Positions 1 to 64,000 of a DNA stretch of 64,000 nucleotides are shown one piece after another; position 1 is the stretch's first letter; every line of letters starts with the position of its first letter. Source of the DNA: Bdellovibrionia bacterium (GTDB lineage Bacteria; Bdellovibrionota; Bdellovibrionia; Bdellovibrionales; JAGQZY01); contig JAUHWH010000004.1 of assembly GCA_030424715.1 (NCBI GenBank), positions 32,437 to 96,436 on the forward strand. Direction: 5' to 3'. The position numbers and the translations under genes are program-made. A model generated the notes under the pieces. That model did no database searches. It saw only the letters and a list, made by a program, of their open reading frames with translations, and had not been told where the DNA came from.

Positions 1-959
1 TGGTCTTGGTTCCACTCAAAGTTGACATCGACTTTTGGTAAAATGTTGTTTGTCCCCAAGCGGACATCCAGCTCTGCTTGTTTTTCTTGAGACCGTAACT
101 CTTGAAGCTCAAGGCTTTTGGCTTTTGCTTGTTGATAGACAGGGAGACTGTCTGGGATCGAAGTTAAAACTTCATTAGAGATATCCGGGATCTCGGCGCC
201 AGTGAGCGACTGTGGGGTTCCGTTAACGTCACGATAAAATAAAGATAAGTAGTAGCTGGCTTTTTTAAACTCATATTCGCTTTTTAAAACACTGACCCGA
301 CGTTTTTGAATGTACTGATTGTTCTCAGCTTCATATATGCGAGCCAGGTCTCCTGCTCGAATGCGTTTTTTGAGATTACGAGCTCTGTCCAGAGCAAGAC
401 TGAGGATGTTTTTAAAAACCTTTAACTCGTGCCCTTTGATGACCCAAGTCCAGTAGGCTTGAAGCGCCATGGTCTGAACATTAATCTTCACTTGTTCCAA
501 GCGAATCTTGGCCTGTAAGGTATCTTGTTGACGAATCCGCCAAGTGTACCGGTTTTTATCGATCAGTGAGTCTCGCAAAAGAGACAGCGAGACACCGGCG
601 TAGTTCTCGCCACCGGAGAGAGTTTCAAACTTTCCTTCGTAACTCGGAAAGCTCCCGTACGACTGCCTTTTGCCGGCATAAACTTTTGTGTTTAAAAAGG
701 TAAAGGGTTTTTCAATTTGCGCCTTATAGGCATCGCCCGAATAGTAGCCCTTCGTGCGCGCATCAACTTCAGATTTAATTTTAGCGTCAAAGGCTCCGAG
801 AGATTCTCTGGCTTGTCCTTCGTTCATCTCGACACTCTGGATGGCTTCGATAACCTTAGGGAAGTGCTCCAAGCTCGATTTCACGACATCCTCTGGGGTG
901 ATCGCAAAAGCCGCCAAGGGCAGAAAGCTTACAAGAAATGAGCAACACCAAGATCTCAT
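1..959 (-). CDS. TolC-family outer-membrane channel protein (partial; 3' end runs off the left edge)
   Basis: Absent from the ORF track because it has no stop inside the window. My hand translation of the minus strand from ATG 959-957 stays open to base 1: MRSWCCSFLVSFLPLAAFAITPEDVVKSSLEHFPKVIEAIQSVEMNEGQ... It has a signal peptide and a TolC/OEP-like helical repeat pattern. Its ATG overlaps the TGA of the upstream gene (ATGA). Confidence 0.7.
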   Translation of the reverse strand, partial: MRSWCCSFLVSFLPLAAFAITPEDVVKSSLEHFPKVIEAIQSVEMNEGQARESLGAFDAKIKSEVDARTKGYYSGDAYKAQIEKPFTFLNTKVYAGKRQSYGSFPSYEGKFETLSGGENYAGVSLSLLRDSLIDKNRYTWRIRQQDTLQAKIRLEQVKINVQTMALQAYWTWVIKGHELKVFKNILSLALDRARNLKKRIRAGDLARIYEAENNQYIQKRRVSVLKSEYEFKKASYYLSLFYRDVNGTPQSLTGAEIPDISNEVLTSIPDSLPVYQQAKAKSLELQELRSQEKQAELDVRLGTNNILPKVDVNFEWNQD

Positions 960-3001
960 TTCTTAGACCCTGGCTGAGAGAGGTTACCGGGAGCATTCCT
1001 CATCGATTTAGGAAAGCCATTAATTTGTCGCCAGATTTCGTATCCAACAGAAACTTCATCAAGAAGAACGATCCCGATGGCGCGAGAGCCTTGGCGCAAA
1101 ATGGTTTGGTCGGGCCAGCTAACAGGGTCATCCGGGTCGGGCTTGATCAAAATGCGGAAGGTTCCGTTGGCAGAAACAGAAGGGTCGACCACAGAAACAA
1201 TACCCCCAAAGCTACCGATGGCAATCGAGGGCCATCCACTAAACTGAATGGCGGGCCAGCCCTCAAATTGCAATCTCACTTTGCGCCCGGCGAAGACGAG
1301 GGGTAAGTCGTTGCCATCGATAAAGAGCTCGACAGCATTGTCGTTAGACTGAGGGACAAATTCAACCAGAGCTTCTCCCACTTTGACGTTGGTGGTCCCA
1401 GAGCCTAATAAGATTCGTAAGATTTGGCCATCGCGAGGGGCGGTGATCACTTGCTGTTGCTGTCTGGAAACTTCGACTTCTGCTTTGGCTAAACTGGCAG
1501 CAGCGGCGGCCTCTTCGGCTCGAAGCTTTTTGTATTTAATCTTTGCTGATTCAAACTCTTTGGGGGAGCTGAGGCCTTCAGCAACAAGCTTTTCTTGTCG
1601 GTGAAAATTAAGGCGGCCAGTGTCGCTGGCCTCTCGAGCGGCTTCAAACTTTGCCACGGCGGCGTCGCGCTGGGCCTCGAGTCGCACTAAATAGTTGGGG
1701 TCGTTGTCGATCACGCGAACAATAGGATCACCCTTTTTGACAAATTGCCCATCTTGGATGAGCCACTCTTCCACTACACCTTTTACCGTAGCTGTGATCG
1801 TTTGCACGCGATCATTGGGGTTGTAGGCCAGCACTTGTCCTTCGCCGCGGCTAAACTGTTGCCAAGGGGCAATGAGGAGAACAACGACAACGGCCAGAGT
1901 TCCAATCAAAAAATTTCGAAAAATGGTTTTGTAGTTCTCGGGGCTGTAAATCGAACGAATGGACTTGAAGCCTTCGTGAAAAAGCTGGTTTTTTCTGTCG
2001 ATTAAAGGGTTTTCGTTTTTACTCTCTTTGGGCGCTGTTAGCTGGCAGTCTTCGATGTACTCGTAGAAGATGTGAACTTTCTTGGAGGCCGCAAAAAGAT
2101 CATAAAAAGACTCGAGATACTTTTTTGCATATAAGAAATGCGAAAGAATGGCGTTGACCACAATCTCCGCCGCAACTAGCTGTCCAACACTCAGTTGGTT
2201 CTTGATGACGAGGTATCCCCCCAGTGCCAGCAATAGGGCATTGAGCAAGGCATAAAAAGAAACGTACATAATGTTTTGTATAAAGACGGTGCGAAAGTGG
2301 TGAGCTCTTTTGTTTAAGAAACCTTGGATGGCGTCGTCCGTTGTCTGCAGCTTCTCTTCGAAGTGCTCTTCGCTCATGGCATCGATGTCGAGCTTCTTTA
2401 TGTGATTTGCGACCACATATTTTTGGGTCGACTCGTCAACGGAGGACTGCAGTCCCTTGGCTCCTAAAAGAAACCAAGGCGTTACAATAGCAATGATGAT
2501 CAATAATCCGAAAATAATAAAGAAGGGGTGGTAAAGGGTGATCAGAATAAGGCCGATACAGGTCTGCAGCGCAACAGCAACACCATCGGTGATGAGGTAG
2601 GCCAGGTTTTTATAGACCAAGATGACATCAAAGTAGCGGTTGGCTTTGTCGTCGATGACGCGGTTGCCGACTTTATGTTTGATTAAGTAAGCACGACTAA
2701 TATTTGCCGTCACTTTTGCGTAAAGCTTTCGCTGCAGGTACTCGACCAGGAGAAACTGTAAAGATTTCATGAGTCCGAGAATGGTCAATAGACCAAGCAA
2801 GATCATGCTCAAAACAAAAATGGGTTGGAAATAGGGCCCAAAAGAAAAGGTGTTTACCAAAGACTGCACCGAGATCGGTGTGGCTAAAGTGAGTATGCTA
2901 ATGCAGATCGAATAGATCACGATGATTGGGTAGTATTCGCGAAATTGAACGATGATGCCCTTGAGAGCTTTGAGATTAGTCGATTCCATTAACATCTCCA
3001 A
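956..3001 (-). CDS. Fusion protein: ABC-exporter-type transmembrane domain (6 TM, no ATPase domain) joined to a HlyD-family membrane-fusion (periplasmic adaptor) domain
   Basis: The N-terminal ~320 aa have the ABC_membrane pattern (TM pairs, ...ANRYFDVILVYKNLAYLITDGVAVALQTC...). An extra TM follows, then a HlyD-like lipoyl/coiled-coil/beta-barrel region (VKGVVEEWLIQDGQFVKKGDPIVRV... ITAPRDGQIL). No Walker A/B or ABC signature is present. Confidence 0.7.
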   Translation of the reverse strand: MEMLMESTNLKALKGIIVQFREYYPIIVIYSICISILTLATPISVQSLVNTFSFGPYFQPIFVLSMILLGLLTILGLMKSLQFLLVEYLQRKLYAKVTANISRAYLIKHKVGNRVIDDKANRYFDVILVYKNLAYLITDGVAVALQTCIGLILITLYHPFFIIFGLLIIIAIVTPWFLLGAKGLQSSVDESTQKYVVANHIKKLDIDAMSEEHFEEKLQTTDDAIQGFLNKRAHHFRTVFIQNIMYVSFYALLNALLLALGGYLVIKNQLSVGQLVAAEIVVNAILSHFLYAKKYLESFYDLFAASKKVHIFYEYIEDCQLTAPKESKNENPLIDRKNQLFHEGFKSIRSIYSPENYKTIFRNFLIGTLAVVVVLLIAPWQQFSRGEGQVLAYNPNDRVQTITATVKGVVEEWLIQDGQFVKKGDPIVRVIDNDPNYLVRLEAQRDAAVAKFEAAREASDTGRLNFHRQEKLVAEGLSSPKEFESAKIKYKKLRAEEAAAAASLAKAEVEVSRQQQQVITAPRDGQILRILLGSGTTNVKVGEALVEFVPQSNDNAVELFIDGNDLPLVFAGRKVRLQFEGWPAIQFSGWPSIAIGSFGGIVSVVDPSVSANGTFRILIKPDPDDPVSWPDQTILRQGSRAIGIVLLDEVSVGYEIWRQINGFPKSMRNAPGNLSQPGSKK

Positions 3002-3168
3002 ATTTGCTGAAAGTATATAAAATTATGCAGACGGAGGGAAGGATTATAAGCCTTGGCTCGGGACTCCAAGGAAATTCTTTGTGCCTTGTTTCCCCTCAAG
3101 ATCAGGTTCTGCCGTGGGTGAGATCCAGTGAGTTTTTCCATAGAAGCCTCTGAAGTCGGCCGTGCGGC

Positions 3169-4101
3169 TTAGACTTTGTAAATGATCTGCACCAGTTGAT
3201 AGAACAGGGGAATCCCTACCAGAACATTAAAAGGAAATGTTACGCCCAGAGAGCTTCCCAGGGAAAGGCTTAGGTTGGCTTCGGGTAAAGACAGTCGCAT
3301 TGCTGCCGGAACAGCGATATACGACGAACTGGCACCAAGAATCGTTAAAATGAGGGTGCCGCCCATGGATAGCCCCATAGCATAACCCATGGCCATGGCA
3401 ATGGTGCCGGATAGCATCGGCATTCCGATTCCGAATCCAATGATAAAAGCGCCATGACGTCGGACTTCACCGAGCTTTTCAGTCACCGTAAATCCCATTT
3501 CTACAAGAAAAAGAGCTAGGACACCGTAAAAGAGATCTACGAAAAGAGTGTTATAAGGTGTCAGCTTTTCCGGCCCGGCAATCCAACCTATGATCATGCC
3601 GCCCAGAAGTAGGACCACAGCTTTACTTCTCAAGGTTTCTTTGAACAGCGAGGGAAAATGGGTGTTTTTAGACTCTCTTTTCGCAATGATAAGTCCAACC
3701 ACGATAGCGGGAACCTCCAGGATGATAATAAACAGCGGTACATAGGGCTCAAAACTGACATTGTGGGCGTTCAAAAAGGCTATGCAAACGGCAAAGGTAC
3801 CCACACTGACTGAACCGTAGTGGGCGGCGAGGGAGGCAGAGTCAACCAGGCTAATATGCCCAACTTTATTTAAAATAGGAAAGGCAATCATCGGAATAAT
3901 GAGGCCCAGGCTAGACACCATCAACACCGTTGGGAGAAGGTCAAAGAGATTTTGACCATACAGCTCCATCCCACCTTTCAGTCCAATCGTTAATAGTAGT
4001 AGAATCGTAAGGAGTTCGCTAATGGGTGCACTAAACTTGATCTGGCACTTTAGAACTCCGGCAATGATACCAAACAGAAAAAACAATATAATGGGGTCCA
4101 C
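3169..4101 (-). CDS. SbtA-like sodium-dependent bicarbonate transport family permease (DUF897)
   Basis: Polytopic membrane protein with a GTG start. The C-terminal pattern LGASSSYIAVPAAMRLSLPEANLSLSLGSSLGVTFPFNVLVGIPLF parallels cyanobacterial SbtA. Confidence 0.7.
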   Translation of the reverse strand: MDPIILFFLFGIIAGVLKCQIKFSAPISELLTILLLLTIGLKGGMELYGQNLFDLLPTVLMVSSLGLIIPMIAFPILNKVGHISLVDSASLAAHYGSVSVGTFAVCIAFLNAHNVSFEPYVPLFIIILEVPAIVVGLIIAKRESKNTHFPSLFKETLRSKAVVLLLGGMIIGWIAGPEKLTPYNTLFVDLFYGVLALFLVEMGFTVTEKLGEVRRHGAFIIGFGIGMPMLSGTIAMAMGYAMGLSMGGTLILTILGASSSYIAVPAAMRLSLPEANLSLSLGSSLGVTFPFNVLVGIPLFYQLVQIIYKV

Positions 4102-4109
4102 GTCGAATC

Positions 4110-4244
4110 CTATTTCTTAGAGATTTTGATGTTTTGATTTCTATCTCTTTGTAAGAAATCCACGAGGCAGAGTGAGACGACGATCCCGATGACTAACATC
4201 GAGGCTTCTAGGTTGTACTGCAGGGATGTGACCATATCGCTCAT
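4110..4244 (-). CDS. Unannotated 44-aa single-TM micro-protein upstream of the SbtA-like gene
   Basis: Hand-translated: MSDMVTSLQYNLEASMLVIGIVVSLCLVDFLQRDRNQNIKISKK*. A GAAGGAG Shine-Dalgarno lies 5 nt upstream of the ATG, and the stop is 8 nt before the sbtA-like GTG. It is below the 60-aa cutoff of the ORF track. Confidence 0.35.
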   Translation of the reverse strand: MSDMVTSLQYNLEASMLVIGIVVSLCLVDFLQRDRNQNIKISKK

Positions 4245-4364
4245 GAGGACTCCTTCGGTTGGTCAGGGACATCGATGTCACTGATTGATTTCAGCATACC
4301 GAAGAAGCAGTGTTCATTTAAATATATAGTAATTATAATATTTATCGCTAAAAACGATTAATTC

Positions 4365-5255
4365 TTAAGCCAAGAAATCATCGATCAGCTTTTGATGAAA
4401 GCTCTTTTTAAGGGAGATGGCGTAAAAGTCCACTGCTGTGAGTTCATCGAGACGAATACGAGAGAGCTGCCCGGAGTCGAGGTCTTCTTGGACGCCGATC
4501 TCGGGGACAACGGCCACGCCGCGCCCCGAATTGGCCATAAAGCGTAGCAGCGAGATGTCGTCGGTGGTCATAGGAACCTGGGCTTGTATATTAAAACGAG
4601 GTTCAAGAACCTCTGGTACCACATTTTTTTCGTAGTAGTGGCTAAAGAGAAAAACAGGCATGTCGATTTGTGTTTTGCGCTTTGTTTTGAGTTTCTTGAT
4701 GAGCTCTGGTTTACCCGCGATACAAATCGAACTGGATTTCACCTTACGGAAAACCATGTCGATAAGGTCTTTTTTACGGGGGATCTCAAGACTAAAAATG
4801 AGGTCGACTTCTAGGGATTTAAGGAGCTGACTGAGCTCTGAAAAGGACCCATCAATGATGTTCATATGGGGTTGTTCATTCTCGCTCATATGCTGGATGA
4901 TCATTCGGAAAATAAAGTTTCTTGAAATGCCACCGACGATGCCAATGCGAATTTGCTGGTTCGGGACCAGATCATTTTTATCGCGAAAGATATGGTTGAT
5001 TTCGGTACTTTTATTAAAGATATCGTCGGCGTATTTTAAAAGATCGGCGCCCACAGGAGTGATTTTAAGGGAGCGGGTGGTTCTCTCCAGCAATTGTTCG
5101 CCGAGGTAGTCTTCGAGCTGAGAGACTTGGTCGCTGATGGCTGATTGGGACACTAATATTTTGTTTGAGGCCTTCTGAAAGCCCCCGTAGCGGCAAACGG
5201 ACCAAAAGGCGTAAAGATGTCTAAAGTTTAACCATTCCATACTTCGATATATCAT
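4365..5255 (-). CDS. LysR-family transcriptional regulator (NhaR-like N-terminus)
   Basis: N-terminal HTH LNFRHLYAFWSVCRYGGFQKASNKILVSQSAISDQVSQLEDYLG, followed by a LysR substrate-binding-type C-terminal domain. Confidence 0.8.
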   Translation of the reverse strand: MIYRSMEWLNFRHLYAFWSVCRYGGFQKASNKILVSQSAISDQVSQLEDYLGEQLLERTTRSLKITPVGADLLKYADDIFNKSTEINHIFRDKNDLVPNQQIRIGIVGGISRNFIFRMIIQHMSENEQPHMNIIDGSFSELSQLLKSLEVDLIFSLEIPRKKDLIDMVFRKVKSSSICIAGKPELIKKLKTKRKTQIDMPVFLFSHYYEKNVVPEVLEPRFNIQAQVPMTTDDISLLRFMANSGRGVAVVPEIGVQEDLDSGQLSRIRLDELTAVDFYAISLKKSFHQKLIDDFLA

Positions 5256-5363
5256 AATTTTCGATAAATACCATATTTTTTATATATTTTTTCAAGGCTC
5301 GATTCTGGGTTACTTTTAAGGAGTGGAGGACTCATCCTCTACCACGATCAGAAGGAGCAACCA

Positions 5364-5798
5364 ATGAGCCGGCTAGACGTAGATAAAATCTCAGGCAAGA
5401 CCCTACAATTTGTGTGGCAAGATTCTATGCATGAAACCTCCGTGAGAGTTTGTCTCCCGCATCTTGACGGTATCAAGCCGTCTGTTTGGGGCGACTGGGG
5501 ACCTGTGTATAATTTTTCGTTATCAAATGATCAGGTTTTACGCTTCTATTACGACGACAACCACACCGATGTTTCTGCTAAAAATCTAACGGTGCATTCT
5601 CCTGTTCTGGCGAAAGATCGAAAGGTGTACCCTTTTGCCATCCGGGTCGAGGACCCAGAGCGAGGACTGGTTCTTTGCTTTTTCCTAAAGCATAGCTATG
5701 AAGTGGGTAAAGTCGAAGTGGAAAGAGCGAAAGACAACGTCAAATTGTTCACCCAAAGTCTCGACGAGTCCAATATCCAAGAAGCGCGGGCCATGTAG
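5364..5798 (+). CDS. Hypothetical cytoplasmic protein
   Basis: 144-aa ORF with a GAAGGAG RBS 7 nt upstream. No motif recognised. Confidence 0.5.
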   Translation: MSRLDVDKISGKTLQFVWQDSMHETSVRVCLPHLDGIKPSVWGDWGPVYNFSLSNDQVLRFYYDDNHTDVSAKNLTVHSPVLAKDRKVYPFAIRVEDPERGLVLCFFLKHSYEVGKVEVERAKDNVKLFTQSLDESNIQEARAM

Positions 5799-5886
5799 TC
5801 CATGCGGCCATGGGTCCCTCAGTCACCAGCTCAGAGGGCCGGATCAATCCTTGCTGGAAAAGAGGAGGGAATTGTGACAGTCTCTT

Positions 5887-6555
5887 ATGGTGTTTTGTCG
5901 TTGTCCTCTCTCTCTTTTTAGTCTTCTGGCGATCCTCGTCTTGGATGCTCGTGCTGACACCGTGCAGAGGCCCCAGGCTTGGAGTATTCTACGCTACAAC
6001 CATGACTTGAGTGATGATGAGTCCCTGGGCGCTCAAGCCCAAAACCGCTATGACTTTCGGTCGAACCTGGGTTTTGAAGAGCAGTTCAATTTTTTTTACG
6101 ACCGTCCTCTTTGGGGGCAGCCCGTCACTTTTATTCTCACTCTTGGAAGCACAAAGGGTTACCAGCGCTTGAGTGAACTACGATACGCGCTTCAGGGTGG
6201 GCGCAATTACACGGTCAATTCTCGATGGCAATACAACTGGCGTCTTCGTCATGAGCTGCGTGACTTCAGAAGCGGTGAGCCCATTGCCCATCGGTTCCGT
6301 ATTCGTAACGAAGTTTCGAGGTCCCTGACTTCCCAATGGATTGACGAGTTGAGCTTGAGTGGTGAGTTTAATTTTTACCTCAATAAGGTGATGTCGCAGC
6401 GACAGGGGCTCTCTTCTTATCGTACCATCCTAGGCGGAACTTGGGAGGCCTCGTGGGGGACTTGGGGACTCGCTTACCTTAACGACTTTCGATGGCAACC
6501 CAACGGTAAGGAGATCCGCCACGTCCTTGTATGGTCAATGCTTTATGGGGAGTAG
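5887..6555 (+). CDS. Secreted beta-rich protein, possibly an outer-membrane beta-barrel (DUF2490-like)
   Basis: Signal peptide MVFCRCPLSLFSLLAILVLDARA. Alternating aromatic/polar beta-strand pattern, rich in R/Y/W/N. Confidence 0.4.
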   Translation: MVFCRCPLSLFSLLAILVLDARADTVQRPQAWSILRYNHDLSDDESLGAQAQNRYDFRSNLGFEEQFNFFYDRPLWGQPVTFILTLGSTKGYQRLSELRYALQGGRNYTVNSRWQYNWRLRHELRDFRSGEPIAHRFRIRNEVSRSLTSQWIDELSLSGEFNFYLNKVMSQRQGLSSYRTILGGTWEASWGTWGLAYLNDFRWQPNGKEIRHVLVWSMLYGE

Positions 6556-6561
6556 CGCTTG

Positions 6562-6906
6562 ATGAAAAATGATTCTGATATTGGAGTCAAAATTGATTTG
6601 GCTGGTGAACGTGAGTTGCGAGTTCCCAAAGGGATCAATTTACGTCAGGCTTTGCGCGGCGAGTTTTCGTTTCTTTACCACCCCAAAATGCGCCCCATCC
6701 ATTGCCGAGGCTTGGGCACCTGTGGCACCTGTGCGGTGTCAGTCAAAGGGTTGGTTTCGCCTCCAACAGCTATGGAACGCTGGCGGTTGAATTTTCCTCC
6801 TCACAAAATGTCTTTGGAGAAGGGGCTGCGCCTGGCTTGCCAGACCCAGGTTTTGGGCGATGTCGTGGTTGAAAAGAAGGCGGGGCTGTGGGGCTCAATT
6901 TCTTGA
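6562..6906 (+). CDS. [2Fe-2S] ferredoxin-like iron-sulfur protein
   Basis: Cys pattern HCRGLGTCGTCAV ... RLACQT, typical of plant-type 2Fe-2S binding domains. ATG at 6562 (the track starts at TTG 6559). Confidence 0.6.
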   Translation: MKNDSDIGVKIDLAGERELRVPKGINLRQALRGEFSFLYHPKMRPIHCRGLGTCGTCAVSVKGLVSPPTAMERWRLNFPPHKMSLEKGLRLACQTQVLGDVVVEKKAGLWGSIS

Positions 6907-6922
6907 AGCCGAGCTTCAAAAT

Positions 6923-6950
6923 AAAAAAGAGGCTTCGGCCTCTTTTTTTT
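6923..6950. terminator. Rho-independent bidirectional terminator
   Basis: AAAAAGAGGC-TTCG-GCCTCTTTTTTTT: a GC stem flanked by an A-run and a T-run, lying between convergent genes. Confidence 0.75.
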
Positions 6951-6984
6951 AGTTCTCAATTAACGATGAATGTTTAAAAAATCA

Positions 6985-8295
6985 TTACCATTCGGGCCAA
7001 TCTGGAACTTCGCACCCCGGCACTGAGTTCACGAGATCCAATACGTCTTGGCGCTTGTTTAGCAGCATGGTCCGGTCGAAATTCGGCGCTTCGTCTCGGG
7101 CACCACGTACGATGGCACATTCGATGAGGGCTTCCGAAATTGTTTTATACCCAAGCGTCCAATAGTTCCAACCAGTAGCCCTGGGGTCACGGTTGAACCA
7201 TTCACGATAAATATCACGGACGAAGCGCTGACGATCAAAGAATTCAGAATTGTCGTTTGGAGCTGATGCCGTGTAGTTATTGACGCACTCGTTGGAGGAC
7301 GGGCTGCACCCCTGGCCTTCGCGAACTTCGACAGCGCTATCACACTGTTGAGCCATTCGATTTTCTAGTTCAATTTCAAAATTAGGCGTGTCACTCGAGA
7401 CAGTGCCAGTGAGTCCACTGTTGACCATCGTGGCCTCGGCCCCTGAAATCGTACTCCATTGGCTATTTTCACAACGTCGGTTTTGTTTGAAACACGTGGC
7501 AGCTACATTAAACCGACCGGCGTTTTGGCCAGTGGTCTCCCAAGAGACATTGGTGACAACGATGGGGACAACGGCATTTTGCCCGGGCTCAGTCGTCACC
7601 GTTTCTGATGTTGCCACAGAGCTACCGTTTTGGTAGATGCGAGACTCACAGGATCCGGGAGTGGCATCCCCCCCGCCTGGGTTCAACCAAGCGTAGACTG
7701 GTTGGTTCAAAGACTGGATAAAGTTTCGTGCCATTTCGGCTTTATTAGCGAGAACATAGTTTTTGTCCGACTGAATAGGGCCTTCAAGAAAAAGATATTC
7801 TGCTTGGGTGCGACTGACTGTTTGTAGAACGCCAACCCAATAGTCTTTACCGTCGACATCGGGCGTGCGACCGAACCACTTTAAGTAGAGGCCATCCACA
7901 AAATCAGAGTCCCCATTTGATGAAGAAGAATTACAGGTGTAACTCAGACAACCACCAGCGACCGATTGATTCAGTGTCTGACCGGCGCCGCAGGTTGGGA
8001 TACCAAGAGATGGGTTACACAAAGGAGTGCCTGGGTTACGAGAGCCACCGTCGCCGCTGCCACTGCAGGCAAATTTGGGGCAACCATTGGAGTGATAGTG
8101 TTGCGGTAGGCTGTCAATGCCGGTGCAGTCCACAAAAGTCGTGCTGTCGGAACAAAAAGCCATGTCTCCGTTCGTTGAGTTGGTTTGTGACTGGGGTGTC
8201 GACTTGACGCCTCCGCAGTTTTGAAAGCCAACGACAACGGCGACCGCTGCGACAAGATAAGCAACCTTTAATGAATGTTTACGAAAAATAGACAT
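6985..8295 (-). CDS. Cys-rich lipoprotein with two DUF4214-like repeats
   Basis: Lipobox ...VVVGFQNCGG. Repeats DGLYLKWFGRTPDVDGKDYWVGVL and VRDIYREWFNRDPRATGWNYWTLGY. The ATG at 8295 has a GGGAG RBS (the track starts at 8310). Confidence 0.6.
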   Translation of the reverse strand: MSIFRKHSLKVAYLVAAVAVVVGFQNCGGVKSTPQSQTNSTNGDMAFCSDSTTFVDCTGIDSLPQHYHSNGCPKFACSGSGDGGSRNPGTPLCNPSLGIPTCGAGQTLNQSVAGGCLSYTCNSSSSNGDSDFVDGLYLKWFGRTPDVDGKDYWVGVLQTVSRTQAEYLFLEGPIQSDKNYVLANKAEMARNFIQSLNQPVYAWLNPGGGDATPGSCESRIYQNGSSVATSETVTTEPGQNAVVPIVVTNVSWETTGQNAGRFNVAATCFKQNRRCENSQWSTISGAEATMVNSGLTGTVSSDTPNFEIELENRMAQQCDSAVEVREGQGCSPSSNECVNNYTASAPNDNSEFFDRQRFVRDIYREWFNRDPRATGWNYWTLGYKTISEALIECAIVRGARDEAPNFDRTMLLNKRQDVLDLVNSVPGCEVPDWPEW

Positions 8296-8567
8296 ATCTC
8301 CCACCCCCATGTTCGATAATGCTTAAGTCATAATGTTAGCATGTTTTTTGTATCGGTCTTGAATTTTCGCTTTCCTGTTTCGTAGTGAGACAGGACCGTC
8401 TCAAAATGATAAATTAGGCTCTAAGATCGACGTTGGGCTGTCGCGTGGCTGCCTAAAAACAGTGCTAAAACGAACGGACCTTGGTTGGGGTGGGGGCACT
8501 GAATCACACTTGGTTCCAATCAAGAATCGTACTATAAAAGCATTGCACGCCAAGAAAAGGAGTCATC

Positions 8568-9110
8568 ATGGGCCAGGTTGTGGGCATTATCGGCAGTCTT
8601 AGAGAAAAATCCTATCATCGCCTTATTTTTAATCAATATAAAGACATGGCGAAAGACAGCTTTGATCTCGTAGAAGCACCCATAGGGGAGATCCCCATGT
8701 TCAATCAAGACGTGCTCGATTCTGATGGACTTCCGGCCTCGGTATCCTCAGTGGTTGACCAGATTCGTCAGGCTCAAGGGGTGATCTTCTTTAGTCCGGA
8801 GTACAACTACTCCGTACCCGGTGTTTTAAAAAATGCTTTGGATTGGATCTCAAGAGCGGATGATCAACCCCTTAACGGTAAGCCGTCGGCGATCATCGGA
8901 GCCAGCCCGGGCAATATCGGGACGGCTCGCATGCAGTACCATTTGCGTCAAATTGCTGTGTTTCTAAATATGAACGTACTCAACAAGCCAGAGGTGATGA
9001 TCTCTCGCGTGATGGAAAAAGTTGCAGAAGAAAAAATCTCAGACTCCAAGACAGAGGAGTTTCTCAAGAAGCACATTGCCGTCTTTGCCAAGTTTGCGGA
9101 GAAGTGGTGA
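8568..9110 (+). CDS. NAD(P)H-dependent FMN reductase family oxidoreductase
   Basis: Flavodoxin-like fold motifs VGIIGSLR...FFSPEYNYSVPGVLKNALDWISR. AAGGAG RBS. Confidence 0.8.
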   Translation: MGQVVGIIGSLREKSYHRLIFNQYKDMAKDSFDLVEAPIGEIPMFNQDVLDSDGLPASVSSVVDQIRQAQGVIFFSPEYNYSVPGVLKNALDWISRADDQPLNGKPSAIIGASPGNIGTARMQYHLRQIAVFLNMNVLNKPEVMISRVMEKVAEEKISDSKTEEFLKKHIAVFAKFAEKW

Positions 9111-10018
9111 GCCGAGAAAGCATGGATTCTGTCGACCAAGAGCGCACCGAAGCGCCTTGCTCTGGTGTGATTCGTTTGATTCACGCACGCGATAAAGATT
9201 TGGGTGGGTTTTCGGTTGGCAGAGTTCTGCCTTATCGAAAGCAACACATGGTAGGGCCATGGATATTCTTTGACCATATGGGACCAGCGACATTTCCTCC
9301 CGGCCTTGGTGTTAACGTGCGCCCCCATCCTCATATCAATTTGGCCACAGTGACTTATTTATTTGAAGGTGAAATTTTTCACCGCGATTCTTTAGGAAAT
9401 GCACAGTCTATCCACCCTGGAGATATCAACCTGATGGTGGCTGGGCGGGGAATCACCCATTCTGAACGCGAAACCGATGAGCAAAAGCAGCGCTCGCGGA
9501 AACTCAATGGTTTGCAGCTTTGGATGGCTTTACCCGAGGACTCTGAAGAAGTCGAACCCGAATTTCTTCATCACTCTTCCTCTGACATTCCGGATATCGA
9601 TGTGGACGGCGTGCCGGTGCGAGTGATGATGGGTGAGGCCTACGGGGCAACCTCTCCAGTGAAAACTTTTGGCGCGACTCTTTATGTCGAGGCTCGTTTG
9701 AAAAAAGGGCAGGCTCTAGTTTTGCCACCGGCTGACGAGCGCGGCCTTTACGTTGTTGAAGGTGAGCTGTTGATTGAAAATCAGACGGTAGAGGCTCGCT
9801 CCATGGCGATCTTGGACACCTCAGAAGTTAAAGTTGTGGCTCAGACCGACACCACAATTGCTTTGGTCGGCGGAGCACCCTTGGGCGAGAGACATATTTT
9901 TTGGAATTTCGTGTCGTCGAGCAAAGAGCGCATCAATAAAGCAAAGGCGGACTGGCGTGAAGGCCGATTCCCTAAAGTTCCGGGTGACGAAATAGAGTTT
10001 ATTCCTTTGCCGGAATAA
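9104..10018 (+). CDS. Pirin family protein
   Basis: Cupin metal-site motifs HPHINLATVTYLFEGEIFHRDSLGN...GITHSE. An alternative ATG lies at 9122. Overlaps the upstream gene by 7 nt. Confidence 0.85.
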   Translation: MVSRESMDSVDQERTEAPCSGVIRLIHARDKDLGGFSVGRVLPYRKQHMVGPWIFFDHMGPATFPPGLGVNVRPHPHINLATVTYLFEGEIFHRDSLGNAQSIHPGDINLMVAGRGITHSERETDEQKQRSRKLNGLQLWMALPEDSEEVEPEFLHHSSSDIPDIDVDGVPVRVMMGEAYGATSPVKTFGATLYVEARLKKGQALVLPPADERGLYVVEGELLIENQTVEARSMAILDTSEVKVVAQTDTTIALVGGAPLGERHIFWNFVSSSKERINKAKADWREGRFPKVPGDEIEFIPLPE

Positions 10019-10083
10019 GGCGCCGGAGGGTGAAGAGATTGAAATTGCTTGGGGTTGTCTCTTTGCATAGGTGAAGAGAGAAA

Positions 10084-11622
10084 TTGGGGGAAGCCATCGA
10101 AGAAAAGTCTATAGACAGTCAGTTGCAAAAAATTTTTAATATGTCCTCCTTTCGTTTGGGACAAAAAGAGATCATTGAATCTGTTATGTCTCAAAAAGAT
10201 GTGCTCGCCGTCATGCCCACGGGTGGTGGGAAATCCCTATGCTATCAACTACCCGCGATGATGAGTGATGGCATCACCATCGTGATCTCTCCGTTAGTGG
10301 CATTGATGAATGACCAGGTGGCCAATCTGCAAAAGATGGGTGTGCCGGCGGGAGCCATTCACTCGGGTTTGAGTGTTGACGAAAAAAAACGTGTGTTTCA
10401 GGAGATGGCCACTTCGGAACGTTTTCTACTTTACGTTTCTCCAGAGCGCGTGCAGAAAGCGGGCTTTGCGCCCTGGTTGGCCCAACAGAAGATCAATCTG
10501 TTTGCTATCGACGAGGCTCACTGTGTTTCTCAGTGGGGGCATGACTTTCGAACCGAGTATGGGCAACTGTCCCTGTTAAGAAAAATCAAGCCCGACACCC
10601 CGATGATCGGTCTGACGGCCACTGCCACACCTCTGGTCAAGCGAGACATTATTACGCAACTGGGGCTGACCGAGCCGGATGAGCATGTGTACGGTTTCTA
10701 TCGGCCGAATCTTTATTACCAAGTTGAGTTCTGTGACCACGAGTCTGAAAAAGAAGCTTTCGTTTTGAGTGCACTTGAAAAAACAAAACAAGGGCGAATC
10801 ATCATTTATTGTGGCACCCGTAAAAAAACGGAGGAGTGGTCGGATCTGTTACTATCACGGGGGGAAAGTGTGGGGTTCTACCATGCTGGCCTCGGCGCTT
10901 CAGAGCGACAACAGATTGAACAAGATTACCGCGAGGGTAAAATACGTATTCTCGCTGCGACCAATGCTTTTGGCATGGGTGTGGACCATCCGGATGTGCG
11001 TCTGGTCGCACACATTCAGATGCCGGGTAATATTGAGTCCTATTATCAAGAGATCGGGAGAGCCGGCCGTGATGGTCAGCCGTCGACTTGTCTTCTCACT
11101 TACTCTAAGAAAGACAAAGGTCTTCAGTCTTTCTTTATCACTCAATCTGACGCTAGTAAGCAGATCAAAGTGCAGCGCTGGTCGGCACTGAATGCGATGG
11201 TACAGTACGCTGAAGGGTCAGAGTGCAGGCACGCTGATATTTTAACTTACTTTAAAGATCAAAAGCGCATTGATAAATGCGGGCATTGTGATTCTTGTGA
11301 CCCCAGGTCCGACCGTCGTGTTCTTGCAACCATCAAGGTCGCGGCCACTAAAAAGAAAGCGAGAAAGAAGAAAGACGAGGCCCTGTTCGTTGCCCAATTG
11401 TCTGATGAGCAGCAGTGGAGAATCGACACGCTTCGGGATTGGCGTAAAGAGTATGCCAAAGAAAATGACATCCCAGCCTTTATGGTTTTCAGTGACAAAA
11501 CACTGCGTGACCTGGTTTTGCGCGCTCCGAAAACAACCGATGAGTTGGCTCGCGTCTATGGTTTAGGAGAAAAAAAGATCGGTGTGTTCGGCGAGACTCT
11601 GATAAACAAACTGCACCCCTGA
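10084..11622 (+). CDS. recQ: RecQ-family ATP-dependent DNA helicase with C-terminal HRDC domain
   Basis: Motifs MPTGGGKSLCYQLPA, DEAHCVSQWGHDFR and the zinc-binding CRH...CGHCDSC. HRDC-like tail AFMVFSDKTLRDLV. The start is uncertain (TTG 10084 or ATG 10141). Confidence 0.9.
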   Translation: MGEAIEEKSIDSQLQKIFNMSSFRLGQKEIIESVMSQKDVLAVMPTGGGKSLCYQLPAMMSDGITIVISPLVALMNDQVANLQKMGVPAGAIHSGLSVDEKKRVFQEMATSERFLLYVSPERVQKAGFAPWLAQQKINLFAIDEAHCVSQWGHDFRTEYGQLSLLRKIKPDTPMIGLTATATPLVKRDIITQLGLTEPDEHVYGFYRPNLYYQVEFCDHESEKEAFVLSALEKTKQGRIIIYCGTRKKTEEWSDLLLSRGESVGFYHAGLGASERQQIEQDYREGKIRILAATNAFGMGVDHPDVRLVAHIQMPGNIESYYQEIGRAGRDGQPSTCLLTYSKKDKGLQSFFITQSDASKQIKVQRWSALNAMVQYAEGSECRHADILTYFKDQKRIDKCGHCDSCDPRSDRRVLATIKVAATKKKARKKKDEALFVAQLSDEQQWRIDTLRDWRKEYAKENDIPAFMVFSDKTLRDLVLRAPKTTDELARVYGLGEKKIGVFGETLINKLHP

Positions 11623-11728
11623 CTCTTGGAGTTGGTGGCCTCTCGGCATTGATGGAAAGGGCGGGCTTTAGCAACCAAGACTTTCTAACACGACCACACA
11701 ATATGAGGCCTAGGGATTTGCCTAAGTC

Positions 11729-12307
11729 TTAGTAAAAATGAACACCCAAGCTGATATTAAAAGTAGTGATCTCTATGCCCTGCAGCCTCCAAAGTCGGAG
11801 GCCGAGCTCTGGAGCGATACCGACCTCGCTCCAAGCCAAAAACTCCCAACCGGCACCAGCGTAGAAGCTTGCTCCGTTTTGCGAAGTTAAAGCCGCCTTC
11901 GAGTCGAGCAGGCTCCAGTAGAGTCCGGCGCGAACAAAAAGCGGTTTTGGATTATCGAGGGGAAAGTATTTCGCCTCAACTCCCAAAAAATAAAGCTGAA
12001 TTGTTTCACCGATACCATTCGGGGCGGTTTCATCAGTTCGAGCACTGCCGAAGAGAGAGCCTCCGGCCAGGCCCACAGATAGGTCGAACGGCTTTTCGTA
12101 CCAAAAATTAATGGTGTTACTAAACCCCTGGTATTTCACATTTTCGTTGTTGTAAGTAAGGGAATGCTGATCGTAGTGCTCTCGGGCCCGAAAGCGAAAC
12201 TCGCCAGCTTGGCAAAGGTCACTTGTCGCGATGAGTATGAACAAGCCAAAGAGAGTTGGGGCGAGGGCAGTGGTTAAGCCACTCTGAGAGGTTCTAAAAG
12301 AGGTCAT
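11729..12307 (-). CDS. Small outer-membrane beta-barrel protein (hypothetical)
   Basis: Signal peptide, alternating beta-strand pattern, and a C-terminal aromatic residue (...SLGVHFY). Confidence 0.5.
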   Translation of the reverse strand: MTSFRTSQSGLTTALAPTLFGLFILIATSDLCQAGEFRFRAREHYDQHSLTYNNENVKYQGFSNTINFWYEKPFDLSVGLAGGSLFGSARTDETAPNGIGETIQLYFLGVEAKYFPLDNPKPLFVRAGLYWSLLDSKAALTSQNGASFYAGAGWEFLAWSEVGIAPELGLRLWRLQGIEITTFNISLGVHFY

Positions 12308-12529
12308 AATTGATTTTATAGTGAGGAGGCGCTATTGAATGCACCATTTTTCTTTGAAGTTTAGAAACTATGAAAGATTTTCAAGAAACGCTATCTGCGT
12401 GAGAATGTCTTCTGGTGCTTTGGGGGTGAGATGAATTGGGGACGGGGCGGTTTAGCCCTCGCGCTAAGAATGTCATGAAGCTACGAAAGAGGGTGGACAA
12501 ATTCAGAGGCTTTTTAGTAAGACCTCTGA

Positions 12530-13285
12530 GTGAGATTATTTCTAACCGCCTTTCTTTTTCTTTACAGCTCGACAGGTTTAGCACAATTCTCTTGTCGCGA
12601 AGCTTTTTCCTTGCAGGAGACTGATTCGAGAGCGTCTGTATCGTCCGCGGGCTTGGCAAGCCCCCAAACCTCATCTTTGAGATCGAGTCGGTCCGCAACG
12701 GAGACCACCGTCTACCGGGATTCCGAACTTCTTCGCATGCTTATTAAAAATCGTCGCTACCTCTCTATGTCTCAGGTGAATGGGGAGGGAAACAAAAATT
12801 CTTGGTTTTTAAGTCAAAGTGACAATGGAAGGCTTTATCGAGTGGTTGTTAATACGGATCGCTCAGGAAAAGTTTTAGACATGTACGCCGACAAGCCGAC
12901 TGCTCGAACTGAAAAGTGGTATTATCAAGCGATGGGACGCAGTTTAAACATGAGTCCGCTTCGGGGAACAATCAACCTACCTCGAAAAGGTAAGCGTGAA
13001 CTCTGGGTCGATCCTTCTGTTTTGGTAAAGTTGGACGTCAAACATAACCTTTCAGAAGAATCGTTAGTTCAAGCCTTAAGGCGTGTGCCACCTAACGTCA
13101 AATATTTTGACGTCCAAGTTTCAAGTGCTGGAAAGAAAGACTCCTTCCTATTTTTTATGGATGTTGGACTGCAACACCCACTTAAAGTCATTATGGTCTA
13201 TGAGAAAAACACTTACTTTCTCGTCACGGCCCATTTGGATGATATCCATCAGGTGCGATTCAGAATGGTTAATCGCGATTTTTAA
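12530..13285 (+). CDS. Secreted hypothetical protein
   Basis: GTG start, signal peptide MRLFLTAFLFLYSSTGLAQ. No motif recognised. Confidence 0.45.
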   Translation: MRLFLTAFLFLYSSTGLAQFSCREAFSLQETDSRASVSSAGLASPQTSSLRSSRSATETTVYRDSELLRMLIKNRRYLSMSQVNGEGNKNSWFLSQSDNGRLYRVVVNTDRSGKVLDMYADKPTARTEKWYYQAMGRSLNMSPLRGTINLPRKGKRELWVDPSVLVKLDVKHNLSEESLVQALRRVPPNVKYFDVQVSSAGKKDSFLFFMDVGLQHPLKVIMVYEKNTYFLVTAHLDDIHQVRFRMVNRDF

Positions 13286-13328
13286 AATACGCCTTGTTCC
13301 ATTGCCTTTTGCTCTTTAGACTCAAACC

Positions 13329-13994
13329 ATGAAAAATCTATATTCAGTTATTTTAGTGCTCGCTTTGTTTGGTACACCTGCCATGGCAAACGTGGGCAAG
13401 GTGGTTCACGTCAATGGAGAGGTGTTTCGGGTGGACCGAGCTGGAAACTCTCAAGCGGCGAAACCTAAGATGATACTTGAGACTGGGGACTCTTTAAAGA
13501 CAGGCAACAAAAGCCTTGTTGTTTTCTCTATAAAAGATCTTGCGACCCACAAACTCGGAGAGAACAGTCTATTCAAAGTTACAGCCCCGGTAGAAAAAGG
13601 CTTGGTTGAGCTTATTACGGGCAGTCTATTTAGTCTCGTGGTGAAAAAGAAACAGAAGTCCGGTGTGCATTATCGTATAAAAACACGTGCGGCTGTGGCT
13701 GGCGTGCGGGGCACGCAGTTTTTTGTATCTTATGGTGGTAAATCAAGGCCTTCCGATGCTTGGGTCTGTGTGAATGAAGGTGAGGTTGAAGTATCCAGTC
13801 TGGTGTCGAAGTCAAAAGTCTTGGTCAAAGAGGGCTTCGGTGTTTCTGTAAAAGGTGCTGCAGTATCGGCACCCGCCCAATTGCCGTGGACTCGAAAGCT
13901 GAATTGGAATATGGATTCTTCGAAAGGGGAACTTCAAAACCCAGTGTCGATCGACGAAGCCTACGGTGATCTCCTTGACGTCGACTATGACTAG
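13329..13994 (+). CDS. Secreted FecR-domain protein
   Basis: Signal peptide. FecR-like pattern GEVFRV...LETGDSLKTG...AVAGVRGTQFFV. Confidence 0.6.
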   Translation: MKNLYSVILVLALFGTPAMANVGKVVHVNGEVFRVDRAGNSQAAKPKMILETGDSLKTGNKSLVVFSIKDLATHKLGENSLFKVTAPVEKGLVELITGSLFSLVVKKKQKSGVHYRIKTRAAVAGVRGTQFFVSYGGKSRPSDAWVCVNEGEVEVSSLVSKSKVLVKEGFGVSVKGAAVSAPAQLPWTRKLNWNMDSSKGELQNPVSIDEAYGDLLDVDYD

Positions 13995-14727
13995 AATTTT
14001 ACTTTTCTTCCTGTTGTTGCCGGTTATCACCATGGGCAGAGCCACAGACCCCAATGGCAAAAAACATTCGATGCAAGAGGTCAGTGCAAAGTACATCTCC
14101 AGCGGATCCGATTGGAAGGTCATTGCCGGCCTGCAAGCCAGAGAGTCCTTTGCCGATCGTGTTTACTCTCATCTTCAGTTGGAGCTTCGTGACAAGCTGT
14201 CTCGGCATTTTCAATGGGGAGTCTTATACAGAGCGCAGATCAACAACCGCAACAACGAAAATTGGCAACTGACCCCTGCTGGACATCGGTGGACCGAAAA
14301 CAACAATGGCATTGAGAGTGTGTGGGGAGGCTATGGTATGGCGCGAGCCATGTTAACCGAGCAGCTGCGCTTTGAGGCCAAGATACAATACGAGTGGAGC
14401 ACGCTCTTTTCGCAGCAGACCCTCCGCTACCGCTCCAACCTCACCCACTTCTGGCCAACAGCTCAAGGACCACCGACCCATGTCTATATTCAGCACGAAA
14501 TCTTTATCCCTCTCAATTATCAGCACCAGCAGATCAATCAACGGTGGGTTTATTTAGGTGTCAATTGGCCCATGCCATCGGGGGCTTTTTGGGGTCTCAG
14601 CTTGGCTTTTGCTGAATGGGTTTGGACTGAATCAGAAAGTTTTGAAAAGAGCTTTCCCGGAGATCAATATAAGATTTCCGATCAAGCTTTCATTCTTTCA
14701 TTGCATGTTCTTTTTCTCGGAAGCTGA
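13987..14727 (+). CDS. Secreted beta-rich protein (possible DUF2490-like barrel)
   Basis: The ATG at 13987 overlaps the FecR-domain gene by 8 nt. Signal peptide MTRILLFFLLLPVITMGRA. W/Y/R/Q-rich strands. Confidence 0.45.
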   Translation: MTRILLFFLLLPVITMGRATDPNGKKHSMQEVSAKYISSGSDWKVIAGLQARESFADRVYSHLQLELRDKLSRHFQWGVLYRAQINNRNNENWQLTPAGHRWTENNNGIESVWGGYGMARAMLTEQLRFEAKIQYEWSTLFSQQTLRYRSNLTHFWPTAQGPPTHVYIQHEIFIPLNYQHQQINQRWVYLGVNWPMPSGAFWGLSLAFAEWVWTESESFEKSFPGDQYKISDQAFILSLHVLFLGS

Positions 14728-14801
14728 TCGGCATTCTGAAAGAGCGAGCGTTGCAATGGCTTTCTTTTGGGGGGGCCACACGACAGGTGGCGCAAAAAAA
14801 T

Positions 14802-14990
14802 CTATTGCGCTCGCTCTGCTGACAAATTCACGATCTGCCCATCTTCAACGGTGTAGCTGATCTCAATCGGGTTGCAACAGGTCTCGCAGTCCTCAATATA
14901 GGTTTGCGAACCATAGAGTTCTTCTAAAAGCATGGAGACTTGCTGCGCGCAATAGGGGCAAGTAAAAAATTTTTCAGATTCAAAGTCCAT
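14802..14990 (-). CDS. CPXCG-motif cysteine-rich (zinc-ribbon) protein
   Basis: FTCPYCAQ ... CETCCNPI, a two-CxxC knuckle arrangement in 62 aa. Confidence 0.6.
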   Translation of the reverse strand: MDFESEKFFTCPYCAQQVSMLLEELYGSQTYIEDCETCCNPIEISYTVEDGQIVNLSAERAQ

Positions 14991-15050
14991 GGATGACCTT
15001 TCTTAAAATCAACCATAAGATCATACTTTAATTTCACGAAGGGAGTCAAA

Positions 15051-15716
15051 ATGAGTCGAAATGTTATTATTGTCGGGGCGAATCGGGGCATTGGTCTTGA
15101 ACTTGTGAAGTGTTATAAAAAACAGGGCGATGATGTCATAGCGGTATGTAGGCAAGCGTCTGATGAGCTAAAAGCACTCGATGTGACTCTTGTTGAGGGC
15201 ATCGACGTGAAAAAAGACACCACAGTGGCCGACTTGGCTTCTAAAATTCCATTTTCTAAAATTGATATTCTGATTCACAACGCCGGAATCCTAAGAGGAG
15301 ATAGCTTCCAGAATCTCAATCTCGAAGACATGCGAGAACAGTTTGAAGTCAACTCTTTAGGGCCGTTAAAAACGGTGATGAGTCTCCATGAACTTTTCAA
15401 AGAGGGTACGAAAGTCGGATTGGTGTCGAGCCGAGTGGGTTCTATCGACGACAACAGCAGTGGGCAAAACTATGGGTATCGAGCTTCAAAAACGGCATTG
15501 AATATGATTGGAACCAATCTGGCTTTAGAGTTTAAAGACAAAGGTGTGGCGTTTGCTCTTCTGCACCCAGGATATGTGAGAACAGAAATGACCGGCGGTG
15601 GTGGGTTGATTGATCCCGACGAAGCGGCAGCGGGCCTTTATCAAAGAATGGAAGAACTTAGTATCGAAACGACAGGGTTATTTGTTCATTCTAGTGGAGA
15701 AAAACTCCACTGGTAG
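15051..15716 (+). CDS. Short-chain dehydrogenase/reductase (C-factor-like SDR)
   Basis: VIIVGANRGIGLE cofactor motif and YRASKTALN catalytic motif. Confidence 0.85.
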   Translation: MSRNVIIVGANRGIGLELVKCYKKQGDDVIAVCRQASDELKALDVTLVEGIDVKKDTTVADLASKIPFSKIDILIHNAGILRGDSFQNLNLEDMREQFEVNSLGPLKTVMSLHELFKEGTKVGLVSSRVGSIDDNSSGQNYGYRASKTALNMIGTNLALEFKDKGVAFALLHPGYVRTEMTGGGGLIDPDEAAAGLYQRMEELSIETTGLFVHSSGEKLHW

Positions 15717-15820
15717 TGTTGCGACGCTTGTTGGTTTGTCGTGGAGTCAAGACTGTGGGCTCCCATCTCGAGAATGCTACGAAGGCTCCCCTTTGTTTTC
15801 ACGTGAGGATTTTGTAAATC

Positions 15821-17242
15821 ATGAAAATAGCAATTGCGGGAGCCTCGGGCTTCATTGGCACAAATTTAATTCATAAACTCTTAACCTCAACCGGTCACGA
15901 AGTCGTGGCTCTGAGCCGTAGTGAGTTTCAGGCCACTCAAGAACGAATCAGTTCTCGAAAAGTCAATTTGTACTCGCTATTAGAGTGTGAGGAAGCCCTT
16001 GAGGGGTGTGATGTCGCGATTTATTTGGTCCACTCCATGTCTCCATCGGCCCGTCTTGCCCAGGGAGAGTTTCAAGATTTTGATTTTATATTAGCTGATA
16101 ACTTCGCGAAAGCCGCAGAAAAGTGCCAGCTCAAGCAAATTATCTACGTTGGTGGCATTATTCCTAAGCTAGAGTCCCTGTCACTTCATTTGGAGAGCCG
16201 ACTTGAGGTCGAGCAGGTTCTATGCGCCCATAAAACTCCGGTGACGACGCTGCGCTGCGGTCTCGTGATCGGTAAAGACGGGTCGTCATTTCGTATAGTA
16301 GAACGCTTGATCGACCGCCTACCCATATTAGGCTTACCGACATGGACGAGAACGGAGCTACAAGCGGTTTACATCGATGACTTGGTTTCTATCATCGCAA
16401 AAGCCATCGATTCGCAACCGCAAGCCGATGGTTCCTATGATGTGGGTGCTCCCGACAAAATTGAATATCGTGATCTTTTAGTTTCTGTTTCTAAGATCAA
16501 GGGAAAGAACAATATTTTTATACCTATTCGTTTTTTGACAACGGGGCTTTCTAAGTTTTGGGTAAGGCTAATAACCAGGGTCCCCAAGGGTCTAGTGTAT
16601 CCGCTGGTTGATTCCCTGAGGCACCGAATGGTGGTTAGTGAAAGTCGCAAGCTTCCGGATGGTTTGACCGTTGAGTACACCTCCTTGCAATCGGCCATGG
16701 AGCAAAGTCTTAGAACCGATCCCACTCCGGATTTGGGGATGCGCAAAGTGAACCGCGCCTTGCAAGGCAAGGGTTCTCTGGTGCAGTCTGTCCAGCGGTT
16801 ACCCTGCCCGTTGAATTGGTCAATGAAGGATGTAGCAAAGTACTACATGGTTTGGGTGCCTCGTTTCTTATGGCCGTTTTTTAAAATTGTCCCCGATGGC
16901 GATGATTTGGAGTTCTATTTTCGCTTTTTTAAAAAGCCACTCTTGGTGCTAACACTCTCTCACGAGAGAACCTTCGAGGGGCGTGAACTCTTCTATATCA
17001 CAGGTGGAATGCTCAATTCCCCCCATCCCAAAGCGCGTATCGAGTTTCGAGAAGGCTGTGACAGAGAATATTTGATTGTCGCCATCCATAGTTTTCGTCC
17101 GAGCTTGCCTTGGTTTGTTTACAAATTCACCCAAGCTCCTCTTCACAAGTTTGTCATGTGGCGATTTGGGGTCGAGCTCTCAAAGATCGCTGATAATAAG
17201 AAGGCGGCGATTCAAGAACAGCGGGCAAAGGAAAGCCCTTGA
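15821..17242 (+). CDS. NAD(P)-binding (atypical SDR/NmrA-like) protein with DUF2867-like C-terminal domain
   Basis: N-terminal Rossmann motif MKIAIAGASGFIGTNLI. An extra ~170-aa C-terminal domain, as in SDR+DUF2867 proteins. Confidence 0.6.
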   Translation: MKIAIAGASGFIGTNLIHKLLTSTGHEVVALSRSEFQATQERISSRKVNLYSLLECEEALEGCDVAIYLVHSMSPSARLAQGEFQDFDFILADNFAKAAEKCQLKQIIYVGGIIPKLESLSLHLESRLEVEQVLCAHKTPVTTLRCGLVIGKDGSSFRIVERLIDRLPILGLPTWTRTELQAVYIDDLVSIIAKAIDSQPQADGSYDVGAPDKIEYRDLLVSVSKIKGKNNIFIPIRFLTTGLSKFWVRLITRVPKGLVYPLVDSLRHRMVVSESRKLPDGLTVEYTSLQSAMEQSLRTDPTPDLGMRKVNRALQGKGSLVQSVQRLPCPLNWSMKDVAKYYMVWVPRFLWPFFKIVPDGDDLEFYFRFFKKPLLVLTLSHERTFEGRELFYITGGMLNSPHPKARIEFREGCDREYLIVAIHSFRPSLPWFVYKFTQAPLHKFVMWRFGVELSKIADNKKAAIQEQRAKESP

Positions 17243-17252
17243 GCCTGATTTT

Positions 17253-17612
17253 CTAGGGAAGATTTATTTCATAGAAGGCGCTGGCTGAGAAAATGCCAAT
17301 ATTTAAAATAAAATAAAAAATAGCGGGAAACATCTTGAGTAGAGAGTCACCAATGCGTTGCCGAGCCACAATGCCAAAAAACATCATAGCGATGATGAGA
17401 GCCGATCCCGCCAATATCGCCAGAGGGATATAAAAACCAATAGAAAGAATAATACTGGCGAGAATTTGCATTACCCCAGCAAAGACTCTGAGCTGGGGCA
17501 ATCGATAGCGTTTGAATTCAGCGACCATGTACTGGGTCGCTAAGCAGCTGATACCGTAGCCAACAAACGACACCAGATTAAAGAGGTAGGTATAAAAAAA
17601 GAAAGTTTCCAC
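17253..17612 (-). CDS. DoxX-like 4-TM membrane protein
   Basis: 119 aa with four hydrophobic helices. Confidence 0.5.
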   Translation of the reverse strand: METFFFYTYLFNLVSFVGYGISCLATQYMVAEFKRYRLPQLRVFAGVMQILASIILSIGFYIPLAILAGSALIIAMMFFGIVARQRIGDSLLKMFPAIFYFILNIGIFSASAFYEINLP

Positions 17613-17688
17613 ATAGGCAATAGATCACAAAATGACCGTCTTGCCTATAGGATCAAAGGCAACATATATAAAAAAAGACGATTCGCCC

Positions 17689-18069
17689 TCAGTACCCGCT
17701 AGGTAATGACAGGGCGACAATGCTTAAACTCATGGCCAGCATCAAAGCGGCTGGCAGGGACTTCAGCAAAGGATCTTTTACTTTAACGTGCATCAGAAGG
17801 GCTCCCACCATCAAAAAGGCGACAACACCTGCTGGATAAATAGCAATGGATGGCAACCAAAGGCTGGCAAGCAGCGCAATGGCAGAGCCCACCTTCAAAA
17901 ATCCAACCAAATAGAAAACCCCGAGGGGAAGCCCATAGGCCAAAAATTCTTGTTTCAGGTTTTGCGAGTCGGCGCCTCGGTAATCGGTGCTTTTCGATTG
18001 GCGTACTAGCCAAACATTTAAAAGACCCAAAGCCACAATCAACCGTAAAATAACACTTAGAACTACCAT
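17689..18069 (-). CDS. DoxX-family 4-TM membrane protein
   Basis: 126 aa with four TM helices. N-terminal LLNVWLVR... pattern. Confidence 0.5.
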   Translation of the reverse strand: MVVLSVILRLIVALGLLNVWLVRQSKSTDYRGADSQNLKQEFLAYGLPLGVFYLVGFLKVGSAIALLASLWLPSIAIYPAGVVAFLMVGALLMHVKVKDPLLKSLPAALMLAMSLSIVALSLPSGY

Positions 18070-18227
18070 CCGTTGTCTCCTCGCTGCAGCAACCGAGGTC
18101 AGTCAATGACATGTCTCAGTTGAACCCCAGTACCGTGTAATGTTTCGACGCCAACGGTACCACTTCTTTATTGATGATAAAACACAAAAAAACAGGCCTC
18201 AGCGATCGTGGGACATGCAGAGACTTC

Positions 18228-19235
18228 TTAGACGGGGCTCCACTGGCGTCCGAGTCGAATGATCTTCTGCAAAAGACTTTTGTAGGTGTAGCCCGCCTTT
18301 TTGGCACTTTCAGAGAAGTCATCAAACTCTGAAATGTCAGGGTTGGGGTTGGCCTCAAGTAGATACATCTGACCTGCTTCGTCGACTCGCATGTCCATCC
18401 TTGCGTAGCCATTAAGGCCAAGGGCTCGATAAGCACGTTTTGCCAGTTTCCGCATCGCTAGAGACTGCTCCTCAGAAATGTCGGCAAGGCCTGTTGAGAT
18501 CCCTTTGCGTCCTCGATAGTCCACGTTAAATTTAGCCGCTGACGAGTAAAACTCGTTCTCTGGGTGATCCGAACCCTCAAATTTTAGCTCCCAGACGGGC
18601 ATGGTTTCTAATCGATAATTGCCCATGACTCCCACAAAATACTCTCGGCCCGCAATAAACTCTTCTGCGATGGCATCTGTTTTGAACTTGGCGTGAATGT
18701 AATTCACTCTCTCTCGCAGTTTTTCTTCATTATGGACCACAGAAGCTTGTGATAGGCCCAGCGAGGCCTCTTCGTTCAAGCATTTGACAATCAGTGGAAA
18801 GGTTTTCAGTAGAGTTTTTCTTCGAGAGTTATTTCTCGGAAAGACTTGAAACTTTGGTGTCTTAATCTTGTGGTAGCTCAAAATCTTTTTAGACAAGGCT
18901 TTGTCGCGCCCTATGATAAGTCCCTTGGGGTTTGACCCTGTGTAAGGCACTCCGAGAAGTTCGAGATAGCTAACCACGTTTTGATCAAAGATCGCCTCAC
19001 CCTTGAATTCCTCTAAGAGATTAAAAATAACCTGGGGTTTCCATTCTTCGATGTGAGAACGAATAACCTTGAGGTTGTCTGAAACTCCTAAAACTTTAAC
19101 GTCATAGCTAAGAGAATCTAAGCACTTTTTAACATCATACTCTGTGGCCCAAGGAACACTAGCCCAGTCCAGGTCTTTTTCAACAACGTTGTCGGGTGGA
19201 ATGAGGTCTTCGTGGACCAGCAATGTGACTTTCAC
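18228..19235 (-). CDS. ATP-grasp ligase (D-alanine--D-alanine ligase-like family)
   Basis: Pre-ATP-grasp N-terminal domain plus an ATP-grasp core (...GRDKALSKKIL...FIAGREYFVGVMGN...ARMDMRVDEAGQMYLLEANPNP). Confidence 0.7.
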   Translation of the reverse strand: MKVTLLVHEDLIPPDNVVEKDLDWASVPWATEYDVKKCLDSLSYDVKVLGVSDNLKVIRSHIEEWKPQVIFNLLEEFKGEAIFDQNVVSYLELLGVPYTGSNPKGLIIGRDKALSKKILSYHKIKTPKFQVFPRNNSRRKTLLKTFPLIVKCLNEEASLGLSQASVVHNEEKLRERVNYIHAKFKTDAIAEEFIAGREYFVGVMGNYRLETMPVWELKFEGSDHPENEFYSSAAKFNVDYRGRKGISTGLADISEEQSLAMRKLAKRAYRALGLNGYARMDMRVDEAGQMYLLEANPNPDISEFDDFSESAKKAGYTYKSLLQKIIRLGRQWSPV

Positions 19236-19237
19236 GT

Positions 19238-20260
19238 CTACATCGCAATTTTATGGTGACCCGAATTAATGTAATTCAGGGTTTGGGCCGTGAGCATGCC
19301 GACTAAATCCAGTCGCGTCTCTCGCTCGCTTTTAGTTAATCGTAGTTTTTTCTCGCGACAACTGATAATCACCTCTTTGAGCATTTGATCGATGGTGTAC
19401 TTATACTGCCCTGTCCATCGCGAGACTTTCTCTCGGATTAACTTTTTTTCTTGATTGATAAATTGCGAGGCGAGCTTGTTGCCCGCGAAATCGGCCTCAT
19501 TAGAGAAGAGCCGAAATAATAACGGGTCCATGTAAAAGCCTTGATCCAGACCCAGGTCTTCAATTTTTTCGCTGTAATAGGTTTTCAGCTTCCGGCGACT
19601 GCGTTTGATTGAGCCGGGCTCAGCCTTTTTGTTCACTGAGGGGCGCTGGTTACTGATTTCACCCATGATCTCATCGACCAGCTTGAGCTTATTAACCGCT
19701 GGCCATCGGGCGTAACGCTTGCGCCAGTTTGAATGTGGGTTGAGCCATACGGCGAAAGTTTCAGCCCAGTCCTCGTCAGGATGAGCCTGTGCATACCATG
19801 AGTTAAGATGGACCACATACTTCCTGGAATAGGCTCGCGGGGCATATTCTTCGGGGTAGGGGGTTGATGATAGGCCGAACAGCTTTTGACGTTTTCTGGA
19901 CTTTCGAAGCCGGTAGGCGTTGTCAATGGCATGGCCGGTTTCATGACGGAGCAACTTAATACACTCGCGCTCCGCGAAGCCCTCAGCATCGAAGAGCAGC
20001 TTTTTCTGCAGGCGAGCCAACCGTTCGTTAACTACAAAAAAGGGAATGGCAATCCCTGGAATGCCATCCACCGAAAACCAGTCTTCCGAGACCCAGACGT
20101 GGGGTTCGAAGGGCAAGCCCTTTTTTCTCAACTCTTTGTAGAGTCTCTCAACAACGGATTCGACCCGGCTACCTTGAATCTTTAGGCCCAAATCGGAGAA
20201 CTTCAGTTCAAGAAGTTCATTGTCGGAGAGCTTTTCCCAAGAATATTTCGCACGTGCCAT
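19238..20260 (-). CDS. Putative zinc-binding metallopeptidase (HExxH)
   Basis: HETGHAIDNAY motif. The stop lies 2 nt before the ATP-grasp start, giving an operon pair. Confidence 0.6.
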   Translation of the reverse strand: MARAKYSWEKLSDNELLELKFSDLGLKIQGSRVESVVERLYKELRKKGLPFEPHVWVSEDWFSVDGIPGIAIPFFVVNERLARLQKKLLFDAEGFAERECIKLLRHETGHAIDNAYRLRKSRKRQKLFGLSSTPYPEEYAPRAYSRKYVVHLNSWYAQAHPDEDWAETFAVWLNPHSNWRKRYARWPAVNKLKLVDEIMGEISNQRPSVNKKAEPGSIKRSRRKLKTYYSEKIEDLGLDQGFYMDPLLFRLFSNEADFAGNKLASQFINQEKKLIREKVSRWTGQYKYTIDQMLKEVIISCREKKLRLTKSERETRLDLVGMLTAQTLNYINSGHHKIAM

Positions 20261-20543
20261 TTCTAAATCATAGATCGATCTTTTTTCGATGTCATATTGA
20301 GGTGCATTGAGGGAACTTTAATCCCGCATTTTCGATTTCATACCAAAAGGTCCCGGTTGCCAGGTGCTGGGCCTCGTGCGAACCCGAGGCTGAAGTCCTT
20401 TGGGGGCAAGGGCTAGCCTCTGAAACTTTATACCGCCAGAAGAGGGCTATCAATCAGACCAGGATTGGGGTAAAAAAGCGGAGTCGTTGGTTGCGTTAGC
20501 AAACTTGACGGCTCAAAATGAAGATTACTGTAAACGGTGAGGT

Positions 20544-21035
20544 TTGGTTTTGGCGCGTCAAATATGTGTGCTCTGTAATAAGAATAAGACATCTCTATTT
20601 TGTGATTCTTGCGGCGATGTGAGTTGTAAAAATTGTGTGGAGTTCATCGATGAGGACCATTTCGAGTGGCTTTCCCTCTTGCCGGATGACCTCAAAAACC
20701 GAACCTTTTGTCGCAACTGCTACAATCAAGGGATTGACGACAGAATCATCCGCTATCGCGACATCGCCGAAAAGGCCAAGAAGGTCGACGTCTTCAGCAA
20801 GACCCAAACCAAAGAGACTCGAAGAATCAAACGGGTGGAAGACCCCATTCGGGTGGTCGACTGCGAGGACAAAGCCGAAGCCTTACTGAAGCTGGCTTTT
20901 ATCACCGCAGATAAAGGCTTTGATACCATCATTGATACGGAGATCACCTCTAAAAAAGTGGGCGAGGGCAAGAGTTACAAAAAACTCATTTGGTCTGGCA
21001 CTGGAGTGCCCGCAGATCCGTCCCTTAAAAAGTAA
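20544..21035 (+). CDS. Cys-rich zinc-finger protein (hypothetical)
   Basis: CVLCNKNKTSLFCDSCGDVSCKNCVEF...FCRNCY, i.e. four CxxC pairs. TTG start after GGTGAGG. Confidence 0.45.
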   Translation: MVLARQICVLCNKNKTSLFCDSCGDVSCKNCVEFIDEDHFEWLSLLPDDLKNRTFCRNCYNQGIDDRIIRYRDIAEKAKKVDVFSKTQTKETRRIKRVEDPIRVVDCEDKAEALLKLAFITADKGFDTIIDTEITSKKVGEGKSYKKLIWSGTGVPADPSLKK

Positions 21036-21064
21036 TTTTCTATATTTTCAAGAAAGCCGTCACG

Positions 21065-22465
21065 CTATTTGAACACTCTGGAGTTTTTCGATTTTCCGGG
21101 CGATGTTTTTTTAGAGCTCTTCTTAAAAGACTTGGCCGATTTGCCGGGCTCCGACTTCTTTGACGAAAAAGATTTTTTGTTGTCACTGCGCTTGAACTTC
21201 TTTTTGGAGCCGGATTTGGATTTGTCGTTTTTGCGAAACGGCTTGCGGCCCTCTTGTCTACGCTGGGTTTCTAACTTCTTTTTTGCCTTGCCGACCTTCA
21301 TAACAGCCGCGTCTTGCGCCTCTTGGCTATGATAAGGGTGATCGGTGTCCACCGGGATTTTTTGACTGGTGGTCTTTTCGACATTCACAAAGTAGGACTT
21401 TTCATCGGCTGTTACAAGAGAGATCGCTGTACCATCAGCTCCTGCGCGGGCGGTTCGACCAATTCGGTGCACGTAGCTCTCGGCAATGTTCGACAACTCA
21501 AAGTTGATGACGTGGGTGATGCCACTAATATCAATGCCACGGGAGGCAATATCGGTTGCGACCATCACTCTCACTTTGTCGTCTGTAAAATCTTTGATCG
21601 CCTGCTGCCGGGCATTTTGTGATTTATTGCCATGGATAGCCACAGCTCGAATGCCATTGGCTTCGAGCTTTTCAGTCACTCTGTTGGCCACATGTTTCAT
21701 CTCTACGAACACAAGAGTTTTTTGCTGTTTTTTGTCTTTTAACAGGTGAACGAGTAAATTAATTTTGTCTTTCTTTTCGACAAACAAGACCGACTGATCG
21801 ATGCGTTTGACGGTCGTGGCAGGTGGAGTCACTTCGACAGTTTTTGGGTTTTCTAATATTGTGTTGGCGAGCTTTTCAATTTCAGTGGGCATGGTCGCCG
21901 AGAAGAATAGATTATGACGTTTTTGGGGAAGCATCGGGAGAATCTTTTTGATATCTCTCATAAAGCCCATGTCCAACATGCGATCGGCTTCGTCGAGGAC
22001 AAAAACTTCCACACGGTTGAGTTTAATATAGCCTTGATCAATCAGATCCAGCAGGCGCCCGGGAGTGGCCACCAGTACATCGACACCACCCTTCATTTCT
22101 TTGACTTGCTTACCCTGCCCGACGCCGCCAAAAATGACGGAATAGTTTTGACCCATGTTTTGGCCATAGGTCTTCAGGTTCTCATGAATCTGAATGGCCA
22201 ACTCACGGGTGGGGGTTAAAATAAGGGCCCGTGGACAGCGAGATTCCCGTTTGATTTTGTTTTTGGCAAGGGAATGAATCATGGGGAGGCAGAAGGCCGC
22301 TGTTTTTCCGGTGCCCGTTTGAGCGATGCCGAGCACATCATGCCCTTGGAGAACGAGGGGGATGGTCTGTTGTTGAATCGGCGTGGGAGTTTCGTAGCCA
22401 ATTTTTGAGAGAGCCTCTTGGATAGGGGCGGCGAGTTTGATGTCCGAGAATTTATTTGCAGTCAT
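21065..22465 (-). CDS. rhlE: DEAD-box ATP-dependent RNA helicase (RhlE-like) with basic C-terminal tail
   Basis: Q-motif, AQTGTGKTAAF, DEAD, SAT and HRIGRTARAG motifs. Lys-rich tail. Confidence 0.9.
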   Translation of the reverse strand: MTANKFSDIKLAAPIQEALSKIGYETPTPIQQQTIPLVLQGHDVLGIAQTGTGKTAAFCLPMIHSLAKNKIKRESRCPRALILTPTRELAIQIHENLKTYGQNMGQNYSVIFGGVGQGKQVKEMKGGVDVLVATPGRLLDLIDQGYIKLNRVEVFVLDEADRMLDMGFMRDIKKILPMLPQKRHNLFFSATMPTEIEKLANTILENPKTVEVTPPATTVKRIDQSVLFVEKKDKINLLVHLLKDKKQQKTLVFVEMKHVANRVTEKLEANGIRAVAIHGNKSQNARQQAIKDFTDDKVRVMVATDIASRGIDISGITHVINFELSNIAESYVHRIGRTARAGADGTAISLVTADEKSYFVNVEKTTSQKIPVDTDHPYHSQEAQDAAVMKVGKAKKKLETQRRQEGRKPFRKNDKSKSGSKKKFKRSDNKKSFSSKKSEPGKSAKSFKKSSKKTSPGKSKNSRVFK

Positions 22466-22592
22466 GATATCCGATCAAAGCGTAAACTTTGCAATATCAC
22501 TATCTCGAAACGATCAGGGCGTCCACCACGATTTTGGCAGAAGAATACTTTGCAATCTTAGGAGGCAACAGGTTAGCTTTCGAGGCAGTATT

Positions 22593-23327
22593 ATGAGTAT
22601 TAATTTTGAAGAAATCGATTTTAAACCCACTTCTCTAGGTGCACTGATCCTGCGGCGCCGGCGCATGCCCCGCTTTGGCGATCTAGACATCTACGAGGTC
22701 AAGTTGGGTGACGACTTTCTTATGACAAGCCTGTTTCACGAAGCCGAGGACCAGTTGGCCCATCTGGGGCTGGCAGCCCTGGCGGGAGATGGCTTCAAGG
22801 GTGACCTCGATATCGTTGTGGGTGGTTTAGGCTTGGGGTATACGGCCGTGGAGTCCCTCAGAGACCCCCGAGTTCGTTCGCTGGTGGTCGTGGATTTCTT
22901 GCAAGAGGTGATCGACTGGCACCAGAAGGAGCTTGTTCCCATGGGGCGTATTTTAAAGGATGATGTTCGTTGTCACCTGGTGCAGGGTGATTTTTTTGCT
23001 CTCGCGAAAATACAAAGTCAGGGGTTTGATCCTCGTACTCCCCAAAAAAAGCATCACGCCATTCTGCTTGATATTGATCACACTCCTGATCAGGTTTTGA
23101 GTCCGTCCAATGTCGAGCTTTACACTGAGAAGGGCCTAAGTGAGCTGGCCACTCACTTGCTTCCCCAGGGGGTCTTCGCCTTGTGGACGGATGGCGTGGC
23201 TCTCGAAGAATTCCGGTTGCGTCTCGAAAAAGTGTTTGGAAGTGCCCAGGCTCACACCATTACTTTTGACAACCCCTTGCATGACGGGGCTTCTACCGGG
23301 GCGGTGTATGTGGCGCGACTTTTATGA
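22593..23327 (+). CDS. Spermidine-synthase-like SAM-dependent methyltransferase-fold protein
   Basis: VVGGLGLGYT SAM-fold glycine motif. The ATG at 22593 follows an AGGAGG-like site; the track's 22437 start overlaps the helicase gene. Confidence 0.55.
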   Translation: MSINFEEIDFKPTSLGALILRRRRMPRFGDLDIYEVKLGDDFLMTSLFHEAEDQLAHLGLAALAGDGFKGDLDIVVGGLGLGYTAVESLRDPRVRSLVVVDFLQEVIDWHQKELVPMGRILKDDVRCHLVQGDFFALAKIQSQGFDPRTPQKKHHAILLDIDHTPDQVLSPSNVELYTEKGLSELATHLLPQGVFALWTDGVALEEFRLRLEKVFGSAQAHTITFDNPLHDGASTGAVYVARLL

Positions 23328-23579
23328 TCAGAGATCTTTAAGGTTCGCGAGAATTTTGTCTTCGCTGCCGCGCAGGGGTTTGAAAAGGTATTCAAGCCCG
23401 TTCACTTTCACTTCGTAGACGATAGACAGCAGGCGTCCGATCTCTCCCTCAGGATACCCTTTATTGTTAAACCAGTTCACATAGGCCTCTGGCAGGTCGA
23501 CCAAGACGGTGCCAGCATAACGCCCAAACGGCATTTTATAGTTTGCCAAGGTGACTAAGTCTTTGGGTTCAAAAATCAT
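23328..23579 (-). CDS. DUF3820-family protein
   Basis: KMPFGRYAGTVLVDLPEAYVNWF signature. ATG 23579 with a GAAGGA RBS. Confidence 0.6.
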   Translation of the reverse strand: MIFEPKDLVTLANYKMPFGRYAGTVLVDLPEAYVNWFNNKGYPEGEIGRLLSIVYEVKVNGLEYLFKPLRGSEDKILANLKDL

Positions 23580-23815
23580 GATTGTCCTTCTCGGGCACAA
23601 GTTTAAAGCTCCCCCAGTATCCTAGAATAGGTAATTTATGGCAAATGGGATGTCTTGATTCATAGATATCGTCCCGTCCGTTCGTAAAGACCCGTCATCT
23701 CGCACTTTTATATGCCACGTCACTAGTGAAGAACTTGGGGGTTTTTGGTATTGTCGAGGGGTTGTCTCTATTGTTTGTTTTAAGAGTCAGTTAATGAGTG
23801 CCACTAGGGAGGCCC

Positions 23816-24520
23816 ATGGGCGGAATCGATCTTTATCAGTTGTTTGAGCCTAAATCTTCAACCTACACTTATATTTTGGTCGACCCTAGCGCACGAGAGG
23901 GAGTCATCATCGACTCTGTGGTCGACACTGTCGAAAGAGACCTTCAGCTCATCAAAGAGTTGGGTGTAAAAATAAGCCATGCTCTAGAAACCCATGTCCA
24001 TGCCGATCACATTACAGGAGCGGGGATTGTTCGAGACCAACTTGGAGCAAAATATGGAGTTTCGAAGCATTCGGGTGTGAGCTGCGCGGACCTTCTTGTT
24101 GAAGATGGTCAAGACCTTGTCTTTGGTAACTATAAGATAAAGGTCATGGAGACACCCGGACATACTGACGCTTGCACAAGCTTTCTTTGTGACGGCAAGG
24201 TTTTTACGGGAGACACTTTGTTGATCCGTGGTTGTGGAAGAACCGACTTTCAGCAAGGGAGTCCCCATAAACTTTTTAATAGCGTGAGAAATAAGTTGTT
24301 CAACTTACCAGATGACACCCATGTGTATCCGGCCCATGACTACAAGGGACACACGCGCTCAACCATTGGCCTGGAGAAAGCCTTTAACCCAAGGTTGAAT
24401 TTAGAAATCTCAGAAGAGAAGTTCACCGAGATAATGAACAACCTCAACCTCCCGCACCCGAAGCAAATTGACCAAGCCGTACCCGGTAACATGGCTTGTG
24501 GTATGAAGCAGCCTGTCTAG
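23816..24520 (+). CDS. MBL-fold hydrolase, ETHE1-like persulfide dioxygenase / glyoxalase II family
   Basis: THVHADHITG metal motif, TPGHT, and YPAHDY. ATG 23816 after GGGAGG. Confidence 0.8.
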   Translation: MGGIDLYQLFEPKSSTYTYILVDPSAREGVIIDSVVDTVERDLQLIKELGVKISHALETHVHADHITGAGIVRDQLGAKYGVSKHSGVSCADLLVEDGQDLVFGNYKIKVMETPGHTDACTSFLCDGKVFTGDTLLIRGCGRTDFQQGSPHKLFNSVRNKLFNLPDDTHVYPAHDYKGHTRSTIGLEKAFNPRLNLEISEEKFTEIMNNLNLPHPKQIDQAVPGNMACGMKQPV

Positions 24521-24602
24521 AAGCGATTCTGCACAAGGGTCTCTTTTTGAGATTGATGCTGCTGCCTGGCAGAATTTCTAGACCGAATTGAAAAACTGGA
24601 TC

Positions 24603-24633
24603 TTGATTTTTTACCGACAATGGCTATTATAAT
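24603..24633 (+). promoter_or_regulatory. Sigma70-like promoter candidate
   Basis: TTGATT (24603-08), a 16-nt spacer, then TATTAT (24625-30), overlapping a perfect TATAAT at 24628-33. Confidence 0.35.
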
Positions 24634-24710
24634 TATACAGCCCAACTTGTTTAAGATGTGGGTGCTAACTTTTTAATTGAGCAATCGTTCAACCAAAGAA
24701 GGAGGTGCAA

Positions 24711-24794
24711 ATGTCTTTGCTCAGCAAGGTTATCAAGAAAATTCAAAATCTTTTTAAAGTGTTTCGTCCCCCGGACGCCCGTCCATCCATTTAA
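24711..24794 (+). CDS. Unannotated 27-aa cationic micro-ORF
   Basis: MSLLSKVIKKIQNLFKVFRPPDARPSI*. A strong AAGGAGGT RBS lies 5 nt upstream of the ATG. Confidence 0.35.
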   Translation: MSLLSKVIKKIQNLFKVFRPPDARPSI

Positions 24795-24842
24795 ATTATC
24801 GTAAAAGTTATATTTTTTTTGAAAATAGAATAGGAGGTACTT

Positions 24843-25175
24843 GTGTCTTACGATTTTTTAAAGATTCAATATGAAAACTTCAGTCCAAAATGGGATCAAA
24901 AGCAGCTGGCCTTAGCAGTGATGAGAAATATTGAATTCGCTGCCCCTAGCGATTCTTGCGTGCGTTTTGATGTGACGAAAGCGGATCAAGGGTACAGAGG
25001 CCGCTGTCGAGTGACTTCAGCCTCTGGCGTATTTGCAGCGGAGAGTGAGGCCACCAGCCTCGAAGCCCTGGTGGTCGACATCGAAGGTGTGATCCACGAC
25101 CAGCTGAACTCCTGGAAGGCCACTCGGTTTCGCAACACGAGCGACCCATCGCCCACTCTGGCATCAGCATCATAA
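24843..25175 (+). CDS. Hypothetical protein, possibly HPF/RaiA-like fold
   Basis: GTG start after TAGGAGGT. A beta-alpha-beta-beta-beta-alpha-like pattern with ...SLEALVVDIEGVIHDQLNSWK, resembling the ribosome-hibernation-factor layout (weak, judged by eye). Confidence 0.45.
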   Translation: MSYDFLKIQYENFSPKWDQKQLALAVMRNIEFAAPSDSCVRFDVTKADQGYRGRCRVTSASGVFAAESEATSLEALVVDIEGVIHDQLNSWKATRFRNTSDPSPTLASAS

Positions 25176-25188
25176 AAAGGGGGGAGCA

Positions 25189-25557
25189 ATGAATTACTCA
25201 CAAGCATATTTTTACGATATCTCTTGCTTGGGACTAGCTGAGCCAGAGGTTTTTGAAGCACAGGCAAGAAAAGTTATTAACGAGATCAATCAAACCGTCG
25301 GCTGGGATGGCTGTACCAAAGTTAATCTCGAGCCCTTGTCGGAGTCGAAAAAGCTATTCTCTCTTTCGATCTACACTGAAATGAATCGGCACCCCATCTT
25401 TGTCACAAAACAGGGCCGAAAACCTTCGAGCCTTTTGAGTAAGGCTAAGAAAGCCGTTAAAAAGAAGGCGAGGGAGATTCAGTTTAGAGACACGAAAAGG
25501 CAACGCTTGGGTCATCACTCAGGGTTAGATTTTTCCACTTACGGGGAAGCCTCGTAA
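25189..25557 (+). CDS. Hypothetical protein, distant paralog-like partner of the previous ORF, with a basic tail
   Basis: GGGGGAG RBS. Similar layout with ...SSLLSKAKKAVKKKAREIQ. Confidence 0.45.
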   Translation: MNYSQAYFYDISCLGLAEPEVFEAQARKVINEINQTVGWDGCTKVNLEPLSESKKLFSLSIYTEMNRHPIFVTKQGRKPSSLLSKAKKAVKKKAREIQFRDTKRQRLGHHSGLDFSTYGEAS

Positions 25558-25561
25558 TATC

Positions 25562-25602
25562 CGAGGAGACCTCTCTCGCTTTAGAGTGAGGGGGGCTCCT
25601 CG
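25562..25602 (+). terminator. Hairpin downstream of the 25189 ORF (terminator-like, no clear T-run)
   Basis: CGAGGAG ... CTCCTCG 7-bp stem enclosing a second CCTCTC/GAGGGG pairing. Confidence 0.3.
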
Positions 25603-25704
25603 CCTCTTATAATTAAGATTTGTTTTTGTGCTGGAACCGATCTAACCTTCTCTTTATTATCCTGTTGATCCGTCGTTATTCGATACAACCGAAGGGAGCG
25701 TCCC

Positions 25705-26106
25705 GTGTCACTTGCAGCGAAACTAAAAGTTGGTCTTTTTTCACTTCGCATCGGTGTTTTTGTAGTGATGATCATGTGGACCATCGATAAGTTTGTAAAC
25801 CCGGGGCACGCGGCGCGGGTTTTTCAAAAGTTCTATTTGATCGAGGGCCTTTCCGTACCGTTTTCGTATCTTGTCGGCGGTCTGCAGTTGATTGTGGTTC
25901 TGGGCTTTTTGGTGGGCGCCTATAAAAAGTGGACTTACGGAACTCTTTTGATTTTGCACGGCATCTCTACTTTGAGCACTTGGCAGATGTATCTGGACCC
26001 CTGGGGCCCACGAAATTTACTCTTCTTCGCCGCTTGGCCTATGCTCTCCGCCTTGTTTTGCTTATTTCTGCTAAGAGACGAAGACAGGCTACTCAGCCTT
26101 CACTAG
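25705..26106 (+). CDS. DoxX-like 4-TM membrane protein
   Basis: GTG start. 133 aa with four hydrophobic helices. Confidence 0.5.
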   Translation: MSLAAKLKVGLFSLRIGVFVVMIMWTIDKFVNPGHAARVFQKFYLIEGLSVPFSYLVGGLQLIVVLGFLVGAYKKWTYGTLLILHGISTLSTWQMYLDPWGPRNLLFFAAWPMLSALFCLFLLRDEDRLLSLH

Positions 26107-26278
26107 AAATTCCCTTTCCCGTAGTGGGCGAGTTTTCTTTGCCAGCCTCTTGCGGGTGTTCGAAGGGAAAGTCGCGGTCCAATCAGCTGGTTGACGTGTC
26201 ATTTTGTATAATCCTCTTGATCTCAGTCTGTTTTTTGTGAAGACTTCCATCGAACAAAAATTCACTGAAGGAGAAGTA

Positions 26279-27289
26279 ATGCGAACACTTATACTATTTT
26301 TAGGGATCATCAGTTTGTCGGCCTGTAATGGCGGCGGCGGCGGTGGTAATGGCGCCAATGGTGGCGGTGTTCCCGGGGGCGAGCTCCCCGCACTTACGGA
26401 GACCCAAAAAGATCGAATGTCTCAGGTTTCTGCTGAAGCCTCTGAGATCGGAACAGTGGCTGATGCCTATGGCGAGCCGAAGCCTAATCAACCCGGCCAA
26501 CAAACTGAACAAGGAACTGCGAATCCCTTCGACCTTGGCGCCACGGTCAATCGTCAGCTCAGAGCTGCAGGAAAATTGTCTAAAAAAGGCACCCAATTGA
26601 AAAGCGAGATGGACTCAGCCATGTGGCAGGGGGCCTGTACAGTAACAATGCAACCCGCAGTGGGTAACAGCAATGGCAGTGTGGGTTCGCTTGAGAATGT
26701 TGAGGTCGGTTTTGTTATAGCAAATTCAAAAAACTCTGCTAGTCAGTGTCCGATCTATTACAAAAGTACCAGCAAGACATCGAACGTTGGAACGGAAGCC
26801 AACACCAAGTCTTCAACCCAGTCTTTTAATGAGTTCCGCACAAACAGTGATCATTCGGTGCATGAGCTAATGGATGTGACGGCGTTTCAATTCGATATGA
26901 CTTCTGACGTCAGCTCGGTCGTTGAGAATCAATCTGCAGTGACGATGTCCATGGCAGCCAAAGGCACGGGATCATTGGTATCAAAAACTGAGGGTGAAGT
27001 ATCTATAAATATCGGCCTATCCGGTGGTGGACGTTTCGTGGCCGCCGAAAATACGGGACAAGCCACGGGATCTATGAATATGAGTTTTACCTACACAGTT
27101 ACCTTGTCTGATTTTGCAGCGGTTGGTCACTCCACTGTGAATATGACCATGAACGGCAACGAGCCTCAGATTGACGCCAAGTTTTTTATAAACGGTGAAG
27201 AAGTCTCAGAAGAAGAGTTCGGTCAAATTTTTCAGCAAGAGGCGGTGCTGGGCACCGAAGATGTAGAGTCTATGTTCAACGCCCAGTAA
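26279..27289 (+). CDS. Lipoprotein with Gly-rich linker (hypothetical)
   Basis: ATG 26279 after GAAGGAG. Lipobox LGIISLSACNGGGGGGNG. S/T/N-rich beta-type sequence. Confidence 0.6.
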   Translation: MRTLILFLGIISLSACNGGGGGGNGANGGGVPGGELPALTETQKDRMSQVSAEASEIGTVADAYGEPKPNQPGQQTEQGTANPFDLGATVNRQLRAAGKLSKKGTQLKSEMDSAMWQGACTVTMQPAVGNSNGSVGSLENVEVGFVIANSKNSASQCPIYYKSTSKTSNVGTEANTKSSTQSFNEFRTNSDHSVHELMDVTAFQFDMTSDVSSVVENQSAVTMSMAAKGTGSLVSKTEGEVSINIGLSGGGRFVAAENTGQATGSMNMSFTYTVTLSDFAAVGHSTVNMTMNGNEPQIDAKFFINGEEVSEEEFGQIFQQEAVLGTEDVESMFNAQ

Positions 27290-27336
27290 TTCGGGTAAGA
27301 TTTTTGCTAGAACCTCGGTTCTAAAAAATTAAAAAA

Positions 27337-27364
27337 GGGAGCGCCATTGCCGCTCCCTTTTTTT
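27337..27364 (+). terminator. Rho-independent terminator
   Basis: GGGAGCG-CCATTGC-CGCTCCC followed by TTTTTTT, and preceded by an A-run. Confidence 0.75.
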
Positions 27365-27543
27365 ATTGTGAGAGAGAGCTCTTTGTCACCTGAGTACCTG
27401 TTGTTGTGGCTAGATCATTAAAAATCAAATTCTGTGTATTGATTGTTTGATTTGCTGTTCGGGATGGGACAGCATGGTGGTCTCGAGCCCTAGTAAATCA
27501 CCTCTCTGGGTGATTCAGGGTTTCGTTTTCATGGGGGTCTGGG

Positions 27544-28176
27544 GTGCGTTACTTATTAGTATTTTTAGTAGTTTTCTACTCGGCGACCGTTCTTTCTTAC
27601 GACCGTGCTGAATGGCGCCATTGGATTGATGCCGATCGAGACTGTCAAAATACCCGAGCCGAAGTTCTGATCGCATGGAGCATCGAAGATGTAAGTTTTA
27701 AAAGAGGGAAAAATTGCGTGGTTGAATCTGGTTTTTGGGTCGACCCTTACACTGGCAAGGCGATCACTCAGGCCTCTCAAATGGATGTCGACCATGTGAT
27801 TCCGCTGAAGTTTGCCCACGAGAACGGTGCCGGTGGCTGGAGTCGGGATGATAAAAAGGCTTTCGCCAATGACTTCGTCAATCTGACCCCCGTTTCTCGG
27901 TCCGCCAATAGATCAAAGGGAGCGAAGGGCCCTATGCAGTGGATGCCGTCCAATAAGCTTTACACCTGTGACTATTTAATGGCATGGCAAAGAGTGCTCA
28001 AGCGATATCCCATTCAATCGACAGAAGTCACAAAAATTCAAAAGACATACGTTAGCCAATGCAGCAAGACTCCGGTTCGAAGGCCCGCCTCAGGCCGGCC
28101 GGCAAATAATACCGGATCAAACTCTGACAAGTCCGGAGATAATACTGCCGGTTCTGGGCCTCTGAAAACCAACTGA
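27544..28176 (+). CDS. Secreted HNH/DUF1524-type endonuclease
   Basis: Signal peptide MRYLLVFLVVFYSATVLS. DVDHVIPLKFAHENGAGGW...VNLTPVSRSANRSKG motif. Confidence 0.65.
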   Translation: MRYLLVFLVVFYSATVLSYDRAEWRHWIDADRDCQNTRAEVLIAWSIEDVSFKRGKNCVVESGFWVDPYTGKAITQASQMDVDHVIPLKFAHENGAGGWSRDDKKAFANDFVNLTPVSRSANRSKGAKGPMQWMPSNKLYTCDYLMAWQRVLKRYPIQSTEVTKIQKTYVSQCSKTPVRRPASGRPANNTGSNSDKSGDNTAGSGPLKTN

Positions 28177-28330
28177 GTTGGTCCTCTCTGTCGAAAATAC
28201 AAACAGTCAAGACGACTGATAAGGGCCGCTCTTATATCAGAATTCTGCGATTCGTTGTGGCTGATCGGAATTGATACCCCTAGATATGTAATATTTTATA
28301 TTCTGATCCAACATTGAGGTAGCGAAACAA

Positions 28331-30728
<2,398 letters not shown>

Positions 30729-30757
30729 CGGTTGTTCGTCAGCACAAAAGTGAAGAA

Positions 30758-32107
30758 TCAAAGGTTAAGTCTTTTCTTTTTCCTGAGCATGAGTAACATA
30801 ATGGTTCCTCCAAGAAACCCAAAGCCTGACATGATGACGTACCAGTACAAATAACCACTGGTTTCTTGGGTCATACTGAGAACCTTTCCGGTAATTAAAA
30901 AGGATACTGCACCACCATAGTATTGAAAAGAGTCGATCACGCCAGAGGCAAAACCCGCCATTTTCTTGCCGCCAATGTCCATGGGAGCAGCGGCTCCCAC
31001 CAAGGAGTGAGTCGAGTTCACGGTGAGCGATATTAAGATGAGAATCAAGCAGCCAACCAACACACCCGAGGGGCCAGGGCCGACAAAATCGTTAAGCAGC
31101 AAGATGGCTGCGCCAGCAATGGTGAGTGCCTCTAGATAGTAAAGCCCTGCGGCCACTGGGCCTCGCTCACCCTTCCAGAGTTTATCAGAGACAACACCTG
31201 ATCCTAGGGATCCAATAAAAGCCACAAATGGCATAGCCATGAGCGTGGCTGAGGCGATAAAGGGAATGTTGGATTGCATATCAAAACCGAGTTGGTCTCG
31301 AAAATACAGAATCGCAAGTTGGTCTAATGAATGTCGCACGCCCCCAGTGCATGCATAGGCCCCTGCATAGAACCAGATCAACGGGTGAAACAATATAGTT
31401 TTTAAACTGTCTCGCAGAGACGTCGTGACACCTTCAGAATTGTCGATCTCGTCAACGATAACACCAGGGTAGCCGGCGTCATCAGGACTTGGCTTTACAA
31501 TAAAATAAAAGGCGACAGCGGCACACACCGTAAAGAGGGGTGGAAAGCGAAACACCGAGCGCCAATCACCAGACTCCGCCAGGATCACCGATCCAATAAC
31601 AAGGCCACCATTAAGAAGGACCGGTGCCATTTTACTTATGGACACCTGTCCCAGCTGAATCATTCCGCCGAAAATACCAGCAAAGCTACCGCGTTCGGTT
31701 TTACGAAACCATGCCGCATTTATTTTAATCATACCCGGGGCCCCGAAGGACTGAAAATAGCCATTCATAAGTGCAAGTAAGGCGAAGGCAGCAAACTGCG
31801 AAACCAGTGATGAAAAACCAAAAAAAGCATTGATACCAATGGTGCCAACGGCACCAATCAACATACTTTTGCGTCCGCCAATGACATCAGAAAACAGTCC
31901 GTTGACGAGTTGACCCGTTCCGTAGGCCACTGACCATGTGGCAAAGATGAGTGAGACGTCATTGATATCAAAACCAAATTCATCTTGCAGGCCCGGCACA
32001 GCAAAGCGAAAATTATAGCGACACATATAAAAAGAAGCATACAAAAAACCAATAGTGACCCAGTTTTGGGCCCGGCGGGGGCGAAATCCTTGAGGGTATA
32101 CTGACAT
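30758..32107 (-). CDS. MFS transporter, organophosphate:Pi antiporter (GlpT/UhpC-like) family
   Basis: 12-TM protein. The N-terminus ...WVTIGFLYASFYMCRYNFRFAVPGL resembles OPA-family signatures. Confidence 0.75.
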   Translation of the reverse strand: MSVYPQGFRPRRAQNWVTIGFLYASFYMCRYNFRFAVPGLQDEFGFDINDVSLIFATWSVAYGTGQLVNGLFSDVIGGRKSMLIGAVGTIGINAFFGFSSLVSQFAAFALLALMNGYFQSFGAPGMIKINAAWFRKTERGSFAGIFGGMIQLGQVSISKMAPVLLNGGLVIGSVILAESGDWRSVFRFPPLFTVCAAVAFYFIVKPSPDDAGYPGVIVDEIDNSEGVTTSLRDSLKTILFHPLIWFYAGAYACTGGVRHSLDQLAILYFRDQLGFDMQSNIPFIASATLMAMPFVAFIGSLGSGVVSDKLWKGERGPVAAGLYYLEALTIAGAAILLLNDFVGPGPSGVLVGCLILILISLTVNSTHSLVGAAAPMDIGGKKMAGFASGVIDSFQYYGGAVSFLITGKVLSMTQETSGYLYWYVIMSGFGFLGGTIMLLMLRKKKRLNL

Positions 32108-32475
32108 GATATTCCTATTTTTAGTACTAGGGCTTCTTAACCATAAGTCTTCGGACTCATGGAGCGACCCGTGACAGATTTCAGAAACTATTGATTAACC
32201 AACGGCTCTCCAAAATCAAGGACAAAAGAACTCCCTGGGATGGAAAGTCTTTGGTTTAAAATCTCCGCCGAAGGCAGGACAATAGCGGAGAGACCAGAAA
32301 GGGGCGCGGTGTGTGAGCCGATAAAGTCCAATTACAATCATTTGGCCTTGGCGGGAGCGGTCGTTGTCTCAGAATGGACCGAACTCACGACTTTTTTGGG
32401 CTCAATCCTTTAAATTGGGTGGGTTGCCTCCTATAATAATCAATAATTGTTTTAATTTTTGGGAATGGGGGATTC

Positions 32476-33294
32476 ATGCCAAAATTTATTTTAGCTTTGA
32501 CCGGCTTGTTTGCGGTCATATTGGCTTTTCAAAACTGTGGTGGACCTATGGCTTCCACAAACAGTGTTCAGTCCTCATCGACGAATGAGCTTTTGTGCCA
32601 AGAGGGTGAATGTCAGCAGTACCGCGATGGCGAATACGTTGGCGATTGGAACTTCAATAGTGATTTTAATTCAGCGGATCAGTTTGTATTGCCAGACGCT
32701 GATGACGGCGATATTCCTCCGGGTCCAGTGAATGGCGAACAAGATAGTGGCAATCATGGTAATAATAACCAAGATGCTAACAACGACAGTAGTGGTTCTT
32801 CAAGTGGAGGACAAGATAGCGGCTCCTCTGGTGGGAGCGAATCAGCCGACAATAGTAATTCCGGTGGCAGTGGTTCATCAAATAACAACCCGCTCCCAGC
32901 ACCACAACAAAACCCACGCGATGGCAAAATGTTTTTTGCCGTGGCCGCTTGGGAAACCAGCAACGGCCGCATTGCTGTGGCCACCACAGAGCAAGGTGGT
33001 GGCGGAGGAATGACCGCTAGCAAGGCCGATGATCGCTGCTATGACTTTAAAACATACTCAGGCTCAGATGGTGGCTTTCAGAATCATAAAAATGCAGCGG
33101 CCTATATCTGCGTTCAGGGGGGAGAAGCCTTCTCTTATAAAAGTGGTATTGCTGCCTATATCAAGAGTTCTTGCGGAAAATCTCTGAGTTTGGGGAGACG
33201 CTGTGTGAACGTCCACGAAGAAATCCTTAAAAAGTTGCGCGAAATGGAAAGTTCCGACACCGCAAAGTACGAGGAGTACCTCACACGCCAGTGA
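32476..33294 (+). CDS. Lipoprotein with low-complexity G/S/N/D linker (hypothetical)
   Basis: Lipobox ...VILAFQNCGGP. SGNHGNNNQDANNDSSGSSSGGQDSGSSGG linker and a Cys-containing C-terminal domain. Confidence 0.6.
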   Translation: MPKFILALTGLFAVILAFQNCGGPMASTNSVQSSSTNELLCQEGECQQYRDGEYVGDWNFNSDFNSADQFVLPDADDGDIPPGPVNGEQDSGNHGNNNQDANNDSSGSSSGGQDSGSSGGSESADNSNSGGSGSSNNNPLPAPQQNPRDGKMFFAVAAWETSNGRIAVATTEQGGGGGMTASKADDRCYDFKTYSGSDGGFQNHKNAAAYICVQGGEAFSYKSGIAAYIKSSCGKSLSLGRRCVNVHEEILKKLREMESSDTAKYEEYLTRQ

Positions 33295-33344
33295 AACGAA
33301 CTCTTTGTTTACTGACACGCGCCAGTTAAATCCCCGTCGGAGGA

Positions 33345-34838
33345 TCAGTGACTGGCGATTCGTTTACTAAAGTCAGATCCTTTTTCGACTTCGTCTAGTA
33401 AAGTTGCGAAGTTGAGTCCGTGACGATTGCGAAACCAGTTGTTGATTTCTTCATCAATTTTCGCCAGCGGTGAAGCGTTACATTTATAAACACTATTGAT
33501 GAAGCTCACCATTGAAGAATTATCAAAAGAGTTCGGGCAGTAGCGATTCACCCACTCTTTGTTCAAAGCGGTTTGAAGCTTTGTCGAGTTAGACTCCAGC
33601 GAGCTCTGCAGCCACGGCAGTGGATCGACGGATTTGTCAGGTCTTGGATAGATGCCAATGGCAGGCATCCGAGCAGTGTGAGTGAGCCCACTGACATTGT
33701 ATTGATTGTTGATCGGCACGGAGATCTGTCGGCGACCAAGTCTCAGCTTTAGTCCCCCTGAAAGCAGTAACGATTGTTCATAATGGTGTCCTGAGATTGT
33801 TTGGGTGCGTCCCTCTTGACGATACTTGGTAACTGGCGCCTGTACGGTCCTGTATTGGGTTCGGTACCTGGTGACGTTTTTCTGTGAGGTCTCCCCCGTT
33901 TTTGGGTCAACTACTGTTTCAAGGCTGTTGTAGGGCTCCTGATAGGACTCCTCCCTTGACTCGTAAGCCGTGTAGGGAATGTCGACGGTGTAGTCCTCAT
34001 GAATCACTGTCGGCCTACGCTCGTGCCTTTGGTCAAAGCGGCCGCTGAGTTGGGCGACGATTTTTCTGTTGGATTGTGGATTGAACCAGGGGCTTGCCTC
34101 CAAAGCTTTTTGCACATTGCTGGAGATCAGGGCTTGCGAGCGAGAGTCGATGCCGTCGATGTTTCCTTTGATCGATACCGACGAAAAAGCAAAGGCCGCA
34201 TTGGCGGTTAGAGCGGCGATGTCACGGTGGCCAGAAGTCACCCCCCAATAATTGCAGTACTGGTTAGTGAACATGGTGAAAAAGGGAAAGTTACCCTGGG
34301 CGGAATCCTTAAGCTTTTTGCATTGTGCAACACCGCTGTCATAGGTCGCTTGAGATATTTTTTTGAGGTCGAGAGAGCGTCCTGGCGATTCATAAAAGCG
34401 TTGGTGCTGCTTGATCATTCTATTGGCGGCAATAGGGTGGGCGTTGATCTTTTGTTTGATTTTCCTAGAAATGTATTCAGACAGAATCTCAGCCTCTTGT
34501 CTTTGGGTCGAAAAAGCGGCGGCATCAGGGCTCATGTCCCATTGGCTTTGGTTTGTAAAAATCCCTTGCATTAGGGTGATGGCGGATTCAAAGTTTTGCG
34601 ACAAGCGGGCCTTCCGCACATTGATCAGTTGCGCGTTGATCCAACGTTTACGAGTCTTAAAAAGCCCAATTTTAGCCTCGTTGTTTTCAGGATCTTGTTT
34701 CAGAGCCTTGTTGTACATGCGGATTGCAGAGTCATAGTCACCGGCCTCGTAAAGTTCGTTGGCAAGGTCGGTGGTTGAGGCGCAAGCGGATAAAAGCAAG
34801 CAGAGTGTCATGACGAAGGCAAAGCGACAGTTTTTCAT
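33345..34838 (-). CDS. TPR-containing lipoprotein (hypothetical)
   Basis: ATG 34838 gives MKNCRFAFVMTLCLLLSACAS (lipobox). TPR-like ELYEAGDYDSAIRMYNKALKQDPENNEA. Confidence 0.55.
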   Translation of the reverse strand: MKNCRFAFVMTLCLLLSACASTTDLANELYEAGDYDSAIRMYNKALKQDPENNEAKIGLFKTRKRWINAQLINVRKARLSQNFESAITLMQGIFTNQSQWDMSPDAAAFSTQRQEAEILSEYISRKIKQKINAHPIAANRMIKQHQRFYESPGRSLDLKKISQATYDSGVAQCKKLKDSAQGNFPFFTMFTNQYCNYWGVTSGHRDIAALTANAAFAFSSVSIKGNIDGIDSRSQALISSNVQKALEASPWFNPQSNRKIVAQLSGRFDQRHERRPTVIHEDYTVDIPYTAYESREESYQEPYNSLETVVDPKTGETSQKNVTRYRTQYRTVQAPVTKYRQEGRTQTISGHHYEQSLLLSGGLKLRLGRRQISVPINNQYNVSGLTHTARMPAIGIYPRPDKSVDPLPWLQSSLESNSTKLQTALNKEWVNRYCPNSFDNSSMVSFINSVYKCNASPLAKIDEEINNWFRNRHGLNFATLLDEVEKGSDFSKRIASH

Positions 34839-35222
34839 AAAGAACTCCCTGATTCCGCTAGATTTGTAGAATAATGCAATCGAGTCAAGAGGGGAAGGCC
34901 ACTGAGTGGCCAAAAAGTGAATCTCAGTAGCATCTCTGGGGCGAGCTCTACTGGGATCGGGGGATGCTGGCTTGCCAACTCAAGGGATAGACATGGGCTT
35001 TAGAAGATTCGTGTAAGGCGAACTGCCAGTCCTGGTTTATTGGTCTGGAGGCGCGAGGTTGTCGGGGCTATCGAGTCAGGCGCCAGACCGGCTCCTCGTC
35101 GACTGACAAAAAGCGCCCATTGAACACTAATTGCTTACCCGTTCGGTGTCTTTTTTGAACTGACTGTACTATATTCCGGCACGAAATTTGTACTGTATGA
35201 GAGTATCGCCCCTGGAGTCGTC

Positions 35223-37262
35223 ATGTTCAAAATGTCTTTTAAAGTCAAAATTTTCGCATTGGTGTTGTTTTTTCTCTCGTCTGCGGTCGTTGGCTGTTTA
35301 CCAAAAAGTGAGAAATACGAAATCGAACCCATCAAAATGCCAGAAGTTCCGGAGATCAAACTCCCCAGCGGAGACCTTTTAACCGGTCTTCCTGACGTCC
35401 ATATCGATGACGCCGTTTGGGCCGAGGAAGTGAGAGGTCGCGCTCAATCTTGCGTTGAATCTCTCTGCTCCATTCCCTCCACGACATACTTTGAACTGGA
35501 AGATGAGGGATACCTTCTTCAGCAAGCCGAAATCGATGAACTCCCGCAAGCTCACCAAATATTTGAAACTGAAATTTGGCCCAAAATGCTGAACTTCATC
35601 GAAGAAGATCGAACAGTTAGCAAGAATCAGCTCGTCGATCTGCTCAACTTCTACGAGATGTCTCCTGTGGACTCTCAATTTAATGTTACAGAATTCACCG
35701 CCAGCTATATTCGTTTTCTATACTCACAAAATTTATTGACCCCTTACGCGGCAGACGATTTTGACTATGATTTTTTAGTGAGTGACAAAGAGTTGAGGCT
35801 GAAAGAAGCCGCAATGAATCGAGTGCCTGACGACCAAAAAGCCGATGTGACGTTGGGTCTTAAAATCCTGTCGAGGCTCATTTATAGCGATGCCTATCAA
35901 AACGCCCGATTGATTGAGAAACATGGGTTAAGAACATTCTTACTATATAATTATAAAACAGACATCGTGACTGCTAAAAGACAGTTTGTGTCTGAGATCA
36001 ATGAAAGTCTCGACGCTGTTGGACTGCATCTCCCTATCCTTGCCAATCAGATAAAAGGCAGTGTCGGCTTTAGTAAGTTATTGGCTGGAGAGGACATGCT
36101 GCCCGTTGAAGAGTCTGATGTCGCCTCGACTTACCAGACCTCTCTAATGTTAAGTTCATTTTTGAATGAGCCATGGCAGGAGCTAGCCGATCTCAGTTTA
36201 GACATCGACTCTCTGGTTGATCGTTCATCCATAATTGATTCAATAAAACAGATGATTGCACGCGACAGCGACGAAAGGTTTCAAGCCTCTCGTGATAAGG
36301 CTCATGAAATATGCAAGCAAAGTCTGGCGGCTCACTTGGGCAGTCGGCCGACAGCTGCTCAAATTGACACCTTTAGTGAGGCTGTCGAAACAATTAAACA
36401 AGAGGCGAAGCTTCAAGCGAACCAACTATATCCTAACCAACAGCCTTCTATCCAGCAGATGATTGATAGTGCTAACTTTTTACTTCCGACCACTCAGGAT
36501 GGGGCGCTTCGCGAAATTCGAGACTCTGTACAGTTCTTAGTTGATGGACTCGAGGAGCTTGCCGATATGAAAAGTCTATCGCCCATAGATGCGCAGAACG
36601 TTGGTGGAATGTTGGTGGGGAGCTATAGGTACTCCTTTGATGGGGAAGATGATTCTTTTCAAGGTCTATCGGATATGTGCTTAAAATATCTCCCCAAAGG
36701 CCTGGTCGACCACACTTATACTTTTGAGAATAAAGTCGTTGTATCGACCAACACGGTGAAGACTCCCCAGGCGGGTGCTGCAATTGTGGCCCACGAGCTG
36801 GGACACAGAGTTCAGGCCGAGTTAGGCAAGCCTGGTCGAGCCGGTTTAAACCAGTGCTTGGTGGATCGACATTTCTCCGGGATCAGTCAGGAGGGCGATC
36901 AGAGCGATGAGGGCCTCAATCAGTTTTTCGATGAAGATTTCGCCGATAACTTTTCAACAAAAATTATGGTGTCATTGGATATGACCGAGAAAGAAAACAA
37001 CCTGGGTTGTCTTTTGTTCGGAAGTGCAAATGAGTCCGCTGGCAGGGTCAACTATTTCGGTAGCAACACCGTCCACCCACTGGTGATAAACAATACCGAT
37101 GACGTGCATGCCGCCAGTTTGCATCGTCTGCTGCAAGTGGCGCACGACTTTGGTAGCACCACTCAGATCTGCAAGGACTTCTATACTGAAGAAAAGAAGA
37201 ACATATATTTCGTGAATGGCACAAAAATTATTACAATTCCAGAAATCAAGACGTGCCACTAA
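35223..37262 (+). CDS. Large lipoprotein with gluzincin-type metallopeptidase motifs near the C-terminus
   Basis: Lipobox LSSAVVGCLP. AIVAHELGHRVQ is followed ~45 aa later by DEDFADN, an HExxH ... ExxAD arrangement like M13 peptidases. Confidence 0.5.
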   Translation: MFKMSFKVKIFALVLFFLSSAVVGCLPKSEKYEIEPIKMPEVPEIKLPSGDLLTGLPDVHIDDAVWAEEVRGRAQSCVESLCSIPSTTYFELEDEGYLLQQAEIDELPQAHQIFETEIWPKMLNFIEEDRTVSKNQLVDLLNFYEMSPVDSQFNVTEFTASYIRFLYSQNLLTPYAADDFDYDFLVSDKELRLKEAAMNRVPDDQKADVTLGLKILSRLIYSDAYQNARLIEKHGLRTFLLYNYKTDIVTAKRQFVSEINESLDAVGLHLPILANQIKGSVGFSKLLAGEDMLPVEESDVASTYQTSLMLSSFLNEPWQELADLSLDIDSLVDRSSIIDSIKQMIARDSDERFQASRDKAHEICKQSLAAHLGSRPTAAQIDTFSEAVETIKQEAKLQANQLYPNQQPSIQQMIDSANFLLPTTQDGALREIRDSVQFLVDGLEELADMKSLSPIDAQNVGGMLVGSYRYSFDGEDDSFQGLSDMCLKYLPKGLVDHTYTFENKVVVSTNTVKTPQAGAAIVAHELGHRVQAELGKPGRAGLNQCLVDRHFSGISQEGDQSDEGLNQFFDEDFADNFSTKIMVSLDMTEKENNLGCLLFGSANESAGRVNYFGSNTVHPLVINNTDDVHAASLHRLLQVAHDFGSTTQICKDFYTEEKKNIYFVNGTKIITIPEIKTCH

Positions 37263-37299
37263 ATCGCATATGACATCCTTTGTCGGCTGCCAGTATCAC

Positions 37300-38280
37300 T
37301 TAGTTGTTGGCTAGGTAGTCTAAAACTCCATGAATCGTCGCCCGCTGGGCGGCGATGGCCTCCTGGGAGCCTCTTGGCTCAGAGTGGATCTCTGGGTAAA
37401 TCTCTGTGGTGAATGAGTTGTCAGAGATTGTCTTCATGTAGGCCTGATTCAAGCCTTGGTGAGTGGGAGAATCGCCTTTTGAAATCACAACACCTTCTTC
37501 GTTCTTTTCTCCATGAATTTCTGGGTCGGGCGCTATGGGAGTGACCTTGCGAACACTCTCGATGATCTTTGTTGCCATCTGAGGTGAGCGATTGGCAACG
37601 TTTGAGATTAGGTAATAACCATTCGGAATTAAGATATCATCTGCCGTTAAATTGATACCATAGCGTTGGTATTGGGGAGGCATCATGGTTTTATCACGAT
37701 CGGGGGTTTCGTGTAGGTCCACGGCCGCGGCAAAATCGCGACCAATACTCTTGTGAGCTTTGTCTAAAACATCCATCACTAGCTGTGCCTCGGGTACGTA
37801 GGGCTTTGAGCGATCGAAGCTACGGTTTGGGTCCCAAGCGTCGTGGGTCCAGCGTTGATTCACCTCAAAGGCAAAAGGACTAATGCACGGGAACACCATA
37901 AAGCTAAAGTGATCGCTGTAATTGGCAGCGTCTTTTTCAAGAAATTCAAGGGCTCCGTACACGCCACTCTCCTCATAGCCGTGGGTACCGCCAGTGATAA
38001 TTATGTTTGGCTTGCTGTCGGTGATGTCACCCACCTCGGCGTAATACAGTGGGTAACGATCTTGGTATTCCTGGGCTGTAAGAGTCGTGCCGTCAATGGC
38101 AAGTTCCTCTCGGCCCTGCAGGGTGAGGTTGCCGTAGGGTAGAATTTTAAGGTGGTCACCCGCTTGTTTGAGCTTCTCAATCCGAGTGAGCACCTGTTCA
38201 GCATAGGACCTTTGCAAAGTTTGCTTCGCCAGCCATTCTAATTTGTCTGCTTCTTTCCATGTGTCTTTGCGTGGATCCAT
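37300..38280 (-). CDS. M14-like zinc carboxypeptidase / AstE-AspA superfamily protein
   Basis: IIITGGTHGYEESG (HxxE) and VDLHETPD (third His ligand). Confidence 0.6.
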   Translation of the reverse strand: MDPRKDTWKEADKLEWLAKQTLQRSYAEQVLTRIEKLKQAGDHLKILPYGNLTLQGREELAIDGTTLTAQEYQDRYPLYYAEVGDITDSKPNIIITGGTHGYEESGVYGALEFLEKDAANYSDHFSFMVFPCISPFAFEVNQRWTHDAWDPNRSFDRSKPYVPEAQLVMDVLDKAHKSIGRDFAAAVDLHETPDRDKTMMPPQYQRYGINLTADDILIPNGYYLISNVANRSPQMATKIIESVRKVTPIAPDPEIHGEKNEEGVVISKGDSPTHQGLNQAYMKTISDNSFTTEIYPEIHSEPRGSQEAIAAQRATIHGVLDYLANN

Positions 38281-38470
38281 TAAAACCTCCGTTGTAGGGT
38301 CAATAAATTCTGGCTCACGTTATTAAATCCTGGTGGTCGTAGCAAGTGACTATGTATAAAGAGGGGTTTTTATAGAAAAGAAACATTAAGGGTCTGCCAA
38401 GACGATGTCGTTCTCATAGAAATGCGAATCTTGAGCTGGATTTGTTCCTTGAAATTCAGTCGTTATTTCA

Positions 38471-39973
38471 CTAATCGCAGTCAACAGACTGAATCCGAAC
38501 CCCTTCTGAATAAAGGTTGTCGACGTCGTCAAGATCGAACTGCATATCAGCGCACTGCCGGCGGATGATTGCAGCGGCCTTCGCTGTGTTGCTCACTATC
38601 TGCCGAACCTCGGAGTCAGAAAGACCGAGGTTGTTGTTCACCCACTGGAAGATGGGGCCTTGTGCTTGAAGGTCACTATCGAGACTCATTAATCTGTGGT
38701 AAATTTTGGCACTATAATGTTTCAGATTGTTCAACATACCTGTTGATTTCGAGAAGTTGGCATAGGCCACTCGCCCTCCGGCATCGTTGTCGTTGATGTG
38801 AGTCCGTTGAATCAGTAGGGCGTTATTATCTCTTAATTTTTCAGGGACAGAAATTCGCTGCATTTCACGACGAGAAAGACTTTCATACTCGTCTCTTTTT
38901 TCTCGTTTACTCTTTGTGGCGCCATCGTTTAAGTAGACCCAGTGCCAGGTGTAGTCGATGTTTCCGACTCGGTCTTGCTGGCTAAAAATATAGTCGAGAA
39001 GGGTTATTTCGATCAGTTCGCGCATCCAGAAAGCCACTTGCACTTGCCCCTGCATGCCATCAAGGCCCACCAAGTCTCGGCGCATTTTTCTATCCTTGGC
39101 AGCCTGTCGAACAGCGCCAGGGATCGCTTCTGCTAAAGGCAGAGGCGAGCGCAGGGCTAAAAATCCCGGAGTTTTTTGGAAGTCGCGGTTCTGACCTTTG
39201 CCCCAGCCACTGGCCCGTGTGCCATTAAACTCTGTTGCATAACGTTCACCTTTGTCGTCATACATGGTTCCATAAATTTTGGTTCGGTCATTGGTGAAGA
39301 TGTCGTCAGTCGGTCGATACGAAGAGGGGTTGGTCTCGGCGCGGACCATCAGGTCCCAGCCAGCAGCGATCATCCCAGACGACGTCAGTCGGCGTCCTTT
39401 ACTGGACACTCGCTCAAGGTGAATGTCGCGGTCCATCTCGCGATAGACAGCGACAGGAACCTTTACCTTGGTGTCGAAATAACGAGAAAAATGATAGTAC
39501 AAAAGAGCAGACTGCGAGAACGTACCACTTGTCCCGCTGGCGTTCATTGAGGTCTTCAGTTTGGCCGCTGTTTTGACCCTCGCCCCCTTGGCCTTCTGGC
39601 CACAGTGACTTGAAGTCTCATAGCTCTGTTGGTCGAAAGAGCTTTTACCCAAGTCGTAAACCATAGTCCCTGGGCTGGTGCTCCAAGTTTTTGGACAAAG
39701 AGCGTAGCTGTCGTCGTAAAAGTTGATTGCGCAAAGTAGATTTTCATCTTCACGATCCGATTTTGAGTAGTCCCCATTGGGGAGCTTTGCAAGAGCTGCA
39801 CACTCCTCCTGAACGTCGTTGGCAGACAAGAAGACGCTGACCTTTTCATCGACGGCACCTTGGGCGAACTCGGCATCAGCACTTGCTTTGGCAATCTCCT
39901 CTTGCTGTTCGGTGACGGCTCCACCGTGAAGGCAATACAGTAATATAAATAAAACGTAGATACTTTTTCTCAT
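38471..39973 (-). CDS. Secreted hypothetical protein, possibly with a Fam20/four-jointed-like atypical kinase fold
   Basis: Signal peptide. By-eye motif parallels to Fam20C: LLYYHFSRYFDTKVKVPVAVYR; LLDYIFSQQDRVGNIDY (compare FDFLIGNMDRHHYE); LIQRTHINDNDAGG (compare LIHLDNxRGFG). Confidence 0.5.
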   Translation of the reverse strand: MRKSIYVLFILLYCLHGGAVTEQQEEIAKASADAEFAQGAVDEKVSVFLSANDVQEECAALAKLPNGDYSKSDREDENLLCAINFYDDSYALCPKTWSTSPGTMVYDLGKSSFDQQSYETSSHCGQKAKGARVKTAAKLKTSMNASGTSGTFSQSALLYYHFSRYFDTKVKVPVAVYREMDRDIHLERVSSKGRRLTSSGMIAAGWDLMVRAETNPSSYRPTDDIFTNDRTKIYGTMYDDKGERYATEFNGTRASGWGKGQNRDFQKTPGFLALRSPLPLAEAIPGAVRQAAKDRKMRRDLVGLDGMQGQVQVAFWMRELIEITLLDYIFSQQDRVGNIDYTWHWVYLNDGATKSKREKRDEYESLSRREMQRISVPEKLRDNNALLIQRTHINDNDAGGRVAYANFSKSTGMLNNLKHYSAKIYHRLMSLDSDLQAQGPIFQWVNNNLGLSDSEVRQIVSNTAKAAAIIRRQCADMQFDLDDVDNLYSEGVRIQSVDCD

Positions 39974-40102
39974 AAACCCCTTCTTTTCCAGACGGAAAGG
40001 AGTCTAACAAAAAAGACGATGAGAGCTGAAACGTGAGAGGTTGTCCGTGGTTTTATGTAAAAGTTTTAGAGTGAATTAAGAGCCGATGACTCTATTTTAC
40101 AA

Positions 40103-41212
40103 CTAAAGATCCTGTCGTCGATAGAGGATTCTTTGCTGTGGATCAAGCATATGGCTTTGGGGGAACTTAGAGCAGCTTTTGCAGAGAGAGGAGTTCTGGG
40201 CGGGAATTTGAATTGTGGTTGGGAATGACTCATCAAGAATAAGATTAAAGCCTCTCGCCTGCCGGTGCTGCAGCTGCCAATGGCCTTGCTCGTCATATTC
40301 AATCACTAGAAAAGCCTGCGGGCTGCGCTCGTTCACAGATCCTGTGCCGATAAGGTAACGTGATCCACTCCCTAAAAGAGGAACGCTAATATACTGAGTG
40401 TGCTGATCGCGGCGTCCGGGGTAGTAGACATGAGAGTGGCCGCTAAAAAAAACATCCACTTTGTGGGCTTCAAAAAGGTCTTCCACTTTATTTAAAAATG
40501 CAGCGCTTCCACGAGCCACGTATTCCGTTTCTTTTTTAAAGGCAAATGGGAGAAGGGGCACGTGACCGTATACAAACTTGAGAGAGCGTTGACTCTCTTG
40601 AGTAAAGACTTTCTCAAGCCAAACGAGAGTGTTGTCTGACCAGTTTCGTACCGCCGTATTGTCAAGAGCTACAAAAAGAGCGTTTCCAATAGTTAGGGCG
40701 TACTGGAATGGAAAGTCTTGCTCCACTCCTTCGACCCATCTTATGTGCTTAGCCACACTCAGGGGGTTTTCTTGTAACCAACTGTTACGGTAGTGATCGC
40801 GTTCAATCTTTCGAGTTAAATGGGCGTCATGATTCCCGGGGGAGGGAAATAGTGGAATCTCTTTCTCGAGAAGCTTTCGAGTTACTGTTGAGTGAAAGGC
40901 TTCCCACATGCCTAGGTAGTCTAAGTTTTTCTTTTGTCCGGCCACCATGTCACCTGTGGATAGGATAAAATCAATTTTGTTATTTGCGTCCGCGAGATAG
41001 GAAACAGCACTTTTGACAGCCGAGTTATAGGTTTTGGAACCATAGCTACTGTTGAGGTCAGAGATGATGGCAAAGCGCCAAGTCTTAGTTGCCGTTTTCG
41101 GCTCGGCTTTTGTGGGGCCGGCTGCGGCTTCGTCTATTGTGGTTGGTGGTTGGCTGGCGTGGCCGCAATGAAGAAAAACGAATGAGACTAGTATGATAGA
41201 CAGAGATTTCAT
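40103..41212 (-). CDS. Exported calcineurin-like metallophosphoesterase
   Basis: Motifs SDLN.., GDMVAGQ, GNHD and GHSHVY. N-terminal signal/lipobox (FVFLHCG). Confidence 0.8.
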   Translation of the reverse strand: MKSLSIILVSFVFLHCGHASQPPTTIDEAAAGPTKAEPKTATKTWRFAIISDLNSSYGSKTYNSAVKSAVSYLADANNKIDFILSTGDMVAGQKKNLDYLGMWEAFHSTVTRKLLEKEIPLFPSPGNHDAHLTRKIERDHYRNSWLQENPLSVAKHIRWVEGVEQDFPFQYALTIGNALFVALDNTAVRNWSDNTLVWLEKVFTQESQRSLKFVYGHVPLLPFAFKKETEYVARGSAAFLNKVEDLFEAHKVDVFFSGHSHVYYPGRRDQHTQYISVPLLGSGSRYLIGTGSVNERSPQAFLVIEYDEQGHWQLQHRQARGFNLILDESFPTTIQIPAQNSSLCKSCSKFPQSHMLDPQQRILYRRQDL

Positions 41213-41746
41213 AGAGAGATCTTCTCAAACACTGCTTAATATTAGAATCCTAGACTATTCTTAGGTCCAGTAGTCCGAAATGGCGCGACACCAGTATCTT
41301 GATGCTCGGACAACCTGGGAGACGACGCCTGAAATACACCCAAGCATACCTTCTCGTCGAGATAGGAAGAGTATTTGCAACAGCGGTCCCACTTGCGATT
41401 TCAGACTGGATTTGTAAAGACCCACACCAAGATTCAATAAGTGTTTTCAAGGTTGATAAGCCGAGGCTATTTCCAAAACTTTTTGAAGAGTGTTCGGTGC
41501 TTTAAATTTGGGGGCGATTTTTAGAATTTACGCCGGTCCCGTAACCTTGAATTTTTAGCAACAGCCGACTGGGATCGCCCTTTAGGGTAGAACCGTCCGA
41601 TTCCTAGGGCTCGGACCTTTGTCCCGTTTTTTGGACGTGATATCCGGACAAATGAGTCTCTACAGCTTTTAGCTTTGATTTGGGCCACAAACAACTTTGG
41701 TACTAAGCTTGCTCTTACCTTTGATTGAAATGAGATCGGAGGAACC

Positions 41747-42409
41747 ATGAAAACCATACTCACTGTTTTAGTCACAATGTTTGCGGCGTCATCCGATGTT
41801 GTCGCTGCCACGTATTCAGAGGCACAGAAGACAATAACGGAGAATGAGGCCACCATTAAAAGCCTAAATGCCGAATTCTTAGCCTTACTGAGTCTAGATG
41901 AAAAATTGCAGACGGTGAGCGCGAAACTTGTAAACAAGAGTCATCTTCTCAACAACATGTTGATTGTTGCTGAACAAAACAAAGATAGTCTCGCTGGTCT
42001 TGGCTACTTTATTGAAGCAGAGCATTTTGAATTCTTCCAACTACCCGAAACCTTCCAAAATAAACGGCTCCAAGAGGTTGGAGCTGAGGCCCTTCCCGTA
42101 ATTTTTACTTTAATCGAAGATCTCGAAAAAGAGTCTTTCGAACTGCCGGCAGCTCCAACGAGAGAGGACATCGCAAACTTGAGTAGGAACACAATCAGTG
42201 TTTATCGAGCCGTTGCTAAGCAGATAACTTTGATCCAATTCCACATCAGTTTAGGGATGCAATACAAAAAAGCGACTATAGCAGGACTTAAGAGGGCGAA
42301 CAGATCACTGAAAGAGGTTCCAGCTCCGAAGAAGAAGCAGGAGAAAGTTGTTCAGCGGCCCCAAGACACCAAGCACTACTGGAACAGCCGAGGTTTGGCG
42401 GTGCCGTGA
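41747..42409 (+). CDS. Secreted alpha-helical protein (hypothetical), first gene of the 41.7-49.4 kb operon
   Basis: GGAGGA RBS. Signal peptide MKTILTVLVTMFAASSDVVAA. Coiled-coil-like sequence. Confidence 0.5.
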   Translation: MKTILTVLVTMFAASSDVVAATYSEAQKTITENEATIKSLNAEFLALLSLDEKLQTVSAKLVNKSHLLNNMLIVAEQNKDSLAGLGYFIEAEHFEFFQLPETFQNKRLQEVGAEALPVIFTLIEDLEKESFELPAAPTREDIANLSRNTISVYRAVAKQITLIQFHISLGMQYKKATIAGLKRANRSLKEVPAPKKKQEKVVQRPQDTKHYWNSRGLAVP

Positions 42410-42482
42410 ACACAAAAATGTAATGACTGAGAGAAAGACCAAACAAACAAGCCAACAAACAAAAAAAAGAAAGGAGATGAAA

Positions 42483-42944
42483 ATGAGAGCAATTTTACTA
42501 ATTTTAACAATACTAGTGGCCTCGGCCGGGAACACCGCCAATGCGGGGGTCTGCATCACAGAGGTGTATGGAAAAGGACTGATGTTGGAGGGGCACTCGA
42601 ACCTCCAGGGGGACGCAGGTGATATCTACCTAGCATCTTTGACCTGCCAAGAGCTCGAGGACATTAACAACGGAGTGCAGGTCGTTGCCATCGGCTTTTC
42701 TGGTGCGGGGATTTACGCGGCTTGCACTGGCGTTGGTCTACCGGCAACTGTCGCGTTAGAGACTGGGGCTTTGGCTCTATCGGCGATCGGATTGATCATC
42801 ACAAACCTAGATTGTGACGATAATGAAAGTGAAAAGATGATTAAAGAAAAAGTGGACCAAGCCGTTTGTGCTTCTTTAGAGGCCCAAGGTTTAGAATGTG
42901 TTCCACCCCTTAACCAAAACAACAACGATATATTTAGTATCTAA
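42483..42944 (+). CDS. Small secreted Cys-containing protein with a Gly/Ala-rich hydrophobic hairpin
   Basis: AAAGGAG RBS. Signal peptide MRAILLILTILVASAGNTANA. Central segment VVAIGFSGAGIYAACTGVGLPATVALETGALALSAIGLIITNL. Six Cys. Confidence 0.5.
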   Translation: MRAILLILTILVASAGNTANAGVCITEVYGKGLMLEGHSNLQGDAGDIYLASLTCQELEDINNGVQVVAIGFSGAGIYAACTGVGLPATVALETGALALSAIGLIITNLDCDDNESEKMIKEKVDQAVCASLEAQGLECVPPLNQNNNDIFSI

Positions 42945-42958
42945 AAAAGGAGACTATC

Positions 42959-43819
42959 ATGAATGTTAAAGTATTTTTTATAAGCTTACTCATTACAACC
43001 CAAGGATTTGCAAACGCTGTGGAAAGCGCACGTTGCGCATCACGTTTTGATTCTTTAGGGCAAGATGTTGCAAAAGGTCGAGCCTCCTGGGCTATTAAAT
43101 GCTTTCCTGATCTAAAGTGGCAAGCCGATGCGGATGGGCAGTTTTATTTGTTTGATGCTCAAAATCAGGTGAAGCAGCTCGGCTATCCAACCTTCATTAA
43201 GCTGGATGCCAATGGTGCCCCCCAAGAATGGGTTGCTCCCACTGATGCCAACGCTGGCTGTGTCAGTCCGGAGATTCACAAATTCGCGGGGTTTTGTCGT
43301 GCTGGTTGCTACACTCCAGATCAAATGCTTCTTTTTTCGGATGGTTATCATTCCATTGAGAGTGCTCGTCGCTCGCTACGAAGTGATATTGTTTCCGTAT
43401 CGCGGGACTCAACAATTGATCAGATCGACTTTCAACTGAGCGAGTTGCGGTCTTACACTGTCGACCCCAAAGCGAAACTGCAAGAGATTTTAACTATTAC
43501 AACTGAAGAAGGGGGCGAGTTGAAGGTGACTCTAAACCATCCTTTGGTCGTCAGTAGCGGTGATATTAAAGAGGCTCGTGACCTTAAGGTTGGTGACAAG
43601 TTGATCAGCGAAGCTGGCACGTTCGAGCCGATCCACTCTATTCAAGAAATTCAATATTTTGGAAAAGTATTGAATGTAGAACTGACCAATCGCAATCTTT
43701 TAAACAATATTGTAGTCGCGCAAGGTTACCTCAATGGGTCGGTTATGTATCAAAATACCGCCACAAAAGAAGTGAACAGACAAGTCTTGAGAACGTTGAT
43801 TCCTGACGCCATTTTGTAA
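42959..43819 (+). CDS. Secreted Hint (Hedgehog/intein-like, BIL-type) domain protein with a ~95-aa N-terminal domain
   Basis: Signal peptide. Hint block A at AG|CYTPDQMLLFSDGYHSIES (Cys117, codon 43307-09). TxxH block KVTLNHPLVV. ...DLKVGDKLIS... and terminal block NNIVVAQGYLNGS. Confidence 0.7.
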   Translation: MNVKVFFISLLITTQGFANAVESARCASRFDSLGQDVAKGRASWAIKCFPDLKWQADADGQFYLFDAQNQVKQLGYPTFIKLDANGAPQEWVAPTDANAGCVSPEIHKFAGFCRAGCYTPDQMLLFSDGYHSIESARRSLRSDIVSVSRDSTIDQIDFQLSELRSYTVDPKAKLQEILTITTEEGGELKVTLNHPLVVSSGDIKEARDLKVGDKLISEAGTFEPIHSIQEIQYFGKVLNVELTNRNLLNNIVVAQGYLNGSVMYQNTATKEVNRQVLRTLIPDAIL

Positions 43820-43864
43820 TTGACGAGGGGGCGAGGTCGCTCGCCCTTCTCTTTGGAGGTCCTT

Positions 43865-45844
43865 ATGTTGATCGTAGAATTAATGAAATTTGCTTTGCTC
43901 ACCTTTTTAGCTACAAGTTGTGTCGCCGCCCATACCGACCAACCTTCATCGCAGTCGCAAGTCAGTCCGCCATTGGTAGAAGCAGAGTTACCTATTCTGA
44001 CTTGTAAGAGAGTCACCGACATCGTTATTGAAAATAGTGATCAAGAGCCATTATGTGTGGACCCAAAAAGAGAGAATGTTTGCTTGCGCAATGATATAAG
44101 CTTTGTGGCGGCCCTTCAGCACCCTGAGAAAGCAATTTTTGAATCGTGCTTGATCTTCGGAGAACCGGCAAGTCTGGCCGCTCTGAATGTGACCCTCAAA
44201 AGAATGCCCGTACGTGTTGATCTTAATGTTGAGTTCAACGAGAAGCAGCGATTTGCCCATTGGGCGGATCAGCATCGAGTGCTACTGAAAGGTCTGCGAG
44301 GCTTTGCAACCAGTTCAAACTTTGGTGAGATTGTGTCTGTGAGTCAGACACCCAGTCCATTTCTTGTGCAAGGTGTTTTGGACCCGCAACTAATGAGTGT
44401 CGATTTCGAGTCAAGCCGTTCATGGCCTCATGCTCCTCAATTGTTAGGCTCTGTCACAGAGCTTATTAAGTACCTGCAAGCAGGAACCCTGAAGGAAAAA
44501 TTTCAAGGTCTTAACACCACTGAGGCTAGACTTCTGGAGTTGAGTAAAAATGCTCCGGTCACTGAGGTTGTTGAGACCTATCGTGAAAACGCCTGTCAAT
44601 CCACTTGCATTAAAGAGTCCGATAAAATCTCACTTGGATCGGGCCAAACATTTTTTAGAGAGTACTTTTCAAGAGGAACAGTCTACAGAAGTGAGTGGGT
44701 CCTTGAGAACTCCGATCAACAAATTGTTGGCTTGTTGTACATGGCAAAGAGCTTTCCCGCTCTATTTGCGAGAATCGAGCGCCACAGTTCCGGAGTCGCG
44801 AAGAGCATTGAGGTAATTAACCGGCAAGGGGCGGTGGTTTTTCAAAAACAGTGGGATATTTCTGATTTAGTGAAGCCGCAGCCTATCGAGGGCCTTGTGG
44901 ACTTCGACTCCATTGAACTACCCAAGGTGGGGTTGTGCGAAGAGTCTCTTGTCCCAGAAATTTTCACGGACCAACACCCTGAAAGTTTCATCTTGAGGGG
45001 CCCGCGTTCGCCAGACAGCTTTTACGGGTGGACGGATGGTTCACAATCGCTTTCAGGTCGAGAGTACGTCAACAAGCTATCTCTGCCGTTGGATCAGTTC
45101 TTTCTTGGTGAACATTCTTTGGATGTAGCCGGTGAGCTGGCGCAAGGAGAGCCGGTCGGCATCATACCTCTTGGGATCAGTGCCTGCCTCAAGCCAAGAG
45201 CCGCCCATGATTGGTGGCCGTCGTTTATCGAAAGTGGCACCCGTGTGATTAATCTGTCGGTGCGCAACCGTGATGACGAGCCAACCTGTCGTGAGTGGAT
45301 CAGGCAACATCCCATCGAGAGTGATCGTGAATCCGTGTTGTGGGTTGTGGCTGCAGGTAACCAAGGGGTTGATGGTCCCAATGGTTGTCCGCAGTATCTC
45401 TCCGGACGACCCAATATCATCGTGGTTGGCGCATCTCAGAGGGGCCGAGTGCACCCCAATAGCAACTACGGTGAAAGTTTAGTTGACATATTCGCTAATG
45501 GAAAAACGTTCGACGGTATGGCGTGGGGGACAAGTTTTGCAGCGCCTAAGGTGGCGAAGGTAGCAGCCGTGATTTTCGCACGCTTCCCGGACCTTACTGT
45601 GGAGCAAGTGAAGGCCGCAATTTTACTGTCAGTGGAGTGGCCGTGGCGAAAGTTGGAGTCCCGAACCGGTGGTGTTTTGGATGCGTCTTCAGCCCTTGAT
45701 TTAGCCGAGTTGATTAATCAAAAGCAGGGCAACATTGATCAAGCCCTCCAAGAAAAGTACGGGAATTTTATAATCAGCTATGAATACGAAAAGAGAAAAG
45801 AATTATGGAAGAAAATATTCAAAGGAGAAAAAAATGAAGAATAG
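43865..45844 (+). CDS. Lipoprotein with C-terminal S8 (subtilisin)-like domain
   Basis: ATG 43865 after GGAGG. Lipobox LTFLATSC. LWVVAAGNQG (oxyanion Asn box) and AWGTSFAAPKVAKVAA (Ser box). The Asp box looks altered (see findings). Confidence 0.65.
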   Translation: MLIVELMKFALLTFLATSCVAAHTDQPSSQSQVSPPLVEAELPILTCKRVTDIVIENSDQEPLCVDPKRENVCLRNDISFVAALQHPEKAIFESCLIFGEPASLAALNVTLKRMPVRVDLNVEFNEKQRFAHWADQHRVLLKGLRGFATSSNFGEIVSVSQTPSPFLVQGVLDPQLMSVDFESSRSWPHAPQLLGSVTELIKYLQAGTLKEKFQGLNTTEARLLELSKNAPVTEVVETYRENACQSTCIKESDKISLGSGQTFFREYFSRGTVYRSEWVLENSDQQIVGLLYMAKSFPALFARIERHSSGVAKSIEVINRQGAVVFQKQWDISDLVKPQPIEGLVDFDSIELPKVGLCEESLVPEIFTDQHPESFILRGPRSPDSFYGWTDGSQSLSGREYVNKLSLPLDQFFLGEHSLDVAGELAQGEPVGIIPLGISACLKPRAAHDWWPSFIESGTRVINLSVRNRDDEPTCREWIRQHPIESDRESVLWVVAAGNQGVDGPNGCPQYLSGRPNIIVVGASQRGRVHPNSNYGESLVDIFANGKTFDGMAWGTSFAAPKVAKVAAVIFARFPDLTVEQVKAAILLSVEWPWRKLESRTGGVLDASSALDLAELINQKQGNIDQALQEKYGNFIISYEYEKRKELWKKIFKGEKNEE

Positions 45845-46532
45845 GACAGTCGCTATTTTTGTCGCGGTTTCGACGATGTTGGTTGTGCTGAGCACCCTGT
45901 GGTTGCAGACCAGTCGAAAGCAGAGGTCAGAAGAGAGAACCAATCGGTTGATTGAAAAAACCGTTAAAGAACGAGTTGATCATTTGAAAATAGAAAAAGC
46001 TACACCGGTTGATGATAGTTCCGCAAAGCATGTTGGAGAGAAACCTTCGGGTATTGATGCTTATTTGTCTAAGATAGAAAAGATTATTCGACTAGAACGC
46101 AAGGTGATTCGAAGTGCTTCGGACAATTCGAGTCTAGAGAAAGCCTTAGCTAATCGAAAGTTGATCAACCAATCCTTGTTGTTTCTAAGTGATGTGGAAC
46201 TTGTGGGTTCTCTTGGTCTCAAGGGCAACCAAGAGCTCAGGATGCAGGCAACGCTATTTTTGTCTCGTGCCTTGGAGTGGCAACAAAACCCTGAGCTTCC
46301 TTGGATACTCGACAAGGTGGGCGACTTTGTGGGTGCTGACAGTCTCAGTGCTATTAAAGATCTTGAAGTCCGCCGCTCTTTTGCTGCCGATAAAGTCGAG
46401 TTGTTTACCAATTTAAAAGATATTTATTTCGAAAAGGGTCTGCAGATTGAACATGAGAATCAGTCAGAAACCAACGCGCGACTCTTTCGCTTTGCCAACA
46501 ATTTTTATAAACTGAATAAACGGGAGATTTGA
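45834..46532 (+). CDS. N-terminally membrane-anchored alpha-helical protein (hypothetical)
   Basis: ATG 45834 after AAAGGAG, overlapping the upstream gene by 11 nt. TM segment VAIFVAVSTMLVVLSTLWL. Confidence 0.5.
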   Translation: MKNRTVAIFVAVSTMLVVLSTLWLQTSRKQRSEERTNRLIEKTVKERVDHLKIEKATPVDDSSAKHVGEKPSGIDAYLSKIEKIIRLERKVIRSASDNSSLEKALANRKLINQSLLFLSDVELVGSLGLKGNQELRMQATLFLSRALEWQQNPELPWILDKVGDFVGADSLSAIKDLEVRRSFAADKVELFTNLKDIYFEKGLQIEHENQSETNARLFRFANNFYKLNKREI

Positions 46533-46533
46533 A

Positions 46534-49392
46534 ATGAGAATTCTAATGGTATTATTTTGTCTAAGCTTTCCGATGATAGCGTTTGCTAATCATAGTCTAC
46601 CAGCCGGAGAGGATAAAGAGGCCGTGCTAGGGATGGGTTTTGATTCTGAAAAAGAGAAGTTCACGGGAACCTGTCTCAAAGGAAAGCTGGTGCGTCGAGG
46701 AAAGCAAGAGGCGAATGTCGCTTTCGAACAAAGTTTAGATCAAAACTCTATGAAAAAAGAGCTGGGTATTGATGCTGGGACCCGATTTCGCTATGGCGAG
46801 GCAACGGTGAAAGCCAGCGCCAAGTTTATGAAATCCAGTCGTAGTGACGGATTTTCTATTTCTGCCGTTTATTCGGGCGACTACAAATTTAAAAACGATA
46901 TTCTTTACTTCGAGGATTCTGCGGACACTCAAGATATAAAGGGGCTTGAGAAACAAAGGTTAACTGATATCGGGAAAGCTGTGCGAAATGACGATGATCG
47001 CTGGCGTGAAACCTGTGGTGATGAATACGTCACGCAAATTGTGCGAGGGGCGAAGTTATTCTATTCAATTAAAATCGAATTTTTAACACAAGAAGAAAAG
47101 GACCTGTTTGAAACGGCCTTTAGTTATGATTCCACATTTGCTTCTGTGAAAGCCAGTCTGAAAAACATTTCTGAGAATTTCAGTAAAAGAACAAAAATCA
47201 CGGTCGGGGCTTTGCAAATTGGTGGGGACACGCGAAAAATTACCGAACTCTTTTTCGACAACAAAGAAACTGGTGACAGTAGTTCAATGGGATTTGTGAA
47301 ATGTTCATTTGGGGACCTTGCCAAATGTGACCAGGTGATGGCTAATGCGATTCGCTACGCCACCAAAGACTTTAAAGACCAACTGGAGTCAAAACCGGAT
47401 CAGCCGAGCTACGAGGGTGGACCCGCAGACCTACGCTATATTACCGCTCCCTATGCTGATGCTGGAATTTTTCCAAAGTTTTCTTCGATTTTAACCGCAG
47501 CAGTCCGAGCGAAGCGATGGGAACTAGAGACCTTGTTTGATCGTCTCATGGACAACCTAGGTACGGTCAATTCCCTGTTAACCTCAAGTTCCGTGGTTTT
47601 GAGCCCGAGGCAAAATGGACTCCTAAAGACGGTGAAGCAAGAACTCGACAAAGACGTCAGAAGCCTCATTTTGGCGGCAGAGACTTGTTACAACTCTGTC
47701 GAGGAGTGTGTTGCCACAGCGGATTCGATCACACCAAAACTGAGTGAGTTTGATGAGAATTCAGTGATCATTTTACCTGAAACCTTTCGACAGTACTGTG
47801 CCCGGTCAGAGAGTACCCTTTCGACTAAAAAGCTAAGCACCTCGATTCGGGGGATGTTGGATGCTGCTCGAGAAATCGAGCCAGACAGCTTTAGTAGTGA
47901 TCCTGGGGGCAAGACAGATTCTTGTTTGCAGGCTCATAATGTGTTTATGAGAAATAACGAGATAAGAACGTTTTCTGGTAAAAAAATTAGTACGTTGGTG
48001 CCTCTACAGGAATATAGCCATTTTGTAGCCGTCGACTTTTCTGAGAACTCTATCGATGACCTCGAGCCGCTCCACGACTGGAAAAACCTGGAGGAGTTGG
48101 ACTTAGGCGACAATAAGATTCGCGATCTGGTTTTTTTAGAGAGACTCGTTAACTTGAGGTTATTATCCTTAAGCAACAACCACCTGCGAGACATCAGTCT
48201 TTTAACAAAACTCCCCATGCTTGAGCGGGTTGATGCGAGAAACAACTTCGAGACGGTGAGCTGTCAGAGCTTTTCGCAAGACGTTGTTTGCCTTAGTGCA
48301 ACCGTGCGGACTGACGCGAAGTTTGTCCATACGTCGACGACAACATCTCGACCACTGTTTATGCCGTCTTTAGTGGATTTGCGGGGTGGGGAGTTCTTGG
48401 TCCTCAGTGATAACCAAGATGTGCAAACTTACCGTTTGGCTGACAATAGCTTTAGTATCACGGGACGTTTGAGTCTTAAGTCTCGTGGTCGGGTCGCGAC
48501 ACAGTTGGCTGATGGTGACATTTTGATCACCGGCGGTTGGTTGTCGGGTAATTCTTTAGCTATTTACAACCCAGAGCTTGGCCAGATGATGCAAGAGTTC
48601 AAAGGGCTGCAGGTACAGCGTGTTGGACACACCAGCACACTTCTTGACGATGGACGTGTGCTTTTGGCGGGCGGCTGGGAAGGCGGAGTGAGTTTCTCCG
48701 GGACAGATGCCACTTATACGGCTGAGGTTTTTGATCCCGAGACAAATTCGACTTATCCGGTGGGCAACCTGCATGCACCAAGAGCTTGGCACACAGCAAC
48801 TAAGCTCTTCGACGGGAAAGTTCTGATTGTTGGTGGCTTTGACTGGAGCAGCGGTATCGCCACGGCCGAGATCTTTGACCCCGAGACCAATGAATTCACT
48901 CAGCTAGAATATTCTATGGCACAAGGGCGTGGGGCTCACTCAGCCACTGTGCTGGCCAGCGGAAAGATCTTACTCGCCGGGGGATTTGATTTGGGTGCCC
49001 AGGCCATTGATCGTGCTGAGCTGTTTGATCCTGCGGTCGGTAAATTTTTGCCCATCAAAGAGACTTTGAATTGGGCTCGCGGCATGCACTCAGCAGTGCG
49101 ACTCAATAATGGCAAGGTTCTATTGGCGGGTGGTTCTGTTGAGCCTTTTGCTCCGGACCATCCCGTCGATTTCACTCCCAATGATCATATCGATCGCGGT
49201 GAGCTTTATGACCCTGTTGAGAACAGCTTTATGAAGGTACCAGGAAAGATGGCTGTTCCGAGAGCACGCCACGGAATGTATGAAACCAAACCCGGAACCG
49301 TATTAATTATGGGTGGTTTAACCTGGGAATCAGCAAATAAGCTCGAAATCTTTAACTATGTGGATGTGAATACAACTTCACCACTGCAGTGA
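46534..49392 (+). CDS. Secreted MACPF-like pore-forming domain / leucine-rich repeat / six-blade Kelch protein
   Basis: Signal peptide. MACPF-like LGMGFDSEK... and CGDEYVTQIVRGAKLF (compare the (Y/W)GTHYvxxxxxGG signature). LRRs NLEELDLGDNKIRDLVFLERLVNLRLLSLSNNHLRDI. Six Kelch units of the type DGxvLxxGG(w/f). Confidence 0.7.
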   Translation: MRILMVLFCLSFPMIAFANHSLPAGEDKEAVLGMGFDSEKEKFTGTCLKGKLVRRGKQEANVAFEQSLDQNSMKKELGIDAGTRFRYGEATVKASAKFMKSSRSDGFSISAVYSGDYKFKNDILYFEDSADTQDIKGLEKQRLTDIGKAVRNDDDRWRETCGDEYVTQIVRGAKLFYSIKIEFLTQEEKDLFETAFSYDSTFASVKASLKNISENFSKRTKITVGALQIGGDTRKITELFFDNKETGDSSSMGFVKCSFGDLAKCDQVMANAIRYATKDFKDQLESKPDQPSYEGGPADLRYITAPYADAGIFPKFSSILTAAVRAKRWELETLFDRLMDNLGTVNSLLTSSSVVLSPRQNGLLKTVKQELDKDVRSLILAAETCYNSVEECVATADSITPKLSEFDENSVIILPETFRQYCARSESTLSTKKLSTSIRGMLDAAREIEPDSFSSDPGGKTDSCLQAHNVFMRNNEIRTFSGKKISTLVPLQEYSHFVAVDFSENSIDDLEPLHDWKNLEELDLGDNKIRDLVFLERLVNLRLLSLSNNHLRDISLLTKLPMLERVDARNNFETVSCQSFSQDVVCLSATVRTDAKFVHTSTTTSRPLFMPSLVDLRGGEFLVLSDNQDVQTYRLADNSFSITGRLSLKSRGRVATQLADGDILITGGWLSGNSLAIYNPELGQMMQEFKGLQVQRVGHTSTLLDDGRVLLAGGWEGGVSFSGTDATYTAEVFDPETNSTYPVGNLHAPRAWHTATKLFDGKVLIVGGFDWSSGIATAEIFDPETNEFTQLEYSMAQGRGAHSATVLASGKILLAGGFDLGAQAIDRAELFDPAVGKFLPIKETLNWARGMHSAVRLNNGKVLLAGGSVEPFAPDHPVDFTPNDHIDRGELYDPVENSFMKVPGKMAVPRARHGMYETKPGTVLIMGGLTWESANKLEIFNYVDVNTTSPLQ

Positions 49393-49404
49393 TTGTAAAG
49401 GGAG

Positions 49405-49425
49405 AGGGGCCGCCGGCTGAGGCCC
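49405..49425. terminator. GC hairpin between convergent genes (terminator-like)
   Basis: GGGGCC-N9-GGCCCC, 12 nt after the stop of the MACPF gene. No strong T-run. Confidence 0.35.
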
Positions 49426-49443
49426 CGATTCTAATGACCCGGA

Positions 49444-49821
49444 TTATTTCCTATTCATCTCTCTGCGTCGCATGGGCATCGCATCTATAGCGTTGTAAAT
49501 CGACCCCATTGGCGTTGGTTCCAAATACTCTTGTTTGATCGTCCCGTCTTTTCCAATCAACAGCATTTTAAACTCACCGTTTTGAAAGCGAAACTTTTTC
49601 CACAACTCTGATTCACTTTCACTAACAGGCAATAGCAAGAGGTCTCGGTCAGAGGTTTCTGCCGGATCAGCAGCAAAAGTCTTCTTTTGCACAGAGAGGC
49701 CCTGTTCGGCAGAGCTATTCACAACCAAAAGCCTATTAGTCCACTTGTAGCTGTCCAAATCCATAGGTTCTCCTAGGGCCGGTAAAACACACAAAATGAG
49801 TGCCATCACGAAGATTTTCAT
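49444..49821 (-). CDS. DUF4174-domain secreted protein
   Basis: ATG 49821 gives the signal peptide MKIFVMALILCVLPALG. YKWTNRLLVV...MLLIGKDGTIK...IDAMPMRRREM. Confidence 0.6.
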   Translation of the reverse strand: MKIFVMALILCVLPALGEPMDLDSYKWTNRLLVVNSSAEQGLSVQKKTFAADPAETSDRDLLLLPVSESESELWKKFRFQNGEFKMLLIGKDGTIKQEYLEPTPMGSIYNAIDAMPMRRREMNRK

Positions 49822-49907
49822 AGATTCACGTATAGCGAATAATTGGATGGAGGTCAGTGAAAAGTTAAAATAGTGACAGACTCCCATTTTTTGGTGATGA
49901 TAGCGTC

Positions 49908-50267
49908 ATGACGACTTCACTTCTCACGTATTTGGCATTCGCTATTGGTAGTGTCGCTTTTATAATAGGCCTCTTAGCCATGTTGTTACCGACCAAGATG
50001 AGCGAAGGATTTGGTATTGCAGTCTCAGGGGCGGGCGTTCACTACGTTCGAGCTTTAGGAGTTCGAGATGTCTTTGTGGGGCTCGTGGTATTATTGCTTG
50101 GGTATTACGAGCAATGGACATCTCTAGGCTACGTATGTATTGCCATAGCCATTGTCGCAGCCAGTGATTTTTATACAGTCTTTCGGTACGGCCAACGCCA
50201 AGCCAGTTTCGCGCACCTGGCAGGTTTTGTTTTAAGCCTGGTGTTCTCGGCAGTCTTTTTTTGGTGA
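49908..50267 (+). CDS. DUF4267-like small membrane protein
   Basis: Four hydrophobic helices. ...RALGVRDVFVGL... pattern. Confidence 0.5.
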   Translation: MTTSLLTYLAFAIGSVAFIIGLLAMLLPTKMSEGFGIAVSGAGVHYVRALGVRDVFVGLVVLLLGYYEQWTSLGYVCIAIAIVAASDFYTVFRYGQRQASFAHLAGFVLSLVFSAVFFW

Positions 50268-50718
50268 CCCACATCCCTTGTACCTAAACCTATCAATAGA
50301 GTTCACTATTCGGCCGAGTAGATCTCCGACGTCGTTTGGAGTGGCGGTAACCTCTGCGAAACGCCACGAAAGCCTACCCTAGAACTGAGCACCATAGGCC
50401 CTAGCTGTAAGAAACTAGAGAATAAGCGCCAGATTGACTGAAGCCAATTATCGTTTATTCAGGTTCAAAGCAAGTAAGTCATTTTCTCTGAAGAGGTAGA
50501 AGTGGCATTTCACGGCCAAGAAGGTTGATTTAATTGTATCGCAGCTGAGAGTTTGCTCTATTTTTGTCCGGAATTCGGAATACTCAGCCTAAGTAGTGGA
50601 AATTAGATAAGTTAGTGGGTGTAAAATTACCAATATAAAGTGTTTAAATTGACTCAAAAATGCATATTCCATACAAGAGGTCCCTATGAACCTTGAGATT
50701 AACAAAGGGAAATATTAG

Positions 50719-51024
50719 ATGAACAAATTTAAGAACACGATCTTGGCACTAGCTTTCGTTTTTTCGCACTCACCAGCCTTTGCTGAGATGTGCATTTTGG
50801 GTAAGCAAGAAATTGTTTTGGCTGACGACTTTATTGAGTCTTTGACACCTGAGCAAAGAAAGTATCTCGATGCCGCTTTGAAAAAAGCTCAAGCCGATCC
50901 TGAAATTGAGCTTGAATATCAGCCAGGATGGGAAGAGTTCGATCTTGATAGCCTCGAAGCTACGGCCTGTGGCACACTTTCAAGCAATACGAATCCGACA
51001 GCTTCCGCGGGCGAACATTTTTAG
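50719..51024 (+). CDS. Small secreted acidic protein with an S/T/C-rich C-terminal tail
   Basis: Signal peptide MNKFKNTILALAFVFSHSPAFA. Mature part of 78 aa ending ...LEATACGTLSSNTNPTASAGEHF. Confidence 0.5.
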   Translation: MNKFKNTILALAFVFSHSPAFAEMCILGKQEIVLADDFIESLTPEQRKYLDAALKKAQADPEIELEYQPGWEEFDLDSLEATACGTLSSNTNPTASAGEHF

Positions 51025-51047
51025 TCGTCCTTGCCCAAGTACGTACG

Positions 51048-52097
51048 ATGAACTTTCTTGGAGACGCCCATAATTTTGGACAAAAAGTTAACAGGGAAGA
51101 CGACATCGTCAAAAAGCCACGTCCCGTCTTTTGGGAGTGGCTTTTTTTAGATACGGAAAGTGAGTTAAGACAGCTTCTCTCAAAAAGATCTCGGTTAGTC
51201 AGTACAGAAGACCCATTTTTATCATTTCCAAATTTGAATGTTAAAGAAGCCCCTGGGCTTCATGGTTTTCCGGCGGGAGTCGTTGATTACTTTCAAACGA
51301 CTGTTCCGGAAAAATCAGCAATGACTGATTCGTTAGCGAAAGCTGTTGGAAGAGCGATAGGAGTTGCTCATTTTTTTGGTCTCAGTGACCTTCATATTGA
51401 AAACTTTGGTGTTTCACAAATTACAAATGGCTGTTTCTTCTTTCCATTGGATATCGAAGTTATATTCAATCGTCTCAAATTAGCTTCTCAAACCTATATT
51501 TTAGACAGCGTAAAGAATGAATCTAAGATTGTTGGTCTGTCTTTGATGAGAAACAAAAACTTAAATATAGCGGCAGTTATTAGTAGTTACCTGCTGACCA
51601 TAGAGTTTTTGAATACTAATTTGAAAGAAATTAACGATGTTCTCGTTAAGTTAAATGTGAAAAGTATACCGATCAGGTGTATTGTGAAGCCATCGATGGA
51701 GTATGCTGATTATCTCAGGACCGATAACATCGAGTCCTCGGTCTTTTACCCAGAGGAACTGGAGCAGCTCGAGAGAGGGGACATCCCCTATTTTTTTCAC
51801 TATCTGGGCGACTATAGCATTAGATATTTAACTAAGGATGGCGAGAAAGTTACGAGTTTTTCATGGGAAGATGTATTCAAAATGGATTTGATATCGGAAA
51901 GTCAAATTGAACAACCAGTGTCTGTAGTTGATGAAAATGCAATAAAAGCCTCGATTCTGCAGATAGCAAGAACTTTAGACACTACCGTTGAGAATGACTT
52001 TTCGTTTGAAGCCACAACTGTTTCGTTTCAGGGTGACTCAATTTTTATAAAGTGTGGAACGGGTTGGAAGCTGAAATGCCAAAGGATGTCAAAATAG
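51048..52097 (+). CDS. Stand-alone DUF4135 protein (LanM N-terminal kinase/dehydratase-like domain, no LanC cyclase domain)
   Basis: LGDAHNFGQKV...IVKKPRP; GLSDLHIENFGV...FFFPLDIEVIF; IRCIVKPSMEYADYL; ELEQLERGDIPYFF. These blocks parallel those of class II lanthipeptide synthetase N-domains. No signal peptide. Confidence 0.6.
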   Translation: MNFLGDAHNFGQKVNREDDIVKKPRPVFWEWLFLDTESELRQLLSKRSRLVSTEDPFLSFPNLNVKEAPGLHGFPAGVVDYFQTTVPEKSAMTDSLAKAVGRAIGVAHFFGLSDLHIENFGVSQITNGCFFFPLDIEVIFNRLKLASQTYILDSVKNESKIVGLSLMRNKNLNIAAVISSYLLTIEFLNTNLKEINDVLVKLNVKSIPIRCIVKPSMEYADYLRTDNIESSVFYPEELEQLERGDIPYFFHYLGDYSIRYLTKDGEKVTSFSWEDVFKMDLISESQIEQPVSVVDENAIKASILQIARTLDTTVENDFSFEATTVSFQGDSIFIKCGTGWKLKCQRMSK

Positions 52098-53566
52098 CTA
52101 GATCTGCCCTCGTGTTTTTTCTTTTCATCCAAGCAAATCTTTCGGTGGCTTCTTCCGAGTTAGGTGTTGCTATACCTTCCTATATTGAAACCTATGAACC
52201 GAGTAAAGGGTGGAGCTTTTACCAACGTTTTATTATGAATTGCGTGTATCAGCGACTTTTCTCAATTGACCAGTTCGGTCAGGTTGAAGGTGAGCTTGCC
52301 GAGAGCTGGTTCTTTTCAAAATCTGGTAAGACTCTTACCTTAACAGTGTCTGATAAAGCGCGCTTCAGCGATGGTTCACCGGTTACCCTTGATGATATAT
52401 TCCTGTCATTGTCAAAACCGTTTGCGACTCCCGAAGATAGTTATGTTAACAGAGTTCTCGGGCCAGCTATGGGCTTGAGGGCTCCATTAAAAGTGGGTGA
52501 GATTCTTCCCAATCTTAAGCGGTTGGGTGGCCGCAGTTTTGCGATTGAGATGCAGCAAGTCTACCTTCCACTTATTGATATTCTGGGTAGCTACCTTTTT
52601 CCTGTGATGAAAACTACGGATAACTTACTCGGTTCAGGACCTTACATAGCGAAAAAAGAGAGACGAGGCCTGTGGACCCTCTATACAAATCCCTTTCATC
52701 AGGAGGGTGCTAAAAAAATTAAGAAAATAAAAATTTTGACGGAATTCTCGCAAGAAAAAGTCCAAAAATTGATTCAAAACAAAGAGATACACTTTGCTAT
52801 GGGATTCCACCTTCGAGACCTCCAGGATCAAGAAGGGACCTTCACAATCAAAAAGGTTTTGAAAGCAGGTTACAATCATTTCTATTTCAACCTCGAGAGT
52901 AGGTCTCTAAAAGATAAAAGTTTTAGAGCTTATCTTGGGCATATACTTAAAGACGTAGCAAGAAACCATTACTCACGGTTTGAGGAGTTCGTGCCACGAT
53001 TGCTTCCTCGAGGGCTACTACCCCTCGCTTATCATTCGCAGACGGTTGCGGCCCCAAAAGTCACCTTGCAACAAACGAAACTAAATATGCCAAGGTCGCG
53101 GATTAAGCTTTTATTTGTTGGGCGACACTTTGCGGATGGATTCTTCGAAGAGCTTCAAGCAGCTTTAGATAAGTCAGGCATAGATGGGAATATTGAGATT
53201 TTAAAAGGACCAGAGTATAACAAAGTAATACAAGAGAGAAAATTTGATGTGATTTCTTACCCGGTGATTCCTTCTTATCATGATCCAGATGGTTATTTTG
53301 CTGACCCAACCTATTTTTCAATTTGTGGTGATAAAAGGACCTGCCCCTATAAAAAAATGCTTTTAGCGGCAAGGTATGTAAAAGACAAGACGAAAAGAAG
53401 CGACCTTTTTTCTAAACTTTTTCGTAAAATTGAGTCGGATTGGATTCTTGTGCCTGGCTTCAAGACATCTATTCCGATTGCTATTTCAAATGATTTGATT
53501 TTGCCTCCGATTAACTACCGTGATCAGGTGAAGCTTTGGAAAATGGAGTTCAGAAATGCAAAGTAG
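52076..53566 (+). CDS. Periplasmic solute-binding protein, family 5 (peptide/nickel-type)
   Basis: Signal peptide. ...GELAESWFFSKSGKTLTLTVSDKARFSDGSPVTLDDI..., typical of SBP_bac_5. Overlaps the upstream gene by 22 nt. Confidence 0.7.
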   Translation: MPKDVKIARSALVFFLFIQANLSVASSELGVAIPSYIETYEPSKGWSFYQRFIMNCVYQRLFSIDQFGQVEGELAESWFFSKSGKTLTLTVSDKARFSDGSPVTLDDIFLSLSKPFATPEDSYVNRVLGPAMGLRAPLKVGEILPNLKRLGGRSFAIEMQQVYLPLIDILGSYLFPVMKTTDNLLGSGPYIAKKERRGLWTLYTNPFHQEGAKKIKKIKILTEFSQEKVQKLIQNKEIHFAMGFHLRDLQDQEGTFTIKKVLKAGYNHFYFNLESRSLKDKSFRAYLGHILKDVARNHYSRFEEFVPRLLPRGLLPLAYHSQTVAAPKVTLQQTKLNMPRSRIKLLFVGRHFADGFFEELQAALDKSGIDGNIEILKGPEYNKVIQERKFDVISYPVIPSYHDPDGYFADPTYFSICGDKRTCPYKKMLLAARYVKDKTKRSDLFSKLFRKIESDWILVPGFKTSIPIAISNDLILPPINYRDQVKLWKMEFRNAK

Positions 53567-54908
53567 CACTCCAAATTTGAAAAATAAGATTATTCTCCCC
53601 ATCATAGTTTCGAGCTTGATTATCCTTTCTTTTTTCACGGTTGTTTTATTTTTTACCTTTAATGATAAGCTCCTTGAGATTTCCAGTAGACAATATGAGG
53701 CTACTCTAGAGGTTTTTTCCAGGTCCATCCGTGATAGTTTTCTTAGAGGGCTCGATGGAGAAGTAAACCAATACTGTCGACTTATCCTCGCTGATGAGAA
53801 TGTTTCTTATGTTTCCGTGACTCGTGCTGATGGTGGAAAGATTTGTGATCTCCGGGGCGATAGGCCTTATGATCAGGCGATTGTTTTAGAAAGAGATATT
53901 CGTTTTAAAAAAGGTGGCGAGTCAGCTGGAGTTGTGGAAGTGCATTTCAATAGTGCGTATTATGGGTTGTTGATTGTTTATTTGGCATTGTCTTTATTTC
54001 TCTCGTTGTTTCTTTCCGTTATTCTATTCTCTTTCTTTGGCTCTAAATTCATAAGTCAGCAGATCGAACCCTTCTCACACCTAGCCGATCGTCTTTTTAG
54101 AGGGAAGGTTGAGGAACTTCAGGAGATTAACAAGATGCCGGGGGCCAATAGAAATTTCGAAATCCGAAGCTTAACAGATGGGGTCTCTTTCTTGGCGAAC
54201 TCCTTTATTTCCTATCAAGGAGAGATGGTAAAGTCGGAACGCCTCGATGCGATCAATGAGTATTCGAGATTGATTGCTCACGATATTAAAGCGCCAATAG
54301 CAGGAATTAAAGCAGGGGTGGATCATTTTAAAGCAAAGCCAGAAGCTTCCTTGAGGTTAATCTCTAGGAGTCTTGAGCGTATTGAATTCATGGTTGAGAG
54401 AATCCTAGAAAAAAATAAAATTGATGGGATTAAGCCGGAGCTGGAGCTCGTAAACTTCCAGAGTTGGTTTTTCACCTTAGAAGCGCCGTCTTTTGACGAG
54501 CTGGGGTATGATGAATCTAAACTCGAATTTGAACTGGTTGGTGACAAGAATGATGTTCTTTGCTTAGTCGATAGAGATCTCTTACTGCGAGCGGTATTAA
54601 ACTTACTAAAAAACTCGAAGGAAGCTATAGAGTCCACGGTAAAACCAAAGGTTCATGTAAAGGCGACATTGTCAGAAAAAGTGGTTATGCTTGAGATTAG
54701 AGATAATGGGCCTGGTTTCCCAAAAGAAGTTCTTGAAAACGTGGGGTCTCAAGGACTTACAATCGGTAAAGAAGGTGGAAGTGGGCTTGGAATCTATCAG
54801 GTCAAGAGGTCTGTGGAAATCATGGGAGGCGTGTTCTCGATTTCCAATCCGGTGGCGGGAGGAGCTTTTGTGGAGATTCATTTGCCCGTAAATAGTGGGA
54901 GTTTATAG
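53556..54908 (+). CDS. Sensor histidine kinase (2 TM, ~130-aa periplasmic loop), with no cognate response regulator nearby
   Basis: H-box SRLIAHDIKAPIAGI. N-box LLKNSKEA. DNGPGF and GGSGLGIYQV ATP-lid motifs. Overlaps the binding-protein gene by 11 nt. Confidence 0.85.
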   Translation: MQSSTPNLKNKIILPIIVSSLIILSFFTVVLFFTFNDKLLEISSRQYEATLEVFSRSIRDSFLRGLDGEVNQYCRLILADENVSYVSVTRADGGKICDLRGDRPYDQAIVLERDIRFKKGGESAGVVEVHFNSAYYGLLIVYLALSLFLSLFLSVILFSFFGSKFISQQIEPFSHLADRLFRGKVEELQEINKMPGANRNFEIRSLTDGVSFLANSFISYQGEMVKSERLDAINEYSRLIAHDIKAPIAGIKAGVDHFKAKPEASLRLISRSLERIEFMVERILEKNKIDGIKPELELVNFQSWFFTLEAPSFDELGYDESKLEFELVGDKNDVLCLVDRDLLLRAVLNLLKNSKEAIESTVKPKVHVKATLSEKVVMLEIRDNGPGFPKEVLENVGSQGLTIGKEGGSGLGIYQVKRSVEIMGGVFSISNPVAGGAFVEIHLPVNSGSL

Positions 54909-57013
54909 TGTTGAGTTTTGCTAATTTTATGAAATGGATTTTCTTCTTATATGTTTCATGCCTTTTACTTTCTTGTTCCACTACGGATAGAGACTACAAG
55001 TATGAAGACAATTTCTCTTTTTTGGAGACGCCTGACGCTAAGACGCAAAATTTTATTAAAACTCACAATAGGATTGCCAAAGAGAGCTTACTGTCAGACC
55101 CTTCACGCTTAAAGGAGAACGAGAGTATACTTGTCTCTAGTCAAACCAATCCTCGTATGACATTCGTGGGCCCCTACGTCTTCAAACTTGAAAAAAACAA
55201 GAGAAATCCACGCGGAAGGCTTCTTTTTACAGCCATAGACAAAATAGGTCAGAGATCTTCAGTTTGGAAGTCTGCCATTGACTTCGACAGACTATCGGCG
55301 AAAGAGAAAATCAAATGGTCCTTTTCAAAAATTGATTGTCTGTTGCCGGAAGCCAATTCTTGCCTTGTCCATCTCTCTAAAGATGGTGGCGATAAGGTCG
55401 AGGTAAGAGAATTTGATCTTCGAAAAAGACGGTTTGTAAAGAAAGGCTTTCGAGTCCCTATTGGCTTTACGAAAACGGCCTGGATCAACCCCAGCCAGAT
55501 TATGGTTGCAACGAACGTTGGTGACGGTACTGTCGGCTCTGGGGGACTTGCCAACCAGGTCAGACTGATCAGTCGGGGACAAAAGCTTACTGCCGGCAAA
55601 ATCATTTTTGGTCTTCAACCAGATTATATTAGTCTTTATTTTCAGGGACACCCCTATAAAAATTCTCAGCTTGTCATCGGAAGTCAGTTCGCTTCAGAGA
55701 AGAAAAATGATTTTTGGGTCCTGACTTCAGCAGAGCCTCAAAAAATTCCCACGCCCAAGGCGTCTATCTTTTATGGAATTCACAATGACTACCTTGTCTT
55801 CCAATGTTGGACTCCTTGGTTAGTGGGCGCGAAGCGTTGTGGAAAAGGGGATTTGATCGGAATACATATCGATCAAGCGGGGAGTAAACAGGCCTCTGAA
55901 GATAAGGTTATTGTTTTGTACAAAGCTCGCCCTGAATCATCTATTTACAGCGTCGGAGTCAGCTCCAAGGGTATTCTTGTAAATTATCTCGAGAATGTGA
56001 TTGGGAAGATTGTGGGCGTAAAAATTGACTCCAATCAAAAAAAACAGTCGCTACGACTTCGACGACTGTCTGGACACCTGCGGCTTCAAGAAGTCGACTA
56101 CAGAAAGGGTCGTTTTTTAGTCGGCAGCCAAGATTACCTCAACCCCGCAAGGCTTTCTTTATTCGATATCGATGAAAACAAAGCCTCGATCGTAAAAACA
56201 CAAGAGGCAAGTTTTGATTCAAAGGGCATGACTTATCAACAGCTTTGGGCCACCGCACCTGACGGTGTAAAGATCCCTTATTTTGTTGTTGGAAAGAAGA
56301 AAGCTTTAGCTAGTGGAAATGCTCCGACCATTGTTTTCTCTTACGGAGGTTTTGGTATCACCTATACTCCAAAGTACGATTCGTTGTTGGGAAAGAACTG
56401 GCTTGAGAAAGGCGGTCTTTACGTCCAGGCTGGCATTCGTGGTGGTGGCGAATTTGGTCCAGATTGGCACAAAGCCGCGTTACGAGAGAAGCGGGTAGTG
56501 GCCTTTGATGATCTTATTGCCGTTTTAAAAGACCTTGTTATTCGTAAGCTGACCACTAAGTCTAAGCTTGGGGCCTACAGCGGTAGTAATGGGGGCTATC
56601 TCTTAGGTGGGGTTATGGTGCGTGAGCCGAATCTCTTGAAAGCTGTCGCTCTTAAGGTGCCCTTGTTCGACATGCTCAATTTTCATCGCTTTCTTGCAGG
56701 TTCGAGCTGGGTTAGCGAGTATGGAGATCCAAGAGTTTCAAAAGACCGAGCTTTTCTAGAAAGGCTTTCTCCATATCAAAACTTATCTAAAAAAGTGAAT
56801 TATCCATCGACGTTTGTTTATACCTCTTCATCAGATGATCGTGTCCATCCAAGCCATGCTCGCAAGATGGCCGCCAAATTATTAGACTACGGGAGCGAAG
56901 TCTATTTTTATGAAAGTCAGGAGGGTGGCCACGCTGGAGCAGCAACACTCAAACAACAGGCTTATTGGGAGACCATGATGTTTCAGTTTTTCCAGTTAAA
57001 GCTTGGTCTGTAA
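54908..57013 (+). CDS. Prolyl oligopeptidase (S9A) family serine peptidase, lipoprotein
   Basis: GTG start after GGGAG, overlapping the kinase stop by 1 nt. Lipobox SCLLLSCS. Beta-propeller N-domain. Catalytic GSNGGYL (Ser), SSDDRV (Asp) and EGGHAG (His). Confidence 0.85.
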   Translation: MLSFANFMKWIFFLYVSCLLLSCSTTDRDYKYEDNFSFLETPDAKTQNFIKTHNRIAKESLLSDPSRLKENESILVSSQTNPRMTFVGPYVFKLEKNKRNPRGRLLFTAIDKIGQRSSVWKSAIDFDRLSAKEKIKWSFSKIDCLLPEANSCLVHLSKDGGDKVEVREFDLRKRRFVKKGFRVPIGFTKTAWINPSQIMVATNVGDGTVGSGGLANQVRLISRGQKLTAGKIIFGLQPDYISLYFQGHPYKNSQLVIGSQFASEKKNDFWVLTSAEPQKIPTPKASIFYGIHNDYLVFQCWTPWLVGAKRCGKGDLIGIHIDQAGSKQASEDKVIVLYKARPESSIYSVGVSSKGILVNYLENVIGKIVGVKIDSNQKKQSLRLRRLSGHLRLQEVDYRKGRFLVGSQDYLNPARLSLFDIDENKASIVKTQEASFDSKGMTYQQLWATAPDGVKIPYFVVGKKKALASGNAPTIVFSYGGFGITYTPKYDSLLGKNWLEKGGLYVQAGIRGGGEFGPDWHKAALREKRVVAFDDLIAVLKDLVIRKLTTKSKLGAYSGSNGGYLLGGVMVREPNLLKAVALKVPLFDMLNFHRFLAGSSWVSEYGDPRVSKDRAFLERLSPYQNLSKKVNYPSTFVYTSSSDDRVHPSHARKMAAKLLDYGSEVYFYESQEGGHAGAATLKQQAYWETMMFQFFQLKLGL

Positions 57014-57183
57014 AATCTTATCAGTTACTGCGTAATCAGCTGGTCATAAATGCTCTGTCTTGCGCCGAGGATTCATATCAGCCGCTCGCTAGTAACCAGC
57101 CATGCCAGGCCTCCAGAACAACCGAGACTCCCGAGGTAAGCCCGGTCACCCCAAGCTACGCCGAGAATCTTACTCTAACCAAC

Positions 57184-57453
57184 TTAGGTACCGTGACATC
57201 CGCGACGGACTTCTGAGCGGTGCTTTAATTTTCGTAAGCCACTCCCCCCCCCCCAAGATTCTTTTGTGATAGGCACCTCGCCCGCCTGCAAAAGGTAGAA
57301 GGGGTTGTGTCCTAGTTCGTGAGCAAGCGAAATGGCGAGATCAAAATCACTAAATTCTGATTCTGGGCAGAGACTCATGGTAAGCAAACCAAGGGTAGAA
57401 TAATTACTTCCACCGCCACCGATATAGTGAGTTTGCTCTTGTTTTTTTAGCAA
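57184..57453 (-). pseudogene. Remnant of a reprolysin/adamalysin-like (M12B-type) zinc metalloprotease
   Basis: ...STLGLLTMSLCPESEFSDFDLAISLAHELGHN matches the (gl.....mC ... AHELGHN) layout, but the GxxH(D) third ligand is missing. There is no ATG or RBS. The ORF carries a G11 tract and is short in all frames. Confidence 0.4.
57244..57254. repeat. C11 (G11 on the minus strand) homopolymer tract
   Basis: Read directly from act-ccccccccccc-aag. Confidence 0.95.
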
Positions 57454-57489
57454 CCAAATGTCTGATAAGCAAAAGGTCCGCCAGTCAGG

Positions 57490-58620
57490 TTATCTATTGA
57501 GTTTAGAGCCCTCAAAAAGAATATAGTTCTCCGCGATAGAAGGAGCCAACCTTTCTACCAGCCACTCATAAACATGTTGAGGTGGGTGAATATCAAAGTA
57601 CTCGTCTCCTGGGCGCTGATCACAAATGGAGTAGTTTCTGACATTGGGGCAATCAGACCCATTGGAACATCGTTGCTTTTGTCGTTCTTCCTTGCAGTAT
57701 TTTTTACCAATGGTATCCAACCGAAGCCAGGGAATGTCAGGATACTCCTCAACCACTTTCAGCCACTCACGTCGACTGATTTCCTGGGCGTAGGCCGAGA
57801 ACAGTGCGTGAATTTTGTGCATGCAAAACAACTTTGTATTTCTCTTCTCACAGCTAGCTCTGCGACTTCTTATAATGTTACGATTTATCATTAGCCAAAA
57901 GTATCGATAGAAGGCGCTCCTTAATACAAAAAACCGATGCCAAATTGGATATTCATCCCCTCGCTTGATAAGCAAAGGAATACTCTCGAGCCAAAGATCC
58001 CTATTTCTTTTCAAACGAACATTATATTCCTCATCGCGATAAAAAAAGGCCCTCCTGCCGGAGTTTGCATCCTGAACAATAACCAGGTCTGGGGCCAGAC
58101 GTGGAATCAGCTCTCTTGCATACGCTACTTTCTGAGACATCACATAGGCACTAAGTCCGGCATTCCAAACTTCGACTTTCTTCTTTAGCTTCATTTCATT
58201 TAATTTCTTTTCAAGCAGAGCGGGATAAGTCCCGTCATCGGAAACAGAGACTCCAAAAGTATTTGAGCCTCCAAGAACTAATATCCTATAAACATTTTCA
58301 GCTTTGACAAGAGAGTGACGACGACCGCGAAATCCAAATTCGTTCACACTAAGCTCGATATCACCCGTAATCACCTCGTCTTTATGTCGACAATTCTGCG
58401 TACAAATAGCTTTCGATTGAGGAATCAATTCATACACTCGCTCTGCGTTTTCAGACGGCCGGTAAAGCTCCACGCCTCCCTTGTAAGAAAAATCACCTTC
58501 AACAAAATAGGCTGTTGGCCAAAACTCTTTAACATCGAGATCTGTCGCTCTAATAACGATTTCTAGTGTCGCAAGGGATACAATAAATCCCACAAGAGTC
58601 AGAACAATTTTTCTAAACAT
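57490..58620 (-). CDS. SGNH/GDSL-like hydrolase with N-terminal membrane anchor
   Basis: Block I ILVLGGSNTFG. Block III VWNAGLS. Block V YFDIHPPQHVYEW. N-terminal TM helix. Confidence 0.55.
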   Translation of the reverse strand: MFRKIVLTLVGFIVSLATLEIVIRATDLDVKEFWPTAYFVEGDFSYKGGVELYRPSENAERVYELIPQSKAICTQNCRHKDEVITGDIELSVNEFGFRGRRHSLVKAENVYRILVLGGSNTFGVSVSDDGTYPALLEKKLNEMKLKKKVEVWNAGLSAYVMSQKVAYARELIPRLAPDLVIVQDANSGRRAFFYRDEEYNVRLKRNRDLWLESIPLLIKRGDEYPIWHRFFVLRSAFYRYFWLMINRNIIRSRRASCEKRNTKLFCMHKIHALFSAYAQEISRREWLKVVEEYPDIPWLRLDTIGKKYCKEERQKQRCSNGSDCPNVRNYSICDQRPGDEYFDIHPPQHVYEWLVERLAPSIAENYILFEGSKLNR

Positions 58621-58954
58621 CGTTTAAATTCGCAAGTGGCGCTACATCACAACGTAGTGAGATGAGTCGATTAAACAAACTATTCATTTTTTGTTTCTCC
58701 CGCAGAAATTCTACCAATTTTAAGTCCGAAACTCAAAAAAAATGTCAACACTATTTGTCTAACTGACCTGCCCGGGCTAACTGGGTCTACTAACAACTAC
58801 TTGGTTCGCTGGGTGCGCCGATTTTAGGTTGGCTTAGTCGAAGTCGGGTTAGATTCTAAAATTAAGTGATGCTAAAATCCAGTGAGCCAGTCCGGACACA
58901 TTCTCCAGTGGGGACTCAGCATGGGGAGAGGGGATCAATTGAAACTCTTTGTTT

Positions 58955-59152
58955 TCATTCTTCATGAAAAACTTTCTGAACACTAAAAAAGAGCTGGATA
59001 TCAAAAACTTTTTTGTCTTTGGGATCCGTGCGATCCTCAATCTCAATCCCGTCTGGGATACTATCGCCATCCGTGTCAGCGTTGTTGGGATCTGTTTTGT
59101 ATTTCTTGATCTCATCCCCATCATTGATGCCATCTCCGTCAGAGTCCGCCAC
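58955..59152 (-). pseudogene. Isolated thrombospondin type-3 (calcium-binding Asp-rich) repeat fragment
   Basis: MADSDGDGINDGDEIKKYKTDPNNADTDGDSIPDGIEIEDRTDPKD. It has no signal peptide and no flanking domain, and sits among other remnants. Confidence 0.4.
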
Positions 59153-59165
59153 TTTTGGTATTTTT

Positions 59166-59249
59166 GTGAGCCAAACCTCTCAAAAGCTGTCGCTCCCAAG
59201 GTGCCATTATTTGGAATGCTCAACTTTCATCGTTTTCTTGCAGGTTCGA
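59166..59249 (+). pseudogene. 84-nt fragment of a diverged prolyl-oligopeptidase paralog
   Basis: Ungapped hand alignment to 56622-56705 gives 71/84 identical. It encodes EPNLSKAVAPKVPLFGMLNFHRFLAGS versus EPNLLKAVALKVPLFDMLNFHRFLAGS in the intact gene. Confidence 0.6.
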
Positions 59250-59303
59250 AGGCTAGATCTCTGAACGATTGTCAACGATCCGGCATTGTGCTCTATTTTA
59301 TAC

Positions 59304-60125
59304 ATGAAAAAAATAATTTGTTTAATTAGTTTCTTGAACTGTGCCAGCTGTATCACCACGCCCTCAGCAAGTATCGTCTCTGACGGGAGCCAGGATCTTA
59401 AGGTTTGGTATCAGGTTTATAGGCCCAGTGAGGAAAAAGCCTTAAACAGGACCGTTATTATTTTTCCTCCCACCGGTGGTGTCACATACCTAGAGAGGTC
59501 CTATGCTTCTGCGTTAGTCAAAAAGGGAGCCACGGTAAAGGTCTTGCAAAAGTGGAGCGGAATGGATGAGTCCAGTGTTGAGCTTGAATTGCACCAGAGA
59601 TTACACGAAAAGGCCATGCAAGCCGTTGAACAAGTCATAAGCAGTTGTCCCGAGACTCACAAGATCTCATTGATGGGCACGAGTGTGGGCGGGATTTTCG
59701 CAGCTGTAGCAGCCAGTAAATTTCAGAGAATTGACAGAGTTCTCTCAGTTGCAGGAGGCAGCCCGATACCAGAGTTGATCGTGCACTCGGACTATAAAAC
59801 CATAAAGGAGCTGCGAGAAAAGCGTTTCGAGAAATTCGGTTTTGAGAATAAAGCCGAGTACCTGAGAGAACTCAACAGTCGATTCAAGCTCAACCCCCAT
59901 ACAATGCCACACAGATTTATGGATAAAAAACTAGGTCAGGTTATTCTCTTAAGAGACAAGTCTGTTCCGACCTTATCTCAAAAGAAGCTACAACAGCTTT
60001 GGGAGCCGACTTTTCTGCGTACAATTGATGCCGGCCATTTTTTTGGTATCGTTAAGGCCTGGTGGTTTTTTTCTGACGAAATAGTGAGCTTTCTTGTCAG
60101 TCAAAAGGATGCAAACCAGCATTAG
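59304..60125 (+). CDS. Alpha/beta-hydrolase lipoprotein
   Basis: Lipobox LISFLNCASC. Nucleophile elbow LMGTSVGG. Confidence 0.55.
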   Translation: MKKIICLISFLNCASCITTPSASIVSDGSQDLKVWYQVYRPSEEKALNRTVIIFPPTGGVTYLERSYASALVKKGATVKVLQKWSGMDESSVELELHQRLHEKAMQAVEQVISSCPETHKISLMGTSVGGIFAAVAASKFQRIDRVLSVAGGSPIPELIVHSDYKTIKELREKRFEKFGFENKAEYLRELNSRFKLNPHTMPHRFMDKKLGQVILLRDKSVPTLSQKKLQQLWEPTFLRTIDAGHFFGIVKAWWFFSDEIVSFLVSQKDANQH

Positions 60126-60226
60126 CACCATTCATACTTAGAGGTCTTAAAAACCAGAATGTAGCGAAGAAGGACTACGCACGCAGTGACAGCGGAGCTT
60201 TAAGAAAACCGCATTTTTAAGAACTT

Positions 60227-61021
60227 TCAACGGGTCATCGGGAGACTCAACGGAAGTTTTTTAAGATGCTTCCAGACATAGCTCTTGCCCCGCAGAATAA
60301 CTAATCGTGCAATTTCTGCCGTGGCTAGAGCCGCAGCTTGTGAAGATCCTGTTAATTTTCCGATACGGTTACCCGGCAAAGTTGAACTGATCTCAAATCC
60401 GGGAAAAAAGTAGTTAGTTTTGTTCGAGTTAATATTACTTGTCTCCATAACCTCACCTTGTGGCCCCGTACCGACCACGGAAATAACATTCGGAAAATTG
60501 TAGGCTGCGGGATAAAAAGCAAAGTTCACCTGCGCTGGTTTTTTATTACCGGCCGCCGCGACAACCAAAATATTTTGTTTATAGGCTCTTTGAAGAAGTT
60601 GGCTCTCCATCTCCGAAGGCTTCGGTCCACCGGCTGAAATATTAATAATATCGACGTTCAAACGGATCGCTTTGTCGATGGCTTCGGCCAAAGACAGCGT
60701 CAACTCTTGGTGATTTGAAGAGCTTTGGTAGTAGCGAATGGGAACAATCTCGATACGATCATTGAGCTGTCTTTTTGTAAGGGTGCTAGCAATAATGCCA
60801 GCGATGTGGGTTCCGTGGCCGGTAAGGTCGATTCCATCACTTTTCGAGGGAATCCTCACCATAGCTTGTAGAAGTTCGTGTTCAAAGTCGACTCCTGTAT
60901 CGATAACAGCAATCTTTAAAGGAGGCTGTTGCCGTAAGGTCACCGATGTTCGGCTGTGGCCAAAGAAAGGAAACAACAAAAAAGATATAAAAAAGAAATG
61001 GAGACTGCCTGCTCTTAACAC
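60227..61021 (-). CDS. S8 family (subtilisin-like) serine peptidase, compact
   Basis: Complete triad boxes IAVIDTGVD, GHGTHIAGII and LTGSSQAAALA, plus AAAGN. Confidence 0.85.
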   Translation of the reverse strand: MLRAGSLHFFFISFLLFPFFGHSRTSVTLRQQPPLKIAVIDTGVDFEHELLQAMVRIPSKSDGIDLTGHGTHIAGIIASTLTKRQLNDRIEIVPIRYYQSSSNHQELTLSLAEAIDKAIRLNVDIINISAGGPKPSEMESQLLQRAYKQNILVVAAAGNKKPAQVNFAFYPAAYNFPNVISVVGTGPQGEVMETSNINSNKTNYFFPGFEISSTLPGNRIGKLTGSSQAAALATAEIARLVILRGKSYVWKHLKKLPLSLPMTR

Positions 61022-61120
61022 CCCTCTATTTTAGCGAAGTGTGCAGGAAATCTCCAGGAAATGTGAACCAAAATTCACATTAATAGGCTAAGGCCCTTCG
61101 CGAGGGCCGGGAATCTTCAA

Positions 61121-61582
61121 TTAGTAGCGCTTGTCGTTGGTTCCAGTGTTGGAATCATCGCGCATGTTGCTGTCCATACTATTTGGCTGAGAGTAGTCGT
61201 TGTCGATACTGGCAGGTTGTCGGGTCTGCTCCATGCTGTCGTTTGAATTAGTGGCGGTGTTAATTTGCAGCGCTGCCACGGTTTCTTGATTCAATTCACC
61301 TGTTTTTGTATACAGCCCTTGGTCTTGTTGAAAAGAGGCGAGAGCATTTCGGGACTGAGTCCCTAGGATACCGTCAACATCCACTGAATAGCCTTTTTTG
61401 TTCAGTGTTCTCTGTACATCCATCACGGTGTCTTTCGAGAACTTATCGTGCTGTTTGTATTCAGAATTCATTTTATGGTCATTCATCTTCGAATGAGAGC
61501 CGTGACTTCCTGGTCCAGCGACAACCTGTGCGGTCCATAGCATTGCGATCATTGAAATTGAGTACTTGATAAATGTTTTCAT
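61121..61582 (-). CDS. Secreted peptidoglycan-binding (PG_binding_1) domain protein
   Basis: ATG 61582 after AAAGGAG. Signal peptide. VQRTLNKKGYSVDVDGILGTQSRNALASFQQDQGL. Confidence 0.7.
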   Translation of the reverse strand: MKTFIKYSISMIAMLWTAQVVAGPGSHGSHSKMNDHKMNSEYKQHDKFSKDTVMDVQRTLNKKGYSVDVDGILGTQSRNALASFQQDQGLYTKTGELNQETVAALQINTATNSNDSMEQTRQPASIDNDYSQPNSMDSNMRDDSNTGTNDKRY

Positions 61583-61864
61583 AACATCTCCTTTGTATAG
61601 CAAGAGAATCTCAAGATTTGCAGATTTTGTCTTGTTGCAGGTGTTGATAGCCTGTGAAAAGTTCAACACATCTTTTTAGGGTACCTATTCTTTCTCCCGT
61701 GCGGTGTCTCTTCAGTCGATCAAACCCTCGAAGTCGTTAAGGCGCGGCAAGGAGGTGGTGGGTTTATAAACCTATTTTACTGCCTGTAGAATCCAACCTA
61801 CTGAGGATGACATGGAGAGGGGGCGGTATCAGCTGAGTGACGGGTGATCTGCGCAAGGTGGTTG

Positions 61865-62551
61865 CTACGCTGCCTTTTTCTTCTGTCTCTGCTTATTTCT
61901 CGCGCGGCGAAATCCCTTAGCCACAGCTTCCTTCACAGTCCTTACAAAGTGCTCTCCATTTTCAGGGTGAATCTTCACTTTGTCATAGTAGGGATCAAAG
62001 GGGAGGTGGTAGATCTTTTCACCTTTGGAGTTCACATTGCACTTCACTAAAGCGTAGGTCTTTTTCAGTGGCTCTGTACTGAGTTCAATGCCCAAGACTT
62101 CTGCGACTTCTTTGGCTTTCTTGGTGTATTGGGCCGTTGTGTAAAAACGAGCAAAAACTTCGTGGCCCCTTCTTTTTGAAGTGCGTTTGAAGTGTTCCAT
62201 TGATCCGTAAAGTTGAAAAATGGAGTTTTCATGTATCTGTTTATAGCCAGCCCAGCACTTGGTTTGCACAATGACTGTCTCTTTGGCCTCGTAACTTGTG
62301 ATTATGAGATCTCGCCCCATGTCGCTAAAGCCATTGAGAGCACCGTGATAGTTGACGTGGTAGCCTTCAAGCTCGTACAGGTGACCAATGTATCTTTCGT
62401 AGAAAGTGCCTATTTCCAGTGGTGAAAAGTCCCCCTTTAAATACTGATCGAGACTCTTTTGCGCCTGATAGTTTTCATCGAGAACTCGGCGAATCCAGAA
62501 GATTAGAGTAGCCAAAATCCCGATGGCTAAAACAACAGGGATATATTCCAT
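61865..62551 (-). CDS. Membrane-anchored restriction-endonuclease-like (Mrr_cat) protein with a basic C-terminal module
   Basis: N-terminal TM. YERYIGHLYELEGYHV...SDMGRDLIIT...VIVQTKCW (PD-(D/E)xK-type core). The C-terminal VKCNVNSKGEKIYHLPFDPYYDKVKI module is seen on many DNA-associated proteins. Confidence 0.6.
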   Translation of the reverse strand: MEYIPVVLAIGILATLIFWIRRVLDENYQAQKSLDQYLKGDFSPLEIGTFYERYIGHLYELEGYHVNYHGALNGFSDMGRDLIITSYEAKETVIVQTKCWAGYKQIHENSIFQLYGSMEHFKRTSKRRGHEVFARFYTTAQYTKKAKEVAEVLGIELSTEPLKKTYALVKCNVNSKGEKIYHLPFDPYYDKVKIHPENGEHFVRTVKEAVAKGFRRARNKQRQKKKAA

Positions 62552-62705
62552 ATAGAGATATCGGGTTTGTTTGGCATAAAAATTACGGACCTAGGTCGTT
62601 GATTATGACCTTAAAACTTGCAGACATTAGCCAATCTTTAAGTTTTGGAACGAATTAGAATATTTGGGAAGGATTTAGAGTCTATTCTGGGGCTGTTGTT
62701 AGGAG

Positions 62706-62759
62706 ATATTCAATATTCAAATTTAGAATATTGAATATTGCGTCGCAATCTGATAGCAT
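62706..62759 (+). promoter_or_regulatory. 33-nt near-perfect palindrome overlapping a candidate extended -10 promoter for a leaderless transcript
   Basis: ATATTCAATATTC-AAATTTA-GAATATTGAATAT (62706-62738). TTGAAT (62731-36), 17 nt, then TGaTAGCAT (62751-59). The ATG at 62766 is only 6 nt after the -10 element. Confidence 0.45.
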
Positions 62760-62765
62760 CTGAGT

Positions 62766-63284
62766 ATGAGACAAAAGGATTCCCTTAAGCCACAAGATAT
62801 TGTTTTAATAGCTAAACTTATGCTCCTCCCTGAAGAGGACTGGAGGCAGATTGATGTCGCTAATGCATTACTGTTGCCCCAGGGTGAGGTGGCAAAGGCG
62901 CTTGTACGATTAAAAAAATCAGGTTTACTCACAAACAAGAGAGTTAATGTTTCTGGAGCCCTGGAATTTCTTTCGCATGGCCTAAAGTACGTTTTTCCTG
63001 CTGAACTTGGGGCAGTTGCTGTGGGTATTCCAGCAGCTATGTCGGCACCATTTTTCGACCCCGATTTATTACAAGGTGAAGGTGACCTCTATGTTTGGCC
63101 CAGTTCACTAGGTAAAACGAGGGGGCAAATAATCATCCCTTTCTATCCCAAAATGCCAGAAGCTGTTTTTAAAGACAAAAGTCTTTACGAATTGATGGCC
63201 TCAATTGAGGTTTTAAGAATTGGAAGAGCTCGTGAGAGAAAAATAGCCTTTGAAAAAATAAAGAAAGTAGTACACGTGAAATGA
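62766..63284 (+). CDS. Winged-helix DNA-binding protein (antitoxin-like partner)
   Basis: The N-terminus ...DIVLIAKLMLLPEEDWRQIDVANALLLPQGEVAKALVRLKKSGLL looks MarR/wHTH-like. Its stop overlaps the next ATG (ATGA). Confidence 0.5.
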   Translation: MRQKDSLKPQDIVLIAKLMLLPEEDWRQIDVANALLLPQGEVAKALVRLKKSGLLTNKRVNVSGALEFLSHGLKYVFPAELGAVAVGIPAAMSAPFFDPDLLQGEGDLYVWPSSLGKTRGQIIIPFYPKMPEAVFKDKSLYELMASIEVLRIGRARERKIAFEKIKKVVHVK

Positions 63285-63991
63285 ACAAAACAGAGTTGGT
63301 AGAACATATACGTTTGGTCGCCCATATTCTTGGAGATATAGGAGACAAGGCAGTTTTTGTAGGCGGAGCTACAATTCCATTTTATATCCCGGAAGAATAT
63401 TGGCCAAGAGCAAGGGCAACAAAAGATATTGATATTGTGTTAGAGATTTTGTCGCACCAAGAAAATTGGAAGCTAGAAGAGAAATTAAGAAAAAAAGGCT
63501 TTGTAAATGATACCAGGGAAGGAGCTCCCCTTTGCCGATGGATAGTCCAAGAAATTACTGTTGATATAATGTCAGTTGAAGAAAAAATTTTTGGTTTTAC
63601 AAACAAATGGTATAAAGAGGGGTTTAAAAAAGCTTTTCAGTTAAGGGCACCATTGCCTGAGGTCAAAATACTTCCTCTTCTCTATTTTTTAGCTACGAAA
63701 GTCGAAGCCTTTCTTGGGCGTGGAGAGGGTGACTTTTATGGTAGCCACGATATGGAAGACATCATTTCACTGCTAGAAGTGGTGAGCGCTGAAGATATTT
63801 CCCAAAATATGGAGGCGGCATCTGAAGAGCTTAAAGAGTACTTAGGTTTGCACTTAAAAGCTTTCAAAGAAAATTCAAGTTTTCGAGATGCTGCCCCCGG
63901 AGCCGTATTTAACCGATTACAACCTCGAGAGGGATTAAAAAAAGTTCTTGATAAGGCCGACTCAATCATTGAAGGATGCAAAAGTGAGTGA
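63281..63991 (+). CDS. Pol-beta-superfamily nucleotidyltransferase (AbiEii-like toxin candidate)
   Basis: VFVGGATIPFYIPEEYWPRARATKDIDIVL fits G(G/S)-x(n)-DxD. 4-nt overlap with the upstream wHTH gene. Confidence 0.5.
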   Translation: MNKTELVEHIRLVAHILGDIGDKAVFVGGATIPFYIPEEYWPRARATKDIDIVLEILSHQENWKLEEKLRKKGFVNDTREGAPLCRWIVQEITVDIMSVEEKIFGFTNKWYKEGFKKAFQLRAPLPEVKILPLLYFLATKVEAFLGRGEGDFYGSHDMEDIISLLEVVSAEDISQNMEAASEELKEYLGLHLKAFKENSSFRDAAPGAVFNRLQPREGLKKVLDKADSIIEGCKSE

Positions 63992-64000
63992 GAGAGGAGT

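Follow-up and report, generated by a model that had tools for sequence, protein, structure and literature searches.

What might a bacterium do with five tightly coupled genes for a small secreted protein, a stand-alone relative of the dehydratase domain of lanthipeptide synthetases, a peptide-binding protein, a histidine kinase and a prolyl oligopeptidase? A first-pass annotation of the 64,000-nucleotide stretch of DNA analysed here (the window) had read this set as a peptide-signal or RiPP-like module, and this interpretation is supported by the predictions reported below. The explanation that we prefer, and to which we assign a probability of roughly one half, is that the five genes form one conserved cassette which makes and perceives a ribosomally synthesised, post-translationally modified peptide.

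Results

Layout and conservation of the cassette

The five plus-strand open reading frames were recovered where they had been placed, with junctions of +23, -22, -11 and -1 nt (Table 1), and the surroundings are indeed AT-richer, with a GC content of 0.39-0.43 over 51-56 kb, while the window as a whole has about 0.46. The binding-protein gene has an alternative GTG start at 52052. Among the window ORFs tested (at least 180 aa in 1-33 kb, at least 110 aa in 33-64 kb) no match to LANC_like, Response_reg or ABC_tran was found, nor was BPD_transp found in the cassette or among these ORFs. The claim that a LanC cyclase is missing holds, and the enzyme itself ends at residue 349. That exporter and response regulator are missing too is correct for this clade but not for sister clusters, which encode an MFS transporter and an NtrC-type regulator; the nearest MFS gene in the window (30758-32107) is unlinked, about 19 kb upstream of the cassette. 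As to ABC-type oligopeptide uptake (Opp/Dpp), the binding protein is present, and permease and ATPase genes are absent from the cassette and from the window ORFs tested.

Table 1. Features of the cassette (positions in the window)
Feature	Position	Strand	Description
Small protein, precursor-like	50719..51024	+	101 aa ORF
Leader-like motif F-D-L-D-S-L-E, residues 74-80	50938..50958	+	motif match
Putative core/tail ATACGTLSSNTNPTASAGEHF, residues 81-101	50959..51021	+	7 Ser/Thr, 1 Cys, 1 Pro
DUF4135-like protein, predicted stand-alone LanM-type dehydratase domain	51048..52097	+	349 aa ORF
SBP_bac_5, family-5 (peptide/nickel type) solute-binding protein	52076..53566 from ATG	+	496 aa
Sensor histidine kinase	53556..54908	+	450 aa; HATPase_c and sub-threshold HisKA
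S9A prolyl oligopeptidase	54908..57013	+	701 aa; Peptidase_S9 and Peptidase_S9_N

The synteny elsewhere on which the earlier interpretation depended was found, since the complete five-gene set is present in three further loci. L013 and L174 share with the window an identical gene order and overlapping junctions, and in L175 the set is likewise complete but the kinase gene is relocated upstream. The proteins of these three sets, which belong to divergent genomes, are 25-39% identical to those of the window, and the genes that flank the cassette are not the same ones. A four-gene core (small ORF, DUF4135, SBP_bac_5, histidine kinase) recurs in about 20 Bdellovibrionota/Oligoflexia loci, and in about 20 loci the SBP_bac_5 gene directly follows the DUF4135 gene. 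Since this combination of genes turns up on many unrelated contigs, the arrangement is not due to chance.

The dehydratase-like enzyme

By Pfam the 349-aa protein matches DUF4135 (PF13575) at 30.6 bits against a cut-off of 29, in residues 98-146 only, and a separate stretch (residues 233-275) matches the NCBIfam LanM model TIGR03897 with a score of 27.8 bits for a cut-off of 304. The marginality of the first match (49 residues) and the score of the second both count against the explanation we prefer. In the PDB, the family profile finds LicM2 (E = 2e-8) and CylM (E = 8e-6), and the same two proteins are the top Foldseek matches (E = 1.6e-7) of an AF2 model of the protein (pLDDT 78); lipid kinases rank next. 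For CylM, five phosphorylation and four elimination residues have been defined (PMC4550811). The former (K274, D347, H349, N352 and D364) correspond to K23, D114, H116, N119 and D135, which are kept in 152-161 of 161 stand-alone family representatives, the latter (D252, H254, R506 and T512) to D6, H8, R210 and S216, and all nine positions are near-invariant across these representatives. Position 216, equivalent to the elimination-critical Thr512 of CylM, is Thr in 149 and Ser in 12 of the 161 relatives; that it is Ser in the window enzyme again counts against our explanation. With profile search, fold comparison and the conservation of every CylM catalytic position in agreement, the original DUF4135 assignment survives, and by these comparisons the protein is predicted to be a stand-alone, cyclase-less LanM-type dehydratase. 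No hydrophobic segment was found in it and it is predicted to be cytoplasmic.

The small precursor-like protein and its relatives

The small protein starts with a canonical Sec signal peptide (residues 1-22, nt 50719-50784; MNKFKNTILALAFVFSHSPAFA, followed by EM). Its mature part was rightly described as acidic and as containing four Pro, but comprises 79 rather than 78 residues, and in the tail that had been called S/T/C-rich seven of the 21 residues are Ser/Thr but just one is Cys. An AF2 model has a helix only at residues 36-59, in the middle part of the protein, and a disordered tail (residues 78-101); the C-terminal region is acidic. The orthologues in the other loci of the same clade (clade A; L002, L013, L174 and L175) share 26-31% identity with it and lie upstream of DUF4135, and in most loci a small ORF with a Shine-Dalgarno sequence precedes the enzyme gene at a distance of 0-23 nt. 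The small ORF of L085 lies just downstream of the enzyme gene, and in L002 the peptidase gene is situated between the two.

The small ORFs have in common a motif that resembles a leader, [FI]-D-[LM]-x-x-[LI]-E, and behind it a tail rich in Ser/Thr. When searched as [FILV]-[DN]-[LM]-x-x-[ILY]-E, the motif adjoins DUF4135 in 13 of 22 Bdello-type contigs, with 4 off-target matches in those 255 kb, and in 1.43 Mb of control loci it occurs once, so that it is all but confined to this setting. The tails of 16 precursors consist on average of 31% Ser+Thr. Cys is found in two of these tails and in neither of those of L174 and L175, which were added later, and there is no Cys conserved in the five clade-A orthologues. 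In having a short precursor gene beside that of a modifying enzyme, with a motif that is conserved and a core that varies, the loci resemble RiPP clusters. Two features of the precursors count against our explanation, namely that Ser/Thr residues begin straight after the motif and that no leader cleavage site is recognisable in them, a GG motif being present in L085 only.

The precursors come in two forms. Long ones of about 100 aa with a Sec signal belong to clusters without an MFS gene, whereas short ones of 22-31 aa without a signal peptide belong mostly to clusters with one. All nine long precursors (window, L002, L011, L013, L019, L024, L042, L174 and L175) carry the Sec signal, and apart from the unlinked one in the window no MFS gene was found on the contigs of these nine loci, that of L002 ending right after the enzyme gene. 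For six of the ten short precursors the cluster includes an MFS gene, one of these being fused to SBP5; in the other four loci the contig ends near the cluster or the MFS gene is absent. The MFS::SBP5 fusion (L009/L165) has a hydrophobic segment between its two domains and could signify uptake rather than sensing, which counts against our explanation. So does the need for a Sec substrate to receive its modification ahead of translocation, an order for which there is precedent in signal-peptide-bearing RiPP precursors that are modified by cytosolic enzymes before export (PMC13056109).

The prolyl oligopeptidase

The peptidase contains Peptidase_S9 (E = 2e-37) together with Peptidase_S9_N, that is, the N-terminal beta-propeller and C-terminal alpha/beta hydrolase domains of S9A enzymes, and matches over its full length the post-proline cleaving enzyme of PDB entry 4hvt (E = 4e-86). 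Its GSNGG, DDRVHP and GGH segments align to conserved columns in this comparison, and we take them to be the sites of the S9 catalytic Ser, Asp and His. The lipobox reported at its N-terminus is borne out as a lipobox-like sequence (LLLSC followed by STT), and all five clade-A orthologues have a Cys after the hydrophobic region. Among the 16 tails, Pro is present only in those of the window, L002 and L013, all with an oligopeptidase, and L174 and L175 add two; tail Pro is thus found in 5/6 loci that encode an oligopeptidase as compared to 0/12 that do not, a correlation which, like that between signal peptides and MFS genes, follows clades and therefore represents few independent events. At 79 aa, the exported propeptide is longer than the usual substrates of prolyl oligopeptidases, which do not exceed about 30 residues, and this too counts against the explanation we prefer.

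The binding protein and the histidine kinase

That the third gene encodes a family-5 binding protein is confirmed by its match to SBP_bac_5 (Pfam, E = 5e-22); in the PDB it has weak matches to AapF, OppA and NikA. The protein carries a signal peptide, is predicted to be periplasmic and lacks an ABC permease partner, and export signals are present in all SBP5 proteins examined across the loci. The kinase has a HATPase_c domain (E = 2e-16) and a HisKA match of 22.2 bits, below the cut-off of 26.9, with an AHDIKAP H-box. Its periplasmic loop, as originally proposed, is delimited by hydrophobic segments at about residues 12-30 and 138-156 with about 105 aa between them, and the same arrangement of two TM segments, again about 105 aa apart, is seen in kinases of nine other loci. 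The resulting architecture is TM1, periplasmic loop, TM2, HisKA and HATPase_c, with no receiver domain, and the orthologues in L013, L174 and L175 are 29-31% identical. The lack of a Response_reg match among the window ORFs tested counts against our explanation. NtrC-type regulators are encoded in the sister clusters L008, L089 and L091, and in L042 and L093 the precursor gene has a sigma-54-type promoter in front of it.

Discussion

How could five such proteins work together? What the sequences show are the gene content and its conservation, the family of the enzyme with its catalytic residues, the motif of the precursors and the predicted locations of the proteins. The substrate, chemistry, cleavage sites, peptide binding and sensing that we infer would be connected in the order modification, export, trimming, binding and sensing. 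The 50719 product would be the precursor, in whose C-terminal part the FDLDSLE motif precedes the Ser/Thr-rich tail. In the cytoplasm the 349-aa enzyme would phosphorylate Ser/Thr residues of the tail with ATP and probably eliminate the phosphate to yield dehydroalanine or dehydrobutyrine. Since a cyclase is absent and Cys is not conserved, a lanthipeptide is ruled out as the product, which would be a linear dehydro- or phospho-peptide. The modified precursor would leave via Sec with its own signal peptide, the signal-less 22-31-aa precursors of sister clusters presumably being served by the MFS transporter instead. In the periplasm the lipoprotein oligopeptidase would cut after P68 and P93, the prolines that bracket motif and tail, and so release a peptide of about 25 aa, which matches the short precursors in size. 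The family-5 binding protein would capture this peptide and present it to the periplasmic loop of the kinase, which may then signal to an unlinked regulator, the counterpart in sister clusters being an NtrC-type sigma-54 activator.

But could such a peptide instead serve in attack or predation, as a bacteriocin-like RiPP whose kinase autoregulates like NisK/SpaK and whose SBP5 serves LanI-like immunity or sequestration? The kinship of the enzyme with lantibiotic synthetases and the predatory lineages of the hosts would fit, and lantibiotic clusters commonly include LanRK and LanI. We nevertheless consider it unlikely, because the peptides, unlike membrane-active lantibiotics, are strongly acidic, contain hardly any Cys and will probably not be cyclised, because no ABC immunity gene of the LanFEG type turned up among the window ORFs tested, and because the enzyme is accompanied most constantly across loci by the binding protein and the kinase. 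Alternatively, the direction of transport might be reversed, with SBP5, and MFS where present, importing an external or recycled peptide that the DUF4135 enzyme then activates, inactivates or traps by phosphorylation or dehydration, and with the oligopeptidase trimming peptides for uptake. This would account for the MFS-SBP5 fusion and agrees with the fact that family-5 binding proteins normally feed importers and that oligopeptidases are common nutritional enzymes. It would leave the kinase without a role, however, and is quite improbable given that the cassette of the window clade lacks an MFS/permease gene, that nearly every locus has, beside the enzyme gene, a small dedicated ORF that carries a conserved motif, and that the short precursors are made in the same compartment, the cytoplasm, in which the enzyme resides.

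Very improbable, finally, is that the DUF4135 protein is a kinase for some other target, be it a lipid, a small molecule or a signalling protein, and that the small ORFs are unrelated secreted or regulatory peptides. The invariant elimination residues, which in known members are meaningful only for phospho-Ser/Thr peptides, the tight coupling of precursor and enzyme genes in most loci and the enrichment of the tails in Ser/Thr all speak against it, even though phosphatidylinositol kinases are the closest fold after LanM and a Myxococcota sister clade of the enzyme keeps all catalytic residues next to DTW-domain genes, with no precursor gene found there.

For a cassette that makes and perceives its own modified peptide, no description was found in the literature searched, and it looks like a seemingly undescribed way of doing both. 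We suggest, more tentatively, that it may represent an unrecognised RiPP class in Bdellovibrionota/Oligoflexia, whose products would be linear, Cys-free and acidic and which would rely on a minimal LanM-type enzyme of about 350 aa, on Sec or MFS export and on perception by SBP5 and kinase. If this is true, Gram-negative predatory bacteria would possess a self-contained pheromone circuit built on a modified peptide.

Comparison with known systems

With class II lanthipeptide clusters (LanA, LanM, LanRK; CylM, LicM2) the cassette shares an ATP-dependent dehydratase domain of lipid-kinase fold, down to its nine catalytic residues, as well as a small gene for the precursor immediately before that of the enzyme, a leader motif that is acidic and of the 'E/D-L-x-x-L/I-E' type, and a histidine kinase in the cluster. 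Different from the class II synthetases of about 900-1000 aa, however, its enzyme has 349 aa and lacks the first approximately 245 residues of CylM as well as the whole LanC-like cyclase, and since the core has no conserved Cys, thioether rings cannot form. A LanT-type peptidase-ABC exporter is absent, the precursor instead carrying a Sec signal or, in sister clusters, being paired with MFS, and the enzyme is constantly accompanied by a family-5 binding protein.

In Phr/Opp signalling of Firmicutes, a propeptide is exported by Sec, its C-terminal end is freed by extracellular proteases and the product is recognised by OppA-family proteins; Phr peptides are unmodified, imported by an ABC system and bound by cytoplasmic receptors. 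The cassette would resemble this in its Sec-exported propeptide and SBP_bac_5 protein, as proposed from its genes, but it includes a modifying enzyme, lacks a permease and has a membrane kinase as the likely receiver. A solute-binding protein encoded beside a transmembrane sensor, on which it presumably docks, is familiar from LuxP-LuxQ, TorT-TorS and DppA-Tap (reviewed in PMC9602780), though here the ligand would be a self-made modified peptide; in the literature searched we found no RiPP that is perceived by a family-5 binding protein paired with a histidine kinase.

As for the chemistry, CcaM ('LanMbC') of the dehydrazole pathway is likewise a divergent DUF4135 dehydratase that forms dehydro-amino acids without lanthionine rings, but it has about 1000 aa and depends both on its class III cyclase-like domain and on azoles having been formed beforehand (PMC10676384), whereas YcaO and a cyclase-like domain are both absent here; DUF4135 proteins of less than 500 aa were set aside in that study (PMC10676384). 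Chryseobasin ChrA, DybA and the bufferins have an N-terminal Sec or lipoprotein signal, are modified in the cytosol near the C-terminus and are then exported, yet by MNIO iron enzymes acting on Cys (PMC13056109), in place of which we propose a LanM-type kinase/lyase acting on Ser/Thr. S9A peptidases in RiPP clusters, with Pro at the presumed cut sites, are known from FlaP of class III lanthipeptides, POPB and PCY1 (PMC10885120, PMC8341899); the peptidase of the present cassette differs from these in that it is a predicted periplasmic lipoprotein and that prolines bracket the putative peptide segment on both sides.

Layout of the cassette

The cassette had been read from the sequence as a translationally coupled peptide-signal or RiPP-like operon, and its five plus-strand ORFs lie at the positions claimed, with junctions of +23, -22, -11 and -1 nt. 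The surrounding picture also stands: the cassette is AT-richer (GC 0.39-0.43 as compared to about 0.46 for the window), and the window ORFs examined, those of 180 aa or more in 1-33 kb and of 110 aa or more in 33-64 kb, gave no LANC_like, Response_reg or ABC_tran domain. In scans of 50200-57600, sigma-70 promoter-like sites are about as frequent as in shuffled sequence and terminator-like sites about twice as frequent, and no site of either kind marks the cassette ends.

The small protein carries a textbook Sec signal (...SPAFA/EM). Its mature part is acidic and contains four Pro, as described, but is 79 and not 78 aa long; its last 21 residues include seven Ser/Thr and one Cys. An AF2 model of it, which is poor (pLDDT 48) and was used only to tell helix from disorder, points to helices in the stretch 36-59 and to disorder in the tail. 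By Pfam/NCBIfam, the 52076 product matches SBP_bac_5 (E = 5e-22) and belongs, as a divergent protein, to the peptide/nickel cluster, and the kinase has a HATPase_c domain (E = 2e-16) and a sub-threshold HisKA match. The loop ascribed to the kinase is borne out by a hydropathy scan, in which two membrane segments (about 12-30 and 138-156) flank some 105 aa; the same scan finds no membrane segment in the DUF4135 protein. The peptidase matches Peptidase_S9 (E = 2e-37) and the S9 N-terminal propeller, and has the lipobox-like LLSC/S that had been noticed in its N-terminal part. It aligns over its full length with the post-proline cleaving enzyme 4hvt (E = 4e-86), and the segments GSNGG, DDRVHP and GGH, where the S9 triad residues are expected, are kept in this alignment.

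The cassette is set amid accessory-looking genes (window 42959-49392 and 57490-64000). About 2 kb downstream lies a relic of a second prolyl-oligopeptidase gene, in which 84 nt (59166-59249) are 84.5% identical to 56622-56705 and translated similarity spans 94 residues at 40% identity.

Coordinates of features in the window and in other contigs (L-numbers) with stand-alone DUF4135 genes
Feature	Locus	Coordinates	Strand	Remark
Small protein	window	50719-51024	+	101 aa, ORF call
DUF4135-like protein	window	51048-52097	+	349 aa, ORF call
SBP_bac_5 protein	window	52076-53566	+	496 aa, ORF call; from ATG, GTG at 52052 possible
Histidine kinase	window	53556-54908	+	450 aa, ORF call
S9 peptidase	window	54908-57013	+	701 aa, ORF call
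HINT/pretoxin-domain protein	window	42959-43819
Two S8 peptidases	window	43820-45844 and 60227-61021
Kelch plus LRR secreted protein	window	46534-49392		952 aa
Asp-rich, calcium-binding-repeat-like ORF	window	58955-59152	-
Peptidase gene relic	window	59021-59249	+
Mrr_cat and AbiEii-like genes	window	61865-63991
DUF4135 protein	L086	7938-9158		406 aa
Double-glycine-type peptide	L086	9280-9453
Variant cluster	L085	7962-13031		Oligoflexus
MFS-SBP fusion	L009	9067-11688		873 aa
Sigma-54-type element	L042	6631-6646
Sigma-54-type element	L093	6456-6471

The stand-alone enzyme

The DUF4135 Pfam match of the enzyme is marginal by itself, scoring 30.6 bits where the gathering score is 29 and covering residues 98-146 only, and the assignment was therefore tested in three further ways. 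A PDB search with the single sequence gave only a weak match to LicM2 (E = 0.6), so that the search had to be made with a family profile. There are homologues of 330-420 aa, and a profile of 15 of those of about 350 aa (A1) matched convincingly only LicM2 (6st5, E = 2e-8) and CylM (5dzt, E = 8e-6) in the PDB. An AlphaFold2 model built on A1 (pLDDT 78, pTM 0.84) likewise retrieved LicM2 and CylM at the top of a Foldseek search (E = 1.6e-7, probability 1.0), with phosphatidylinositol 4-kinases next, whose relationship to CylM has been reported (PMC4550811). Finally, residue equivalences were taken from the profile-PDB alignment. D6 and H8 (GDxHN), R210 and S216 (S/T across the family) correspond to CylM D252, H254, R506 and T512, which are needed for phosphate elimination, and K23 (KPRP), D114, H116, N119 and D135 correspond to K274, D347, H349, N352 and D364, needed for phosphorylation (PMC4550811). 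When 161 stand-alone representatives are aligned with MAFFT, the nine catalytic positions prove to be kept in 149-161 of them; Ser216 is common to the window enzyme and 12 relatives, and 149 have Thr.

Since the profile, fold and catalytic-residue tests agree, the DUF4135 assignment of the first-pass annotation is upheld, and the 349-aa protein is a member of this family whose kinase-plus-lyase site is intact. It is not a LanM: the cyclase domain is missing, as are about 245 residues at the N-terminus, and the LanM model TIGR03897, in a separate short match at residues 233-275, scores 27.8 against a cut-off of 304.

A family of candidate precursors

Most loci have a small ORF with a Shine-Dalgarno sequence directly upstream of the enzyme gene. 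In clade A, the window's own clade (window, L002, L013, L174, L175), 0-23 nt separate it from the next gene, except that L002 has the peptidase gene in between; in L085 the small ORF comes shortly after the enzyme gene. These ORFs have in common [FILV]-[DN]-[LM]-x-x-[ILY]-E followed by a tail of 10-23 residues. A regular-expression scan gave 17 matches in 255 kb of Bdello-type loci, 13 of them adjoining the enzyme gene, as compared to one match in 1.43 Mb of other loci, which are GC-richer and so an imperfect control. Ser and Thr make up 31% of the tails, and Cys occurs in only two. The motif looks similar to E/D-L-x-x-L/I-E, an acidic element that the leaders of class II lanthipeptides carry. 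By these sequence features, the small ORFs are a family of predicted precursors.

Motif and tail of small ORFs near stand-alone DUF4135 genes
Locus	Motif and tail
Window	FDLDSLE-ATACGTLSSNTNPTASAGEHF
L002	FDMDELE-TQEANSSIQPTNPV
L013	FDMDEYE-VIEASNSIYPTVTEPAQK
L174	FDLDDME-SEVMNASIVPTHPL
L175	LDLEQIE-SEQYQTAGYTSVSSGPDETPNLR
L014	IDLDSIE-ATTVISSSTVGTF
L089	IDLTSIE-AEAESYESSASSN
L009	IDLECLE-ILAETDSSETGIN
L085	IDLDDLE-KIFGGARGSKGSGCLTNQE

Conservation of the module

The proposed synteny holds elsewhere. L013, from a Bdellovibrionales MAG, has the small ORF, DUF4135, SBP_bac_5, kinase and S9 genes in identical order between flanks unlike those of the window (phospholipase A1 and RND efflux genes), and L174 has all five genes in unchanged order. 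L175 also has all five, but with the kinase shifted upstream; the 3.8-kb contig L002 has the small ORF, then S9, then DUF4135. Overlapping gene junctions are retained in clade A, at identities to the window proteins of 26-31% (small protein), 35-39% (enzyme), 25-31% (binding protein), 29-31% (kinase) and 33-37% (peptidase). Chance juxtaposition of the genes is excluded, as the module recurs with different flanking genes.

The stand-alone family divides into clades with differing neighbours. Behind the Bdellovibrionota/Oligoflexia copies (about 350 aa) lie genes for SBP_bac_5 and a histidine kinase, in that order (for example L008, L009, L011, L013, L014, L019, L021, L024, L032, L042, L081, L089, L091, L093, L164 and L168). 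Myxococcota copies (about 400 aa, mostly Polyangiaceae; about 110 loci: L003, L004, L007, L015-L092, L094-L172) nearly always have a DTW-domain gene (PF03942) after them, in L007 one on both sides, and keep all LanM catalytic residues. No precursor-like ORF was found at these DTW-type loci, where the signal of a tblastx search for a conserved upstream small ORF was swamped by high-GC noise.

The family is not rare. At E <= 1e-30 an exhaustive HMM search gave 359 clusters (50% identity), Myxococcota relatives included; the best 150 of these are 190-423 aa long (mostly 330-390) and thus stand-alone proteins. An exact look-up gave no record of the window enzyme; its nearest relatives are from Bdellovibrionales MAGs, and its clade has at least nine further representatives that a word-indexed search missed. 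Using that index, known to miss at least these nine enzymes, three clade-A precursors recovered just themselves and the binding protein (E <= 1e-10) only the query. Only five new SBP-type loci came from a metagenome scan, in which Myxococcota loci of the DTW type predominated.

Co-variation of export, proteolysis and regulation

An internal logic of the cassette emerges from three co-variations; as they follow clades, they represent few independent events. As to export, nine precursors of 85-111 aa have Sec signals (window, L002, L013, L174, L175, L019, L024, L042, L011), and no MFS gene was detected on their contigs, that of L002 stopping right after the enzyme gene. Ten are signal-less and 22-31 aa long (about 50 aa in L085), and the cluster includes an MFS gene in six of them (L008, L009, L021, L081, L089, L091); in L014, L093 and L164 the contig stops near the cluster, and in L085 no MFS gene was detected.

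Proline content goes with the protease: the tail contains Pro at five of six loci with a prolyl oligopeptidase vs none of 12 without. All five clade-A precursors have a further Pro 5-16 residues ahead of the motif, so that cleavage behind the prolines would release a stretch of about 25-38 residues that is colinear with the short precursors. Every kinase has the layout of two TM segments and a loop of about 105 aa. A receiver domain is scored by Pfam only in L021; the C-terminal extensions of the L008, L089 and L091 kinases, not scored by Pfam, are receiver-like by sequence, and in these three loci an NtrC-type sigma-54 activator heads the cluster. Perfect -24/-12 elements (TGGTAT-N5-TTGCW; background 0.0085 per 300 nt) lie upstream of the precursor genes of L042 and L093 only; L081 has a near match, and the search upstream of the window's precursor gene gave none.

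In L009 a single protein joins MFS_1 (residues 14-348) to SBP_bac_5 (447-787) with a hydrophobic segment (383-401) between them. It is unusual for an MFS transporter to carry a tethered binding domain; L010 carries an identical gene and L165 a homologous fusion. Hydropathy-based TM counting is too crude to fix the topology of the MFS proteins. L085 has DUF4135, precursor, SBP_bac_5 and S9 peptidase genes in that order and a precursor GG motif (IDLDDLEKIFGG/ARGSKGSGCLTNQE); a kinase is lacking, and upstream lies a gene for an ECF-type sigma factor. L086, where the peptide (...KKIKGG/RADFEERQSIGNCWGPCG) follows the enzyme and both binding protein and kinase are missing, may be a different, Cys-containing stand-alone DUF4135 RiPP type.

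Proposed mechanism and alternatives

We suggest that the cytoplasmic enzyme would bind the motif, phosphorylate Ser/Thr of the tail and then eliminate the phosphate, that the precursor would leave by Sec and be cut after Pro by the lipoprotein oligopeptidase, and that the binding protein would present the peptide to the kinase loop. Modification of signal-peptide RiPP precursors by cytosolic enzymes ahead of export has precedent (PMC13056109), as have S9 peptidases in RiPP maturation. To the whole chain from modification to sensing, read from the genes, we give a probability of about 0.5. Much more secure is the conserved RiPP-type module itself, which is very probably real. Sensing of the product by the binding protein and kinase is a more tentative proposal, less secure than the chain.

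But what else could such a cassette do? The product might be bacteriocin-like, in which case the kinase would serve autoregulation and the binding protein immunity; we consider this rather unlikely. The MFS-SBP fusion is the best argument for a system of uptake and processing, which we regard as improbable. Slightly less probable still is that the enzyme is a kinase with a different substrate. The DTW-linked Myxococcota clade speaks best for it; for the window enzyme phosphate elimination is expected, because the elimination residues are intact. Every available computational test supports the first-pass interpretation, the function that it gives the cassette being inferred.

Relation to known systems

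We class the cassette as a RiPP cluster with a LanM-type dehydratase. As had been supposed, full-text literature searches brought up no account of a system of this composition. Both a large mining study anchored on LanC (PMC7268733) and a DUF4135 network study that removed proteins <500 aa (PMC10676384) would miss it by design. If our reading is true, it would define a RiPP family overlooked by standard mining, and some 350 residues of a LanM dehydratase would suffice for both recognition and dehydration of a peptide. Dehydro-amino acids could then be installed with a compact tool. Pheromones made of peptides are regarded as a Gram-positive trait in the main, and to find a modified-peptide circuit with a binding protein and a kinase in Bdellovibrio-like predators would matter for the question of how they coordinate their behaviour. 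The proposed reaction is closest to the dehydration of class II lanthipeptides and to the dehydrazole enzyme CcaM; the latter likewise yields dehydro-residues without rings but, unlike the enzyme proposed here, needs its own cyclase-like domain. In its logic the cassette comes closest to Phr/Opp-type signalling and to binding-protein-dependent sensor kinases.

Follow-up and report, generated by a model that had tools for sequence, protein, structure and literature searches.

The 349-aa protein encoded at 51048-52097 is best read as a cyclase-less, minimal LanM-type enzyme that probably acts alone in tailoring a RiPP-like peptide, as part of an autoinducer-like circuit, a reading to which we give a probability of roughly 0.6. 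The window (the whole stretch of 64,000 nucleotides from a Bdellovibrionia bacterium that was analysed) holds the enzyme gene directly behind the gene of a small, putatively secreted protein and ahead of the genes for a binding protein, a sensor kinase and a peptidase, as follows.

50719-51024, + strand: precursor protein of 101 aa, an open reading frame with no Pfam family match
51048-52097, + strand: minimal LanM-type kinase/dehydratase (DUF4135) of 349 aa, ATG start, predicted to be cytoplasmic
52052-53566, + strand: family-5 periplasmic solute-binding protein (SBP_bac_5; PF00496, E 5.6e-22), 504 aa from a GTG
53556-54908, + strand: membrane sensor histidine kinase of 450 aa (PF02518, E 2e-16; NCBIfam histidine-kinase families)
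54908-57013, + strand: S9 prolyl oligopeptidase of 701 aa (PF00326, E 1.8e-37, and PF02897)

A bare LanM-type domain

The sequence-only reading had taken the open reading frame at 51048 for essentially the bare LanM-type DUF4135 domain, with no cyclase, N-terminal extension, signal peptide or obvious Shine-Dalgarno sequence, and our results agree with it on each of these points. PF13575 (DUF4135) is the sole Pfam match of the protein, which begins four residues before the P-loop GDxH and has neither the N-terminal region of LanM nor its cyclase. No match to LanC (PF05147) was found in the protein or across the 3.13-Mb genome, which was searched with a loose first look. Upstream of the ATG, the frame stays open for at least 30 codons and that stretch contains no ATG, GTG or TTG, thus making an N-terminal extension impossible. 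The N-terminus is not hydrophobic, and no GGAGG-like Shine-Dalgarno sequence was found in the 23-nt spacer before the ATG. The motifs on which the assignment had been based are all in place, namely G5-D6-x-H8...K23-P-R25, D114-L-H116-x-E-N119...P-x-D135-x-E137, K214-P-S216-x-x-Y219 and E237...G244-D-I-P-Y-F249.

The PF13575 score passes the gathering cut-off (30.6 bits against 29, E 2.6e-7), and by itself it is borderline, at 1.6 bits over; it is the combined evidence from profiles, structure and relatives that makes the assignment solid. The NCBIfam LanM model TIGR03897 gives a local match only, at 27.8 bits against a cut-off of 304. Fifty relatives were listed in the homologue search, almost all of 333-426 aa and annotated with PF13575, the closest among the matches listed being 35% identical to the window protein. 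All 30 of the 30 relatives that were aligned match PF13575 and no other family, with a best E of 3.9e-18. In a six-frame search of the protein's own genome, the Pfam model lacks the sensitivity to pick up this clade and missed even the gene at 51048; a profile built from the family recovers that gene easily. Likewise, a single-sequence phmmer search of the PDB returned LicM2 alone, at E 0.61, and a profile search was needed. The family profile finds LicM2 (6st5, E 4.6e-6) and CylM (5dzt, E 8.7e-6), aligned on four motifs: GDxH...KPR, DLHxEN...DxE (CylM 347-366), RxxxxxT (CylM R506...T512) and DIPYF.

Structure prediction leads to the same place. The AlphaFold2 model of the protein (pLDDT 86, pTM 0.89) has as its best PDB match in Foldseek the class II synthetase CylM (5dzt, E 1.1e-7, probability 1.00, query-normalised TM-score 0.53), followed in rank by PI3K and PI4K lipid kinases, and the CylM dehydratase domain has itself been described with the same lipid-kinase-like pattern (PMC4550811). 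No RRE or other recognisable peptide-binding domain was found in the enzyme. When the C-terminal 104 aa were modelled alone, the model was mediocre (pLDDT 69) and its best PDB match, a polo-box domain at E 0.29, was not significant.

The small size is not peculiar to the window protein. An exhaustive profile search of 1.84 billion representative proteins gives 398 clusters (at 50% identity) with E<=1e-30, and nearly all of the best 150 of these 398 clusters are 330-400 aa long. The minimal enzymes thus form a sizeable natural family.

Catalytic residues and expected chemistry

In CylM, phosphorylation uses K274, D347, H349, N352 and D364, and elimination of the phosphate uses D252, H254, R506 and T512, with the T512A substitution abolishing elimination (PMC4550811). 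All nine positions are kept in the window protein, with Ser in place of Thr512: K23, D114, H116, N119 and D135 make up the phosphorylation set, and D6, H8 and R210 are joined by S216 in the elimination set. A Lys stands where CylM has the Arg neighbouring Thr512. Because Thr512 is replaced by Ser216, elimination may be weak. Phosphorylation or dehydration of Ser and Thr, as the sequence-only reading proposed, would nonetheless be the chemistry to expect of a protein that retains the residues for both steps.

Across 80 family members, conservation extends to both sets. The phosphorylation residues are kept at K23 in 77 members, at D114 in 80, at H116 in 77, at N119 in 80 and at D135 in 79; for elimination, the counts are 75/80 for D6, 79/80 for H8 and 80/80 for R210, and position 216 is Thr in 73 members and Ser in six. 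Near-invariance at the positions equivalent to those of CylM thus indicates that the full kinase-plus-lyase set is under selection.

The precursor peptide

The gene at 50719 ends 23 nt before the enzyme gene and encodes a protein that carries, as judged by inspection, a Sec-type signal peptide over residues 1-22 (AFA|E), followed by a small helical region with a conserved DFIxSLxxEQRxYL. Next to its C-terminus lies a docking-like motif, F74-D-L-D-S-L-E80 (nt 50938-50958), and then a Ser/Thr-rich tail, ATACGTLSSNTNPTASAGEHF (nt 50959-51021), so that the junction reads ...EEF-DLDSLE-ATACGTLSSNTNPTASAGEHF. No NHLP- or Nif11-type leader is found on the 101-aa protein, which has no Pfam match and has the Sec-type signal instead. 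Homologues of it adjoin the DUF4135 gene in L001, L057, L058/59, L060 and L055, and D75 and E80 of the motif are invariant across six long precursors. In the clade of the window enzyme, motif and tail form the C-terminus of a protein of about 95-105 aa with an N-terminal Sec-type signal peptide.

At nearly every locus a small open reading frame ends shortly before the enzyme gene, and its product combines the motif hydrophobic-hydrophobic-(D/N)-L-x-x-(L/I)-E with a following tail of some 9-22 residues that is rich in Ser, Thr and Gly. By a fixed regular expression, an open reading frame with this motif that ends between -200 and +40 nt of the DUF4135 start shows up in 28 of the 39 loci, the background rate among all other stop-to-stop frames being 0.29%. 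Elsewhere in the family the motif peptide may be very short, such as MENITVIDLTSIEAEAESYESSASSN (26 aa) from the gene arrangement that we call layout B below. The ATG of these short peptide genes is preceded, at a distance of 5-9 nt, by a ribosome-binding site of the GGAGG type, and codon pairs compared across the peptide genes comprise 315 identical, 415 with synonymous differences and 1012 with non-synonymous ones. The codon-pair pattern and the ribosome-binding sites thus point to peptide frames that are translated and selected at the protein level. Comparison across loci lends strong support to the earlier suggestion that the substrate is the tail of the 50719 protein, since a homologous peptide with the motif and a Ser/Thr-rich tail precedes the gene in these 28 of 39 loci; we accordingly treat that tail as the putative substrate in what follows.

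Further regularities concern the tails themselves. A Ser-Ser pair lies 16-17 residues past the Asp/Asn of the motif in 12 of the 13 correctly anchored layout-B peptides, a spacing that resembles the ruler-like order of recognition motif, spacer and core in class III leaders (PMC8341899). Cys is missing from most of the homologous cores; the window tail has one, C84, on the N-terminal side of its Ser/Thr cluster. Pro occurs in the tails of all three precursors that accompany an oligopeptidase (window, L057 and L001).

As for expression, no sigma70-like or sigma54-like promoter stood out in simple scans of the 451-nt gene-free stretch at 50268-50718 ahead of the precursor gene, and promoter and terminator scans of 50200-57600 gave results at the level of shuffled sequence and were uninformative. 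An NtrC-type regulator encoded in layout B prompted a search for sigma54 -24/-12 promoters upstream of the peptide genes, which yielded no convincing match.

The cassette and its conservation

The SBP_bac_5 gene has a likely alternative start at an ATG at 52076, and its product has an N-terminal signal sequence; compared with NikA, OppA and GsiB, it gives only matches far below the cut-off. No ABC permease or ATPase gene lies near it among the annotated neighbours in the window. The histidine-kinase gene overlaps it by 11 nt and encodes two transmembrane segments, a HisKA domain (PF00512, E 1.4e-4, at 22.2 bits under the 26.9-bit cut-off) and a HATPase_c domain, with no receiver domain; a response regulator is likewise missing from the window cassette. 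The prolyl oligopeptidase has a probable lipoprotein signal, LLLSC, the lipobox being judged by inspection, and the cassettes nearest to that of the window, in L057 (same genus) and L001, both have an orthologue of it. S9 prolyl oligopeptidases mature some RiPPs and lanthipeptides, for example FlaP (PMC10885120), and the one encoded here is a candidate for the periplasmic protease that processes the Pro-containing tail of the precursor.

The comparison drew on flanks of about 8 kb, contig permitting, of 36 family members encoded in genomes of this phylum, together with metagenome contigs. The gene is patchily distributed in the phylum: 32 of 401 genomes have it, and among the six further genomes of the host's genus only one does. 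Searches with tblastn and clustering of open reading frames show that SBP_bac_5 and histidine-kinase genes adjoin the DUF4135 gene in most of the Bdellovibrionota loci examined. Two arrangements stand out. In layout A the order is precursor, DUF4135, SBP5 and histidine kinase (window, L057, L058/59, L060, L050, L055, L075 and L076). In layout B, which occurs at 14 loci and was annotated with Pfam, the order is sigma54 NtrC-type regulator, MFS transporter, SBP5, hybrid histidine kinase, precursor and DUF4135, and in a maximum-likelihood tree this layout is one clade. The window enzyme groups with those of L057 and L001 with support of 100/97, and the cassettes of all three have an S9 prolyl oligopeptidase of about 700 aa and Sec-signal precursors.

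The MFS transporter gene accompanies short precursors without a signal and is missing from loci with a Sec-signal precursor; L050 and L075, with short precursors and no MFS gene, are the exceptions. Of all the evidence, this complementary pattern speaks most strongly for a peptide destined for export. No conserved immunity gene or ABC exporter was found among the loci. Between the window and L057, identity over the five cassette proteins is only 25-37% and the genes on either side are not the same, so that the cassette is fast-evolving and accessory. This accords with where it lies, to the right in the window, where the GC content is lower.

Several features of the surroundings deserve mention in their own right. 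At the lower-GC end of the window, 60227-64000 is an accessory or defence-island-like neighbourhood, with the following genes.

60227-61021, - strand: S8 subtilase
61121-61669, - strand: peptidoglycan-binding protein
61865-62551, - strand: Mrr-type restriction endonuclease
63281-63991, + strand: AbiEii-like nucleotidyltransferase

Layout-B cassettes often lie within a few kb of a conserved transfer-like block (L044, L047, L048 and L051-L054, and also L058 and L059), composed of a TraC/VirB4-type ATPase of about 807 aa and four small or membrane proteins, which suggests that the cassettes are carried on an integrative conjugative element. At L074 (oriented 9070-11718), an 882-aa open reading frame apparently fuses the MFS transporter of the cassette with its family-5 binding protein, as either a real fusion or a sequencing frameshift.

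Divergent relatives

A monophyletic clade of enzymes of about 390-400 aa (L002-L004 and L006-L008, on metagenome contigs of 54-71% GC) has a different setting. A DTW-domain gene (PF03942, tRNA acp3U transferase family) always lies 3' of the DUF4135 gene and in L007 also 5' of it, and the enzymes end in a Cys motif, VGSVYLPCxCGEV..VFVP.VT.C. No motif peptides were found beside the genes of this clade; peptide modification is thus not universal in the family, and the DTW-linked enzymes probably have a different substrate.

Relatives of 552-587 aa (L070 and L072, and also L071 and L067) are extended at the C-terminus, and ahead of their genes lies that of a precursor of classic lanthipeptide appearance (...ELELPDIDELSAYASAESVACMTTFMCGPVTTSCTT). 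A membrane protein of 243 aa and a protein of 366 aa are conserved beside them, and no LanC was seen nearby; the 366-aa neighbour, considered as a split LanC partner for the 587-aa relatives (L070 and L072), was rejected as it resembles, by eye, a family-2 glycosyltransferase.

A proposed modified-peptide circuit

What the analysis shows is the fold, the family membership, the retained catalytic residues, and the conserved gene neighbourhood with its precursor motif; from these we infer the following course of events. The cytoplasmic enzyme would dock on the F74-DLDSLE80 motif near the C-terminus of the precursor and phosphorylate Ser/Thr of the tail with ATP/Mg2+ through K23, D114, H116, N119 and D135; by homology, S88/S89 would be the most likely sites, as a best guess. 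The phosphate would then be eliminated through D6, H8, R210 and S216 to give dehydroalanine or dehydrobutyrine. A Sec signal on a RiPP precursor is unusual and requires that modification take place before translocation, after which Sec would export the modified precursor and the lipoprotein prolyl oligopeptidase may trim it after Pro, with P69 and P93 as candidate cut sites. The freed peptide would be bound by the periplasmic family-5 protein, which would in turn control the adjacent histidine kinase. More speculatively, dehydration of Thr94 combined with a cut after Pro93 could leave an N-terminal enamine and then a 2-oxobutyryl group, in a manner similar to the PoyF pathway.

Several other accounts have to be weighed against this circuit. 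Chemistry might end with phosphorylation, so that a peptide phosphorylated on tail Ser/Thr is the end product, as for EmbM and phospeptin. This has the precedent of EmbM, a known cyclase-less LanM-like enzyme that gives a diphosphorylated peptide (PMC9505594), and the window enzyme has Ser at the position of CylM Thr512, where substitution by Ala abolishes elimination, and Lys at the neighbouring Arg. EmbM, on the other hand, is reported to be without the elimination residues, whereas the window enzyme keeps D6, H8, R210 and a hydroxyl at 216, a position held by Thr in 73 of the 80 relatives, and we thus regard a kinase-only enzyme as unlikely. The substrate might also lie elsewhere than in the upstream peptide, the enzyme being a small-molecule or lipid kinase or a kinase of a protein in a signalling pathway. 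The fold is lipid-kinase-like, with PI3K and PI4K following CylM in the Foldseek ranking, and no peptide gene adjoins those of the DTW-linked enzymes, which belong to the same family. We nevertheless consider this very improbable, given that a motif-bearing peptide frame lies directly upstream in 28 of 39 loci and that residues of the LanM elimination step, which would be purposeless in a simple kinase, are near-invariant. The small-molecule or lipid kinase that the sequence-only reading had kept as a fallback is thus unsupported for the clade of the window enzyme and could apply only to the DTW-linked one.

A further account accepts the modified peptide and assigns it a different role, as an antimicrobial or predation effector, with the binding protein and kinase serving autoregulation or immunity in the way of LanRK in lantibiotic clusters. 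In favour of this, the host is predatory, exported weapon-like genes lie beside the cassette in an accessory region richer in AT, and layout-B cassettes often adjoin TraC/VirB4-type transfer genes. The cores, however, are very short (about 10-13 residues), acidic and Ser/Gly-rich, come without a cyclase and mostly without Cys; neither an immunity gene nor an ABC exporter is conserved, and it is the sensing components that are the tightest partners of the enzyme. An effector role is for these reasons quite unlikely in our view.

Returning to the autoinducer-like circuit, a broader generalisation would be that predatory Bdellovibrionota use a hitherto unrecognised class of RiPP pheromones, in the form of short linear peptides with dehydroalanine or dehydrobutyrine (or phospho-Ser) made by a 350-aa enzyme, exported by MFS transporters or, in the window, by Sec with trimming by an oligopeptidase, and read out by SBP5 and histidine kinase. 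We advance this tentatively, at somewhat less than even odds. If it were true, the fast divergence (25-37% identity within one genus) and the patchiness would fit pherotype-like, horizontally mobile modules.

Significance

The family represents the smallest natural version of the LanM dehydratase, at about 350 aa compared with about 650 aa for the domain in the synthetases, and it offers a compact catalyst for the installation of dehydroamino acids. A minimal enzyme of this kind also provides a test of which parts of LanM serve catalysis and which serve leader binding. At the level of the cassette, the conserved association of the enzyme with precursor, exporter, binding protein and sensor kinase suggests that predatory bacteria signal from cell to cell by means of peptides. 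If the proposal is true for the window, its Sec-signal precursor and lipoprotein prolyl oligopeptidase would amount to an unusual route of RiPP export and maturation.

Comparison with known systems

With the LanM synthetases (CylM 5DZT, LicM2 6ST5 and LctM), the window enzyme shares the kinase-like fold, the catalytic motifs and a gene adjacent to that of the precursor. It differs in being about one third of their size, with neither the LanC cyclase nor the ~240 residues at the start of LanM, and in the much shorter distance between the D-x-E metal site and the R...T elimination motif, which is about 39-47 family-profile positions as against 100-110 residues in LicM2 and CylM. Most cores in the window family are, moreover, without Cys.

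PoyF is a cyclase-less LanM-like dehydratase of the polytheonamide pathway, where proteolysis after dehydration leaves an N-terminal alpha-keto group (PMC9505594). PoyF and AerF, from the proteusins polytheonamide and aeronamide, are like the window enzyme cyclase-less LanM-type dehydratases, a likeness drawn from their description. They act on precursors with NHLP-type leaders, together with many more tailoring enzymes, and their products are cytotoxins, whereas the window enzyme is the sole tailoring enzyme, its precursor belongs to no Pfam family, and it is encoded together with a binding protein and a sensor kinase. EmbM, of the phospeptin pathway in Ca. Eudoremicrobium, acts as a kinase only, lacks the elimination residues and gives a phosphopeptide (PMC9505594). 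The EmbM cluster is similar to the window in having a single cyclase-less LanM-like enzyme, one Cys-free precursor and histidine-kinase and regulator genes (PMC9505594). Its precursor, on the other hand, has a Nif11-type leader with a Gly-Gly site where the window precursor has a Sec signal, and the window enzyme keeps the elimination set that EmbM is reported to lack.

CcaM (LanMbC, dehydrazoles) is a divergent DUF4135 dehydratase that forms dehydroamino acids without lanthionine rings; it is about 1015 aa long, is fused to a class III-type cyclase domain needed for activity, and accepts only azole-containing cores (PMC10676384). The study of CcaM dropped DUF4135 proteins under 500 aa, and the minimal family was thus left out (PMC10676384).

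Literature searches found no published description of the minimal DUF4135 family or of such a circuit. On the sensing side, LuxP-LuxQ and TorT-TorS are binding-protein-dependent sensor kinases, and nisin with NisRK forms a peptide autoinducer circuit. Judged by gene context, the window appears to resemble these systems: a gene for a periplasmic binding protein is coupled to one for a histidine kinase, ABC transporter genes are lacking, and the gene of the presumed ligand is adjacent. It differs in that the binding protein belongs to family 5 (Opp/Dpp/Nik type) and that a peptide modified by a LanM-type enzyme would be the ligand. Relative to PoyF and EmbM, what is new is the very small size of the enzyme, its sole tailoring role, its link to a binding protein and a sensor kinase and, in the window, a precursor with a Sec signal.
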